A DNA stretch of 64,000 nucleotides. It comes from Macrostomum lignano. Taxonomy: Eukaryota. The notes beneath the pieces are model-generated. The model saw only the letters and a program-made list of their open reading frames with translations, ran no database searches and was not told the DNA's origin. Where the stretch lies: assembly GCA_002269645.1 (NCBI GenBank), contig NIVC01003045.1, positions 1-64,000 on the forward strand, given 5' to 3'. Position numbers and translations under genes: made by a program. This document shows positions 1 through 64,000 of this stretch, one piece after another. Each line of letters starts with the position of its first letter. Position 1 is the first letter of the stretch.

Positions 1-1670
1 CGCGTTCCAGACTCGACTGCTCTCCATGCTGAGCGACGTCGAGAGTCCGTACTCGAGCAGCCAGTGAGTCCGATATTGTGACTCATGTGTGAGTGAGCTC
101 GAGCACTGTCTCGCAGCTAGTCATGCAGTCTCGCTCCGTTTCAGATCTGCATCGAGTCTGCTGCACTCGCTGTGTCTCATGGAGAACTCGGACGGACTGA
201 GACCGCTGGAGTTATCTGTTCTCATCGAGCATACTCCACATTTCAGTGCATCCTGCACGTAAAAGGCTACATTCTGAGTAAGCAGGTGAGTCACGGCATT
301 CGAGTTCGCAACACGTTCGACCTGCGGGAGTACGATCTGATGAAGGGTGAGCGAGAGGACAAGAATCCCATGCTCATGCTCACTCTGATCTCGGCGTCGG
401 AGCGGATCCACTGTCGAGTCGGGACTGCTCGAGTGTCCGTCATCAAGAAGTGGATGAAAGCAATTTTCCTTGACATGCGCGGCACTGTGATGCTGAAAAG
501 CATGTTTCTACAACAATAGTGACCTATATGAGTCCTCTGACTCCGTTCATAGTTGCGGTGGCCAGCTTTGTCCAATTCGGTCACTACCTGCAGGTTGGAT
601 ATCGGGAACACATTGGCTACTTGAGGTCGCAACTGCCCAGAGGTGTCTTTGGTGCCTCGAATACCAGCGCTCAAGAGCTCGCGGTGGATTTTGTGCGGTC
701 CAGTTGCTCCTCCCTGCAAATTCTGGCTTTCCTCTCCAACAGGTCCAATCCAGACAACAACGCCGTGATCTGTGTTTCCCCCGTTTTTTTCAACGATGTG
801 AAGCGCTACGAGGTGTTTCGGCTACCTCTCCTGATTCCGTTGATAGTTTTGGGGTATCTGCTAGTTCAGGCTGTCATCATAGTGCACCGGACAAGGATAG
901 TCCTCAGCAGTCCCCGATGGATGCCTCGCAGATCGAATTATCTCGTGCAGAGTCGTTTCTATGACAACGTGTTCATAATGAGCTTCATCAGTGGCCTGGT
1001 GTATGTCAGTAGCACTTTGGTTATGCTCTGGATGCTGGACTGTTCAGACTATGTGCTGGACCCTGCTACTGAAAACTACCGACTGCAAGTATTGTCAAGT
1101 GTCTCAGAGTGCTCCGCTGTTCTATTCATTTTCTTCAATCTGTTCAGCATCATTGAAGTGTACGAGATGATACTTAAACACGTGGCCTTCTTAGCCATCT
1201 GCTTTCGCTGGATGTTGGCCAAGTTTTTAAACTCCATTCCACTGCTGTTTATCTGGGCCTACCTGGTGTTTGGCACCCTTCTGTACCTTGCCGACGTTAA
1301 TGGTACCGATTTTCAATCGCATTTCGCAGTATTCTACTCACCGATGCTGTTGATTGTCAACCTGCTCCAGCTGTCGCCAAGGCTGTCTGTAATGATTTTG
1401 CACACTCTGTTCGCTCTCATCGTGACCATTAACATCCAGAACCTACTCATTGCCTACATTTTGCATGCGTTCAGTCACGTGGCAGTCAATTTCGAATTGA
1501 TCTACCAGCTATCCAGCCTTAACTGCTCCTTCAAGGCGTGGAAGTTCTATTGGTTTCTGACTCGAATGCTCCGCTACTGGGCAAAGGAGGAGCAGGAGCC
1601 AAGGTACGTCCTGACCGTTTGCAGCTTGCGGCCACCTCGCAGCCGATTTTTTGACACGAACCGAAGCTGA
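1..1670 (+). CDS. TRPV-like ion channel, copy 1 (5'-partial; 81-nt intron 64-144; about five single-base frameshifts between ~228 and ~515; membrane domain in ORF 519-1670)
   Basis: 1-462 is near-identical to 3297-3762 of copy 2, including the GTGAGT...TTTCAG intron. ORF 519-1670 has six hydrophobic segments and an S6/TRP-box-like tail (NIQNLLIAYILHAFSHVAVNFELIYQL). Several frameshifts are GG-to-G losses, so they may be long-read errors rather than pseudogenisation. Confidence 0.65.
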
Positions 1671-2865
1671 AGCGGAATAATTTTGGAAATCAGCCCAGTC
1701 TTAAACTGCATGCATCGGTCATTTTTACAGCTAACAGATGAAAATGCGATGAAAAACATATGCGGCATCTTCAGTCTTTAACCTTTTATTCTGAATTATA
1801 GTATGAATACTTACACTAAAGTCAGTTAGCCGATGAAGAGGACTCCAACTACTATAGCTATGTAAGTGGTATAAAATAAAAAAAAATAAGGGCGTAATGT
1901 TTGCTAAGAGTAATAACTTGGAAAATACACAAATATTTCTGGCAACTTGGCCCGATTGGTTTTGGATAACACGCGACTAACGAGAGAGACAAAAAACTCA
2001 TAACGTTTCCGCTTCGAGTATAAAACGATTAAATCTACATGTATATTTATTTAAATCACTAGTAAATTTCTTCTCTTCCGTGAATCTTAAAACCTTAGAA
2101 CCTTAGAAAATTTATGGCTTATTTTCATCTCCATGCACGCTACCTTATGTTACTTAGAGTTTTTTGCACTTATTAGTATTATTATTAATATAATATTTTT
2201 GATATATTTTTCATAGGCACAGTGAAGTGTACATGCCTAACGATAAATAAATTAGCGCCGCTGTGCACTCCTGTGTGAGTGTGTGCCTGTGCGTATGACT
2301 GCGTACGTATCCGCGCGCTTGTATGCCTGCTCAGGGGAGTCGGCGGAATGGGCAGCAATGCCTCTCGCCGGTTGTGTGACAATGTCGCTTACTGCCTCTA
2401 ATAAAAACGGTAAATGCCCGTTCGATGCAATGTATCCTACAAAAATAGAAAAATTTGTTTAAAGAACACTAAGACTTACTTATGCTGCTTCTGCTTTGTA
2501 ATAAGCAAAATGAGGCCTTCAAACGATTTTCAATAATCTGGCATCCCCTGCTACAACCAATGGTCCATAGAACCAGCCAAAAAGTCGATAAGACTAGTTA
2601 AGGTTGTAAAAAGAATGCTTAAATTTACTACTCAAATTATTGATAACACACTGAGCAAGCAGTGTGTTATCAATAATTCTCAGAAATGTAATTAAGTCGA
2701 TAACGCTTCCTGGATGGCTGTGCCAACTCTGTGTGAATCGACGAGTAGAGAGCGACTCAACAAACATTTGCACTTCGGAAGCAAGAGGCAATCATTTATA
2801 AAGAGAGGTGGGCGGTAGCTGAAATGTAGTCAAGGGATACTCTTGAGTGCTCAGTATCCAAGACC

Positions 2866-4953
2866 ATGCCTCAAGAAGATTCAGGATTTGTCTTCGACCC
2901 TGAGCTGTCTAATCGCCTGACGGAGTGCCTGCGGTGCGATGACGTGCAGCGGATGCTGGCGGTGCTGTCTGCAGCTGGCCTCGGACCCGAACACCTCAGC
3001 GGCCATCTAAGCACCGACGCTGAGATGCAGCGATCGACTGGCTGCTGGACGAGATCCTCATCGGGCCGCACTTCATCTGCTCAGCGCTGCAGCGTCAGCT
3101 TCAGCACAATCGTTCACCTCAGCGTGCTCAGGCAGAGCTCACGGGTGCTGAGCTTCATCTCTGCTGAACAGCCTCACCTGCTCATGATGCGAGACGATTC
3201 TGGCTCAGGTGTTCTGCACTGTCTGGCGGAGGCGAGCGTGCTGCTCCGGCGGAAGAGTGCTACCGGCGGAAACACTCGCCTCTCGGAGCAGTTCGACGCG
3301 TTCCAGACTCGACTGCTCTCCATGCTAAGCGACGTCGAGAGTCCGTACTCGGAGCAGCAGTGAGTCCGATATTGTGTCTCATGTGTGAGTGAGCTCGAGC
3401 ACTGTCTCGCAGCTGGTCATGCAGTCTCGCTCCGTTTCAGATCTGCATCGAGTCTGCTGCACTCGCTGTGTCTCATGGAGAACTCGGACGGACTGAGACC
3501 GCTGGAGTTATCTGTTCTCATCGGAGCATACTCCACATTTCAGTGCATCCTGCACGTAAAAGGCTACATTCTGAGTAAGCAGGTGAGTCACGGCATTCGA
3601 GTTCGCAACACGTTTGACCTGCGGGAGTACGATCTGATGAAGGGTGAGCGGAGGGACAAGAATCCCATGCTCATGCTCACTCTGATCTCGGCGTCGGAGG
3701 CGGATCCACTGTCGGAGTCGGGACTGCTCGAGTGTCCTGTTATCAAGAAGTGGATGAAAGCAGTTGTTAGCGAGATGTCCTGCGCCATGTACATGCACAG
3801 AGCAGCCATTGTCATATTCACTTTGATCTTCTCTCCCATTACATTTTCGTTCGGGACCATATCCGCGATGCTGTGCGGCGGCTACCAGCTTCAGTTGGGG
3901 TTCTCCGAGTTCACCCAATATATGCGGTCGCTGATTAATGGCTCGCTGTCCAACGGGTCCTCAACCGAGGAATTCATTCGGCATGGCTGCCAGCCAGAAA
4001 ACCTATTCCGCTTCCTGATCACGGATCTAAATCCCGCGAACAGCCGTGTGCTGCTCCGGTCTCCAGTTTTCTTTACGCGGGTCACCCGGTCCAACATCAT
4101 TGCAAATCTCATCAGCGTCCTGATCCTCTTAGCAATATTTCAGGCCTTTAGACTGGTCACCATTGTTTACAACGTTGTCAAAGATCGACAGTTCTATTCA
4201 TCCCGATGGATGCCTGCCTCCAAGTCCGATTTTGTAGTTCAGTCGCACTTCTATGACGCAGTGTACGCGCTGTGCTTTGCAACGGGTCTGATCTATATAG
4301 TCTTGGCCAGCTTGTTGAGCAGATTCCTAGACTGCTCAGCTCTTGTCCTGGGCATTTCCAGCGGCACTTTCTGGCTGTCGGTGCTAACGCAATCCGCTGA
4401 GTGCTCGGCTGTTTTGTACTTCTTCTTCAACATGTTCGGCCTATTTGAGGCCTACGAAATGGCAGTGAAGCAGGCGGCTTTTCTCAGCATCTGCTTCCGG
4501 AAGATGTTGGTGAACTTCCTGCTGGTACTGCCGCTGCTGCTAGTCTGGGCCTACCTGGTGTTCGGCACCCTGCTCTACATGACAGACTTTCGAGGCCAGG
4601 AGTTTAGCTCGCATCGTCACGTGCTGTACTCCCCGCTGCGGCTGATTATTAACACGGCCAACCTGCCGCACCGGCTGTCTACCAGCCTTCTGCACACGCT
4701 GTTCGTTATCAGCGTGAGCATCAGCGTGCAGAACTTCATCATTGGCTATATTGTGAGCGCGTTCAAAGAGGTTTCGTCAAAATTTGACATTGTATACCAT
4801 TTGAGCGGCTTGGATGCTGCCTTGCGCACCTGGCGTCTCTACCCGGGTCTGCTCAGGGTGGTGCATCTGTGCAGGAGTAGCCGGAGTCCATTCTGTAAGA
4901 GACCGAGCAGCACTGCAATCCGGGTGTGGAGTCTTCGACCAACGGCCGGATAA
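2866..4953 (+). CDS. TRPV-like ion channel, copy 2 (exons 2866-3359 and 3441-4953, ~668 aa)
   Basis: Intron 3360-3440 (GTGAGT donor, ctccgtttcAG acceptor, phase 2) removes the in-frame TGA and joins the two ORFs. Ankyrin-like motifs (STIVHLSVLRQ; SGVLHCLA; ENSDGLRPLELSVLIG) are followed by a pre-S1 YDL...PVIKKW segment, six TM segments, an S4-S5 linker FRKML and S6 QNFIIGYI plus a TRP-box-like motif. All are colinear with TRPV architecture from recalled family motifs; no database search was run. Confidence 0.72.
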
Positions 4954-5977
4954 GATAGTAGATATTAAAGTGGTTTTTTGTGGTTTTTTATGCAATTCCT
5001 TTCTTCCTTTTTCGACCAGCATGACTGCTGTGTTCTTTGAAGATTTACCAAGAGAATGGCGTGTTCCGTTCATCAACTAAGCTCGCAGTGCCATGAAAAA
5101 TGCATTGTGCATTCATGTAACCCATCAATGTTAACTTTAGCTCGTACCGACCTATTGATATCGTTGAAATTTCTGTAAGACCGACCGTCTGATCATTTTT
5201 CCAGCCGTTCTACAATAAATATTTGAGATGAATCGATTGTATCGTGACGATAACTTTGCTTTAATAAAATGAAAAAACTATATTATCCAAGAGTACTTAT
5301 CGGTAGACATTACGGCACTACTTTCAATAGAGTGTGCAGTGTATTTACAGAAATCTATAAACGCAAAGCATATAGCAGCAGGGTTAGATAAGTCCCGGAT
5401 TTTGCCACCAAATGTAGGCGTAACCGAGAAAACGAGTCGCAAGCGCATGCCCTTTAAAATAATTGCTTTTTCATAGCGGATAGAGGGATCGCGGCGTAAT
5501 TATAAGTAATAATTGATAGATAAGTATTTATGCGTATAGCATTACAGAAGTTTGCACGCAAGAGATATATAAACACTTATTAGCATCGATTTAGTGGTGG
5601 TTTCGCTACCTCTGTCGCAACTTTGCGACCAACCAGAGACAGAGACGCGAGCAGAAGTACATGATAAGGTCATTGTCTGCGTTGCTATGGAGTGACTGCA
5701 GCGAAACAAGCGCTGAGACACTGCCCGGGAGGGGAAATAGAATCTGAGTTGCTAGACAAACGTATAACAAGTGTCGAATGAGAAAGGATATTACACAGGC
5801 GGGAACTGGTTTTGCATTGACAGACAAATTCATTGCTTTTCGCGGTAGCTCGGTTTGCTGCTTAATGTTTAACGGTCGATTTTTGAAACGCGCTGGCTTG
5901 CTTTTCTGACGAATCCTTTTCTAGAACTTGCTTTAGAGTGTTTTAAGAGGAGTAACACGGCCCTTTAGAGTGAGTTC

Positions 5978-6260
5978 TACCGGGGTGCCAGTGTCGAACA
6001 GTGTCAGTGTGTCTACCAGGGTGCCAGTGTCGAACAGTGTCAGTGTGTCCACCGGGGTGCCAGTGTCGAACAGTGTCAGTGTGTCCACCGGGTGTCGGTG
6101 TGTCTAACGGAGTGTCAGTGTCTCTACCAGGGTGTCAGTGTGTCTACCAGGGTGTTTGTGTCTATCAGAGTGTCAGTGCCTCTACCGGGGCATGTCAGAA
6201 TCTCTTCTGGAGTGTCAGCGCATCCACAGGAGTGTCAGTGCATCGGAAGGAGTGTCAGCG
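5978..6260. repeat. Degenerate GTGTCAGT-rich tandem repeat downstream of Post2
   Basis: Repeated gtgtcagtgtgtctaccagggtgcc-like units. Confidence 0.8.
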
Positions 6261-6473
6261 TCTCTACAAGTTTTGGATAGATACATGGGTACAGATTTTC
6301 CGGGACCAAAATGGGATACCAAAGGTTGCAGTCTCTCTAGAGTCTGACACCCGATCGATATTTCCAGCTTGGCTTCCCCTCTGGATTCCCTTCTGAGCAG
6401 CAAATCAAAGAAGCAGCAGCTTCCTCTGCGCGGATTCTGCTAGGAAGAATAATCGATTGATTCGGGTCGAGCG

Positions 6474-6752
6474 TCAAGAGCAAATGCCGCCCTGCGGATG
6501 GACTACAAGCGAGGGATCCTTCAGGTCCACGCCTTGGTGGTGCATGTCCTCCTGCTTGAAGCTGCCCAGCTGCTCCATGTGGCCCATCAGCATGGCTCCA
6601 TGATGGTGCAGGCCGTGATGATGCTGCTGGTGAAGCTGATGGTGAGCCATGGCTGGACTGACTGACTCGGCTGACACGTTGTCCTCGGATGACCTTGTCC
6701 TGGTCTGCAGCTTCTTCTTCTTCATTCGACGGTTTTGAAACCAGACTTTCAC
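6474..6752 (-). CDS. Post2: Post2 posterior Hox gene, exon 3 (homeodomain helix 3 [14 protein letters not shown], His-rich C-terminus, TGA at 6474-6476)
   Basis: Acceptor cccgcAG at 6753-6755; phase 0 matches the exon 2 donor; WFQNRRMK motif. Confidence 0.93.
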   Translation of the reverse strand: MKVWFQNRRMKKKKLQTRTRSSEDNVSAESVSPAMAHHQLHQQHHHGLHHHGAMLMGHMEQLGSFKQEDMHHQGVDLKDPSLVVHPQGGICS

Positions 6753-7301
6753 CTGCGGGCGAGTGAGCGGGACAATCTCCATCATAGTGAGTCTGACGGA
6801 CTTTTAGGACATTCCACATGATAAAAAAGTGTTCTTTTTAATAAAAGGTTCGCAATCAAAACAGGATAGATCTACTGGGGTATTGTGAGACAGACTTTTA
6901 AGGATTCTACTCTCATCGCCACTACAAGTAGTTGACCAACCCTTACGAAAGGGTAGCGATAGGGTCAGATTGGTTCGAGTAGACTCCCACAGTCACAATC
7001 ACTTGTTACGGCTGGGGTTAGGGTTAGGGTTGCACACCCAAAGCACCCATATTATTCCCCGCGGCGAGTCCGAGGTTTATTGTCAGTTCTATCTATGACA
7101 ATGCATCACAGAATCGCGAAAGAAGTTCCTGATTAATCTGAAAATATGATGATCCACTCGCTTTCCATAAATAATGAGCTGTGTTTTTTAGACTACGTTC
7201 TCCGTTCTGTCATAGACTATTTTTTCAAATTATTTGTATAATATACTTAGTAGTCTACTTCCTAAGGCGACTATCAATAGTATGAAACGAGCATGGCTTA
7301 C

Positions 7302-7438
7302 CTGACGCTCAGTCAGATGCAGTTGGCAAGAAATTTCCCATCGTTTTTGCCGGGTGATGTAGGCGTTCATGAGGAACTCGCGCTCTAGCATGGCCGTCTG
7401 GTAGCGAGTGTACGGCTTGCGCTTCTTGCGGCTGCGCA
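7302..7438 (-). CDS. Post2: Post2 exon 2 (homeodomain residues 1-44, [43 protein letters not shown])
   Basis: Carries the lophotrochozoan Post2 signatures [11 protein letters not shown] and [15 protein letters not shown]. Acceptor gcAG at 7439-7441 (phase 1); donor GTAAG at 7301, at the canonical homeobox intron position 44/45. Confidence 0.95.
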
Positions 7439-7459
7439 CTGCGGGGGCGGCGGGTGGGG

Positions 7460-8310
7460 GAGAATCAGGTGAGGGCGGGTGGGGAATCACGTGAGAAGGG
7501 GTGGGGAATCAGGCGAGAGCGGGTGGGGAATCACGTGAGAAGGGGTGGGAATTGTAGATTTGTTTTAGGGGTAAGAAAAGGCTTGGCCACTGCGCGGCCT
7601 TGAGCGCCAATATATATATTTAGAAATCGATATTTGCGTGGGGTGGAGTTGCGCCTGATAAACAAGAAGCGTGCAAGCTAATTGGCTGCAGAGCGACCGG
7701 GGCAGGCATTGTACACTTGAGGGTCAGAGAGTTAAACGGTGTACGGCCAACAGGAATCAGGTGAGGGCGGGTGGGGAATCACGTGAGAAGGGGTGGGGAA
7801 TCACGTGAGAAGGGGTGGGGAATCAGGTGAGGGGGGTGGGGAATTGTGTGAATTGCAGGAGGATAATCAGGGGGAATTGCGGGAGGGGAATCAGGGATAT
7901 TTGCTGGAGAGGAATCAGGGTATTGCTGGAGAGGAATTAGGGGTATTGCTGGAGGGGAATCAGGGTATAGCTGGAGGGGAATCAGGGGTATTGCTGGAGG
8001 GGGATCTGGTGAATTGCGAGAGGGGGATCTGGTGAATTGCGAGAGGGAAAGCGGGTGAATTGCGGAAGGGGAATCAGGGGAATTGCGGGAGGATAATTAG
8101 GGGTATTGCGGGAAGATAATCAGCAGGGGAAGTGCGGGAGGTGAATCAGGGGAATTGCGGGACGTAAATCAGGTGAATTGCAGGAGGGGAATCAGGGGAA
8201 TTGCGGGAGGTGAATCAAGCTAATTGCGGGAGGTGAATCAGGTGAATTGCGGGCGGTGAATCAGGGGAATTGCGAGGGGGGATCACGTGAATTGCGGGAG
8301 AGGAATTGGG
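7460..8310. repeat. Degenerate GGGAAT(C/T)-based repeats in Post2 intron 1 (7460-7550 duplicated at ~7755-7840)
   Basis: Recurrent ggggaatcagg / gaattgcgggag units; a ~90-bp direct duplicate. Confidence 0.75.
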
Positions 8311-8723
8311 TGAATTCTTCTTAATAAAAAACAGACGGACGAGTTGGCCTCTTTCCTCTAGGATAGGGTCTACAAACAGAAATTTTTGCAAAAAAGATTG
8401 CGCTAAAAGCCACACTTCCCCTTAGACAGTTTAGGATCAATTAGTAAAATGCGCAGATTAACCATAAATTTTCTTTGATAATCATCAGACTCCGCGCAAA
8501 CGCCAGTAGCAACTGTCAACAGGCCAGCAGGCTATTTTTTGTCTCTTGGCTTTTAAAAGGTGAGGCGCTCTCAGCAACAGGGCAGATGATCGGTCAAATT
8601 TGGGTGGCTGCCTGGAAGCTGCTAATGGATTTTTCGGTTTTTAAGTGCCGCAAAGAGAGCATGCATGGGTGACCCCCATTGACCCCCCTCCGTGGACCCC
8701 GAAGCCCCGTGGGATGCACGTAC

Positions 8724-8852
8724 CGCCGGCTGCGGAGTCTGGATCAGCGAACTCGTCCAGCCGGGGCAGCATCATCTCGTGCGGAGCAAACAGGTACGAG
8801 CCACCGCCGACGCCACCGCCAGCGCCGCCGACTCCGACGACACCTCCGCGAA

Positions 8853-8886
<34 letters not shown>

Positions 8887-9504
8887 TTGCTGTTGTTGCT
8901 GATGCTGCTGCTGCTGCTGCTGCTGCTGGTGATGATGATGACTGTGAACTGCTGCAGCGGCCGCGGCCCCATAGAAGTCGGTGGGCGAGTGCAGGCCGGG
9001 GCGGCCGTGCCCGAAGCTGTGCGGGAAGCCGCCGCCAGTGGCAGCGGCCATGTGGCTGAGGAGGCCCTGCGACTGGGCCGCCTGCATGAAGTCCGGCGGG
9101 CCCGGGTACGCGCACGGGATCGGCGTGCCGCACTTGCCGACGCCGCCTGAACCCGGATGACCCGGCATGCCGCCGCCTCCGCCGCAGCCGCCGTTCACCG
9201 CCTGGGCGCTGCCGTAGTGAACTCGCGGATCGTACGGCCACATGTTGGCCGCGGCCTGCAAAGCTCCGTACCCGCCGCCGCCGCCGACGCTCCCGCCGCT
9301 GCTGTTGCCGTCGCTGTTGCGGCCGTCTTGAGGAAGCGAGCCGACGCAGCCTCCACCGCCGCCGCCACCGCCGCCGCCGCCAGAGCCCGACATTGCAGCG
9401 GCTGCGGCTGCTGCTGAAACTGCCGGCCCAGCGATTGCGGCGTAGGACGGTAGGCGGGAGCCGGGCGGGAACAGCCCGCTGCCGCTGGTTTCCATGGATA
9501 CCAT
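8724..9504 (-). CDS. Post2: Post2 exon 1 (Gly/Ala/Gln-rich N-terminus; probable start ATG 9504; total protein ~398 aa)
   Basis: GC-rich coding-like ORF with poly-Q, poly-G and poly-A. Donor GTACGT at 8723 is phase 1 and joins exon 2 in frame (G|TG = Val). The start codon choice is inferred. Confidence 0.82.
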
Positions 9505-9572
9505 GCTGTGCTCACCTGATTTAAGAATAGAATTACGGATTCGATTTTTTTTAATGCTCGACCCGTTTTCCA

Positions 9573-9830
9573 GGCTATGACTCATTCTCCAATCTATGAC
9601 TCATTCATTGAGCTATAACCCATTCTTTAGGCTATGACTCATTCTCCAATCTATGACCCATTCATTGAGCTATAACCCATTTTTTAGGCTATGACTCATT
9701 CTCCTATCTATGACCCATTCATTGAGCTATAACCCATTTTTTAGGCTATGACTCATTCTCCTATCTATGACCCATTCATTGAGCTATAACCCATTCTTTA
9801 GGCTATGACTCATTCTCCAATCTATGACCC
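9573..9830. repeat. 57-bp tandem repeat (~4.5 units)
   Basis: Unit starts at 9573 and 9630 (period 57): ggctatgactcattctccaatctatgacccattcattgagctataacccattcttta. Confidence 0.9.
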
Positions 9831-9976
9831 GTCCTACAAGTTATGACCCATTCTCCAGGTTATGAACCTTTCTCCAAGTCATGACCCAGGCTATGACCCA
9901 GACTATGACCCATTCTCCAGGCTATGACCCATCCTTCAATCTATCTGTAAACTATGACCCTTTCTTCAATCCATCT

Positions 9977-10093
9977 TGCATCCATGATGGATTGGACATT
10001 GCCGGTGGCGCGGCCTTTGTTCGCGCCCAAGCCATGAAGCGCGCCCTGTGACGCTGACTTTTGCCATCCTGACAGCGTATTTTGTTGTTGTTG
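9977..10093 (+). mobile_element. Severely 5'-truncated RTE-like LINE 3' end with (TTG)n tail
   Basis: Shares gaagcgcgccctgtgacgct and the TTG tail with the 3' end of the RT element at 51855-51900. Flanked by TTCAATCCATCT at 9965-9976 and 10094-10105 (candidate target-site duplication). Confidence 0.75.
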
Positions 10094-10347
10094 TTCAATC
10101 CATCTGTACGCTATGACCCATCCTTCAATCCATCTGTACGCTATGACCCATCCTTCAATCCATCTGTACGCTATGACCCATCCTTCAATCCATCTGTACG
10201 CTATGACCCATCCTTCAATCCATCTGTACGCTATGACCCATCCTTCAATCCATCTGTACGCTATGACCCATCCTTCAATCCATCTGTACGCTATGACCCA
10301 TCCTTCAATCCATCTGTACGCTATGACCCATTCTTCAATCCATCTGC
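10094..10347. repeat. 30-bp tandem repeat (~8 units)
   Basis: Unit ctatgacccatccttcaatccatctgtacg. Confidence 0.95.
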
Positions 10348-10983
10348 TCATGCCAGCTGTCAAACCAGCGAGCAGTTTTGAGTGCAGAGCCAGAGCTGAA
10401 GCCAAACACCAAACGGAGGGATTTCAAAAACTCTCCCCCCCCCCAATGCTCCATCCGATCCATCCCCAGGCCGGCCGGACCCTCCACTGCTCCCCAAGTC
10501 GGCAATAAAGTCGCAATTAATAATTGAGGAAAGGAGAGGGAGAGCGAGAGGCGGGGAGGAGAGCGGCTGGGCAGAGTAATAAAAACTAACTTTTATCGCT
10601 TTTCAGTCAAACAAAAGAAGCAGCCATGAGGGCAAAAGGATGTAAAAAGCGAAAGGCGGATGAGGTGGATGGTATGGGAGATTTCTAAGGGGATATCGGC
10701 CGGGGCGGGGATCGCAATTCTGCTGTTGTTATAGGCTTGACCATCTGATGGGAGATTTTCCTTGGGATTTCAGCAGCGCTGCGTGCTGATTGGGAGCCAC
10801 CTGACGGGGCATTAATTCGTAAGTAGGGGGATCTGGATGTCTAGCAGGGGATTGGGGCTGGTGCTAATTGGGGGATATAAAATTTTCCGAGCTAATTATT
10901 TTGTACTTGCTATCTAATCTGACTCGTTTGGAATTCAGTTTCTGTGCCGCGCTCAAGTGTATTTTTCGGGATCGGAATTTTTG

Positions 10984-11945
10984 AGATTGTGAAGCTTGGG
11001 GATTGTGAAGCTTGGGGATTGTGAAGCTTGGAGATTGTGAAGCTTGGAGATTGTGAAGCTTGGGGATTGTGAAGCTTGGAGATTGTGAAGCTTGGGGATT
11101 GTGAAGCTTGGGGATTGTGAAGCTTGGGGATTGTAAAACTTGGGGATTGTGAAGCTTGGGGATTGTGAAGCTTGGGGATTGTGAAGCTTGGGTATTGTGA
11201 AGCTTGGGGATTGTGAAGCTTGGGGATTGTGAAGCTTGGAGATTGTGAAGCTTGGGGATTGTGAAGCTTGGAGATTGTGAAGCTTGGAGATTGTGAAGCT
11301 TGGGGATTGTGAAGCTTGGGATTGTAAAGCTTGGGGATTGTAAAGCTTGGGGATTGTGAAGCTTGGGGATTGTGAAGCTTGGGGATTGTGAAGCTTGGGG
11401 ATTGTGAAGCTTGGGGATTGTGAAGCTTGGGGATTGTGAAGCTTGGGGATTGTGAAGCTTGGGTATTGTGAAGCTTGGGGATTGTGTAGCTTGGGGGTTG
11501 TGAAGCTTGGGGATTGTAAAGCTTGGGGATTGTGAAGCTTGGGGATTGTGAAGCTTGGGGATTGTGAAGCTTGGGGATTGTGAAGCTTGGGGATTGTGTA
11601 GCTTGGGGGTTGTGAAGCTTGGGGGTTGTGAAGCTTGGGGATTGTGAAGCTTGGGGATTGTGAAGCTTGGGGTTGTGAAGCTTGGAGATTGTGAAGCTTG
11701 GGGATTGTGAAGCTTGGAGATTGTGAAGCTTGGAGATTGTGAAGCTTGGAGATTGTGAAGCTTGGAGATTGTGAAGCTTGGAGATTGTGAAGCTTGGGGA
11801 TTGTGAAGCTTGGGGATTGTAAAGCTTGGGGATTGTAAAGCTTGGGGATTGTGAAGCTTGGGGATTGTGAAGCTTGGGGATTGTGAAGTTTGGGGATTGT
11901 AAAGCTTGGGGATTGTGAAGCTTGAGGATTTTGAAGCTTGGGGAT
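10984..11945. repeat. 16-bp minisatellite (~60 units)
   Basis: Unit gaagcttggggattgt. Confidence 0.95.
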
Positions 11946-12571
11946 TGTGAAGTTTCGGGATTGTGAAGTTTCGGGATTGTGAAGTTTCAGGATTACGAAG
12001 TTTCGGGATTAAGAAAATGGGTATTTAAAGCTTGGGTATTCAGAGCTTGAGTAGGCTAGAGCTGGAGTAGTTACAACCTAGTCAACCATTACGGTCTCAG
12101 TTTAGGTTTCAGGCGCAGAGGTCAGATTGGGGGCACAAGTGTACCTACAGAAATTGTCAATCGTAAATTATTCTATTCTGAAACAGTCACTGGGTGGTGG
12201 CACAATACAAATCAACTCTGATGGGTTTTATTGCTAATCAAGCCAGCCAGTCCTGTGGGCCCCCCATTCGCCTATCGATATCTCTGTAGTCAGGTGGGTG
12301 CTGTTTCGGTTGACAATTGAAATTCCGCGCGTTGGCAACAAGGGCTTGTAAATCATGGCTGAGCAACCGAGCCAACATTTATATAGCGGCTGAAAGAATT
12401 CTGCCTGTGCGGATGGCTAACTTCGGCGGCAATAGGAACTGCAGGCTCGCTTCAGTGGAGGTGTCGGCTTGGAGACTAAATACACACCTGGGTCATTGAA
12501 CCCCCATAGATCGATGCGACATGACTACTGCTGTGCCTAACGTCATTTAAACTCGCGGTAGATAAATACAT

Positions 12572-13011
<440 letters not shown>

Positions 13012-13496
13012 GTAGTGCCGAGACTGATTGGCTGGGCAGCTATACGCATGCGCGGTCACCCCAGCCTCTATCGCTGCTGCCGGCGCTGCACCCCCTTCTC
13101 ACTGCCAAGTCATGGATGGAAGACATCTTTGCACTTGTCCCAGAAGTCAGGCCATGCAATTTGCTCCCCATTTTCCCCTCCTCGCCCCTTGGGAGGCAGC
13201 GGGTATCCCCAACTGACCGACAGAGCGCTTGTAAATTTATTTATAAGCGGAGTGAGATTTCGTATACTCCCTTAGGCTTTTAGGAAATGAGAGATTTTAT
13301 TTCGCAATTGAATTCCAGAGGGACACAGTGGCTTGCTGGTGTGAGCTGTGAACTGGGGCGGCAAAGGGAGGGTTGGTCTTCTGAATGCCTCTAGCTCCAT
13401 CCTCTGACCCTCAGGGAGTGACAATAGGGACAGGGAGTGACAGTGACAGTAGTAGTGACAGTACTCTCAGTCTGCCGAGAGCTCCCATGACTAGAC

Positions 13497-13887
13497 CTGA
13501 GGGAGTGACATTCTCCTGAGGGAGTGACATTCTCCTGAGGGAGTGACATTCTCCTGAGGGAGTGACATTCTCCTGAGGGAGTGACATTCTCCTGAGGGAG
13601 TGACATTCTCCTGAGGGAGTGACATTCTCCTGAGGGAGTGACATTCTCCTGAGGGAGTGACATTCTCCTGAGGGAGTGACATTCTCCTGAGGGAGTGACA
13701 TTCTCCTGAGGGAGTGACATTCTCCTGAGGGAGTGACATTCTCCTGAGGGAGTGACATTCTCCTGAGGGAGTGACATTCTCCTGAGGGAGTGACATTCTC
13801 CTGAGGGAGTGACATTCTCCTCATTCTCCTGAGGGAGTGACATTCTCCTGAGGGAGTGACATTCTCCTGAGGGAGTGACATTCTCCT
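13497..13887. repeat. 19-bp minisatellite (~20 units)
   Basis: Unit ctgagggagtgacattctc. Confidence 0.95.
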
Positions 13888-14340
13888 AAAATTGCTCCTA
13901 TAGAAGCAGGCTAGCAAGATATGAAGCCATAGAGAGTCTTGCTAGGGGCGCAAAAGCAGCTGGATTCGCCGACTTGCTTCTATTTTTATTATTGCCGGCT
14001 TTTTAGGCTCACATTTTACTGGCCGCCGCTGCTTCCGGCGCTACTGACAATCCGACAAACCTCTTGGAACATTCTCTACACTTGCAGCAAATCTTCTTTT
14101 CTTCATAGCCAAACAGACAGGGGCGGGCGCTGCCCCTTGTTATGCCCGAGACGGGAGGCCTCCCCTCTGCTTTATGGCTCAGCGCCGCGATACAGCGAGT
14201 GGTTGGGGGAGCGGAGCGCCATAAACTCGGATCATTTCAAATTCCTCCTGCATTTTTCCTTTTTTCGCGCTTCTTTTTTTCTTTTTGGGCATTTGCTTTT
14301 AGTCTGCTTGTCTGTTCTCCTGTCTGCCTGCCTGTCATTC

Positions 14341-14680
<340 letters not shown>

Positions 14681-15809
14681 CTCTCTAACTTCCTTTTGTT
14701 AATCTTTTCCCTCTTCTCGCAAGTAAAAAGCAGCATCTAAAACAGCAAGCACAATTAATCAAAGCAATCGCTCACCTGTTCACTCAGAGATGGTGTCAGT
14801 CAGTAAGCTTCAGTAAGGACAGACTGCTTGCAGTTTGTTGCAAGAAACTTTGCTCGGGAAATCTGCGACAAAAGATGGTAGTGTAGTCACTTGAATTAGC
14901 AGATGCTCCGTAACGCTGCCCCTCATGGTGCAGTCATTCCTACAACTGGGACAGGCAGAGCTAATTTAACTCTAAATTTATCTGTTATACACAAGCTGCT
15001 GCTGCTGCTGATGTGTGGGTGTTTTTACACAGAAAACAATACCTTAGTTGAGCATAAGCAAGCAGTTGGGAAGCGGGCATCAAGATATCCAATATAGCGC
15101 TAGAAACAGTCTGCTTGGGAAAGTGGGAAGGGCAGAGGCACAGGGGAGCGGGGGAGAATGAGGTGGGGCTTAGCCAATTGGAGAGTTAAAAAACTTCGGG
15201 TTAGGGTTGTGCAAGGCTAGACAATGAATGAGCAAGCAGCAGCATGCGTATACGCCCGTCCTTTGATCTTTGCCGCCACATTCTGGCATGCAGAGGGCCA
15301 GAAGGGTGTGATTGCGCCCGTCCGTGCACCCATATTGGAGCGGGCAAAGTGTAAAACATTGCACTGCCCAACTGGTTAAACCTACGAGCTAACAACCCTC
15401 CAAAAAGCCTACTAGAATTACTAGTACTACTCGCTATTATACTACTGTAGGGATAGGCCTGCAGCAGCTGGTGGTGCTGGCCACCCACACCCATAGGCAA
15501 ACCCAGTTTACTGCAGTCGAAGCTCACCCACCATGTAACTTGTAATAAAACAACTAAACATGACCCACAGAGTAAATTCATTGCTATTTTTTCGATATTT
15601 TAGATTTTCTATGATCGCTCAGACTGCATTAATTTGGCACGGGAAACCATCTTGATGTTTGGTCTCACACCTGCTCCCCCCCTGAATTCGCACATCATTT
15701 GCTCCTGAGAGCTCAGGTTTACAACTTAGAATTATCCTAATAATGAGTATAGTTTTCTACAGTCGGGAATGAAATTCGCGCTAATGTTTTACACTCATTT
15801 TAGCACTCA

Positions 15810-16438
15810 TTTCTGGCACCAACTCAACACTTTTTTATGGCGCCAATTTAGCACTTATTTCTGGCGCCAATTTAACGCCCAATTCTGGCGCCAATTTAAC
15901 ACACATATCTGGCGCCAATTTAGCACTCATTTCCGACGCCAATTTAGCGCCCAATTCTGGCGCCAATTTAACGCCCAATTCTGGCGCCAATTTAACACAC
16001 GTTTCTGGCGCCAATTCAACACTCATTTCTGGCACCAATTCAACACTCATTTCTGGCACCAATTCAACACTCATTTCTGGCACCAATTCAACACTCATTT
16101 CTGGCACCAATTCAACACTCATTTCTGGCACCAATTCAACACTCATTTCTGGCACCAATTCAACACTCATTTCTGGCACCAATTCAACACTCATTTCTGG
16201 CACCAATTCAACACTCATTTCTGGCACCAATTCAACACTCATTTCTGGCACCAATTCAACACTCATTTCTGGCACCAATTCAACACTCATTTCTGGCACC
16301 AATTCAACACTCATTTCTGGCACCAATTCAACACTCATTTCTGGCACCAATTCAACACTCATTTCTGGCACCAATTCAACACTCATTTCTGGCACCAATT
16401 CAACACTCATTTCTGGCACCAATTCAACACTCATTTCT
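15810..16438. repeat. 24-bp minisatellite (~26 units; diverged at left, homogeneous at right)
   Basis: Unit tctggcaccaattcaacactcatt. Confidence 0.95.
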
Positions 16439-17689
16439 GCCAATTTCGCAACTTTCGAAAAGTCTATCTATAGGACAGAGCATCTGCCATCGTAGCGGTG
16501 TCCATCGGTATGCACTCGCGATGCAGCTGCAAGCAGCTGGGGAAAAGAAGATTGTCCATCTGCTTCTGCGGCTGCATGGATGCATGCGGGGAACAGAGAT
16601 TTTCTTAGGATCCCAGATCCCGGCCCCAGAGTTGGAATATCTATCTTTCATCTGGGCCCCTCCAACAATAAGAGGCTGCATGGACAACTAAACTAGATTT
16701 GTTGGCTGGTTTGAAACATTTTCATGTCGCCTTTGAAAACCTGTTAGTCCTGTGATCCCCTATTCCTCTTGAGTGTTTGAATTCGTTAAGAAACTTATTA
16801 GAAAATGACGCACCTCATGCGGCATTATATGACAGAAAATCGAAGACTTTGGGTATAGTTCATAACTTCTTTTGGAACTGAGAGATGCCATTTTGATCTG
16901 AAAGGTGTCATTTCAGGTCTTGAGAGGTGCCATTTTTGGCTCTGGAAGTACCATTTCAACCTGAGATGCCATTTTAGATCTGAGTGGTGCCATCTGAGAA
17001 TTGTCTGCGCGTTTGTGTCCTTGCCGTGTTTGCGCGCTTATGTCAAATATTGTAAAAACATACACATGCTATTCTATAGTCTATCTCAGCTGAACTGCGT
17101 TAATTCGCACTCTGTCACACTTCATTCATCAAGCAGCAACTCCGTCTGCAGAGAGGGGAGGCCATGAATATGGATGCCAAGGTCTTGCGAGCTTGAAGTT
17201 TTGTTTAAACAAAAACTCGCGCTTACACGAACCAGTGCGCAAGTTGCGCTCCCGCTAAATATGAAGAGGCCTTATTCACAGATGCGGATTGAGAGTGCGC
17301 AGATTATGAAATCAGCAGCTTCACATGCAACTGCGGGTTAGACACGTGGTTATATTGTCAACAAAAAACTTGCAAAACTGATCTGAAATTGGGATTTTTA
17401 TACGGGGGCCCTCTTCACTTGATCCTGTTCTCCCATATAAATAGGCCAAATCTTGATCGCTTTGTTGAATTTAGTTTGCCAGGGTTTATGGCACCTCACA
17501 TGGCAACTAATTATAACAATGCTGCTATATACTGCTGCTGCACTGACTTTGATTCTGGTCTGCTGCTGCTGCTGCAGTTAAAGGTAACTATGCAGTTATC
17601 TGCTGTGCGAATCTTGACCTGCTTTTTGTACATGCCGGTTAAAATACTTGAACAGAATAAAGAACCCAATGCCGACCTTCCACTTGAGT

Positions 17690-17830
17690 CTCTGACGCTT
17701 AACCTCAATGGTTGTTGCCTGAATCTCTGACGCTTAACCCCAGTGGTTGTTGCTTAAGTCTCTGACGCTTAACACCAATGGTTGATGCCTGAATCTCTGA
17801 CGCTTAACCCCAATGGTTGTTGCCTGAATC
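17690..17830. repeat. Short ~36-bp tandem repeat (~4 units)
   Basis: Unit tctctgacgcttaaccccaatggttgttgcctgaa. Confidence 0.8.
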
Positions 17831-19839
17831 AGTCTTTACCACAATTACCCACAAGGGGCGACTCCAGTGGTCAGCTGCCCTCCCCATACCGGAGAAATTG
17901 GGGGAGGTCATGACACTCTATAGCTCGGAACAATGAACTTAACCCCTATTTTTACAAGGAGGGGGGCGGGTGGGGGCATCTGACCCCCCAGAATTAAAGC
18001 TAAGCAATAATCTCAAATGTCAGGAGGGGGCAGCTGCCCCCCCCCCTGTTTCTGCTGTGCCTGCGTACGCACTAGCGGGCACCCAATTCCTGGAAATCTC
18101 GCAGAGATTTGAAAGACGACGCTGACAATAAAAAATGCCCAACATTTCCAGACCGCACCTCCGTTTGAGTAAAGCTGGCCGCATGCCCGTGGGGGAAGTG
18201 GGGAAGAATCTAATAGGGGATCTAACAACTCCCCCAAAACGGTCAAGGCGCGTTGATCCATTCTTCCTAATAATATTCTTCCCTTTATTTCCTTCTCGAT
18301 TCTTCGGCTCTGCTTCCTCTTTTTGCCCATATTCCCCATTGCCCGGTCGTAAAAATCTCTTATATATTTAGGCATATTTAGGCTGTTGTATGGGGGCGGG
18401 CGAATGAATGGGCGCGGTCGGTTTGGGGAAATGAGAAGAAGGCGGCATGGGAGATAAGCTCAAAGATTTAGAGAGAGAGAGAGAGAGAGCTACAGAGCCG
18501 GCTCCGCCGACAAAGCATTATGAAAAAGGAAATGCGTGGAAAGCTGAGATGCAGCTTGAGTGCTCTGCAGCTACTGTCAATGGAAGATTCTGCAGTTCAT
18601 TCCATGCAGATGCAGCCTTCTCTGTGGTCCAAGTCTAATATGTGAGGATAAGGGATAATTAAACCAAATGGCCAGAGGAGGCGGGAGGGAAGAGATTGGG
18701 GCAGAGAGGCTGCTCGAATGCAGATTAAAGCTCGGCGAGGGTTGAGCAGTGTGGGCGACTCCATCTCCATTTCTTGCTTCCTTGCAGAGCGATAAGGAAA
18801 TTCGAATAGCAACTGCAGGACGGCAAGCAGGCTGTCAGACTCACGGCCCACCCGCGCGTTAATTGCATTCGTGTGCGGAGACAAAATATGCTTTATGACA
18901 CCAGCAATTATCTCTCATCTCTCTCGGCCCCTCTCACGTGGCGCATTCTCCGCTGCACCTCCTTCCCTCCATCAGCGTCCCGTGTTGACAATAGCAACCA
19001 ACAGTAAAATCCCGAGCAACGCTAAGTGGCCGAAGATTTACTGTTTCTGCCTGACTGACCGCTCTAGCGAATACGCCAGCGGATATCTATACTTAATCGA
19101 GGGGATCCGATGGGATATTGATAGCTAATTGCACCTTGCGCAAGGTGGCTTTTTTTGGTCTCCGAAACCCCCCTCAGAGGTCGCCGCCCCAGCAACTCGC
19201 TGGGTGGAATATATAGCAAGGCCATGCAGGCTTGCTATAGGGTAATAAAATTGCGCAATCAACCAGGACCTCCGCCCCAGCCGCCCGCCGCCGCCGCCCC
19301 ATCCGGAGCCAACCCTCGTGCGGTCCGCTCGATTTTTCGAATTTTTATGGGATCTAAAGGGGGGCTGCATTGTTGGTGCTGCAATATCTAACCAATATCT
19401 ATAACTCTCCCTGTCTCTCTCCCTAATGCTCGCTGGGCACGTGCCCTGAGATACCGCCTGCCTTTTTGCTTTGGCATTTTTATATCAAGGACGCTGAGTC
19501 GCTGACAGACACTGCTGGCGAGCTCGGTCGGGCGGCTATGGAATTGGTGAAACAGACAGCAATAAAAATGTCCCCCATTCGTCAGACTAATCGACAATGG
19601 CGGTACGGGGCCGAACTTGTGGGGGTGTATACTCAGTGTTCACTGCTCTGCTGCTCCCATGGATATTCAACCGCCTGCTCAATGCTGTCCTGAAGGACTC
19701 CTTGCTTTGCTCAATAGTTAAGTAAAATTCATGCATAATGTTTCACATCAGCTGTTTAGGTTCAGTTTTAAACTTTTGGTATCTTATTCGGCATCTAAAG
19801 ACTCAATAAACACTCGGTTTTTAAGCTATAAATGTTTAA

Positions 19840-22520
19840 CTAGGCATCTAAACACCCAGTTTTGTAGCTAAAATGTTCTACTCGGCATCTAAACACCCAG
19901 TTTTGTAGCTAAAATGTTCTACTCGGCATCTAAACACCCAGTTTTGTAGCTAAAATGTTCTACTCGGCATCTAAACACCCAGTTTTGTAGCTAAAATGTT
20001 CTACTCGGCATCTAAACACCCATGCAGTTTTGTAGCTAAAATGTTTAACTCGGCATCTAAACACCCAGTTTTGTAGCTAAAATGTTCTACTCGGCATCTA
20101 AACACCCAGTTTTGTAGCTAAAATGTTCTACTCGGCATCTAAACACCCAGTTTTGTAGCTAAAATGTTCTACTCGGCATCTAAACACCCAGTTTTGTAGC
20201 TAAAATGTTCTACTCGGCATCTAAACACCCATGCAGTTTTGTAGCTAAAATGTTTAACTCGGCATCTAAACACCCAGTTTTGTAGCTAAAATGTTCTACT
20301 CGGCATCTAAACACCCAGTTTTGTAGCTAAAATGTTCTACTCGGCATCTAAACACCCAGTTTTGTAGCTAAAATGTTTAACTCGGCATCTAAACACCCAG
20401 TTTTGTAGCTAAAATGTTCTACTCGGCATCTAAACACCCAGTTTTGTAGCTAAAATGTTCTACTCGGCATCTAAACACCCAGTTTTGTAGCTAAAATGTT
20501 CTACTCGGCATCTAAACACCCAGTTTTGTAGCTAAAATGTTCTACTCGGCATCTAAACACCCAGTATTGTAGCTAAAATGTTTAACTCGGCATCTAAACA
20601 CCCAGTTTTGTAGCTAAAATGTTTAACTCGGCATCTAAACACCCAGTTTTGTAGCTAAAATGTTCTACTCGGCATCTAAACACCCAGTATTGTAGCTAAA
20701 ATGTTTAACTCGGCATCTAAACACCCAGTTTTGTAGCTAAAATGTTTAACTCGGCATCTAAACACCCAGTTTTGTAGCTAAAATGTTCTACTCGGCATCT
20801 AAACACCCAGTTTTGTAGCTAAAATGTTTAACTCGGCATCTAAACACCCAGTTTTGTAGCTAAAATGTTCTACTCGGCATCTAAACACCCAGTTTTGTAG
20901 CCAAAATGTTTAACTCGGCATTTAAACACCCAGTTTTGTAGCTAAAATGTTTAACTCGCATCTAAACACCCAGTTTTGTAGCTAAAATGTTCTACTCGGC
21001 ATCTAAACACCCAGTTTTGTAGCTAAAATGTTTAACTCGGCATCTAAACACCCAGTTTTGTAGCTAAAATGTTTAACTCGTCATCTAAACACTCAGTTTT
21101 GTAGCTAAAATGTTTAACTCGGCATCTAAACACCCAGTTTTGTAGCTAAAATGTTCTACTCGGCATCTAAACACCCAGTTTTGTAGCTAAAATGTTCTAC
21201 TCGGCATCTAAACACCCAGTTTTGTAGCTAAAATGTTCTACTCGGCATCTAAACACCCAGTTTTGTAGCTAAAATGTTCTACTCGGCATCTAAACACCCA
21301 GTTTTGTAGCTAAAATGTTCTACTCGGCATCTAAACACCCAGTTTTGTAGCTAAAATGTTCTACTCGGCATCTAAACACCCAGTATTGTAGCTAAAATGT
21401 TTAACTCGGCATCTAAACACCCAGTTTTGTAGCTAAAATGTTTAACTCGGCATCTAAACACCCAGTTTTGTAGCTAAAATGTTCTACTCGGCATCTAAAC
21501 ACCCAGTATTGTAGCTAAAATGTTTAACTCGGCATCTAAACACCCAGTTTTGTAGCTAAAATGTTTAACTCGGCATCTAAACACCCAGTTTTGTAGCTAA
21601 AATGTTTAACTCGGCATCTAAACACCCAGTTTTGTAGCTAAAATGTTCTACTCGGCATCTAAACACCCAGTTTTGTAGCTAAAATGTTTAACTCGGCATC
21701 TAAACACCCAGTTTTGTAGCTAAAATGTTCTACTCGGCATCTAAACACCCAGTTTTGTAGCTAAAATGTTCTACTCGGCATCTAAACACCCAGTTTTGTA
21801 GCTAAAATGTTTAACTCGCATCTAAACACCCAGTTTTGTAGCTAAAATGTTCTACTCGGCATCTAAACACCCAGTTTTGTAGCTAAAATGTTTAACTCGG
21901 CATCTAAACACCCAGTTTTGTAGCTAAAATGTTTAACTCGTCATCTAAACACTCAGTTTTGTAGCTAAAATGTTTAACTCGGCATCTAAACACCCAGTTT
22001 TGTAGCTAAAATGTTCTACTCGGCATCTAAACACCCAGTTTTGTAGCTAAAATGTTCTACTCGGCATCTAAACACCCAGTTTTGTAGCTAAAATGTTTAA
22101 CTCGGCATCTAAACACCCAGTTTTGTAGCTAAAATGTTCTACTCGGCATCTAAACACCCAGTTTTGTAGCTAAAATGTTTAACTCGGCATTTAAACACCC
22201 AGTTTTGTAGCTAAAATGTTTAACTCGCATCTAAACACCCAGTTTTGTAGCTAAAATGTTCTACTCGGCATCTAAACACCCAGTTTTGTAGCTAAAATGT
22301 TTAACTCGGCATCTAAACACCCAGTTTTGTAGCTAAAATGTTCTACTCGGCATCTAAACACCCAGTTTTGTAGCTAAAATGTTTAACTCGGCATTTAAAC
22401 ACCCAGTTTTGTAGCTAAAATGTTTAACTCGGCATTTAAACACCCAGTTTTGTAGCTAAAATGTTTAACTCGCATCTAAACACTCAGTTTTGTAGCTAAA
22501 ATGTTTAATTTGAGCATCTA
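19840..22520. repeat. 41-bp satellite (~65 units)
   Basis: Unit actcggcatctaaacacccagttttgtagctaaaatgttct. Confidence 0.97.
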
Positions 22521-22844
22521 AACACCAAATATGGAGAAAATTGTGCAAATGTAGACACAGGTTATAAAACTAAAGTATTGGTATAGTACCGCCTGTTACT
22601 TGGGTGAAAAATATTTAGCAAAGATTGCGTAATACCGCGTGAGAAACATTCACTTTTCCTGCCTATATGTATGAAATAGGTGCGAAATTCTACAAATTTG
22701 CAACGTTAGTTCCAGGTCCAACCGTTTCCTGCCAGCAAAGTCGTTATAATAACGAAATTAATTACAAAATAATTACAAAACCTAATTTTGCTTTAAAAAT
22801 ATTTGAGCAAAAAGGAATGTTTGAAGCTATATAAATAATAGAAA

Positions 22845-24090
22845 GGGCGACACGGGGGAGAGGGAGACACGGTGGGAGAAGAAGACACGAGGAGAGAGGG
22901 AGACACGGGGAGAGAGGGAGACACGGGGAGAGAAGGAGACACGGGGAGAGAGGGAGACACGGTGGGAGAAGAAGACACGAGGAGAGAGGGAGACACGGGG
23001 AGAGAGGGAGACACGGTGGGAGAAGAAGACACGAGGAGAGAGGGAGACACGGGGAGAGAGGGAGACACGGGAGAGAAGGAGACACGGTGGGAGAAGGAGA
23101 CACGGTGGGAGAAGAAGACACGAGGAGAGAGGGAGACACGGGGAGAGAGGGAGACACGGGGAGAGAAGGAGACACGGTGGGAGAAGGAGACACGGTGGGA
23201 GAAGAAGACACGAGGAGAGAGGGAGACACGGGGAGAGAGGGAGACACGGTGGGAGAAGAAGACACGAGGAGAGAGGGAGACACGGGGAGAGAGGGAGACA
23301 CGGGGAGAGAAGGAGACACGGTGGGAGAAGGAGACACGGTGGGAGAAGAAGACACGAGGAGAGAGGGAGACACGGGGAGAGAGGGAGACACGGGGAGAGA
23401 AGGAGACACGGGGAGAGAGGGAGACACGGTGGGAGAAGAAGACACGAGGAGAGAGGGAGACACGGGGAGAGAGGGAGACACGGGGAGAGAGGGAGACACG
23501 GGGAGAGAAGGAGACACGGGGAGAGAGGGAGACACGGTGGGAGAAGAAGACACGAGGAGAGAGGGAGACACGGGGAGAGAGGGAGACACGGGGAGAGAAG
23601 GAGACACGGTGGGAGAAGGAGACACGGAGAGGGAAGGAGACACGGTGGGAGAAGGAGATACGAGGAGAGAGGGAGACACGGGGAGGGAAGGAGACACGGT
23701 GGGAGAAGGAGACACGGGGAGAGAAGGAGACAGTGGGAGAAGGAGATACGAGGAGAGAGGGAGACACGGGGAGGGAAGGAGACACGGTGGGAGAAGGAGA
23801 CACGGGGAGAGAAGGAGACACGGTGGGAGAAGGAGACACGGGGAGAGAAGGAGACAGTGGGAGAAGGAGATACGAGGAGAGAGGGAGACACGGGGAGGGA
23901 AGGAGACACGGTGGGAGAAGGAGACACGGGGAGAGAAGGAGACAGTGGGAGAAGGAGATACGAGGAGAGAGGGAGACACGGGGAGGGAAGGAGACACGGT
24001 GGGAGAAGGAGACACGGGGAGAGAAGGAGACAGTGGGGGAAGGAGATACGAGGAGCGAGGGAGACACGGTGGGAGAGGGAGACACGAGGG
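22845..24090. repeat. Purine-rich ~18-bp compound minisatellite
   Basis: Variants of ggagacacggggagagag / ggagacacggtgggagaa. Confidence 0.93.
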
Positions 24091-25938
24091 CGGCATCCGG
24101 CATGACAAGTAACAACCCAGAGGGAGTGCATATTTGTCAAAAGCAGTGTATAGTGTCAGTCCCAGCTGCCAATTAAGTCTAAAAGCTCTATCCCTCAACA
24201 GCAATTTCCGCTGCCCAACATCAACCTCAATTTCGCCCCCCTTAATTCCTTGTTAGCGCCGCCGCTTTTGTCGCCTTGCAGTATAGAATTTAACGACGAG
24301 GAATTATAATGGTGCTATAAATGGCGCGCAGTCTGCAGCGGCGGGCTTCAATTACAGTTCCTCAATCCGCTGCCCCTAACCCTTCCCTATTTTCATTGCA
24401 ATGGTCGCTTAAGCCTTGTTACCTTTTTTATGGGAGGCCTCTCCGCGCTTTAGGATGCCGTGAGTGGAGCGAGTGTGCCAGCAGTGCGTCGCGTCCGCTT
24501 ATAATAATGTATTGGCGCTGTGGGTTCCTCTCCCAGCCACCGCTTTTTTAATGAGAACTATATTGCCGGATTTTATGGAGTCCAACCCGCGGCTGAGAAG
24601 ATTATATAAAGGGGGCCTTGGGCGGAAAAGAGGGGAAAGCGGGTTTGGACCCTGGGAGGGGGGAGGGGGACACACTGGGGGAGGCCCTCCCAGCTTCCTT
24701 GGCCCTCTCCCTGCCTCTGGGGCATAGCAGCCAGTTGGAGCTGTCCCCGCTCAACGCAGGCCTCTCTCCATTGGCTGCACTCGATGCCCGCCTCGCCGCT
24801 CCGCCAGCCCCCGCCCTCCTCCCTCCTGTCTTTCCGCTCTGGCTGCCAGGGGGGGGGGAGGGTAGGCGGCCGGCGGTGTGACCCGCCTTCTTCTAAGCGC
24901 TAATCCCAGGCTGCCCACAGCCCCTTCCGCATATTGATCCAGGGGGGCTCTCGGTGAGATTTGCTCTCTTCTTTAATTTAGGCAAGGAGTAGAAACAGGC
25001 TTGCCCGGAAAAGTTGAGAGATCTATCCCGATCCCCCCCTGACCGGAGACTGGGCCATGGCCTCCTGAGACCAGTAAAAACATTTTTGGATTTTGTGCGG
25101 CTGCCTTGACTGACGGCTCGGGATGAGAGAGGAAGGCGGCGGCTGGCGAGGGGGTTGAGGGAGAGTCGAGCGGAGGCCGGTCGTAAAACCTTGGCCCCGG
25201 GAGCCATAAACCGGTATCCAGAGGTCTGATTACCATTTACCCCCCCTCCTCAACTCAGCCATTGCTCACTCTTTGCTGTGCTGGGTCTTCTACTCACTGT
25301 CTCTTGCGCGCTGTGCTCAAACCTATACTGAGACAGACAGTGAGAGACAGTATAGGTATAGGGGGCCGCGGGTGTGAGAACTGTCCTATATAGTGTCATA
25401 TTATAAAAGTTTTTATGTCGATTCTTCAACTCGGCCTTGCCCCAATTGTTTGTCTGTAAACCAAGGCTCGCCAGATTTTGTCCCATATAGACAGTAGATC
25501 TTGTGACTCCACCATCGAATATGATTAACATAAAATTATAGAAAATACATCTTTGCTTAATTCTTTCATCCAGAGAACTGAATGATTGAAGAAGTATTGA
25601 GAAGCGTCCAGTACATATTACTAAAGTTTTTTGTGCCAAGTTTTTTACAGCCACACACCATAGGATGTCGAATTTGCCATACAAACTTTTATTAGCGTTT
25701 ATGGCAGGGGCTACGAACAGTTTAGCATTAAATAAGCCTAATTAAAGGGTCCTACAGTTTGTGCATGCATCTAAAAAGGTGTTGCTCATTCATATGCCCG
25801 CGCCGTCTGCAGTCAGTGTGTTTATGATATGCGAGCTTCTCAATTAGACAAGAGCCGTTGGCCTGTAGCTTGAATAGAAATGATCAATCCCTGCAGCTAA
25901 GACGATGTTTTAGCAGGAGAAAAAGAATGCTGGAAAGT

Positions 25939-26390
25939 GTGGTGCTGGCGCCCCTGGTGCTGGCGCCCCTGGTGCTGGCGCCCCTGGTGCTGGCGCCCCT
26001 GGTGCTGGCGCCCCTGGTGCTGGCGCCCCTGGTGCTGGCGCCCCTGGTGCTGGCGCCCCTGGTGCTGGCGCCCCTGGTGCTGGCGCCCCTGGTGCTGGCG
26101 CCCCTGGTGCTGGCGCCCCTGGTGCTGGCGCCCCTGGTGCTGGCGCCCCTGGTGCTGGCGCCCCTGGTGCTGGCGCCCCTGGTGCTGGCGCCCCTGGTGC
26201 TGGCGCCCCTGGTGCTGGCGCCCCTGGTGCTGGCGCCCCTGGTGCTGGCGCCCCTGGTGCTGGCGCCCCTGGTGCTGGCGCCCCTGGTGCTGGCGCCCCT
26301 GGTGCTGGCGCCCCTGGTGCTGGCGCCCCTGGTGCTGGCGCCCCTGGTGCTGGCGCCCCTGGTGCTGGCGCCCCTGGTGCTGGCGCCCCT
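25939..26390. repeat. Perfect 15-bp minisatellite (~30 units)
   Basis: Unit ctggtgctggcgccc. Confidence 0.97.
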
Positions 26391-27039
26391 GCTGCTGAAG
26401 ACTGTCAGCTCAGATGAAATGTTATTTCCCATAGAATTACGAGTAAATACTTTCTATTTTTAATCTTTCTCTTACGAGTAAACCATCCATCCATCCACTT
26501 GGAAACAAACAATAATTCTTCACTTTATGCTAGTTCTCGGATGTTGCCTGCGCTTCGTGGCATGCACAAAAAACTGGGGCACTGCAGAAATATAAAAATA
26601 TGAAAACGCCGCATCCACCTACATTTGAAAGAAGCGGCGGCGGCGGCAGCTGACACAGTCGAGGCCGGCATTTGGTTGGAGTGGGGAGAGGAAGTTTTAT
26701 AGCTGGGCTGCTTGAAGCATTTGCTGGCACATGATGGCAGCTGATTCTGCAGGAGACATCAATAAAATATCAGGGATTAGCATGCATGTGGGGCGGCGGT
26801 GTCCGCAGCAAGTTTTATTGTACAGTTTCGAATGCTTTGCCCTCCTCATTTAGCATATTTTGCAGCTCCATGCAGAATTGAATTTCTGTTTCATATTTAG
26901 TTAGACGCATGCTTTATGACGGCATCCATCCATGTTGACTTGGCGTGCCGTCGCGCATGGCAACCCGCTACTCTTTGGACTCGAGCCGAAGCTTGAAATG
27001 CAGTTCCGGTGATTTATAATCGCTATGGATTTGCTCTGG

Positions 27040-28045
27040 AACACAGGGATGTGATTGCGGTATGTGCATGTGAACACAGGGATGTGATTGCGGTATGTGT
27101 ATATGAACACAGGGATGTGATTGCGGTATGTGCATGTGAACACAGGGATGTGAGTGCGGTATGTGCATGTGAACACAGGGATGTGATTGCGGTATGTGTA
27201 TATGAACACAGGGATGTGATTGCGGCATCTGCATGTGAACACAGGGATGTGAGTGCGGCATCTGCATGTGAACACAGGGATGTGATTGCGGCATCTGCAT
27301 GTGAACATAGGGATGTACAGGGATGTGATTGCGGCATCTGCATGTGAACACAGGGATGTGAGTGCGGCATCTGCATGTGAACACAGGGATGTGATTGCGG
27401 CATCTGCATGTGAACATAGGGATGTACAGGGATGTGATTGCGGCATCTGCATGTGAACACAGGGATGTGATTGCGGCATGTGCATGTGAACACAGGGATG
27501 TGAGTGCGGCATCTGCATGTGAACACAGGGATGTGAGTGCGGCATCTGCATGTGAACACAGGGATGTGATTGCGGCATCTGCATGTGAACATAGGGATGT
27601 ACAGGGATGTGATTGCGGCATCTGCATGTGAACACAGGGATGTGATTGCGGCATGTGCATGTGAACACAGGGATGTGAGTGCGGCATCTGCATGTGAACA
27701 CAGGGATGTGAGTGCGGCATCTGCATGTGAACACAGGGATGTGATTGCGGCATCTGCATGTGAACATAGGGATGTGATTGCGGCATCTGCATGTGAACAC
27801 AGGGATGTGATTGCGGCATCTGCATGTGAACACAGGGATGTGATTGCGGTATGTGCATGTGAACACAGGGATGTGATTGCGGCATCTGCATGTGAACATA
27901 GGGATATGAGTGCGGCATGTGCATGTGAACACAGGGATGTGATTGCGGCATCTGCATGTGAACATAGGGATGTACAGGGATGTGATTGCGGCATCTGCAT
28001 GTGAACATAGGGATGTACAGGGATGTGCTTGCGGCATCTGCATGT
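27040..28045. repeat. 33-bp minisatellite
   Basis: Unit catgtgaacacagggatgtgattgcggcatctg. Confidence 0.95.
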
Positions 28046-28644
28046 TATTATGTACATACTAAATAAATTATGTGAACGCATAATAGATGCAATATGTGAA
28101 CAGGTGAACGCAGAAGCTTGAACTGATGCCTTGGTGGGTTGGTAGAACTTAAAAGAAAAATTCACTCGATGGAACAGTTCATTAAAATGTGAGCATGCAG
28201 GTGAATTTTGGCGCAAAAAATGTAGCCAATCCACTCTGTTTGGCTCTCTAACATAACTTTAAAATCAGGCCATGCTACTCGAACGCAGTCCTTTCCTTCG
28301 CCTGCGATTATAACTTTTCTGCTCTCATGGAATTTTTTTCGGGAATGTTGCTTTTCATCTCAAGCGCTCTGCAATAACGTTAACAGTTTCAAAATTATGC
28401 AGAAACAACAGCAACAGGTGTAAAAGGCGCTCCTGCTGGGAGCTTCTGCAGCTACGGCAATCTTTTGCTGGCTTTGTGTAGCGAAATTGCTGGGAGAGAC
28501 GGAGTGGAAGGCGAGAAGGAACCGAGAACCGCAGTCTGCTTTAATTAAGATCTGTAGCAAATCAGTACTCCCTGTGGTTCTCACTCTGTCCTGACACTGG
28601 AGCGGCTGCAAATTATATCCACATTATGCTAATGCTGCCTCCCA

Positions 28645-29039
<395 letters not shown>

Positions 29040-31072
29040 AATCATGCAGTAGAGCTGCAATGGAGGACATAACTCAGTTAAGTATTTTTGTAACCAACGG
29101 GGACTTGTCGATGTTTGCGTCAGAGGCCCTCAGCGAAGCGTCAGTGAAGTGCGCAGCCCGCGAACCCCCCCCTCCACGCTAGCGCTTCAACATCCACTTG
29201 GGTTGCGAAAGCAGAAAAACGCAAGCTCTGCTTCTGGCTCTTCTACAAGCGGAGGGCTTGCTGGTTGTCTCTCTTTTTCTCTCCCTCTTTCTGTTTGCGC
29301 CATGGCGTCCTATAAAACTTTTACGATCAAACAATAAAACACTCCGCCCTCAACTTCTGCAAATGCTCCGGCTCTCTTCTCTACCCTCGTTCACTCTCTC
29401 TTTCTCTCTGTCTATCTCGCTCCTCTTCATCCGACAAAAGCCTCTCTTCGGTTTGCCCGACTGTTTTGTTTCTTTTCCAACGCGAGAGGGGGCGTCGGCG
29501 GTGCCTTTGACTCGACCTGCCTGCTATCCCCCAACCCCGACTCAGCCCCCTGCTGTTTTATCTGCTTCTGGGAAATGCCCCACCCCACAGACAGACGGGT
29601 TTTTCAACACAGACGCTTTTTCTCTAAGGAAACAAGAATCAAAGATCGGTTTCTCAAGCTGCATTATCAATATGCCAATTGGCTGCAGATATCTGTATAT
29701 CTGCAGATCTAGCGCAGCAATCCAGTGAGGATTTACCATAGACATGCGTGATTATCATCAAGACTACCAATACTAATAGGCTGCAGGGCGATGAAACTAG
29801 ATAAAAACGTCGAGACACGTCGAAACGTTGAGTTTTTTGTCTATGGCTGAGAGTGTCTGACCTAAAACCTCACTTGCTGAGAATGTCTTATGGTAAAAAC
29901 AGAGAAATCCACACATTTGAATCCACGTGCTGTGTGCTTATGTAAAGACAAAAGACACGAGAGGAGATATGAGAGAGAGAAGACAGAAAAGAAAGGGAGC
30001 TGAGAAGAGACACAAGCCATATTGTCTATGGTAAACCCTCGCTCTGGTGCTATGCTAACTACAGTATAGGTTATGTAAAGCATGTCTCAGTATTGGTATA
30101 ATTAGTTGAATTAGTTGATAAACTATACATTCAATCAATGGAATTCTAGCCATAGACACCCACCAAATGGGTGGCCACACTGTTATGTGACTTCGGCATA
30201 AATGTCTATGGTTCAATGCCTAGTCTATAACATGGCATGGATACCCGCTGGCATATTGTGTTTTACTCATTTTATTTCTTCCTCCATAACCTATGCAATC
30301 AGATTTGGCTATCTATACGATATTGTTTTTTTGTTGTCTTTTTGTCTGGTTTCCTTAATGCTGAAAATGCAATGGTTGCGGTTACACTGTACTCTGCAGG
30401 CTGTTGAAGGTCACTCAGACTGTGCAGCCAGCGCCCCCCCCACCCCAGCTTGGCTCACTGATTTCACTTCAAAGGGACGCCGCCGCCCTGTTTGTAGGCA
30501 GGATTAACAAAGATGCCTTTGGCGCGCTGTTGGGATAGCAGCCGCAGGAGGCATATAAATTCTGCGCTAAAATCTCTGGGTAAAGGGGGTGCGGGGTGTT
30601 CAGGTGCAGGCGCAAACTTCTGCGGCGATATTGCAACTAAACTTACCCCCCCCCTCTATGTAGCGCGGCTATCTGCAATACAGTAATTGTTATTAACGCA
30701 AATTTTACTTTCCCTGTGCAACTTAACATAAGCTTAAAAAATACACTAAACCTGCGGAATTCAATGGAATGCTTTCAACTAATATTTAGCGACGCAATTT
30801 TCTTGAATTTTTGGAAGCAGTTTGTTAAATCTTAATCTGTAGCCACGCAGGCTTACCTTGGAATTTGAGTATTCGTTTGAAAATAATTACTTTATGCAAG
30901 ATATTTCAGTGAGTGAGTGAATCGCTGCCCCCTGGAAGAATCGATACAAAAAAGAGCTAGTTGCTACTAGCAGTAACAATGCTTGAAGTTAGAATATAAC
31001 CGCTTTCGTATGTCTGCGTTTTAACAAACCTTAGCTCAGGTCAGCTCAGGAGTTTGACGCATGAGGGTAGGC

Positions 31073-31290
31073 AGACGGTACAGGATGGTAAAAATGGTAC
31101 AGGATGAATTATAGGTTAGTACAGGATGGTAAAAACGGTACAGGATGAAATATAGGTTAGTACAGGATGGTAAAAACGGTACAGGATGAAATATAGATTA
31201 GTACAGGATGGTAAAAATGGTACAGGATGAAATATAGGTTAGTACAGGATGGTAAAAACGGTACAGGATGAAATATATATTAGTACAGGG
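31073..31290. repeat. ~41-bp tandem repeat (~5 units)
   Basis: Unit tacaggatggtaaaaacggtacaggatgaaatataggttag. Confidence 0.9.
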
Positions 31291-31592
31291 TGAAATATTG
31301 ATTGATAAACGATGGAAAGGACGCTGCAATAAATGGTCAAAGAAATTTTACTTTCGTCGCCCACTTTTATATCTGCATGCCTAATTTGCTACTAGTAGTA
31401 ATACTTGCAGATTTCTATTACTATGGAATTCGAACCTAGAAATTTCAGGCCGAATGAGGTCCTTGTCTTCTACGATATATAAGTTCAGAGAGCGTTATTT
31501 GGTAGAGTACGACTGAGTAGAGCCCGTAATCAATTGAGGACGAGTGACTTGTACAAGACTGTACGCAGAAAGCCGAGAGAGGACCAGATTTG

Positions 31593-32215
31593 TACAGGAT
31601 TGTAGAGACATTAGTACAGGATTGTAGAGACATTAGTACAGGATTGTAGAGACATTAGTACAGGATTGTAGAGACATTAGTACAGGATTGTAGAGACATT
31701 AGTACAGGATTGTAGAGACATTAGTACAGGATTGTAGAGCCATTAGTACAGGATTGTAGAGACATTAGTACAGGATTGTAGAGACATTAGTACAGGATTG
31801 TAGAGACATTAGTACAGGATTGTAGAGACATTAGTACAGGATTGTAGATACATTAGTACAGGATTGTAGAGACATTAGTACAGGATTGTAGAGACATTAG
31901 TACAGGATTGTAGAGACATTAGTACAGGATTGTAGAGACATAGGTACAGGATTTTAGAGACCTTGGTACAGGATTTTAGAGACATTGGTACAGGATTTTA
32001 GAGACATTGGTACAGGATTTTAGAGACATTGGTACACGATTTTAGAGTCATTGGTAGAGGATTTTAGAGACATTGGTACACGATTTTAGAGACATTGGTA
32101 CAGGATTTTAGAGACATTGGTACACAATTGTTGACATTGATACAGGGTTTTAGAGACATTGGTATACAATTGTAGAGACATTGGTACAGGGTTGCAGAGA
32201 CATTGGTACGGCATT
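31593..32215. repeat. 22-bp minisatellite
   Basis: Unit gtacaggattgtagagacatta. Confidence 0.95.
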
Positions 32216-32261
32216 GCAGAGGCATTGGGGAAATATATTGCTGTTGCTGGCCATGGCAGGC

Positions 32262-32353
32262 AGGTATTCCTGTAGATACGAGCTTCTGCTTTTGAGGTGT
32301 GAAAACTGATACAGCCATTTCGAAGTCAGCAAAAGCTTGCATGTACAGGACAC
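32262..32353 (-). ncRNA. mir-993: miR-993-like microRNA precursor (miR-10 family); predicted mature 3p GAAGCUCGUAUCUACAGGAAUA at 32286-32265
   Basis: The 3p arm matches recalled insect miR-993-3p (GAAGCUCGUCUCUACAGGUAUCU) at 19 of 22 positions with an intact seed. It pairs with a 5p arm UCCUGUACAUGCAAGCUUUUGC (32350-32329) that ends in GCUUUUG like miR-993-5p. Location upstream of Hox3 fits the known Hox3-Hox4 position. Confidence 0.85.
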
Positions 32354-32789
32354 CCGGACTCTGCTGTTTTCGTTCACCTGACTTTAGTTGCTTGACTTTG
32401 AGTTGCTTTCCAGTTCGAATCGCTTTTGCACCGGCCCTCTTTTAGTCTGTCTGTTTCTCTCTCTTCTGGGCAAGTTGCTTTTATGCCACTTTTATAGCAG
32501 CCCCTTCTCCAAGAATATTTTATGGGTTCCTGCAGCCTCTTAAAACTCGACCCAGTGGGGGGTTACAAGCAACTAGCTAAAAACTCTGAAATTTTATTAT
32601 AACAAATCGTGTCCTTCGAGCATCTGATTCTACATGAAGTTTTGCCGCAATTGCAGCAGTGTATGGCGCGCTTTGACTGCTGAACACTATGGGCTGTCAC
32701 CCGCGGACACCGAGAGCTAGGAGTCTGGCCAGCAGGCAATGGAGCTCTGGTTTGGCTGGAGGGCATTTTTCCACACATCTTTGGGCTCT

Positions 32790-33130
32790 GTGAAATTTCG
32801 GTTTTGTGAGATTTCGGATTTTGAGATTTCGGATTTTAAAGGTTTCGGATTTGTGAAGCTTTGAGTTTGTGAAATTTCGGTTTTGTGAGATTTCGGATTT
32901 GCGAAGTTTTGGGGTTTGTGAACTTTCGGTTTTGTGAGATTTCGGATTTGTGAGATTTCGGTTTTGTGAGATTTCGGATTTGTGAGTTTTCGGATTTGTG
33001 AAATTTCGGTTTTGTGAGATTTCGGATCCGTAAGGTTTCGGATTTGTGAAGTTTTGGGTTTGTTAAATTTCGGTTTCGTGAAATTTCAGAGTTTGTGAAA
33101 TTTCGGGTTTGTGAAATTTCGGGTTTGTGA
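32790..33130. repeat. Degenerate ~17-bp repeat
   Basis: Variants of gagatttcggatttgt. Confidence 0.85.
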
Positions 33131-33544
33131 AACGACGCCCCAAGGAAAATGTCCTAAAATGTGTTTACTAAAATGTAATTTCCAGAAAAAGGCGTTTACT
33201 TACTTACCACTCACTACTTGCCGCTGCTCCATGCGATCTCTGTCAAGCCTGTGGACTAATGGTCTGCATCATACTACAGTGCATATGAGGGTTTGTTCAT
33301 GCAGCAGCTCGAACGCGACTGACAATAGAAGCATTTGAAACTCTACTAGCTATTCTATACTGTAATTTCAACCAATCAACTCTTAGCTGTAGAAGAGATT
33401 GGGGCCAGCGCGAGTTTATTGCGTTTTTTGGCATCCAGGCTGACCAAACCCACTCTTAAAGCTTGAAGTGAAAGGCAACCCGCCGTGGCTGTGAGTTTCA
33501 GTTTGTCGCTCAAAATATCAACTAGAGCGGTTTGTGTAGCTGAA

Positions 33545-33800
33545 ACTTACTACCAAATGACCAAAACTACTACCCAATGACCAAAACTATACCCAATGAC
33601 TATAACAAAACTACTATTCAATGATTAAAGCTACTACCCAATGACCAAAACTACTAACCAATGACCAAAACCTACTACCCAGCGACTAAAACTACTACCC
33701 AATGACTAAAACTACTACCAAATTACCAAAACTACTACCAAATGACCAAAACTACTACCCAATGACCAAAACTACTACCAAATTACCAAAACTACTACCA
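33545..33800. repeat. Degenerate ~20-bp repeat
   Basis: Variants of aaaactactacccaatgacc. Confidence 0.85.
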
Positions 33801-34139
33801 AACGAACAAAGCTCATCCCGAAACGGTGAAGCTACCACACAATGACTCAGTAATTATGTAACCCTTCAACAGTTGACCTGTAGTGCACATAACAAGGCAT
33901 AACAAGGCTTGTCAGAAATAAAATTGAGCAAAGTAAAAATATTTGAGCATTGCTGATAAATGTTTGATTCCACACCAGAGGTGAATGAAGATATACTCAT
34001 GAAAGTATACTACTGTTTTGTTCTACGGTATACTATTATCATGCTGTAGAGTCAGTAGCAAGTACGGGCCATCCAAGTTCAAATTATATGATTTTTAAAT
34101 ACAATATTCGTATTTGAAACATTTAGAATCTCCAACTCG

Positions 34140-35580
34140 TGATCATGTCTGTGTGAATCTAATCGGAGCGGATCATGTCTGTGTGAATCTAATCGGAGCG
34201 GATCATGTCTATGTGAATCTAATCGGAGCGGATCATGTCTATGTGAATCTAATCGGAGCGGATCATGTCTATGTGAATCTAATCGGAGCGGATCATGTCT
34301 ATGTGAATCTAATCGGAGCGGATCATGTCTGTGTGAATCTAATCGGAGCGGATCATGTCTGTGTGAATCTAATAGGCAGCGGATAATGTCTGTGTGAATC
34401 TAATCGGAGCGGATCATGTCTGTGTGAATCTAATCGGAGCGGATCATGTCTGTGTGAATCTAATAGGCAGCGGATAATGTCTGTGTGAATCTAATAGGGA
34501 GCGGATCATGTCTGTGTGAATCTAATCGGAGCGGATCATGTCTGTGTGAATCTAATCGGAGCGGATCATGTCTGTGTGAATCTAATAGGGAGCGGATCAT
34601 GTCTGTGTGAATCTAATAGGGAGCGGATCATGTATCTGTGAATCTATAGGAGCGAATCATGTCTGTGTGAATCTAATAGGCAGCGGATAATGTCTGTGTG
34701 AATCTAATAGGGAGCGGATCATGTCTGTGTGAATCTAATAGGGAGCGGATCATGTATGTGTGAATCTAATAGGGAGCGGATCATGTCTGTGTGAATCTAA
34801 TCGGAGCGGATCATGTCTGTGTGAATCTAATCGGAGCGGATCATGTCTGTGTGAATCTAATAGGGAGCGGATCATGTCTGTGTGAATCTATAGGGAGCGG
34901 ATCATGTATCTGTGTGAATCTATAGGGAGCGGATCATGTCTGTGTGAATCTAATAGGGAGCGGATCATGTCTGTGTGAATCTAATAGGGAGCGGATCATG
35001 TCTGTGTGAATCTAATAGGGAGCGGATCATGTCTGTGTGAATCTAATAGGGAGCGGATCATGTCTGTGTGAATCTAATAGGAGCGAATCATGTCTGTGTG
35101 AATCTAATAGGCAGCGGATAATGTCTGTGTGAATCTAATAGGGAGCGGATCATGTCTGTGTGAATCTATAGGGAGCGGATCATGTCTGTGTGAATCTAAT
35201 AGGAGCGGATCATGTCTGTGTGAATCTAATAGGGAGCGGATCATGTCTGTGTGAATCTATAGGGAGCGGATCATGTCTGTGTGAATCTAATAGGGAGCGG
35301 ATCATGTCTGTGTGAATCTAATAGGGAGCGGATCATGTCTGTGTGAATCTATAGGGAGCGGATCATGTCTGTGTGAATCTAATAGGGAGCGGATCATGTC
35401 TGTGTGAATCTAATAGGGAGCGGATCATGTCTGTGTGAATCTATAGGGAGCGGATCATGTCTGTGTGAATCTATAGGGAGCGGATCATGTCTACGTGAAT
35501 CTATAGGAGCGGATCATGTCTACGTGAATCTATAGGAGCGGATCATGTCTGTGAATCTATAGGGGCGGATCATGTCTGCG
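34140..35580. repeat. 30-31-bp minisatellite (~47 units)
   Basis: Unit gatcatgtctgtgtgaatctaatcggagcg. Confidence 0.95.
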
Positions 35581-36029
35581 TGAGTAAATCTCATTGCAGA
35601 TCATGGGCATGCGTGAGCGTAATTCTGCGAGCGTATTGAAGAATTGTTTTAAATTTTGTTAAACTCAAGTAAAAGATTTTACACTCGTACAACATATCTG
35701 TTGGTAATTTCTTTATAGAATCATAAGAAGATAGCCAGATTAGAAGGATCATCAAGCACTTGTTATTCGAATACATGCCGAGTCAGACTCAATCAATTAG
35801 TCATAAGTACAGCTCGCTGGCGCACAACAGACAGATCGGGCAAAGAAATAGTTTTCCTTTGATGTCTGCCGACGCCAAGGTGCGAGGGGTGTGGGACGGA
35901 GTGCTTATGATGCTCCATATCCATCGATTGCCCTCCAGCAAAAATCGCTTTTTTAGCGTTTGGGTTGGAGTTTTGAATGCTGACTGATGATCCACAGAAT
36001 GGAGGAAGCTGGTTTAGTGACTTTTGCAC

Positions 36030-36955
36030 TCGTTTTATGTAGCACATAGCATTTTACACCCGTTTTATGTAACATGTAGCATTTCACACCCGTTTTATGT
36101 AACATGTAGCATTTCACACCCGTTTTATGTAACATGTAGCATTTCACACACGTTTTATGTAGCATGTAGCATTTTACACCCGTTTTATGTAGCATGTAGC
36201 ATTTCACACCCGTTTTATGTAGCATGTAGCATTTTACACCCGTTTTATGTAACATGTAGCATTTCACACCCGTTTTATGTAACATGTAGCATTTCACACC
36301 CGTTTTATGTAACATGTAGCATTTTACACCCGTTTTATGTAACATGTAGCATTTCACACCCGTTTTATGTAGCATGTAGCATTTCACACCCGTTTTATGT
36401 AGCATGTATCATTTTACACCCGTTTTATGTAACATGTAGCATTTCACACCCGTTTTATGTAGCATGTAGCATTTCACACCCGTTTTATGTAACATGTAGC
36501 ATTTTACACCCGTTTTATGTAACATGTATCATTTTACACCCGTTTTATGTAACATGTAGCATTTCACACCCGTTTTATGTAACATGTAGCATTTCACACC
36601 CGTTTTATGTAACATGTAGCATTTCACACCCGTTTTATGTAGCATGTATCATTTTACACCCGTTTTATGTAGCATGTAGCATTTTACACCCGTTTTATGT
36701 AGCATTTAGCATTTCACACCCGTTTTATGTACATGTAGAATTTTACACCCGTTTTATGTAACATGTAGCATTTTACACCCGTTTTATGTAACATGTAGCA
36801 TTTTACACCCGTTTTATGTAGCATGTAGCATTTCACACCCGTTTTATGTAACATGTAGCATTTTACACCCGTTTTATGTAACATGTAGCATTTCACACCC
36901 GTTTTATGTAGCATGTAGCATTTCACACCCGGTTTATGTACATGTAGAATTTTAC
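36030..36955. repeat. 30-bp minisatellite (~30 units)
   Basis: Unit cgttttatgtaacatgtagcatttcacacc. Confidence 0.95.
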
Positions 36956-37701
36956 TCCGATGTTGCGTAGTTTTTTAGACAAGGCTTATGCAACTTTTAC
37001 GCTCGCTTTGTTAGCTTTTTAAATTTTTACATGATAATGTCGTTCTGTTTTATGTAGGCAAGCATAATTTAAGTCAGTCATTGATGGAGAAAATTTTCCC
37101 AGAAAAAAAACTTGCAAAAGACCATTCCAGGTCCTCAGTTCTCCCTTCCTAAATCCCACTCATTCGTTCGTCCCGTCTCTCTCTGCCATTCTTGATCCTA
37201 ATCTGCTGCTCTCAGATCTCTCCCTCTCTCTCTGTTGTAATTGTCCAAAACAACGTAATCCCATTCGGAATTGGGATTTCCCCACTTTCGCTCAGCAGCA
37301 TAGCCAAGGACTCCTAGAACCAGTGTCTGGTGGCCTCTAATTTTAGATTGATTCAATATCAGGAAACATTTCAAACCTTAAACAATTTAAACATTTTTCA
37401 GACAATAGGAGTCCTCATCCAATACTTGGTCTACGAGATCATTCATTGTCTGCAATTCAGCCTGAAGAGTCAACTATAATCAGTCACCAATCCACTCACA
37501 CACTCGTTAGGAAAGTACGAGTAGCTAAAGTTGATATCGTAAGAGAGTGTAGAAACACAATTGTCTATGGCAAAAACCACAAGCCAGACAGTGCACTCAA
37601 AAGCTGTGCATCTCTCCATTCAGTCATGCTCAAGAGAAATCGGAATTTTCTTTTTTTGTCTATGGCAGACCCCCGCTTGAGAAGAATCAAGTTGCTTTGG
37701 G

Positions 37702-38773
37702 CAGGGGCGTCACCATGGATTTTATGGTGGGGGGGGGGTGACAAAGCCAAGAATTCTATCTGGACATGTACATGACTAAATTCGTACATTTTCATTATTT
37801 TAAGAATTATTTCAGCTCATTTTAGCGCCGCAGGCACTCATTTTAGCGCCGCAGGCACTCATTTTAGCGCCGCAGGCACTCATTTTAGCGCCGCAGGCAC
37901 TCATTTTAGCGCCGCAGGCACTCATTTTAGCGCCGCAGGCACTCATTTTAGCGCCGCAGGCACTCATTTTAGCGCCGCAGGCACTCATTTTAGCGCCGCA
38001 GGCACTCATTTTAGCGCCGCAGGCACTCATTTTAGCACCGCAGGCACTCATTTTGGCGCCGCAGGCACTCATTTTAGCGCCGCAGGCACTCGTTTTAGCG
38101 CCGCAGGCACTCATTTTAGCGCCGCAGGCACTCATTTTGGCGCACTCATTTTAGCACCGCAGGCACTCATTTTAGCACCGCAGGCACTCATTTTAGCGCC
38201 GCAGGCACTCATTTTGGCGCACTCATTTTAGCACCGCAGGCACTCATTTTGGCGCACTCATTTTAGCACCGCAGGCACTCATTTTAGCACCGCAGGCACT
38301 CATTTTAGCGCCGCAGGCACTCATTTTAGCGCCGCAGGCACTCATTTTGGCGCACTCATTTTAGCACCGCAGGCACTCATTTTAGCGCCGCAGGCACTCA
38401 TTTTAGCGCCGCAGGCACTCATTTTAGCGCCTCAGGCACTCATTTTAGCGCCTCAGGCACTCATTTTAGCGCCTCAGGCACTCATTTTAGCGCCTCAGGC
38501 ACTCATTTTAGCGCCTCAGGCACTCATTTTAGCGCCTCAGGCACTCATTTTAGCGCCTCAGGCACTCATTTTAGCGCCTCAGGCACTCATTTTAGCGCCT
38601 CAGGCACTCATTTTGGCGGCGCAGGCGCTATATTTTGTCACCCTGAAGCAAAATTATTGATTTCCATAACGGGTCAAAGTGAGGGTGGGGGGAGCAAAGC
38701 ATGGGCATGTCCCCTCCATAGATTTTACTGGGGGGACATGTCCCCCCTGTCCCCCCTGGTGGAGACACCCCTG
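37702..38773. mobile_element. Non-autonomous hAT-type MITE carrying an internal 21-bp minisatellite
   Basis: TIRs CAGGGGCGTCACCA (37702) and TGGAGACACCCCTG (ending 38773). Flanking 8-mers GCTTTGGG and GCTTTCGG match at 7 of 8 positions; 8-bp TSDs and CAG termini are typical of hAT elements. Confidence 0.75.
37816..38615. repeat. 21-bp minisatellite inside the MITE
   Basis: Unit gcactcattttagcgccgcag. Confidence 0.95.
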
Positions 38774-39434
38774 GCTTTCGGGAATAAGCTTGCACTCCAA
38801 ATGCTGGCGCTAGCACTCCTTGACTTATCTAGCCGCCATACGGAATGGAACTGAGCGGGGGATGGTCCGACACAGAGGGGACCTACCCCTGGGGGGCTTA
38901 AAAGATTGATGGGTTAATGTTAATAATAACGCCAAATATGGGAATACGATTTTGACCTGTCGTCTTTTGAATTCGAATTCTTATAAAATAGTTGAAGCAG
39001 TCTTGGTTTCGAAACTCAAGTCTCAAGGGTCCTGTCTGTCGGTCGGTTGTGGGGTTTTACTTGAGCGGAGTATGAGAAATATGGTTAATGGGAGTGGCGT
39101 GTGTATATATGTAGGAATCTTCAAGGCGACTGAACACGAGGTGAATCCCTGTGAGACAATTGCTATCGTTTTTAAAAATCAATGGCCCTATTTACCTGAC
39201 TGATCTTCTCCCAAAAATAAGGCTGGAAGGAAATGGCAACGGTTGGCGGAGGCATAGCAACCCAACTTCCGCATGGAGGCGCTGGCCAAGCATTGGAGAG
39301 CGGCGTGTCATTAATTATCATTAGCGATTTTGAAAAATGCGACCCTAAGTCGAACGAGAGTGCGCAGGCCTGCTAGATAACCTGGTATATCTGGTTTTGG
39401 AATTTTGCTGCCTTCAAAGGATATAGGAGTACTT

Positions 39435-39672
39435 TTAGATCCAACTGAGGAACAGGGATTTAGGTACACTGATCCCACTGAGGAACGGGGATTTAGGTAC
39501 ACTGATCCAACTGAGGAACGGGGATTTAGGTACACTGATCCCACTGAGGAACGGGGATTTAGGTACACTGATCCCACTGAGGAACGGGGATTTAGGTACA
39601 CTGATCCCACTGAGGAACGGGGATTTAGGTACACTGATCCAACTGAGGAACAGGAATTAAGGTACACTGATC
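39435..39672. repeat. 33-bp tandem repeat (~7 units)
   Basis: Unit tttaggtacactgatcccactgaggaacgggga. Confidence 0.92.
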
Positions 39673-40749
39673 CGGCTGTGAAAGAGGGACAGTAACGGAA
39701 GCATACAATATGAAATTCGTGGTTAATGCATTAATTAGATAAAAATATAATGTTTGCAGCCAGTTTCTAACAAATATCTTATTAGTCGCTGCATTTTTGT
39801 TCAAATGCATATCATGTAATATGCTCATCATATCATATCATGTACTCGTACTTTGGCATTGGCTACCGTCCAGACAGATTTTTCTGTCTGCTTTCTTGGC
39901 TCGTTAATAATAAAAAGAATAAATGAAAGATAGGTAAGGTAGTGAGAGAGAGATTTGTTCTCAAACGCATATCTGCAGAGGCCAGAAATTTGTGGGTAAT
40001 ATTATTCTGCTTACATTGCTATTTAGTGCCATTATAATGTGCTATTCAAGCACTCCAGTCGAGAGAGAGAGAGAGTTAAGTTGCTATACTGACTTTTGCG
40101 CCCTCAAGTGCAGCTCTCCTCAAACCCTCCGGCGGTTCAGGGTCCTCTCGGAGCTTTGATGCTTGCCGCCGGCACTGTTTCCAGACTGCCTGCTAGCTGC
40201 CGTTTCTCTGGCCCGGGGACTTCTGAAAACAGAGGTCCTTGGACGGGCGTAGTTTCCAAATTTCGGGTCTGCTAGTAGTCCATGGCTTAGGCGGCGCCTT
40301 CGTCTGCCTTTCTCTTTCTGCATAGAATGGTGTGGAATCGAGATGGTCGGCCCGGAGTCAAAGGCTCTCCCCCTCTCTCTCTGGGCTCCTGCGCCACCTG
40401 CGGCAGCAGCTAGCAGCAAAAAAAAACTTAGAAAAAATCCAGTCAAAAAAAGAAACCAAACCCCTCTCATTGCGCACTAGAAATGTTATAAGCCATAGCG
40501 CCTACAGTGGGCGGTACACGCAATTGTAGCGGGTTCTCTGCCTGAAACAGAAGCCATAAATTTGCCGCCTGTCTCAGGCTCTGCCACCCCCACCCCCTCC
40601 CTCAGAACCCATTCGGCCGAAACTCTATCTTGGCTATATTGAACAATTAGTTTATGGAGTTAATAATATTCTAACTAAATAAACAGGTATATAGCTGCTA
40701 GCTATTCTGACCGTACTAAATGTCTGCCATGACCTAGTGTCAGAGTGAG

Positions 40750-41490
40750 ATGCTGGCGCCACAACCACATTAGTGTCAGCTGCTGGCGCCACAACCACCA
40801 TATTGTCAGCAGCTGGCGCCACAATCACATTGTGTCAGCAGCTGGCGCCACAATCACATTGTGTCAGCAGCTGGCGCCACAATCACATTAGTGTCAGCTG
40901 CTGGCGTCACAACCACCCTAGTGTCAGCTGCTGGCGCCACAACCATCTTAGTACCAGCTGCTGGCGTCACAACCATTCTAGTGTCAGCTGCTGGCGCCAC
41001 AACCATCTTAGTACCAGCTGCTGGCGCCACAACCACCATATTGTCAGCTGCTGGCGCCACAACCACCATATTGTCAGCAGCTGGCGCCACAATCACATTG
41101 TGTCAGCAGCTGACGTCACAACCACCATATTGTCAGCAGCTGGCGCCACAATCACATTAGTGTCAGCTGCTGGCGCCACAACCACCCTAGTGTCAGCTGC
41201 TGGCGCCACAATCACATTAGTGTCAGCTGCTGGCGCCACAACCACCCTAGTGTCAGCTGCTGGCGCCACAACGATCTTAGTATCAGCTGCTGGCGCCACA
41301 ATCACATTAGTGTCAGCAGCTGACGTCACAACCACCATATTGTCAGCAGCTGGCGCCACAATCACATTAGTGTCAGCTGCTGGCGCCACAACCACCCTAG
41401 TGTCAGCTGCTGGCGCCACAATCACATTAGTGTCAGCTGCTGGCGCCAAAACCACCCTAGTGTCAGCTGCTGGCGCCACAACCACCCTAG
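40750..41490. repeat. 30-33-bp degenerate minisatellite upstream of Hox3
   Basis: Variants of gtgtcagctgctggcgccacaaccaccata. Confidence 0.92.
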
Positions 41491-41777
41491 TGTCAGCTGT
41501 TGTCACGGCGGCCGTAATAGTCAGGGCACTCCTAGTTTCAGGTAGAGTAGATCGAAACTGTCCAATTGATAATGAGTTTACTATCAATAATTGGGAAAAA
41601 CTCCAATTCGGAATGATTATTCCCCAGCCCCCTCCCCCCGGTACACCTCGCCGCCTCATCTCTTCGCCTATTCGCCAGCGTTTAGGCGAGAGAATCCAGG
41701 AGGAGGAGAGCCGCCCCCCTCCCCAGGCCCGGCCGCCCCGGACCAACCGGCCGTTTTCAAGCCGGGTCGCGTGCGAA

Positions 41778-41783
<6 letters not shown>

Positions 41784-41828
<45 letters not shown>

Positions 41829-41834
41829 TCTCTC
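41784..41834. repeat. (TC)n/(GA)n tract ~90 bp upstream of the Hox3 ATG
   Basis: Near-pure TC dinucleotide run next to a GC-rich promoter-like segment (41620-41780). Confidence 0.9.
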
Positions 41835-41922
41835 TAATATAACTGCCAGATTTGATTCGATTTTTAAAGCCGCCCCGCTGCAACAACTATCTATTCCATA
41901 TATCAGACAGATATTAAACCCG

Positions 41923-42190
41923 ATGACTGGGGTGCAGCGCAACTCGCAGCAGCACAGAGCAGGGATGCATCAGCAGCATCAGCAGATGCTGCATGGCGGT
42001 CTACCACATCCAATCTATCCCTGGATGATGGAGACTCGAGGCCACAGCGCTGGCGGAGCAGGAGGCGGCGGCGGTGGCGGTGGCCATAGCCGATCCGCTT
42101 CAAGGACAGCTCAGTCGGGACGTCAGTCTGCAGTGGACGGCGTCGGCTTTGACATGGAATCGGCGACCGAGTTTAGCAAAGGAGATGCTG
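41923..42190 (+). CDS. Hox3: Hox3 exon 1 with hexapeptide IYPWM
   Basis: Encodes PIYPWM (Pbx-interaction motif). Donor GTAAGT at 42191 is phase 1 and compatible with the acceptor at 47545. Further upstream exons cannot be excluded. Confidence 0.85.
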
Positions 42191-42224
42191 GTAAGTGAAG
42201 ACTTTGAAGCTGCGGAGAGATGGG

Positions 42225-43620
42225 CGAGAGAGAGAGAAATGCAGGGAGATAACAGAGAAGGGAGATAAGGGAGATAAGAGAGAAATGTAGGGAGATAACA
42301 GAAACGCAGGGAGGTAAGAGAGAAATTGCAGGGAGATATGCGAGAGCGAGAGAGAAATGCAGGGAGATGTGCGAAAGAGAGAGAGGAATGCAGGGAGATG
42401 CGCGAGAGAGAGAGGAATGCAGGGAGATGCGCGCGAGAGAGAGGAATGCAGGGAGATGCGCGCGAGAGAGAGAGGAATGTAGGGAGATGTGCGAGAGAGA
42501 GAAATGCAGGGAGATGTGCAAGAGAGAGAAATGCAGGGAGATGTGCGAGAGAGAGAAATGCGGGGAGATGTAGGGAGATAAGAGAGAAACGCAGGGAGAT
42601 AAGAGAGAAATGTAGAGAGATAAGCGAGAAACGCAGGGAGATAAGAGAGAAACGCAGGGAGATAAGAGAGAAACGCAGGGAGATAAGAGAGCAACGCAGG
42701 GAGATAAGAGAGAAGCGCAGGGAGATAAGAGAGAAGCGCAGGGATATAAGAGAGAAGCGCAGGGAGATAAGAGAGAAGCGCAGGGAGATAAGAGAGAAAC
42801 GCAGGGAGATAAGAGAGCAACGCAGGGAGATAAGAGAGAAACGCAGGAAGATAAGAAAGAAACGCAGGGAGATAAGAGAGCAACGCAGGGAGATAAGAGA
42901 GCAACGCAGGGAGATAAGAGAGAAACGCAGGGAGATAAGAGAGAAACGCAGGGAGATAAGAGAGAAACGCAGGGAGATAAGAGAGAAACGCAGGGAGATA
43001 AGAGAGCAACGCAGGGAGATAAGAGAGCAACGCAGGGAGATAAGAGAGAAACGCAGGGAGATAAGAGAGAAACGCAGGGAGATAAGAGAGCAACGCAGGG
43101 AGATAAGAGAGCAACGCAGGGAGATAAGAGAGCAACGCAGGGAGATAAGAGAGCAACGCAGGGAGATAAGAGAGAAGCGCAGGGAGATAAGAGAGCAACG
43201 CAGGGAGATAAGAGAGAAGCGCAGGGAGATAAGAGAGAAACGCAGGGAGATAAGAGAGCAACGCAGGGAGATAAGAGAGAAACGCAGGGAGATAAGAGAG
43301 AAACGCAGGGAGATAAGAGAGCAACGCAGGGAGATAAGAGAGCAACGCAGGGAGATAAGAGAGAAAGGGAGATAAGAGAGAAGCGCAGGGAGATAAGAGA
43401 GCAACGCAGGGAGATAAGAGAGAAGCGCAGGGAGATAAGAGAGAAACGCAGGGAGATAAGAGAGAAACGCAGGGAGATAAGAGAGCAACGCAGGGAGATA
43501 AGAGAGCAACGCAGGGAGATAAGAAAGAAACGCAGGGAGATAAGAGAGCAACGCAGGGAGATAAGAAAGAAACGCAGGGAGATAAGAGAGCAACACAGGG
43601 AGATAAGAGAGAAACGCAGG
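42225..43620. repeat. 21-bp purine-rich minisatellite in Hox3 intron 1
   Basis: Unit gcagggagataagagagaaac. Confidence 0.95.
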
Positions 43621-45154
43621 AAGAAAGAATTCGGAGTCAGAGAAAGAAACGCGGGCAGATCCGGAGAGAGATAAACGCAGTGAAAGGGCATGAACTGACT
43701 GTGTGTGAACAGAGACAGCAAGCCCCTTTGCTATAATATTTTAACTCCACGCGCGTATCAAAGTCGCAAATGGATGCTCTTCAGGCTGAGAATCGAGCCC
43801 AGTCAGTCCCGATGCCTGCGCAGCATTCAAGCAAGGGGGTGTCAGTGCGGTCCATATTTACAGCGGCCAACTGTGGCACCGAAGAGGGCACTGGGAGATT
43901 TACATCCCCGAACTTCTGGCACTAATAAATTTTCACTGCCTCGAATTCCCAAGTGTTACGACGGGTTGCTGGGATGTACTCCAATCTTCCGACGAAATGT
44001 GCTATTGATTTTTAAGTGGCACTTGGCAAACAATAGAGCCCAAGTCATTAATTAATACGAGCGTAATTACTGATTATGATAGGCGTCACAGAAATCACAA
44101 TAGTTTTGGCTAATATCTGAGATTTCTCCGCGTGCCTCATATGCTATGCCATCGGGAGTTGATTGGGGCGGAAGGTTTAGCGGATGGTGGATCATTTGTC
44201 AAATATGAGCCCTCACGCCAGATTGAAGATGAAGAGAGAGAGAGAGATGGGGAGAGAAGTCTGGAGGCTGGGGGGGGGTATCGGCCCTCTCTCGTGACAA
44301 GACCCCGGGAGCTGCCCGCGGTGCATCGAAGCAGAGGGGGCGGGGGCGGAAGGGCGGGGCCAGGTTGCCGTGATGGCAAGCGGCGGCTTTGAAGCGAGCC
44401 GCCACTGCTGGCTGTGGGGGAGTTCAGGAACGGCAAAAACTCCCGTGAGCTGCACCTCTGCGCCAGAGCCACGTGAGCAGCAGGCCCTGCGAGGGAGCTC
44501 ACCGCGGGGCACCGGGCAGAGGAGGAGGATCAGGAGAAAGTCAATTAATCTTAGCCGGCCGGTGCACTGGGGGAGGGTCCGGGCGGAGGAGGCAGGGATG
44601 GAGGGCGGGGAACTGATGATGAATGACGGCCGAAGCTTCGCTTTTGTCTGTCTGCGGCCGCGGCGGCAGGAGCAAAGCAGACGAGGAAAATGGGAAGGAA
44701 GAGGCTGTGAGGCTGGGTTGGCGGGGGGGGGTATAATTTCTGTTTTGCATATTTTTCATGATGCCGAATCTACAGAAGAAGAATGGCCGCCACCTCCCCC
44801 CCCCTCATCGGAGCCGAGAATTCGCGAACGAGGAGGAGAGCTCGCGGCTCTCGAGCTCCGCCTCGGATGGCCAGGCGGGCCTGACAGAGGCGGCTCAGCG
44901 GCCGACTGGGTGGAGATTGATGATTCTGCTTCCGTATTCTGCAGCGGCTGCCAGGCAAAGAATTCTCAGCCGCTGCCCCCCTTCCCCCAGGGGGACTTCA
45001 GAATCAGCACTGCTAATTCTACCTTTGGTTTCCCACCTGCTCAGCTTGGGCCGCAGGAAATGTATAAAATGAAGCTGATGATGGGGTGCTTGCTTTGTTT
45101 AGTTGGCCACTGACTTGCTGACCAACTCGTTTAGTTGGTGCTCTCTGATTCAAC

Positions 45155-45612
45155 AAAGTGGCGCCTCTGAGGGCTCAAAGTGGCATTCCCGACTGACACA
45201 AAGTGGCACCTCTGAGGGTTCAAAGTGGCAATTCCCGACTGACACAAAGTGGCACCTCTGAGGGCTCAAAGTGGCAATTCCCGACTGACACAAAGTGGCA
45301 CCTCTGAGGGTTCAAAGTGGCAATTCCCGACTGACACAAAGTGGCACCTCTGAGGGTTCAAAGTGGCAATTCCCGACTGACACAAAGTGGCACCTCTGAG
45401 GGCTCAAAGTGGCAATTCCCGACTGACACAAAGTGGCACCTCCAAGGGCTCAAAGTGGCATTCCCGACTGACACAAAGTGGCACCTCCAAGGGCTCAAAG
45501 TGGCATTCCCGACTGACACAAAGTGGCACCTCTGAGGGCTCAAAGTGGCATTCCCGACTGACCAAAGTGGCACCTCTAAGGGCTCAAAGTGGCAATTCCC
45601 GACTGACACAAA
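45155..45612. repeat. 45-46-bp tandem repeat in Hox3 intron 1 (~10 units)
   Basis: Unit caaagtggcacctctgagggctcaaagtggcaattcccgactgaca. Confidence 0.92.
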
Positions 45613-47545
45613 GACTCTTGTGCTGATAAATTGTGCCGCAACAAATATCTGAATATTTCAATCTCATTATTAGCATTGGATCAGGGGAATCTGTACGCAC
45701 ATAAAGTTGGTCTGCCTCCCCATAAATACCATATTGCATTTATCAGTTGGTAGCAAGGCTGCTTATACCAACCGCAATAAATTCAAGATTCTCTCGCTTA
45801 AAACGATAATTATAGTTCAGCGCGGCATCGACAGCGCCAACAGCCTCGGCAACAAACTGGAAAAATGGGGGGGCTGCTCCATCTTCTCCGGGAACGAGAG
45901 GCTGGATGGCTGCAGCCGAATCAGGTCTGGGGGTCATAAATAACTCAGAGAGGAGAGGGGGCGGCAGCGGCGCACCTTGCCAGAGCCTTCATCTTGGCCA
46001 GCTAAGGGAAAAGTCTTGCCGCGCTTTGCCTTGACTGCATGGCAAATTGTTGTGAAGTCAAGCAAAATTTATTAACCTTCATGGATTCTGGCTGCGGGTT
46101 GATGTAGCTTACGCTCGTAGTTTCCTGGCAACTATTAGAATAGTTTAACTGTCCCACAACTAGTAAGGATAATTGGATAAAAATTTTAATAAATTAAAAT
46201 CACTTATTTTATTGATTAGATTTTTTGTTTTTCAGTCTAATTTAAGTATGTCATTCTATCGCAACACCCCAGATGTTTTTTTTCAGATTGGAAATGCAAA
46301 ATTGCATATCAACAAACAAAAACCAAAGTTCCCTGACCTTCAAGATAACTTCTTTTGATGCAAAAATATGAAAGCGATTTAAATCTGGCTTCAGAATCCT
46401 GGAATTTTAGAATTGCTTTTAATTTAAAAAACAACCCGCGGCCCCCTCTACCGTTACAAAATCGAAATTCAAGCGTCCATGCCACTTCGAACTGCGGGTT
46501 GCCATGCGGCCAATACGGAAAAGATTAAGGCGGAGGAAATGATTGATGCCGGTGTCAAACTTGATTGCAGTCGCTACCTCCCCTCCCCTCCGACCTCACG
46601 GGGTTTGAAGTCGAGTTTTGCTTCCGCAGTAGTCAGCCGTGCGCATCGCTGCTGCTGCTGTACACTACGTGTGCGATTGTGCAGTCCGATAGCCACCACA
46701 AGATAATACACAGCTAACTTACTATCAGGGGCAAAGTTTTAAAGAGGCCACGCAAACAGCTGCTGTGCTTAATTTTCCAACTGATATTTTCCTGTCAAAT
46801 GTGCGGATTGGAGGAGAGGCGGAAAGGAGATTAGGGAACCTATAGAATGAGAGGGTAATTGTAACCCAGGAAGCATCCACTATGCATGCAGGCGGAGGCA
46901 CTTTGCGACACCACAGCTCCACTTCAAACTGTCGATTGTTTGTAGCTTATGGACACCTCGCTACACTGCAGTTGCTTGGCTGATTGGCCCTAGCTAGAAG
47001 CAGCGAGAGACGGCTTAGATACTGAAGTCATGAAAAGTTTCTTGCGCCAGACTATACTCACAATTAGTTTTGTGGCTCGAGTACGAAAATCGGGCTTGGG
47101 CCATCCAAGGCACAGAGTGTACATATGCCTGACGGTCAGACAGTCAGGCCCCGCTGAACACCTTTTGCGAGTGTGTGCTTGTGTACGTATCTAATTCCTC
47201 TCGTGAGCTGACTAACTAACACCTACTGAAGCTGAAAATGAAGCTCGGCTGCTTAGGTCCATGGCCAATTAAAAAAAAACATATTATATACTTTGTGCAT
47301 CATCTGTCATGTGCAACCCAGAGGCATTGCCTGTTGTTCTGTTGCCTGTTGTTGAAAGATCAGAAAAAAGCGATTGGCTGAAGCCATAAGTCACAGGCTG
47401 ACGTAGGCATCAAACGGGGTTAAAATTTCAAATGTTTCATCTCTGGGGGAAGTCATCTTTGCCTTTGCGTCACCTTTGCTTTCGCCTCTGGGTGAGTATT
47501 CGCATCGCATTAACTACCAACGCCTTCAATCCGAACATTTCACAG

Positions 47546-47819
47546 ACTCGGCCATCGGCTCGGCATCGAAGCGGATTCGCACGGCCTACACAAACGCGCA
47601 GCTGGTCGAGCTTGAGAAGGAGTTCCACTTCAACCGCTACCTGTGCCGGCCAAGACGCATCGAACTGGCCAATTCGTTGAGTCTCAGCGAGCGCCAGATC
47701 AAGATCTGGTTTCAGAACCGGCGCATGAAGTACAAGAAGGACCAGAAACTGGTCAGGGAGCAGGACATGCGGCTGCGGCACCTCAGACAGGCCGACGGGC
47801 CGCCCCATCTTATTAAAGA
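47546..47819 (+). CDS. Hox3: Hox3 exon 2 (complete homeodomain [60 protein letters not shown])
   Basis: Paralog-group-3 residues ([26 protein letters not shown]; MKYKKDQK). Acceptor tttcacAG at 47544-47545; donor GTAAGT at 47820 (phase 2). Confidence 0.95.
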
Positions 47820-48135
47820 GTAAGTACGGAATTAAATGACCGTTTCAGCTACTAACAGTAGCGGATGCGTAAGTAATGCCATTAATCGATGAATTATTAT
47901 TAATAGACTGGTAGAAATTGCATTAAACTACGAGTACATTAACAAGTTGTATGATATTTATACCTAGCTTTATGCAAAAAACTGGATCCAGCTATAAAAG
48001 TGCTAAAGCTGTCATTAAGCAGCCAATTTTTTAAATATGCACATATGCTGTAGGACCTGAAGCAAAGTTAAACAGGACAAGCCACGTCAATCAAAGAAAT
48101 CCAAAGAAAAGTTCAATTTGCCGTCTCCTCTGCAG

Positions 48136-48432
48136 AGAGAAGTACATGCACATCGCTGGAATGATACCGATTGCTTATCCGGGCTGCGAGCAGCAGCAGC
48201 AGCAGCAGCAGCATCTTCAACAGCAGCAGCAGCAGCATCAGCAGCATCTTCAACAGCAGCCGGAATTGACCGAGTGCGGCAGTCCCGAAGCTGGGGCCAC
48301 TGACTATCAGCCGATTCTGTGCCCAACTCAGCAGCACGACTTGATGGCGCCTCAGCAGCAGCATGCTAGGCAGCAGTTCTTCCCTCTGCACCTGCAGGAG
48401 TCTCGAGACGGCAAGCAGTCAGCCGGTTACTT

Positions 48433-48476
<44 letters not shown>

Positions 48477-48511
48477 CAGGTCAGCAGCAGTTCCGACTTC
48501 CTTTTGTTTAA
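48136..48511 (+). CDS. Hox3: Hox3 exon 3 (Gln-rich C-terminus, TAA at 48509-48511; total protein ~305 aa)
   Basis: Acceptor ctcctctgcAG at 48134-48135; a phase-2 join gives GAA GAG AAG TAC ATG, in frame with ORF 48146-48511. The three exons sum to 918 nt. Confidence 0.78.
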
Positions 48512-50854
48512 GTCATTTCGTGCGGAGTGTGGACCCTATCTCTCTTTTGCTTTATTAAAAGAAATGTGTTTGTTAATATTCGTACATACTTAAAGTCTTT
48601 GATATAAAAATTCTACCTGTGCAAATATTTAGTCACGCTGTACAACTTCATCTACTTACAATATTTCTTATAAAGTTAGTTGTACTGGGCAGTGGTGGTA
48701 TTTAATCATCGATATAAAATGTAGATTAATTAAACAGTACTGGATTATATGCATGAATTAATTACTGCTGCTTATCGAACGCGTAAAACCATATAATATT
48801 GTGCAATATTCTAAGCTGTTTTAACTTCATTGATGCTTTAAAAAAACCTAGCTTATCTAATGCATTTTTCTTGTTCGTTCAAACCACAAGAATAACTAGA
48901 ATAATTAGATGGGCCACTATTTGCGTGTAAGCTACTTTCAGCTCAGTAGCAAAGTTAGACGAAGCATTTTAATGTATTTTTAAAGCCAATGCTCATTTAT
49001 TGACTCTTGCCCCCCGCTCCCAGCTTAAACCCTCCAACTGAGCCTTTCCCCACTGCCCCCGCCCCGCCCCAATTTTTATTGCTTTTCTCAGAATTCCAGA
49101 CTAAAGCTGCCATGTACATTTCAGTGGACTGGCTAATGTACATTATTGCTGAACCAATTAGCAAGTTGTTTACGCCTGCAAGCTTGGGCTTCTAAACTTA
49201 TCAAAGTCGTTTTAAGCAGCCTTTATTTTTATAAAATAGCTTATGTATTCTTCTTTGCTACTGAACTGAAGTAGAAAGCTGTTTTACTAAGTATATAAGC
49301 CCCAGTAGCCCATCTAGTTATTTTAGCATCTGTGGTTCAAACAAAGTGGTACTGCACGTACGAGCTACTATTTAACGAAAATTTAATTCATGCAGCTGTG
49401 CTGTCAGGCGGTAACCAAATCGTTTGTTCAAATGCAGTCGTATATGTTATCGTACAACGCAGAATTATAAACTCTGAGTTCGCTGTCGATAATTTAATAA
49501 AATAAATAGCAAATCATTTCAGACATCGTATAAAGTATAGCTCACAACACTTGAAAGTTGAGCATCAGAATCTTTATTTCTCTATAACAGATAAGAAGAT
49601 TATAAAGACACTGCCCATTGCGCAATTGTGTAGTAATTATATACTCTGAAGTCTGACCCCTCATTTTATTTCTGCAGGTATCAAGCTAAAGTTCGTACTA
49701 ACAGCGGAAGTAGTTAACAAAGCACTTTTCAGACCAAGGATTCGTTTGGTTACACCAACAGTAATAATAATAATTGCAGAAGGGCTGCGCAGCACCCTGG
49801 CGCAACGCCTTCGGCGACATCGTCCCACAAGCAGCGCTGCACGGCAATTCTGCCGCATGCGGATGCTGTACGGCAGGCACGCAACTCATACACACGCTCA
49901 CACAGGGTGTACAGCAGCCCTGACTTTCTAATCATCAGGCATGTACACTCTGTGCCTCTGGGGGTTGGCCATCATGGCTGTGAATCGCGCACGACAACCC
50001 CTGGCCATATTTTGTACAAGCTCGAAATGAATGTGATCGCGCATTGAATCAAATCAAGGGTCGCGGCGCGAGAGTCAGGATTGTTTACTGCTGAGCTGCT
50101 CTGGTTATAATACCCTGTTAGCCAGCGATGCGTGATGTAATATTCTGTACAATTTAGTGAAACATCGCTTGTATGTAAATCATTCCGAAACAAAGATAAA
50201 TGTACATGTAATGCTCCATGGTAAATAAAATCTCAAAATTGCTCGCTATATATCAAGCATATACTGTACATGCAGGGTGCAGTATCAGCCACATCCGCAC
50301 AAGTAAAGCAATTGTAAAAATGTTGCTGAGAAGTCAATTTTTTAGATAATAGTCTGAAACTTCTGTCGCAAAGAGTTAATGCAATGGTCTATCAAGTCAC
50401 TCAGAAGAATCCCCTCAGGTTCAAACAGCTTCTTAAATCGAGATCAAAACTGATCCCCAGGCATCACGATGATGCTAAAAATAGCATCACGGGCTATATT
50501 AGGGCTTGAATTAAGGACACGTCAACTTCTTTTTCCCAAAACTCGGAGAGATTATTCGTGCAGCAGTTTTGCACACCATTAGCAGAACTTTCTTGTTTGC
50601 TGATCGAACACTTATTCTGACCGAAATGGGTAGAAATTTATGGGAATCATTCCTGATTTAGATTACTTATCAGCAGCAGTTGCAATTTAATCGTTAAAAA
50701 GGGATCATTAATTGCTGTTGCAGTACGAATTCGGTTGATGTGACCTGTATTTATCTAGATTGGTCAACATATTCTATATACCGAGATGTGTCCACAGATT
50801 CTATATCTCCCCGCTTCTTCACTGTGGTCCCATATATGTGGCTATTGTGAGGAC

Positions 50855-51899
50855 GTATTGTCAGGACGTGCCAAAGCAGCTGAATTCCGCCGTCATGGCG
50901 ATATACCGTGATACAAAAGCTGCTGTTTCAACACCGGACGGCCTATCGGACTTCTTTGAGACATCCTCCGGGGTGCTTCAGGGAGATACGCTTGCGCCGT
51001 TCCTGTTCGTTCTGGTGCTTGACTGGGTGCTGCGGACCGCTCTTCCTACCAAACGACAACGGCTTTCTGTTGCGGCGACGCGTGGGTCGACGTCAACCGG
51101 AGAGTCTGCGGCTCAGTGTGCTTGGCTACGCCGTCGATCTCGCCCTGCTGTCCTCAACGGTCCAGGGCGCCCAGCTACAACTGGACAAGCTAGTTGCTGT
51201 TGTGGCGAGCTTCGGCCTGGTGGTCAACACGCAGAAGACCGTCGTGCTCTGCGTGCCGGACGATATCGAGGTTGCGATCTTGTGCCAAAGCGCTGATGGA
51301 CAGGCGACAGAGCTTCCGCGTTGTCAACAGTTCGTCTACCTCGGCGGTCTGGTTCCCGGCGTCCGCGAGGATTTGCGGCGTCACCGCGGGCTTGCCTGGG
51401 CTGCCTGTGAGGGCAGTCCTGCAGTCCGAGGCCTTACCTGACCTCCAGAGGGCGGCGTTGTTCCAGGCGGTGATCGAGACCGACCTGCTGTACAACGCCG
51501 AGACCTGGACGCTGACGGAGTCGCTCGAGCAACAAGTTGACGCGGCGCACGCTGGCCTGCTGCTCGCCGCCTTCAAGATCGGCTACGAGTGAGTGACCAA
51601 CGCGGCTTTGTATCGCCGCGCCGGCCTGGTCCGTCCAAGCGACCTGTTGCGCCGTCAGCGACTCCAGCTGGCAGGCCACATCATCCGCGCCGAGTCGTAC
51701 TGCCCCGAGCCGGTGCAGGAAGTGCTGCTGCTAACGCTGCAGGCACCCTACCGGCGGGAGCAGGCCCGCACTCGGCGTTTCGTCGACTGCCTCATAGACG
51801 GACGCCGGCGCCCCGGATTCGGCCGGCGGCGTGGCGTTCATTCGCGACCTGGCTTTGAAGCGCGCCCTGTGACGCTAACTGTGTATTATATTGTTGTTG
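50855..51899 (+). mobile_element. 5'-truncated RTE-like non-LTR retrotransposon (frameshifted RT C-terminal half), (TTG)n tail
   Basis: RT motifs GVLQGDTLAPFLF, YAVD (degenerate YADD), F.YLG and LLYNAETWTL spread over three frames. 10-bp TSD TTGTGAGGAC at 50845-50854 and 51900-51909. Confidence 0.9.
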
Positions 51900-53309
51900 T
51901 TGTGAGGACAGTAGTAATTTGAGTATGCAATAAATTCTTATCAGTATATGTAAATAAATTGAAGAGAAACATAACGTATTGTCTGTACTAGCAACCGAAT
52001 TCCAAGCAGTTTTTTTTTCAGAAAGAGACTTAAAAACAAGACAGAGTTGCACCCGATGTCATCCGGATCGGGATAATAAATTAGGTGCCTTTTTATATCG
52101 GCGAGCTTTAAAAGTTAATTTGTAAGGGGGCGGGCCCTGAGCATACTGTTACATCTCAACAACAAGTGTATGTTTTGAGGGTTTCCGCGCCCTATAACAA
52201 TTTTTTAAATTAATTTTCTCTCACAGTTGCTTTATTTGTGATTCGCGCAATTTCAGCAGGGGCAATATATGTTGAGTGAAATTTGTGTTAAAATACTGAA
52301 AACTTACAGTGGTACTTGTGTAAAGTAGCGAGTGGCAAAAATATGAGGAAACAGAAATTATAATTTATTTACTGACGCGGCTCTCATAAATTAATTGAGA
52401 TGACCGGATTTTCAGTTCTCGGTTCAGTTCCGAAATTTAAATTAATTCACTCCGGATTGCCTCTAAATAGTTAGTGTATAAACAAAGTAAAAACATTTCT
52501 GCTCCAATTGCACTTAAACATCAAATAAAAAGCATTGCCATTGCAAGAGATTTTTAAATTATATTATTTTTTTATGATAGTTTTAAATTTTATTGTATTT
52601 TTTTCGTCAGTCATTTTAGCGCGCATATGAAACTTATGCACACGAAATTCAAAAGCACATTGCTTTGGAAGTGCTTTGAATGAGAATACACTAAGGCAAA
52701 GGCAGTGGCGCAACCAGGTGGGGGCGGGGGGCGGTCTGGTGCCCCCAGGTCTGAGACCCAAAAAATCAAAGAATCAAAGGGGGGACCAAGCGAACTTTCG
52801 CCAAAACAGAGCCACCCCGTCCGCCCCACCTCCCGGGACTTTACCCTCCAGAATCCGCCCCCTCATAAAATTTCTGGTTGCACTACTGAACGAAAGTTTC
52901 CTTACACACCCTCTCTTCAATATAAATTTATAATTATATTATATTTCAATATAAAATTATAATATTAATTACATATTATAATTATAATTATAATTATAAT
53001 TTTACTTACATGTATATTAATTATATAATTAAAAAAGATATTTAATTTATCTGCACTTTCTTTAAAAATTTAACCTCATAAAAATAAAATATAAGCATTA
53101 AAAGTCATGCTCAAATGTCTTTTGCTGAGCAAAACTGTCACTCTATAATGATGGTATTAAATATTTACGCGTAGATGAACTTTGTTTTAGTTTTTAGTTA
53201 CTCTTAAGACTAGAAAAAAAATCACCTGGGACTATATGAAGTATAACTTGTTTCAACTAATTGTTTTACTTAAATGAATAAAAAATATATACACTGTAAA
53301 AGTTAGCTC

Positions 53310-54290
53310 ATAACAGCAACAACAACAACAAATTATATGCAGCTAGCAATCAAAGTCACAGAGCAGGGTGCTTCAGATGGCGCGCCGCAGAGCCTGAGAG
53401 CGGACGAAGTCCGCTCCGTTGGCAGTGTCGGGCGCCCTGGCGTCGCGTACGTAGGAGGCAGTCCACGTATCGACGGGTTTGGGCCTGACCCCGCCTGAGC
53501 GGGCCCTGCAGAGTGAGCAACAGGACGTCCTGAACAGGTTGGGGGCAGTAGCCCTCGGCCCGGATCACGTACGTGGCCCGCCAGTTGAAGTCGCCGCCGG
53601 CGCAGGATGGTGGACGGGCGCTGCAGCTTGGCCCGATCGTACAGGGCCTCAGTCCCGACGCTCTCGTCAGCTCGAAAGGTCGCACGGAGCAGCCCTGAAT
53701 GCGCCGAGTCCAGCTGCCGCTCTAAGCGTAGCCGTCAGTGTCCACGTCTCGGCGTTGTAGAGCACACCGCCTGCCACAGCCGACGAGCCCTCTGGCGGTC
53801 GGGCAGCGCTTCGGACTGGACGTCGGCCCGGATCGAACGGAAGGCCGCCCAGGCAAGTCCTCGGCGCCGCCCGATCGAGGTCTTCGTCCACGTGAGGCAC
53901 CAGACAGCCGAGTAGGTGATCCCGCTGGTAGCGTGCGCGCGAGCGTGGTCATCTGCCCGTCTGCGAGGCGACATGTCAGGTCCGCTAGCGCTGGGATGTC
54001 GGCCGGCACAGTCAGCACCTAGGTCTTTAGCGTGTTTACAACCAGTTCCGACGCTCAATGCCACCTTGACCAACCTGTCGATCTGGCGGGATGCCACCTT
54101 GAACGGATGAGGACAGGAGGGCGAGTTCGTCGGCGTAGCCAAGCAAATAATAATAAGGCGCTTTTCGCCGTGGCGGCGACCGATGCGTCTGCGCAGCGCA
54201 GGAAGCCGTCGTTAGCCGAGGAGACTGCGGTCCGAAGCACCCAGTGGCAGCAGCACGAAGAGAAACGGCGCCAAAGTGTCGCCATGCAGA
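53310..54290 (-). mobile_element. Degenerate RTE-like LINE fragment related to the 50855 element
   Basis: LYNAETWTL, GLAWAAF, IRAEGYCPQPVQDVLLLTLQ in shifted frames; (AAC)n tail on the plus strand at 53311-53331. Confidence 0.85.
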
Positions 54291-54341
54291 ACTCCTGATG
54301 AAGTGTCGAACTGATGATGATTTACATGTATGTAATCGCCC

Positions 54342-54396
<55 letters not shown>

Positions 54397-54899
54397 ACCG
54401 TCTTCTCATGGGGGAAGGATCAGATCGTATGACTATATGGATGGCTGCCAGCCGTCTATGACCAGACTATGACCGACAGATCGCCCTTCAGGTTGTCCCG
54501 CCCATGCATATTGATAACTTTTTGGTAGTGCTATATTTAGAGATGGGGTAAGGACCCAAATGTGCCCCATCGATAGCTATAAGGTGCAAATATTGATCAT
54601 CGGGTTATTGCATGACCCACTGGCTGCGGCCGGAGCCCCGCCTGGGATGGGTATCAAAGGGTTGGAGCTTAATTAGCGGCGAGCAGCATGCAGCCGAATA
54701 GCTAATAGGAATCTGCTTGGGCACAAATCGAGAACTCCGGGATCATACAGACGGATTTTTATAAGGGGATCTTTTAAGGCTGTGATGACATACGGTTCAG
54801 ATTGCAAAAAGTACATGTAGTGTATAGAGAACACGTAGAACAGCTATACGTGTACATCTAGTTTGGATTGATCAATGGGTTCGGGCCTGGCTCCTCATA

Positions 54900-55160
54900 T
54901 GAAAGGTAATTTCCTCTCCACATGGAGCACCAGACCGCTGATGTGATGAACCACTGCTGGCAGCGTGCGTCTGCGTCGTGGCATGTCAGGTCCGCTGATA
55001 CGTCAGCAGACACAGTCAGCATCTCGGTCTTCAATATGCTGTCAACGCTTGAACCCACCTCTTTCTGTGCTTTCAACAGACGAGAAAAAGAGGCTGAGGT
55101 CGCCAGCGTTGCCAAACAAGCTCAGGTGTTTTTTGCCGCTGTGGCGAACGATGCGTCTCC
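54900..55160 (-). mobile_element. Short older RTE-like fragment
   Basis: catgtcaggtccgct...cacagtcagca aligns with 53985-54020 of the neighbouring LINE fragment. Confidence 0.6.
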
Positions 55161-55189
55161 ACAACAGATAAAAAAGCAGGAAGAAATCT

Positions 55190-56330
55190 CTCCATTTCAG
55201 CATTCGAGGTGTGCCACGAAGCTCACAGATGTTCAATTGAAAATATATTTTTTGTGTAAGGTCTACTCAGATGTTATATTGCAAAAATGCTTTAAGTTTA
55301 ATTTTAAAAAGATTTTCCTTACTGTAGTATGCATTTGATTTTTTTGTACAGTCACCATCTACGTCGTAAATTCTAAAGAAAATTCACTCCATTTCAGCAT
55401 TCGAGGTGTGCCACGAAGCTCACAGATGTTCAATTGAAAATATATTTTTTGTGTAAGGTCTACTCAGATGTTATATTGCAAAAATGCTTTAAGTTTCATT
55501 TTAAAAAGATTTTCCTTGCTGTAGTATGCATTTGATTTTTTTGTACAGTCACCATCTACGTCGTAAATTCTAAAGAAAATTCACTCCATTTCAGCATTCG
55601 AGGTGTGCCACGAAGCTCACAGATGTTCAATTGAAAATATATTTTTGGTGTAAGGTCTACTCAGATGTTATATTGCAAAAATGCTTTTAGTTTAATTTTA
55701 AAAAGATTTTCCTTGCTGTAGTATGCATTTGATTTTTTTGTACAGTCACCATCTACGTCGTAAATTCTAAAGAAAATTCACTCCATTTCAGCATTCGAGG
55801 TGTGCCACGAAGCTCACAGATGTTCAATTGAAAATATATTTTTTGTGTAAGGTCTACTCAGATGTTATATTGCAAAAATGCTTTTAGTTTAATTTTAAAA
55901 AGATTTTCCTTGCTGTAGTATGCATTTGATTTTTTTGTACAGTCACCATCTACGTCGTAAATTCTAAAGAAAATTCACTCCATTTCAGCATTCGAGGTGT
56001 GCCACGAAGCTCACAGATGTTCAATTGAAAATATATTTTTTGTGTAAGGTCTACTCAGATGTTATATTGCAAAAATGCTTTTAGTTTAATTTTAAAAAGA
56101 TTTTCCTTGCTGTAGTATGCATTTGATTTTTTTGTACAGTCACCATCTACGTCGTAAATTCTAAAGAAAATTCACTCCATTTCAGCATTCGAGGTGTGCC
56201 ACGAAGCTCACAGATGTTCAATTGAAAAGATATTTTTTGTGTAAAGTCTACTCAGATGTTATATTGCAAAAATGCTTTTAGTTGAATTTTAAAAAGATTT
56301 TCCTTACTGTAGTATGCATTTGATTTTTTG
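55190..56330. repeat. 197-bp AT-rich satellite (~5.8 units)
   Basis: tccatttcag recurs at 55191, 55388, 55585, 55782, 55979 and 56176. Confidence 0.95.
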
Positions 56331-58309
56331 TTTATTTATTTTCGTGGAACTGAACGTGGAACTAAAAATCCGGTCATTAAATTGAGAGTCAGCCTTTTGA
56401 CAGGGCTTACTTATTTTAATCATCTAAACATTTATGGATATTAAATAAACAAATAATTACCATGCGGTGAGGGTTTTATTGTATATTTTAGCTGTAAATG
56501 AACTTTTAGAAGCTATTTATAACATATAAAATTTATCAATTACCGAGAGCGTTTTGAAATAAAAGTTCTTTTATTTTATATTTTCGAGGAACGGGACACT
56601 TTAAATTCCTACTACGGATCTAGAATTTCGTTAATCAAGGTAGTCAAAGGCCTAGTCTTCGAACTTGAAGACGCTTGAGCTTGAGCATGCTCGGCCTTCT
56701 TATCCCTATTGATCTAATTAATCCGATTATTGATTTGAGCACTAATCCAAACTAAGGACTACTTCAGTAGAAGGACGGGAAACTACGTTTCTTGGAAATA
56801 TAGGAAGCAGGTTTTAACTAAAAATGCATTAAACTAAAGTAACTAGACAATGGAGGTTTTCATTTTTTATTTCATTTAAAAGTGGGAATGCAGAATGATA
56901 TAGCTTGAAAGCTTTGTCTTTGACATTAAGTCTATTAGTCAGGTTGTAGAATTAGTCAGTTTTCAGTCAGTGTAGAGAGGAGCAGATGCATTAGACATAA
57001 CTCAAACAACTCATTTACTTACCAGGGTAATGGATGCCAAAAACTGTGCCTTTTTAAGAACCAGTTAATAGTTTTAAAAACTGGTTTGCTCATCATTTTT
57101 TTTTAAAGAACAAAATATGCATAGAACTTATATACTATTATATATTTGCCTTATTTTTAATGTTTATCTGTTGCTGCCTAAAGCATGTTATTTTTCTTAA
57201 CAACTATCTAACTAATTAATAATAATGTTGTCAGTTTTGCAAATAATGTGATTAAATGAACTTTTATTACTTTATAATAATAATCAGTTTGTGTGTAGGC
57301 CTAAATTGTCCTGCATAGACATTTTTTTGCATTTGAAGTTTTTTTAGGCTAGGCCGAATGACAATAGAAAAATTAGCATTTTTTACTACTTTGCAAGAGA
57401 ACAAAACTTTGTTTTATTTTTTTACTTTTGTTTTATTTTTTCTTGTTTTATTATCCAAAATGGCATATAAACAAGAGGAAACAATGGTCTCCTTGCTAGA
57501 TCTTTCTACAACCCTAATAACAGTACTAATGGTTTAGATAAATGGCAAGAATAAATACCTTTTCATCTAATTAGTAATAATTAGATGGGCATTTTTGCGA
57601 TTATAGAGAAAAAAGCCTAAAAACTAGAGAATATTTAATTGGAGTTAAATTGAAGCAGTAAGTGGGCGCTAGGCCCAAACTGATATATTTATACTAGACA
57701 AACTTTGGGGGTTAAGCCCATAATAATGAGAGGGGTGGAGTGTGCGACTGAAGAGAAAGGTGAGAATGGAGAGCCAATCAGAAGGCAGTAAGGGAAAAAG
57801 ATAGGAATAACAAGATTGAGCTAGACAGAGAGAGAAAACAGAATAAACAGAGAAAAATGAAGGTGAACTAAAAAATGACTAGGAACGTTGCAACAACAAC
57901 TTAACAGTAAGAATACCAAGCCATTTTTCTGCGCATCAAACTACCAAGAGGGGGGAAACCCCCCCCTGACAATTTTTTTTGTCAGAGAAATTTGCATCAG
58001 GGTATCCATAGTCACTTGGTGTCATCTGTGACTTGGTGACAGTGTCGGGATGATGATAGAATGCTTAAGAGACTAGTTGAGAATGTCTAGCAGTTGAGGC
58101 TTGCCCACTGTCAAGGCTTGATTGGTGAAACTCGAGAAATTTGCATCAAGGTGTTCATAGTCACCTGGTGCCACCTGTTGAAGGTCTAGAAGCTCTGTCT
58201 CAGTGAAGGCCAGTAACCAACAAAGTTAGAACTAATGCAGACAGGTGTTCGACATGTTGATGAAATTTGGAGGCTTGGCAAGGCTGCACTGAGGCGCAGT
58301 GCTAATTGG

Positions 58310-59551
58310 TACATAGGGGTGTATTGAATACACTGGCGCTTATAGGAAAGATCCGACCTTTCGGCAGAATTGTCAAATATCTCGATGGTCCAAAGGGCTA
58401 GGGACTGGATTCTTGTTTGAGAAGGTGTGCAACAAAAAGTTAGCCTGTGTTCTTGAATTTCGTGTGCCTGCGTTGCTCTATTCCAGCATAGCAAAAAAAT
58501 TGTTAGGGGGTAGGAAAATTCCCCCCCCCCTCTTGGTAGTTCTACTGTTAATCTGAGCTTCTTCAGAGACAAGATGTAATGCTCTACATTGACAGTTGTG
58601 TTTGGCTCTAGAAAGTTGATAGTCAGAAGGCCATGGCAATCAAAAAAGCAGCAGCATCAGCTTCTGGCAATGAACTTCTTGATAAGCCTTGCTTGGAAGG
58701 TCGGAACCCCTTATTGCCCAGACCTTTGACTCTTCTTTTGTTGGGGGGTCAAAGTGAGGCAGCCAGGTTTCATCACCTGTGACAATGAGCTGTCAAAAGG
58801 CCTCCTACCTGCCTCGCTCTTTGAGAAACCTGAGATTGCTCTTGTACATGTTCTGTTGCTGTGCTTTTATCTCCAGTGTGAGAAGCCTCGAAACCCACCT
58901 GGCACTGAGCTTGATGAGATCTATGCTGCAGATGCAATGATAAACTATGGACTTTGGCATATCTAGTCTGTTAACAATTTCCCTGATGGTAAGGCAAGCA
59001 TCATCTTCAAACAGATCCAAAATTTGATTGCTCAAAGTCTTGGATGTGGACATCCTTGGCTGACCACATTTTGGCCATGCCGTCACATTGGTTCAACCAG
59101 CCTCAAACTCTTCAATCTACCAGTAAATCGTGCTCTTGATCACTGTGTGCTATTTATGGATATACTGCAGTTTACTTAAAATCTCCAATCCATTGTGTCC
59201 AAGGCTCCATAGAGTAAAAATGGCATGGTACTACCCCTTTTTTGAGTGGATGTCCAACATGTTGGCACAAACTTTGTTGCTTCAGAAGCGCAAGTTGACA
59301 AGATGTCTGGCTTAGCTGTGCCATCCATGTAAAGCTTAGTATCAGCTGGCTTTAATGATACTGCATATGTTCATAGTTTTGGTATTCAGCCCATAGACAT
59401 GCGTTACTATATCTTATCTTATTAACATAATTCAAAATATATTGCATAGATAGATAAAGCCACTTTAATGAAATGTCAATGTCATTTATGTATCTGACTC
59501 TAGCTATGAACTATGTTGAAAAGTCCCACTACTTTTTGGACACCCCTTGTA
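58310..59551 (-). mobile_element. Decayed Tc1/mariner (mariner-type) DNA transposon
   Basis: Minus-strand translation gives KLSARWVSRLLT, IVTGDETW and FFDCHGLLTINFLEP, with stops and frameshifts. The TIR TACAAGGGGTGTCCAAAAAGT lies at 59551-59531, with a degenerate counterpart near 58310; length ~1.24 kb. Confidence 0.85.
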
Positions 59552-59879
59552 AATCAGTTTTTTGGTCAAAAGGATCATAGTCCTAATGTAAATTTCCCAT
59601 AAAGAAACCCAAAATATTTCTTTCATAAAAAATAGAATAATTTTTTTATTCCTCAACCAAATTTAACAAATGAGGCCATTTTAGACTTCTGTCACTTAGA
59701 TCTATCTAGCTAAGAAATAAAAATTATAGAAATATAAAATTTCAAGATCTCACTGGAGTCCCTAGATATAGCATTCTTGTTTTCATATAAAATATTAATA
59801 CAAATTACATGAATAATTGCAAACTAATTGGACTTAGGAATGAAAGGAAATATATTGAAATCTAGGCTGAAGTCTTAGA

Positions 59880-60400
59880 TTGTAGATAAAACAGGTGCCT
59901 AATAGTTCCCACTATTTAGTAGGCTTGCTTTAGCATGCCTAGCTCTACTACCTAGTAACAATGATAGTAAACAAGCATTCTTAGACTTGGTAAACATCCT
60001 GACAAATAAGCGCAATTGCCTGTCAGGTGATATGATCAGAGCAGCCTTGCAAGTAAAGTACAACCTCAAATCAGCAATAAAGCTTAAGCTATGGCTTCAA
60101 TTTTAGCAAATCACTTATTGTTGTTGCATGAACTGCGTCCCAACATTATAGGCAAAGAGAATGCAAATGGCATGCTTTAGAAGCAGAGGCAAATATTAAG
60201 AAGAGGTGAGAATTAGAGAAGGCCTAGCATCAATGCCTGCAAGCAGAGATTTGGAAGGCCAAAGAGCAGCAGCAGAAGAAAAAGAACTGAGTAAACAAGA
60301 GGCTACTGCCACTGCTATGCTGCAGGTGTATCAAGAAGCAACGAAAAACATTCAACAGCTATGCAAGGGTCTTGCTGCCAGTGCTAAGAAGCAAAAGTAA
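59880..60400 (+). mobile_element. hAT-family transposase C-terminal (dimerisation domain) remnant
   Basis: Translates as DKTGA**FPLFSRLALACLALLPSNNDSKQAFLDLVNILTNKRNCL, resembling the hAT FP.L...L.LP.SNA.ER.FS...T..RN.L motif; contains in-frame stops. Confidence 0.65.
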
Positions 60401-61818
60401 CTTTGTGTAACTTTGTGAACATGTGAGACTGTCACACTAGACACCATCCCAGACAGCTACCCATCCTTTCCTGCCTAGAGTTAGGCAAGGCCATTTAATA
60501 TTCAAGCAATTTAATTTATAAGTTTCATTTCATATTTTTATTTCTATTTTAAAGTTTTATATTTTTCTCATAATTGTAGGTTTCTTGTCTATCCTTGTTG
60601 AAATTTTCAATCTTCTACAAAATCTTGTAATAAAATCTGCCATTGTACTTTTTTAAAATGCTTAATTAGGCTTCAATTCAATTAGGCTATTCAGTCAATA
60701 TTGTAATCGTATGTACTTAACTCTTTCTTTGGCTAGACTAAAATAGTCTGAAGTTCAAAAACCTTAAATGTATTCATATCCATCATTAAAATATAATTTA
60801 TATGAAATATAATCTACCAAAATTCTGAAAATGGGTTAGGTGCAAGTGCCATGCCACAAGTTCTTTTGTGGCAAGAATTACAACAATAAGAAACAACAAT
60901 TAATTGAGATGACCGGATTTTCAGTTCTCGGTTCAGTTCCGAAATTTAAATTAATTCACTCCGGATTGCCTCTAAATAGTTAGTGTATAAACAAAGTAAA
61001 AACATTTCTGCTCCAATTGCACTTAAACATCAAATAAAAAGCATTGCCATTGCAAGAGATTTTTAAATTATATTATTTTTTTATGATAGTTTTAAATTTT
61101 ATTGTATTTTTTTCGTCAGTCATTTTAGCGCGCATATGAAACTTATGCACACGAAATTCAAAAGCACATTGCTTTGGAAGTGCTTTGAATGAGAATACAC
61201 TAAGGCAAAGGCAGTGGCGCAACCAGGTGGGGGCGGGGGGCGGTCTGGTGCCCCCAGGTCTGAGACCCAAAAAATCAAAGAATCAAAGGGGGGACCAAGC
61301 GAACTTTCGCCAAAACAGAGCCACCCCGTCCGCCCCACCTCCCGGGACTTTACCCTCCAGAATCCGCCCCCTCATAAAATTTCTGGTTGCACTACTGAAC
61401 GAAAGTTTCCTTACACACCCTCTCTTCAATATAAATTTATAATTATATTATATTTCAATATAAAATTATAATATTAATTACATATTATAATTATAATTAT
61501 AATTATAATTTTACTTACATGTATATTAATTATATAATTAAAAAAGATATTTAATTTATCTGCACTTTCTTTAAAAATTTAACCTCATAAAAATAAAATA
61601 TAAGCATTAAAAGTCATGCTCAAATGTCTTTTGCTGAGCAAAACTGTCACTCTATAATGATGGTATTAAATATTTACGCGTAGATGAACTTTGTTTTAGT
61701 TTTTAGTTACTCTTAAGACTAGAAAAAAAATCACCTGGGACTATATGAAGTATAACTTGTTTCAACTAATTGTTTTACTTAAATGAATAAAAAATATATA
61801 CACTGTAAAAGTTAGCTC

Positions 61819-62800
61819 ATAACAGCAACAACAACAACAAATTATATGCAGCTAGCAATCAAAGTCACAGAGCAGGGTGCTTCAGATGGCGCGCCGCAGA
61901 GCCTGAGAGCGGACGAAGTCCGCTCCGTTGGCAGTGTCGGGCGCCCTGGCGTCGCGTACGTAGGAGGCAGTCCACGTATCGACGGGTTTGGGCCTGACCC
62001 CGCCTGAGCGGGCCCTGCAGAGTGAGCAACAGGACGTCCTGAACAGGTTGGGGGCAGTAGCCCTCGGCCCGGATCACGTACGTGGCCCGCCAGTTGAAGT
62101 CGCCGCCGGCGCAGGATGGTGGACGGGCGCTGCAGCTTGGCCCGATCGTACAGGGCCTCAGTCCCGACGCTCTCGTCAGCTCGAAAGGTCGCACGGAGCA
62201 GCCCTGAATGCGCCGAGTCCAGCTGCCGCTCTAAGCGTAGCCGTCAGTGTCCACGTCTCGGCGTTGTAGAGCACACCGCCTGCCACAGCCGACGAGCCCT
62301 CTGGCGGTCGGGCAGCGCTTCGGACTGGACGTCGGCCCGGATCGAACGGAAGGCCGCCCAGGCAAGTCCTCGGCGCCGCCCGATCGAGGTCTTCGTCCAC
62401 GTGAGGCACCAGACAGCCGAGTAGGTGATCCCGCTGGTAGCGTGCGCGCGAGCGTGGTCATCTGCCCGTCTGCGAGGCGACATGTCAGGTCCGCTAGCGC
62501 TGGGATGTCGGCCGGCACAGTCAGCACCTAGGTCTTTAGCGTGTTTACAACCAGTTCCGACGCTCAATGCCACCTTGACCAACCTGTCGATCTGGCGGGA
62601 TGCCACCTTGAACGGATGAGGACAGGAGGGCGAGTTCGTCGGCGTAGCCAAGCAAATAATAATAAGGCGCTTTTCGCCGTGGCGGCGACCGATGCGTCTG
62701 CGCAGCGCAGGAAGCCGTCGTTAGCCGAGGAGACTGCGGTCCGAAGCACCCAGTGGCAGCAGCACGAAGAGAAACGGCGCCAAAGTGTCGCCATGCAGAA
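61819..62800 (-). mobile_element. Duplicate of the degenerate RTE-like fragment at 53310-54290
   Basis: Same sequence at +8509. Confidence 0.85.
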
Positions 62801-62850
62801 CTCCTGATGAAGTGTCGAACTGATGATGATTTACATGTATGTAATCGCCC

Positions 62851-62907
<57 letters not shown>

Positions 62908-63700
62908 ACCGTCTTCTCATGGGGGAAGGATCAGATCGTATGACTATATGGATGGCTGCCAGCCGTCTATGACCAGACTATGACCGACAGATCGCCCTTC
63001 AGGTTGTCCCGCCCATGCATATTGATAACTTTTTGGTAGTGCTATATTTAGAGATGGGGTAAGGACCCAAATGTGCCCCATCGATAGCTATAAGGTGCAA
63101 ATATTGATCATCGGGTTATTGCATGACCCACTGGCTGCGGCCGGAGCCCCGCCTGGGATGGGTATCAAAGGGTTGGAGCTTAATTAGCGGCGAGCAGCAT
63201 GCAGCCGAATAGCTAATAGGAATCTGCTTGGGCACAAATCGAGAACTCCGGGATCATACAGACGGATTTTTATAAGGGGATCTTTTAAGGCTGTGATGAC
63301 ATACGGTTCAGATTGCAAAAAGTACATGTAGTGTATAGAGAACACGTAGAACAGCTATACGTGTACATCTAGTTTGGATTGATCAATGGGTTCGGGCCTG
63401 GCTCCTCATATGAAAGGTAATTTCCTCTCCACATGGAGCACCAGACCGCTGATGTGATGAACCACTGCTGGCAGCGTGCGTCTGCGTCGTGGCATGTCAG
63501 GTCCGCTGATACGTCAGCAGACACAGTCAGCATCTCGGTCTTCAATATGCTGTCAACGCTTGAACCCACCTCTTTCTGTGCTTTCAACAGACGAGAAAAA
63601 GAGGCTGAGGTCGCCAGCGTTGCCAAACAAGCTCAGGTGTTTTTTGCCGCTGTGGCGAACGATGCGTCTCCACAACAGATAAAAAAGCAGGAAGAAATCT

Positions 63701-64000
63701 CTCCATTTCAGCATTCGAGGTGTGCCACGAAGCTCACAGATGTTCAATTGAAAATATATTTTTTGTGTAAGGTCTACTCAGATGTTATATTGCAAAAATG
63801 CTTTAAGTTTAATTTTAAAAAGATTTTCCTTACTGTAGTATGCATTTGATTTTTTTGTACAGTCACCATCTACGTCGTAAATTCTAAAGAAAATTCACTC
63901 CATTTCAGCATTCGAGGTGTGCCACGAAGCTCACAGATGTTCAATTGAAAATATATTTTTTGTGTAAGGTCTACTCAGATGTTATATTGCAAAAATGCTT
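63701..64000. repeat. 197-bp satellite, second array (truncated by the window end)
   Basis: Same unit as 55190-56330. Confidence 0.93.

What the first reader, a model, noticed from the sequence alone, without database searches (positions are those of the whole stretch)
32262..32353. Hidden miR-993 hairpin upstream of and antisense to Hox3
Seen: the minus-strand hairpin GUCCUGUACAUGCAAGCUUUUGC...[~44-nt inter-arm region]...GAAGCUCGUAUCUACAGGAAUA sits in a ~570-bp unique island between two minisatellites. Established: miR-993 is a miR-10-family miRNA between Hox3/zen and Hox4/Dfd, with the 3p arm (seed AAGCUCG) as its main product. Here the 3p arm is conserved (19/22 against the recalled fly sequence) while the 5p arm has drifted, as expected for 3p dominance. 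Inference: an ancestral Hox-cluster miRNA has stayed with Hox3 after the cluster broke up. The inter-arm region is unusually long.
Basis: partly seen in the sequence, partly recalled or inferred. Interest (0 to 1): 0.8.

Follow-up and report, generated by a model that had tools for sequence, protein, structure and literature searches.

The report
miR-993 hairpin upstream of Hox3
The hairpin is real and is most likely this animal's copy of miR-993 (MirGeneDB name Mir-10-P4), a microRNA long known to sit beside Hox3 in protostome Hox clusters, so it is a sound but ordinary find.

Summary
A stable minus-strand hairpin lies at 32256-32364. Its arms are at 32352-32330 (5p) and 32286-32264 (3p). It sits in a 562-bp unique stretch between two minisatellites.

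The 3p arm, GAAGCUCGUAUCUACAGGAAUAC, matches published insect miR-993-3p at 19 of 22 positions and has the same seed, AAGCUCG. I built two covariance models without the window sequence. One used 13 mir-993 hairpins recovered from metagenomes; the other used 14 curated arthropod mir-993 hairpins. Each hits the 64-kb window once, at this hairpin on the minus strand (33.7 bits, E 1.6e-6; 26.8 bits, E 3.6e-5). A mir-10 model does not hit it.

One negative result stands. Rfam's broad mir-10 family model scores the hairpin far below its threshold, although it detects arthropod mir-993 hairpins.

The host is an unidentified lophotrochozoan. The hairpin is about 9.6 kb upstream of the Hox3 hexapeptide (YPWM) exon, on the opposite strand. 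That is the expected Hox3-Hox4 side.

- The long inter-arm region is normal for this family; fly and mosquito have similar ones.
- The antisense orientation is probably ancestral.
- Hox3 is not isolated: a Post2-type Hox gene lies head-to-head with it, 32 kb from its first coding exon.

Expression was not tested. This is a new member of a known kind and of low interest.

The parts
32256..32364 (-). Whole predicted hairpin: basal stem, miRNA duplex and apical region. This is the likely Microprocessor substrate within the pri-miRNA.
   Evidence: MFE structure, -43.2 kcal/mol, z -3.66. It is the only hit in the window for mir-993 models R1 (33.7 bits, E 1.6e-6) and R2 (26.8 bits, E 3.6e-5).
32330..32352 (-). 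5p arm (predicted passenger strand), UGUCCUGUACAUGCAAGCUUUUG. The ends are inferred from the family alignment and a 2-nt overhang geometry.
   Evidence: It aligns to the family 5p consensus UACCCUGUAGAUCCGGGCUUUUG, with 13-17 of 23 matches to curated mir-993 5p arms. Pairing table.
32287..32329 (-). 43-nt inter-arm (apical) region. The first and last 4 nt extend the stem, and a small internal stem-loop lies inside.
   Evidence: The length is comparable to Drosophila and Anopheles mir-993 and to loci L014 and L067.
32264..32286 (-). 3p arm (predicted mature miR-993-3p), GAAGCUCGUAUCUACAGGAAUAC, seed AAGCUCG.
   Evidence: 19 of 22 matches to published insect miR-993-3p. 17-20 of 23 matches to curated mir-993 3p arms, against 12-13 of 23 to mir-10 3p arms. 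The seed and the UCUACAGG block are invariant or nearly so across the family.
31588..32226 (.). Flanking 22-bp minisatellite (29 copies), downstream of the hairpin on the minus strand.
   Evidence: The repeat unit resembles the hairpin no more than shuffled units do.
32789..33132 (.). Flanking 16-bp minisatellite (21 copies), upstream of the hairpin on the minus strand.
41923..42100 (+). Hox3 exon encoding the hexapeptide (…HPIYPWMMETR…). The hairpin lies about 9.6 kb upstream of it on the other strand. The exon's 3' boundary is not defined.
47476..47823 (+). Hox3 homeobox exon (homeodomain at 47566-47745), running to the stop codon.
   Evidence: tblastn gives 85% identity to a Hox3 homeodomain. 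ORF. The best database hits are Hox3 proteins.
6474..9585 (-). Post2-type posterior Hox gene, head-to-head with Hox3, in three coding blocks (about 9585-8641, 7490-7299, 6794-6474). The homeobox is split by an intron at homeodomain position 44/45. The hairpin lies 22.7 kb upstream of it on the same strand.
   Evidence: The best named hits are lophotrochozoan Post2 proteins.

Best explanation
This is the mir-993 (MirGeneDB Mir-10-P4) gene of a lophotrochozoan. It is a canonical animal microRNA precursor of the MIR-10 family, in its conserved position on the Hox4-facing side of Hox3 and on the strand opposite Hox3.

Inferred mechanism: a minus-strand primary transcript folds into the roughly 108-nt hairpin. 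Drosha/Pasha cuts about one helical turn above the basal junction, near 32352 and 32264. Dicer cuts near 32330 and 32286 despite the large apical region. The 3p strand GAAGCUCGUAUCUACAGGAAUA(C) is loaded into Argonaute and represses mRNAs that carry matches to the seed AAGCUCG.

Shown here: the hairpin, its family-specific sequence in both arms, the strand preference, and the position next to Hox3.

Inferred only: transcription, the cleavage sites, 3p dominance and the targets.
For: 1. Fold: -43.2 kcal/mol, z -3.66, with 19 of 22 3p nucleotides paired and a basal stem of about 9 bp.
2. The 3p arm matches published insect miR-993-3p at 19 of 22 positions with an identical seed.
3. A scan of metagenome contigs for the 17-nt core returned 120 stretches. 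Only those with an upstream CCYTGTA motif are hairpins, and these 13 distinct loci are clear mir-993 genes. The mite-like ones are nearly identical to Tetranychus mir-993b.
4. Model R1, built from those 13 loci without the window sequence, hits the window only at 32266-32349 on the minus strand (33.7 bits, E 1.6e-6). The plus strand scores 18.5 bits.
5. Model R2, built from 14 curated arthropod mir-993 hairpins (PMC4862073, supplementary file 5), gives the same single hit (26.8 bits, E 3.6e-5; plus strand 16.8 bits).
6. Model R3, built from 13 curated mir-10 hairpins, does not hit the site at E <= 10.
7. The window keeps 15 of the 16 consensus stem pairs.
8. Context: the site is about 9.6 kb upstream of the Hox3 hexapeptide exon. 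mir-993 is classified by its position next to Hox3 and is known in arthropods, nematodes, annelids and molluscs, with 3p dominance (PMC3049427, PMC12257675, PMC12220506, PMC3290615).
9. The same upstream, opposite-strand layout relative to the neighbouring anterior Hox gene is seen in locus L029. Ixodes coordinates put mir-993 and mir-10 on opposite strands.
Against: - Rfam's mir-10 family model (RF00104, gathering score 47.5 bits) gives nothing at threshold. On the hairpin alone it gives 12.6 bits on the plus strand and no minus-strand match at E <= 10. The same model scores arthropod mir-993 hairpins at 37-60 bits. This copy is therefore clearly more diverged than arthropod copies.
- Two consensus pairs are weakened in the window: a C·C mismatch where the family has G-C, and an A·C mismatch.
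- No covariation is available, because the family stems are nearly invariant.
- The metagenome set was collected with the 3p motif, so the 3p match to R1 is partly built in. R2 does not have this problem.
- No orthologue from a close relative could be fetched, and there are no expression data.
- The lophotrochozoan-specific mir-10 paralogues (mir-10b, mir-10c, mir-1991) could not be tested for lack of sequences.
Confidence: 0.8

Rival explanations
1. This is a decaying relic of mir-993. The hairpin is homologous to mir-993 but is no longer transcribed or processed, and it survives in a region overrun by minisatellites.
For: The hairpin is far below Rfam's mir-10 threshold, whereas arthropod copies score 37-60 bits. 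The stem has two new mismatches. 45% of the surrounding intergenic interval is tandem repeat. Lophotrochozoans can carry extra mir-993 copies (PMC3049427 and PMC6160089), so a redundant copy could decay.
Against: The seed and 17 contiguous 3p nucleotides fit the family pattern exactly. The stem is still very stable. 15 of 16 consensus pairs are kept. New pairs (AUGC with GUAU) replace the family's internal loop. A neutral relic would not be expected to keep both arms complementary.
Confidence: 0.1
2. The locus is read from the plus strand, or from both strands as at mir-iab-4/iab-8. That would give a miR-10-like 5p product (UAUUCCUGUAGAUACGAGCUUCUG) in the same orientation as Hox3.
For: The plus strand folds nearly as well (-41.2 kcal/mol, z -3.2). 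The mir-993 models give it weak hits (18.5 and 16.8 bits, E about 0.02). Rfam's mir-10 model aligns slightly better to the plus strand (12.6 bits).
Against: The minus strand scores 10-15 bits higher with both mir-993 models. The mir-10 model R3 gives no hit on either strand. The plus-strand 5p would not carry the miR-10 seed in register. The family's invariant 3p seed is only present on the minus strand.
Confidence: 0.06
3. It is a different MIR-10 family member. Candidates are mir-10 proper, mir-99/100 (whose 3p arm can share the AAGCUCG seed; I state this from memory of hsa-miR-99a-3p), or a lophotrochozoan-specific Hox-cluster paralogue (mir-10b, mir-10c or mir-1991).
For: All these genes share ancestry and are similar in both arms. 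The window 5p arm matches mir-10 5p arms almost as well as mir-993 5p arms (14-15 against 13-17 of 23). Sequences of the lophotrochozoan paralogues were not available to test.
Against: The mir-10 model gives no hit. The 3p arm matches mir-993 at 17-20 of 23 positions but mir-10 at only 12-13 of 23. The 5p arm has CCUGUA (the mir-10/993 type) and not CCCGUA (the mir-100 type), and it ends GCUUUUG as in mir-993. mir-100 is linked to let-7 and mir-125, not to Hox genes (PMC3049427), and Rfam finds neither in the window.
Confidence: 0.03
4. It is a chance inverted repeat in repeat-rich DNA.
For: The window is 29% tandem repeat. The 8-mer UCCUGUAC also occurs in the neighbouring minisatellite units.
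Against: The family-specific E-values are 1.6e-6 and 3.6e-5 over the whole window. The core motif is expected 0.02 times. The hairpin lies in unique sequence. None of the roughly 90 chance matches to the motif in bacterial contigs has the complementary arm.
Confidence: 0.01

Closest known systems
mir-993 / Mir-10-P4 of arthropods (for example dme-mir-993 MI0005854, tca-mir-993, isc-mir-993)
   Same: Same hairpin architecture. The 3p seed AAGCUCG and the UCUACAGG block are identical. The 5p arm keeps the CCUGUA and GCUUUUG blocks. The gene lies next to Hox3 on the Dfd/Hox4 side. Long apical regions also occur in fly and mosquito.
   Different: Seven to ten 5p substitutions (for example GAUCC to CAUGC and CGGGC to CAAGC). 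The 3p arm has A at position 10 (also seen in Metaseiulus) and ends GGAAUAC where arthropods have GGUAUCU. The conserved UCA before the 3p arm is GCA here. The hairpin is not recognised by Rfam RF00104. The host is a lophotrochozoan.
mir-993 / Mir-10-P4 of annelids and molluscs (Capitella, Lottia, Eisenia, Platynereis)
   Same: Same clade as the host (the posterior Hox gene is Post2-type). These are reported as Hox-cluster residents with 3p as the mature arm (PMC12257675, PMC3290615, PMC6160089).
   Different: No direct sequence comparison was possible. I could not obtain these hairpins. The Lottia and Capitella loci I fetched turned out to be Hox2 and held no mir-993 within 10 kb.
mir-10 (Mir-10-P1), the parent gene between Hox4 and Hox5
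   Same: Same family and same fold. The 5p arm shares CCUGUA. Both are embedded in Hox clusters.
   Different: The 3p arm differs (AAAUUCGGUUCUAGAGAGG in mir-10). mir-10 is 5p-dominant in most species and is transcribed in the same direction as the Hox genes. The mir-10 covariance model does not hit the window.
Metagenomic mir-993 loci L005, L055 and L003 (unknown hosts)
   Same: They share the window's 5p variants CUGUACA and CGAGC/CAAGC. L003 also has an inter-arm region of about 27 nt.
   Different: They have the usual UCA before the 3p arm (L003 has ACA) and U or C at 3p position 10. Their hosts and genomic context are unknown.

Membership tests
mir-993 / Mir-10-P4 (MIR-10 family) | An imperfect hairpin of about 35 bp with at least 16 paired nucleotides between the two roughly 22-nt arms. 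| tested here: met
   19 of 22 3p nucleotides are paired, with a basal stem of about 9 bp; -43.2 kcal/mol, z -3.66.
mir-993 / Mir-10-P4 (MIR-10 family) | A 3p arm of the form GAAGCUCGUnUCUACAGG with seed AAGCUCG. | tested here: met
   Exact match to the 17-nt core. 19 of 22 matches to published miR-993-3p. The block is invariant or nearly so in 14 curated and 13 metagenomic hairpins.
mir-993 / Mir-10-P4 (MIR-10 family) | A 5p arm of the mir-10/993 type (ACCCUGUAG…GGGCUUUUG). | tested here: met
   The window has UGUCCUGUACAUGCAAGCUUUUG. The CCUGUA and GCUUUUG blocks are kept, with 13-17 of 23 matches. This feature discriminates weakly against mir-10, which matches at 14-15 of 23.
mir-993 / Mir-10-P4 (MIR-10 family) | A significant score against a covariance model of known mir-993 hairpins that is better than the score against mir-10. 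| tested here: met
   R2 (curated): 26.8 bits, E 3.6e-5, the only hit in the window. R1 (metagenomic): 33.7 bits, E 1.6e-6. R3 (mir-10): no hit.
mir-993 / Mir-10-P4 (MIR-10 family) | Position in the Hox cluster between Hox3 and Hox4/Dfd. This is the criterion used to tell mir-993 from mir-10 in PMC3049427. | tested here: inconclusive
   The Hox3 side is met: the site is about 9.6 kb upstream of the Hox3 YPWM exon. The next Hox gene on the other side is an inverted Post2-type gene, not Hox4.
mir-993 / Mir-10-P4 (MIR-10 family) | Small-RNA reads with a uniform 5' end, 2-nt 3' overhangs and 3p dominance. | not testable with these tools
   No expression data are available, and the species is unidentified.
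Rfam RF00104 (mir-10 precursor family: mir-10, mir-99, mir-100 and mir-993) | A score at or above the curated gathering threshold of 47.5 bits. | tested here: not met
   No hit at threshold. 12.6 bits on the plus strand and no minus-strand match at E <= 10. Positive controls: five arthropod mir-993 loci score 36.8-60.5 bits, two of them above threshold.
mir-10 proper (Mir-10-P1) | A match to a covariance model of mir-10 hairpins, with 3p arm AAAUUCGGUUCUAGAGAGG. | tested here: not met
   R3 gives no hit at the locus at E <= 10. The 3p arm matches at only 12-13 of 23 positions.
mir-99/100 (Mir-10-P2) | A 5p arm ACCCGUAGAUCCGAACUUGUG (no U after CCC) and linkage to let-7 and mir-125. | tested here: not met
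   The window 5p arm has CCUGUA. Rfam finds no let-7 or mir-125 anywhere in the 64 kb. The linkage rule is from PMC3049427.

The most novel reading that the evidence does not exclude
Because of the rearrangement, mir-993 now lies in a shared divergent intergenic region, 22.7 kb upstream of a posterior (Post2-type) Hox gene and on the same strand. The hairpin could be carried on a long Post2 upstream transcript, or be transcribed from both strands as at iab-4/iab-8. An ancestrally 'anterior' Hox-cluster miRNA would then have been brought under posterior Hox regulation.
Probability: 0.1. Interest if true: 0.5.

Novelty: new member of a known kind. Interest (0 to 1): 0.22.

Why it matters
In itself it matters little. 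miR-993 (Mir-10-P4) is a well-documented protostome Hox-cluster miRNA, and finding it beside Hox3 is expected. It has two modest uses.

- It marks ancestral synteny. If the hairpin stayed with Hox3, the rearrangement breakpoint that brought a Post2-type gene next to Hox3 lies in the roughly 23 kb between Post2 and the hairpin.
- It shows how far a copy can diverge. This copy escapes Rfam's mir-10 model but is recovered by subfamily-specific models, which is a caution for automated miRNA annotation of non-model spiralian genomes.

Tried and rejected
- **Rfam scans.** I scanned the whole window, a 701-nt region and the hairpin alone. None gave a usable hit. A control run showed that the model does detect arthropod mir-993, so the negative result reflects divergence and not a gap in Rfam.
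- **Identifying the organism.** The Hox3 exon search returned only homeodomain-level hits. The 522-aa ORF at 3385-4953 had no homologue. The posterior Hox gene pointed to lophotrochozoan Post2 but had no near-identical hit. Bryozoans are excluded because they lack Hox3. The species stays unknown.
- **Fetching spiralian or arthropod Hox3 neighbourhoods** to compare hairpin and orientation. The Lottia and Capitella proteins were Hox2. Four true Hox3 loci (two metagenomic, a spider and a water bug) had no mir-993 within 10 kb. Folsomia Dfd was not on record.
- **Minisatellites derived from the hairpin, or acting as seed-match sponges.** The shared 8-mer is no better than shuffled units give (p about 0.3-0.5).
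- **Seed-match sites for the 3p arm.** There are 6 on the plus strand and 4 on the minus strand, about the number expected in 64 kb. They include one in the Hox3 homeobox (47607) and one 1.4 kb past the Post2 stop codon (5079). They are not evidence of targeting.
- **Covariation support.** None is available, because the family stems are almost invariant.
- **Orientation of mir-993 in the literature.** The papers I read give orientation only in figures. I relied on L029 and on coordinate order in supplementary table S1 of PMC4862073.

Full report
**The observation**

A 116-nt segment folds into one long hairpin of -43.2 kcal/mol. That is 3.66 standard deviations below dinucleotide shuffles; 2 of 200 shuffles fold as well.

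The pairing table shows the following:
- The 3p arm (32286-32265) has 19 of 22 nucleotides paired.
- Four more base pairs lie above the duplex.
- A bulged basal stem of about 9 bp lies below it.
- The apical region is 43 nt and contains a small internal stem-loop.

If Dicer and Drosha leave 2-nt overhangs, the 5p arm ends at GCUUUUG (32330), where family members end, and begins at 32350-32352.

Tandem Repeats Finder puts a 22-bp array at 31588-32226 and a 16-bp array at 32789-33132, so the hairpin sits in 562 bp of unique sequence. The plus strand folds nearly as well (-41.2 kcal/mol), so the strand has to be assigned by homology.

**Is it miR-993?**

Published insect miR-993-3p is GAAGCUCGUCUCUACAGGUAUCU (Bombyx in PMC2824724, Diabrotica in PMC9170749). 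The window arm GAAGCUCGUAUCUACAGGAAUA matches it at 19 of 22 positions and has the same seed. The 17-nt core AAGCTCGTNTCTACAGG occurs once in the window, against 0.02 matches expected by chance even with two mismatches allowed.

To get independent family members I scanned the metagenome contigs for that core. Most of the 120 stretches returned are chance matches in bacterial DNA with no complementary arm. Thirteen distinct loci have an upstream CCYTGTA motif and fold as textbook mir-993 hairpins. Several are nearly identical to Tetranychus mir-993b.

The window hairpin aligns to these 13 in both arms. A covariance model built from them without the window sequence (R1) was run over all 64 kb with filters off. 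It hits only 32266-32349 on the minus strand, at 33.7 bits and E 1.6e-6. The plus strand of the same site scores 18.5 bits.

That set was collected through the 3p motif, so I repeated the test with curated sequences. The alignment in supplementary file 5 of PMC4862073 gives 14 arthropod mir-993 and 13 mir-10 hairpins.
- The mir-993 model (R2) again finds only this site: 26.8 bits, E 3.6e-5, with 16.8 bits on the plus strand.
- The mir-10 model (R3) does not report the site at E <= 10.

Arm by arm:

| Window arm | Matches to mir-993 (of 23) | Matches to mir-10 (of 23) |
|---|---|---|
| 3p | 17-20 | 12-13 |
| 5p | 13-17 | 14-15 |

The 5p arm is therefore much less discriminating. mir-99/100 is disfavoured for three reasons. 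The 5p arm has CCUGUA and not CCCGUA. The arm ends GCUUUUG as in mir-993. mir-100 travels with let-7 and mir-125 rather than with Hox genes (PMC3049427), and Rfam finds neither in the window.

**The negative result**

Rfam's broad mir-10 family model (RF00104, gathering score 47.5 bits) does not detect the hairpin. It gave no hit at threshold on the whole window and none at E <= 10 on 701 nt. On the hairpin alone it gave 12.6 bits on the plus strand and no minus-strand match at E <= 10.

The same model scores five arthropod mir-993 loci at 36.8-60.5 bits. The failure therefore reflects real divergence of this copy: 5p substitutions, two weakened stem pairs and a 43-nt apical insert relative to a 74-position model. 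I record formal membership of RF00104 as tested and not met. Membership of the mir-993 subfamily is supported by the dedicated models.

There is no covariation evidence either way, because the family stems are almost invariant. The window keeps 15 of the 16 consensus pairs.

**Context**

- The Hox3 homeodomain is on the plus strand at 47566-47745.
- Its hexapeptide exon (…IYPWMMETR…) is at about 41923-42100.
- The hairpin is therefore about 9.6 kb upstream of the first recognisable Hox3 coding exon. This is the side where Hox4 lies in a canonical cluster, and mir-993 is known to lie between Hox3/zen and Dfd (PMC4862073, PMC9933525, PMC12220506).

The next gene on that side is not Hox4. It is a posterior Hox gene on the minus strand (about 9585-6474), with its homeobox split at homeodomain position 44/45. 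Its best named hits are lophotrochozoan Post2 proteins from annelids, molluscs, nemerteans, phoronids and brachiopods.

So the host is a lophotrochozoan. Its species could not be identified: no near-identical protein exists in the database, and bryozoans are excluded because they lack Hox3.

Post2 and Hox3 lie head-to-head, and the hairpin is on the Post2 strand, 22.7 kb upstream of the Post2 start codon. A single inversion of a Hox4…Post2 block, with one breakpoint between Hox4 and mir-993, would produce this arrangement. That is inference.

**Orientation and loop length**

Neither is unusual.
- In metagenomic locus L029 (a mite-like genome), mir-993 lies 5.2 kb upstream of a pb/Hox2 homeobox on the opposite strand. 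That is the same layout as here.
- Drosophila and Anopheles mir-993 have inter-arm regions of about 44-46 nt, and loci L014, L067 and L003 have 27-34 nt.

The window's 5p variants (CUGUACA, CAAGC) recur in loci L005, L055 and L003. The 5p arm has therefore not simply drifted at random.

**Mechanism**

The best-supported reading is a canonical miRNA gene. A minus-strand pri-miRNA would be cut by Microprocessor about 11 bp above the basal junction. Dicer would then cut, and the 3p strand with seed AAGCUCG would be loaded into Argonaute.

3p dominance is documented for the family in flies, locusts, crayfish and annelids (PMC3049427, PMC12257675). It is inferred here, not shown.

A CNNC motif lies 15-18 nt downstream of the predicted 3p end (sequence). 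This is weak support, because such motifs are common by chance.

Targets are unknown. Seed matches in the window occur at chance frequency.

**Verdict**

The main interpretation, a miR-993 (Mir-10-P4) orthologue retained beside Hox3, is supported at about 0.8 confidence. The remaining doubt is mostly about whether the gene is still expressed.

This is a new member of a well-known kind and of low interest. Its main value is as a synteny marker for the Hox3/Post2 rearrangement, and as an example of a diverged copy that Rfam misses.

Noticed in passing
window 6474-9585 (-) and 41923-47823 (+): A Post2-type posterior Hox gene (homeobox split by an intron at homeodomain position 44/45) lies head-to-head with Hox3, 32 kb from its first coding exon. 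This is a non-canonical Hox neighbourhood. It recalls the sea-urchin arrangement in which Hox3 abuts a posterior gene (stated from memory). A single inversion of a Hox4…Post2 block would explain it.
   Followed up: partly
window 519-1670 (+) and 3385-4953 (+): Two paralogous long ORFs (383 and 522 aa) rich in hydrophobic, transmembrane-like segments lie just beyond the 3' end of the Post2 gene. They have no Pfam domain and no homologue among 5.8 billion proteins. They may be a lineage-specific gene pair.
   Followed up: partly
window 52389-~55480 and 60898-64000: A direct duplication with a spacing of about 8510 bp; the three sampled 300-nt segments are 100% identical. It includes the start of a 197-bp satellite (55190-56329) and duplicated 138-aa ORFs (54922-55338 and 63433-63849). 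It is either a very recent tandem duplication or an assembly artefact.
   Followed up: partly
whole window, especially 9585-41900: Minisatellite load is extreme. Twenty-seven high-scoring tandem arrays with unit sizes of 4-197 bp cover 29% of the window and 45% of the Post2-Hox3 intergenic interval.
   Followed up: yes
window 31078-31303 and 31588-32226: Two arrays next to the hairpin carry GTACAGGA on the plus strand 31 times in total. This 8-mer is the complement of nucleotides 1-8 of the putative 5p arm. The similarity between repeat unit and hairpin is no greater than for shuffled units, so it is probably coincidence.
   Followed up: yes
L029 689-859 (-) and 6070-6153 (+): A metagenomic contig from a mite-like genome carries mir-993 5.2 kb upstream of a pb/Hox2 homeobox, on the opposite strand, with no Hox3 between them. 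This matches the published Tetranychus arrangement.
   Followed up: partly
L124 1220-1819 and 10001-10462: An ENA contig (482 kb) from an unidentified compact animal genome has two homeobox genes 8 kb apart; the second is Hox3. No mir-993 was detected within 10 kb of it.
   Followed up: no
window 47607-47613 (+) and 5079-5085 (-): Seven-nucleotide matches to the miR-993-3p seed occur inside the Hox3 homeobox (the ELEKEF codons) and 1.4 kb downstream of the Post2 stop codon. Their number in the window is at chance level.
   Followed up: partly
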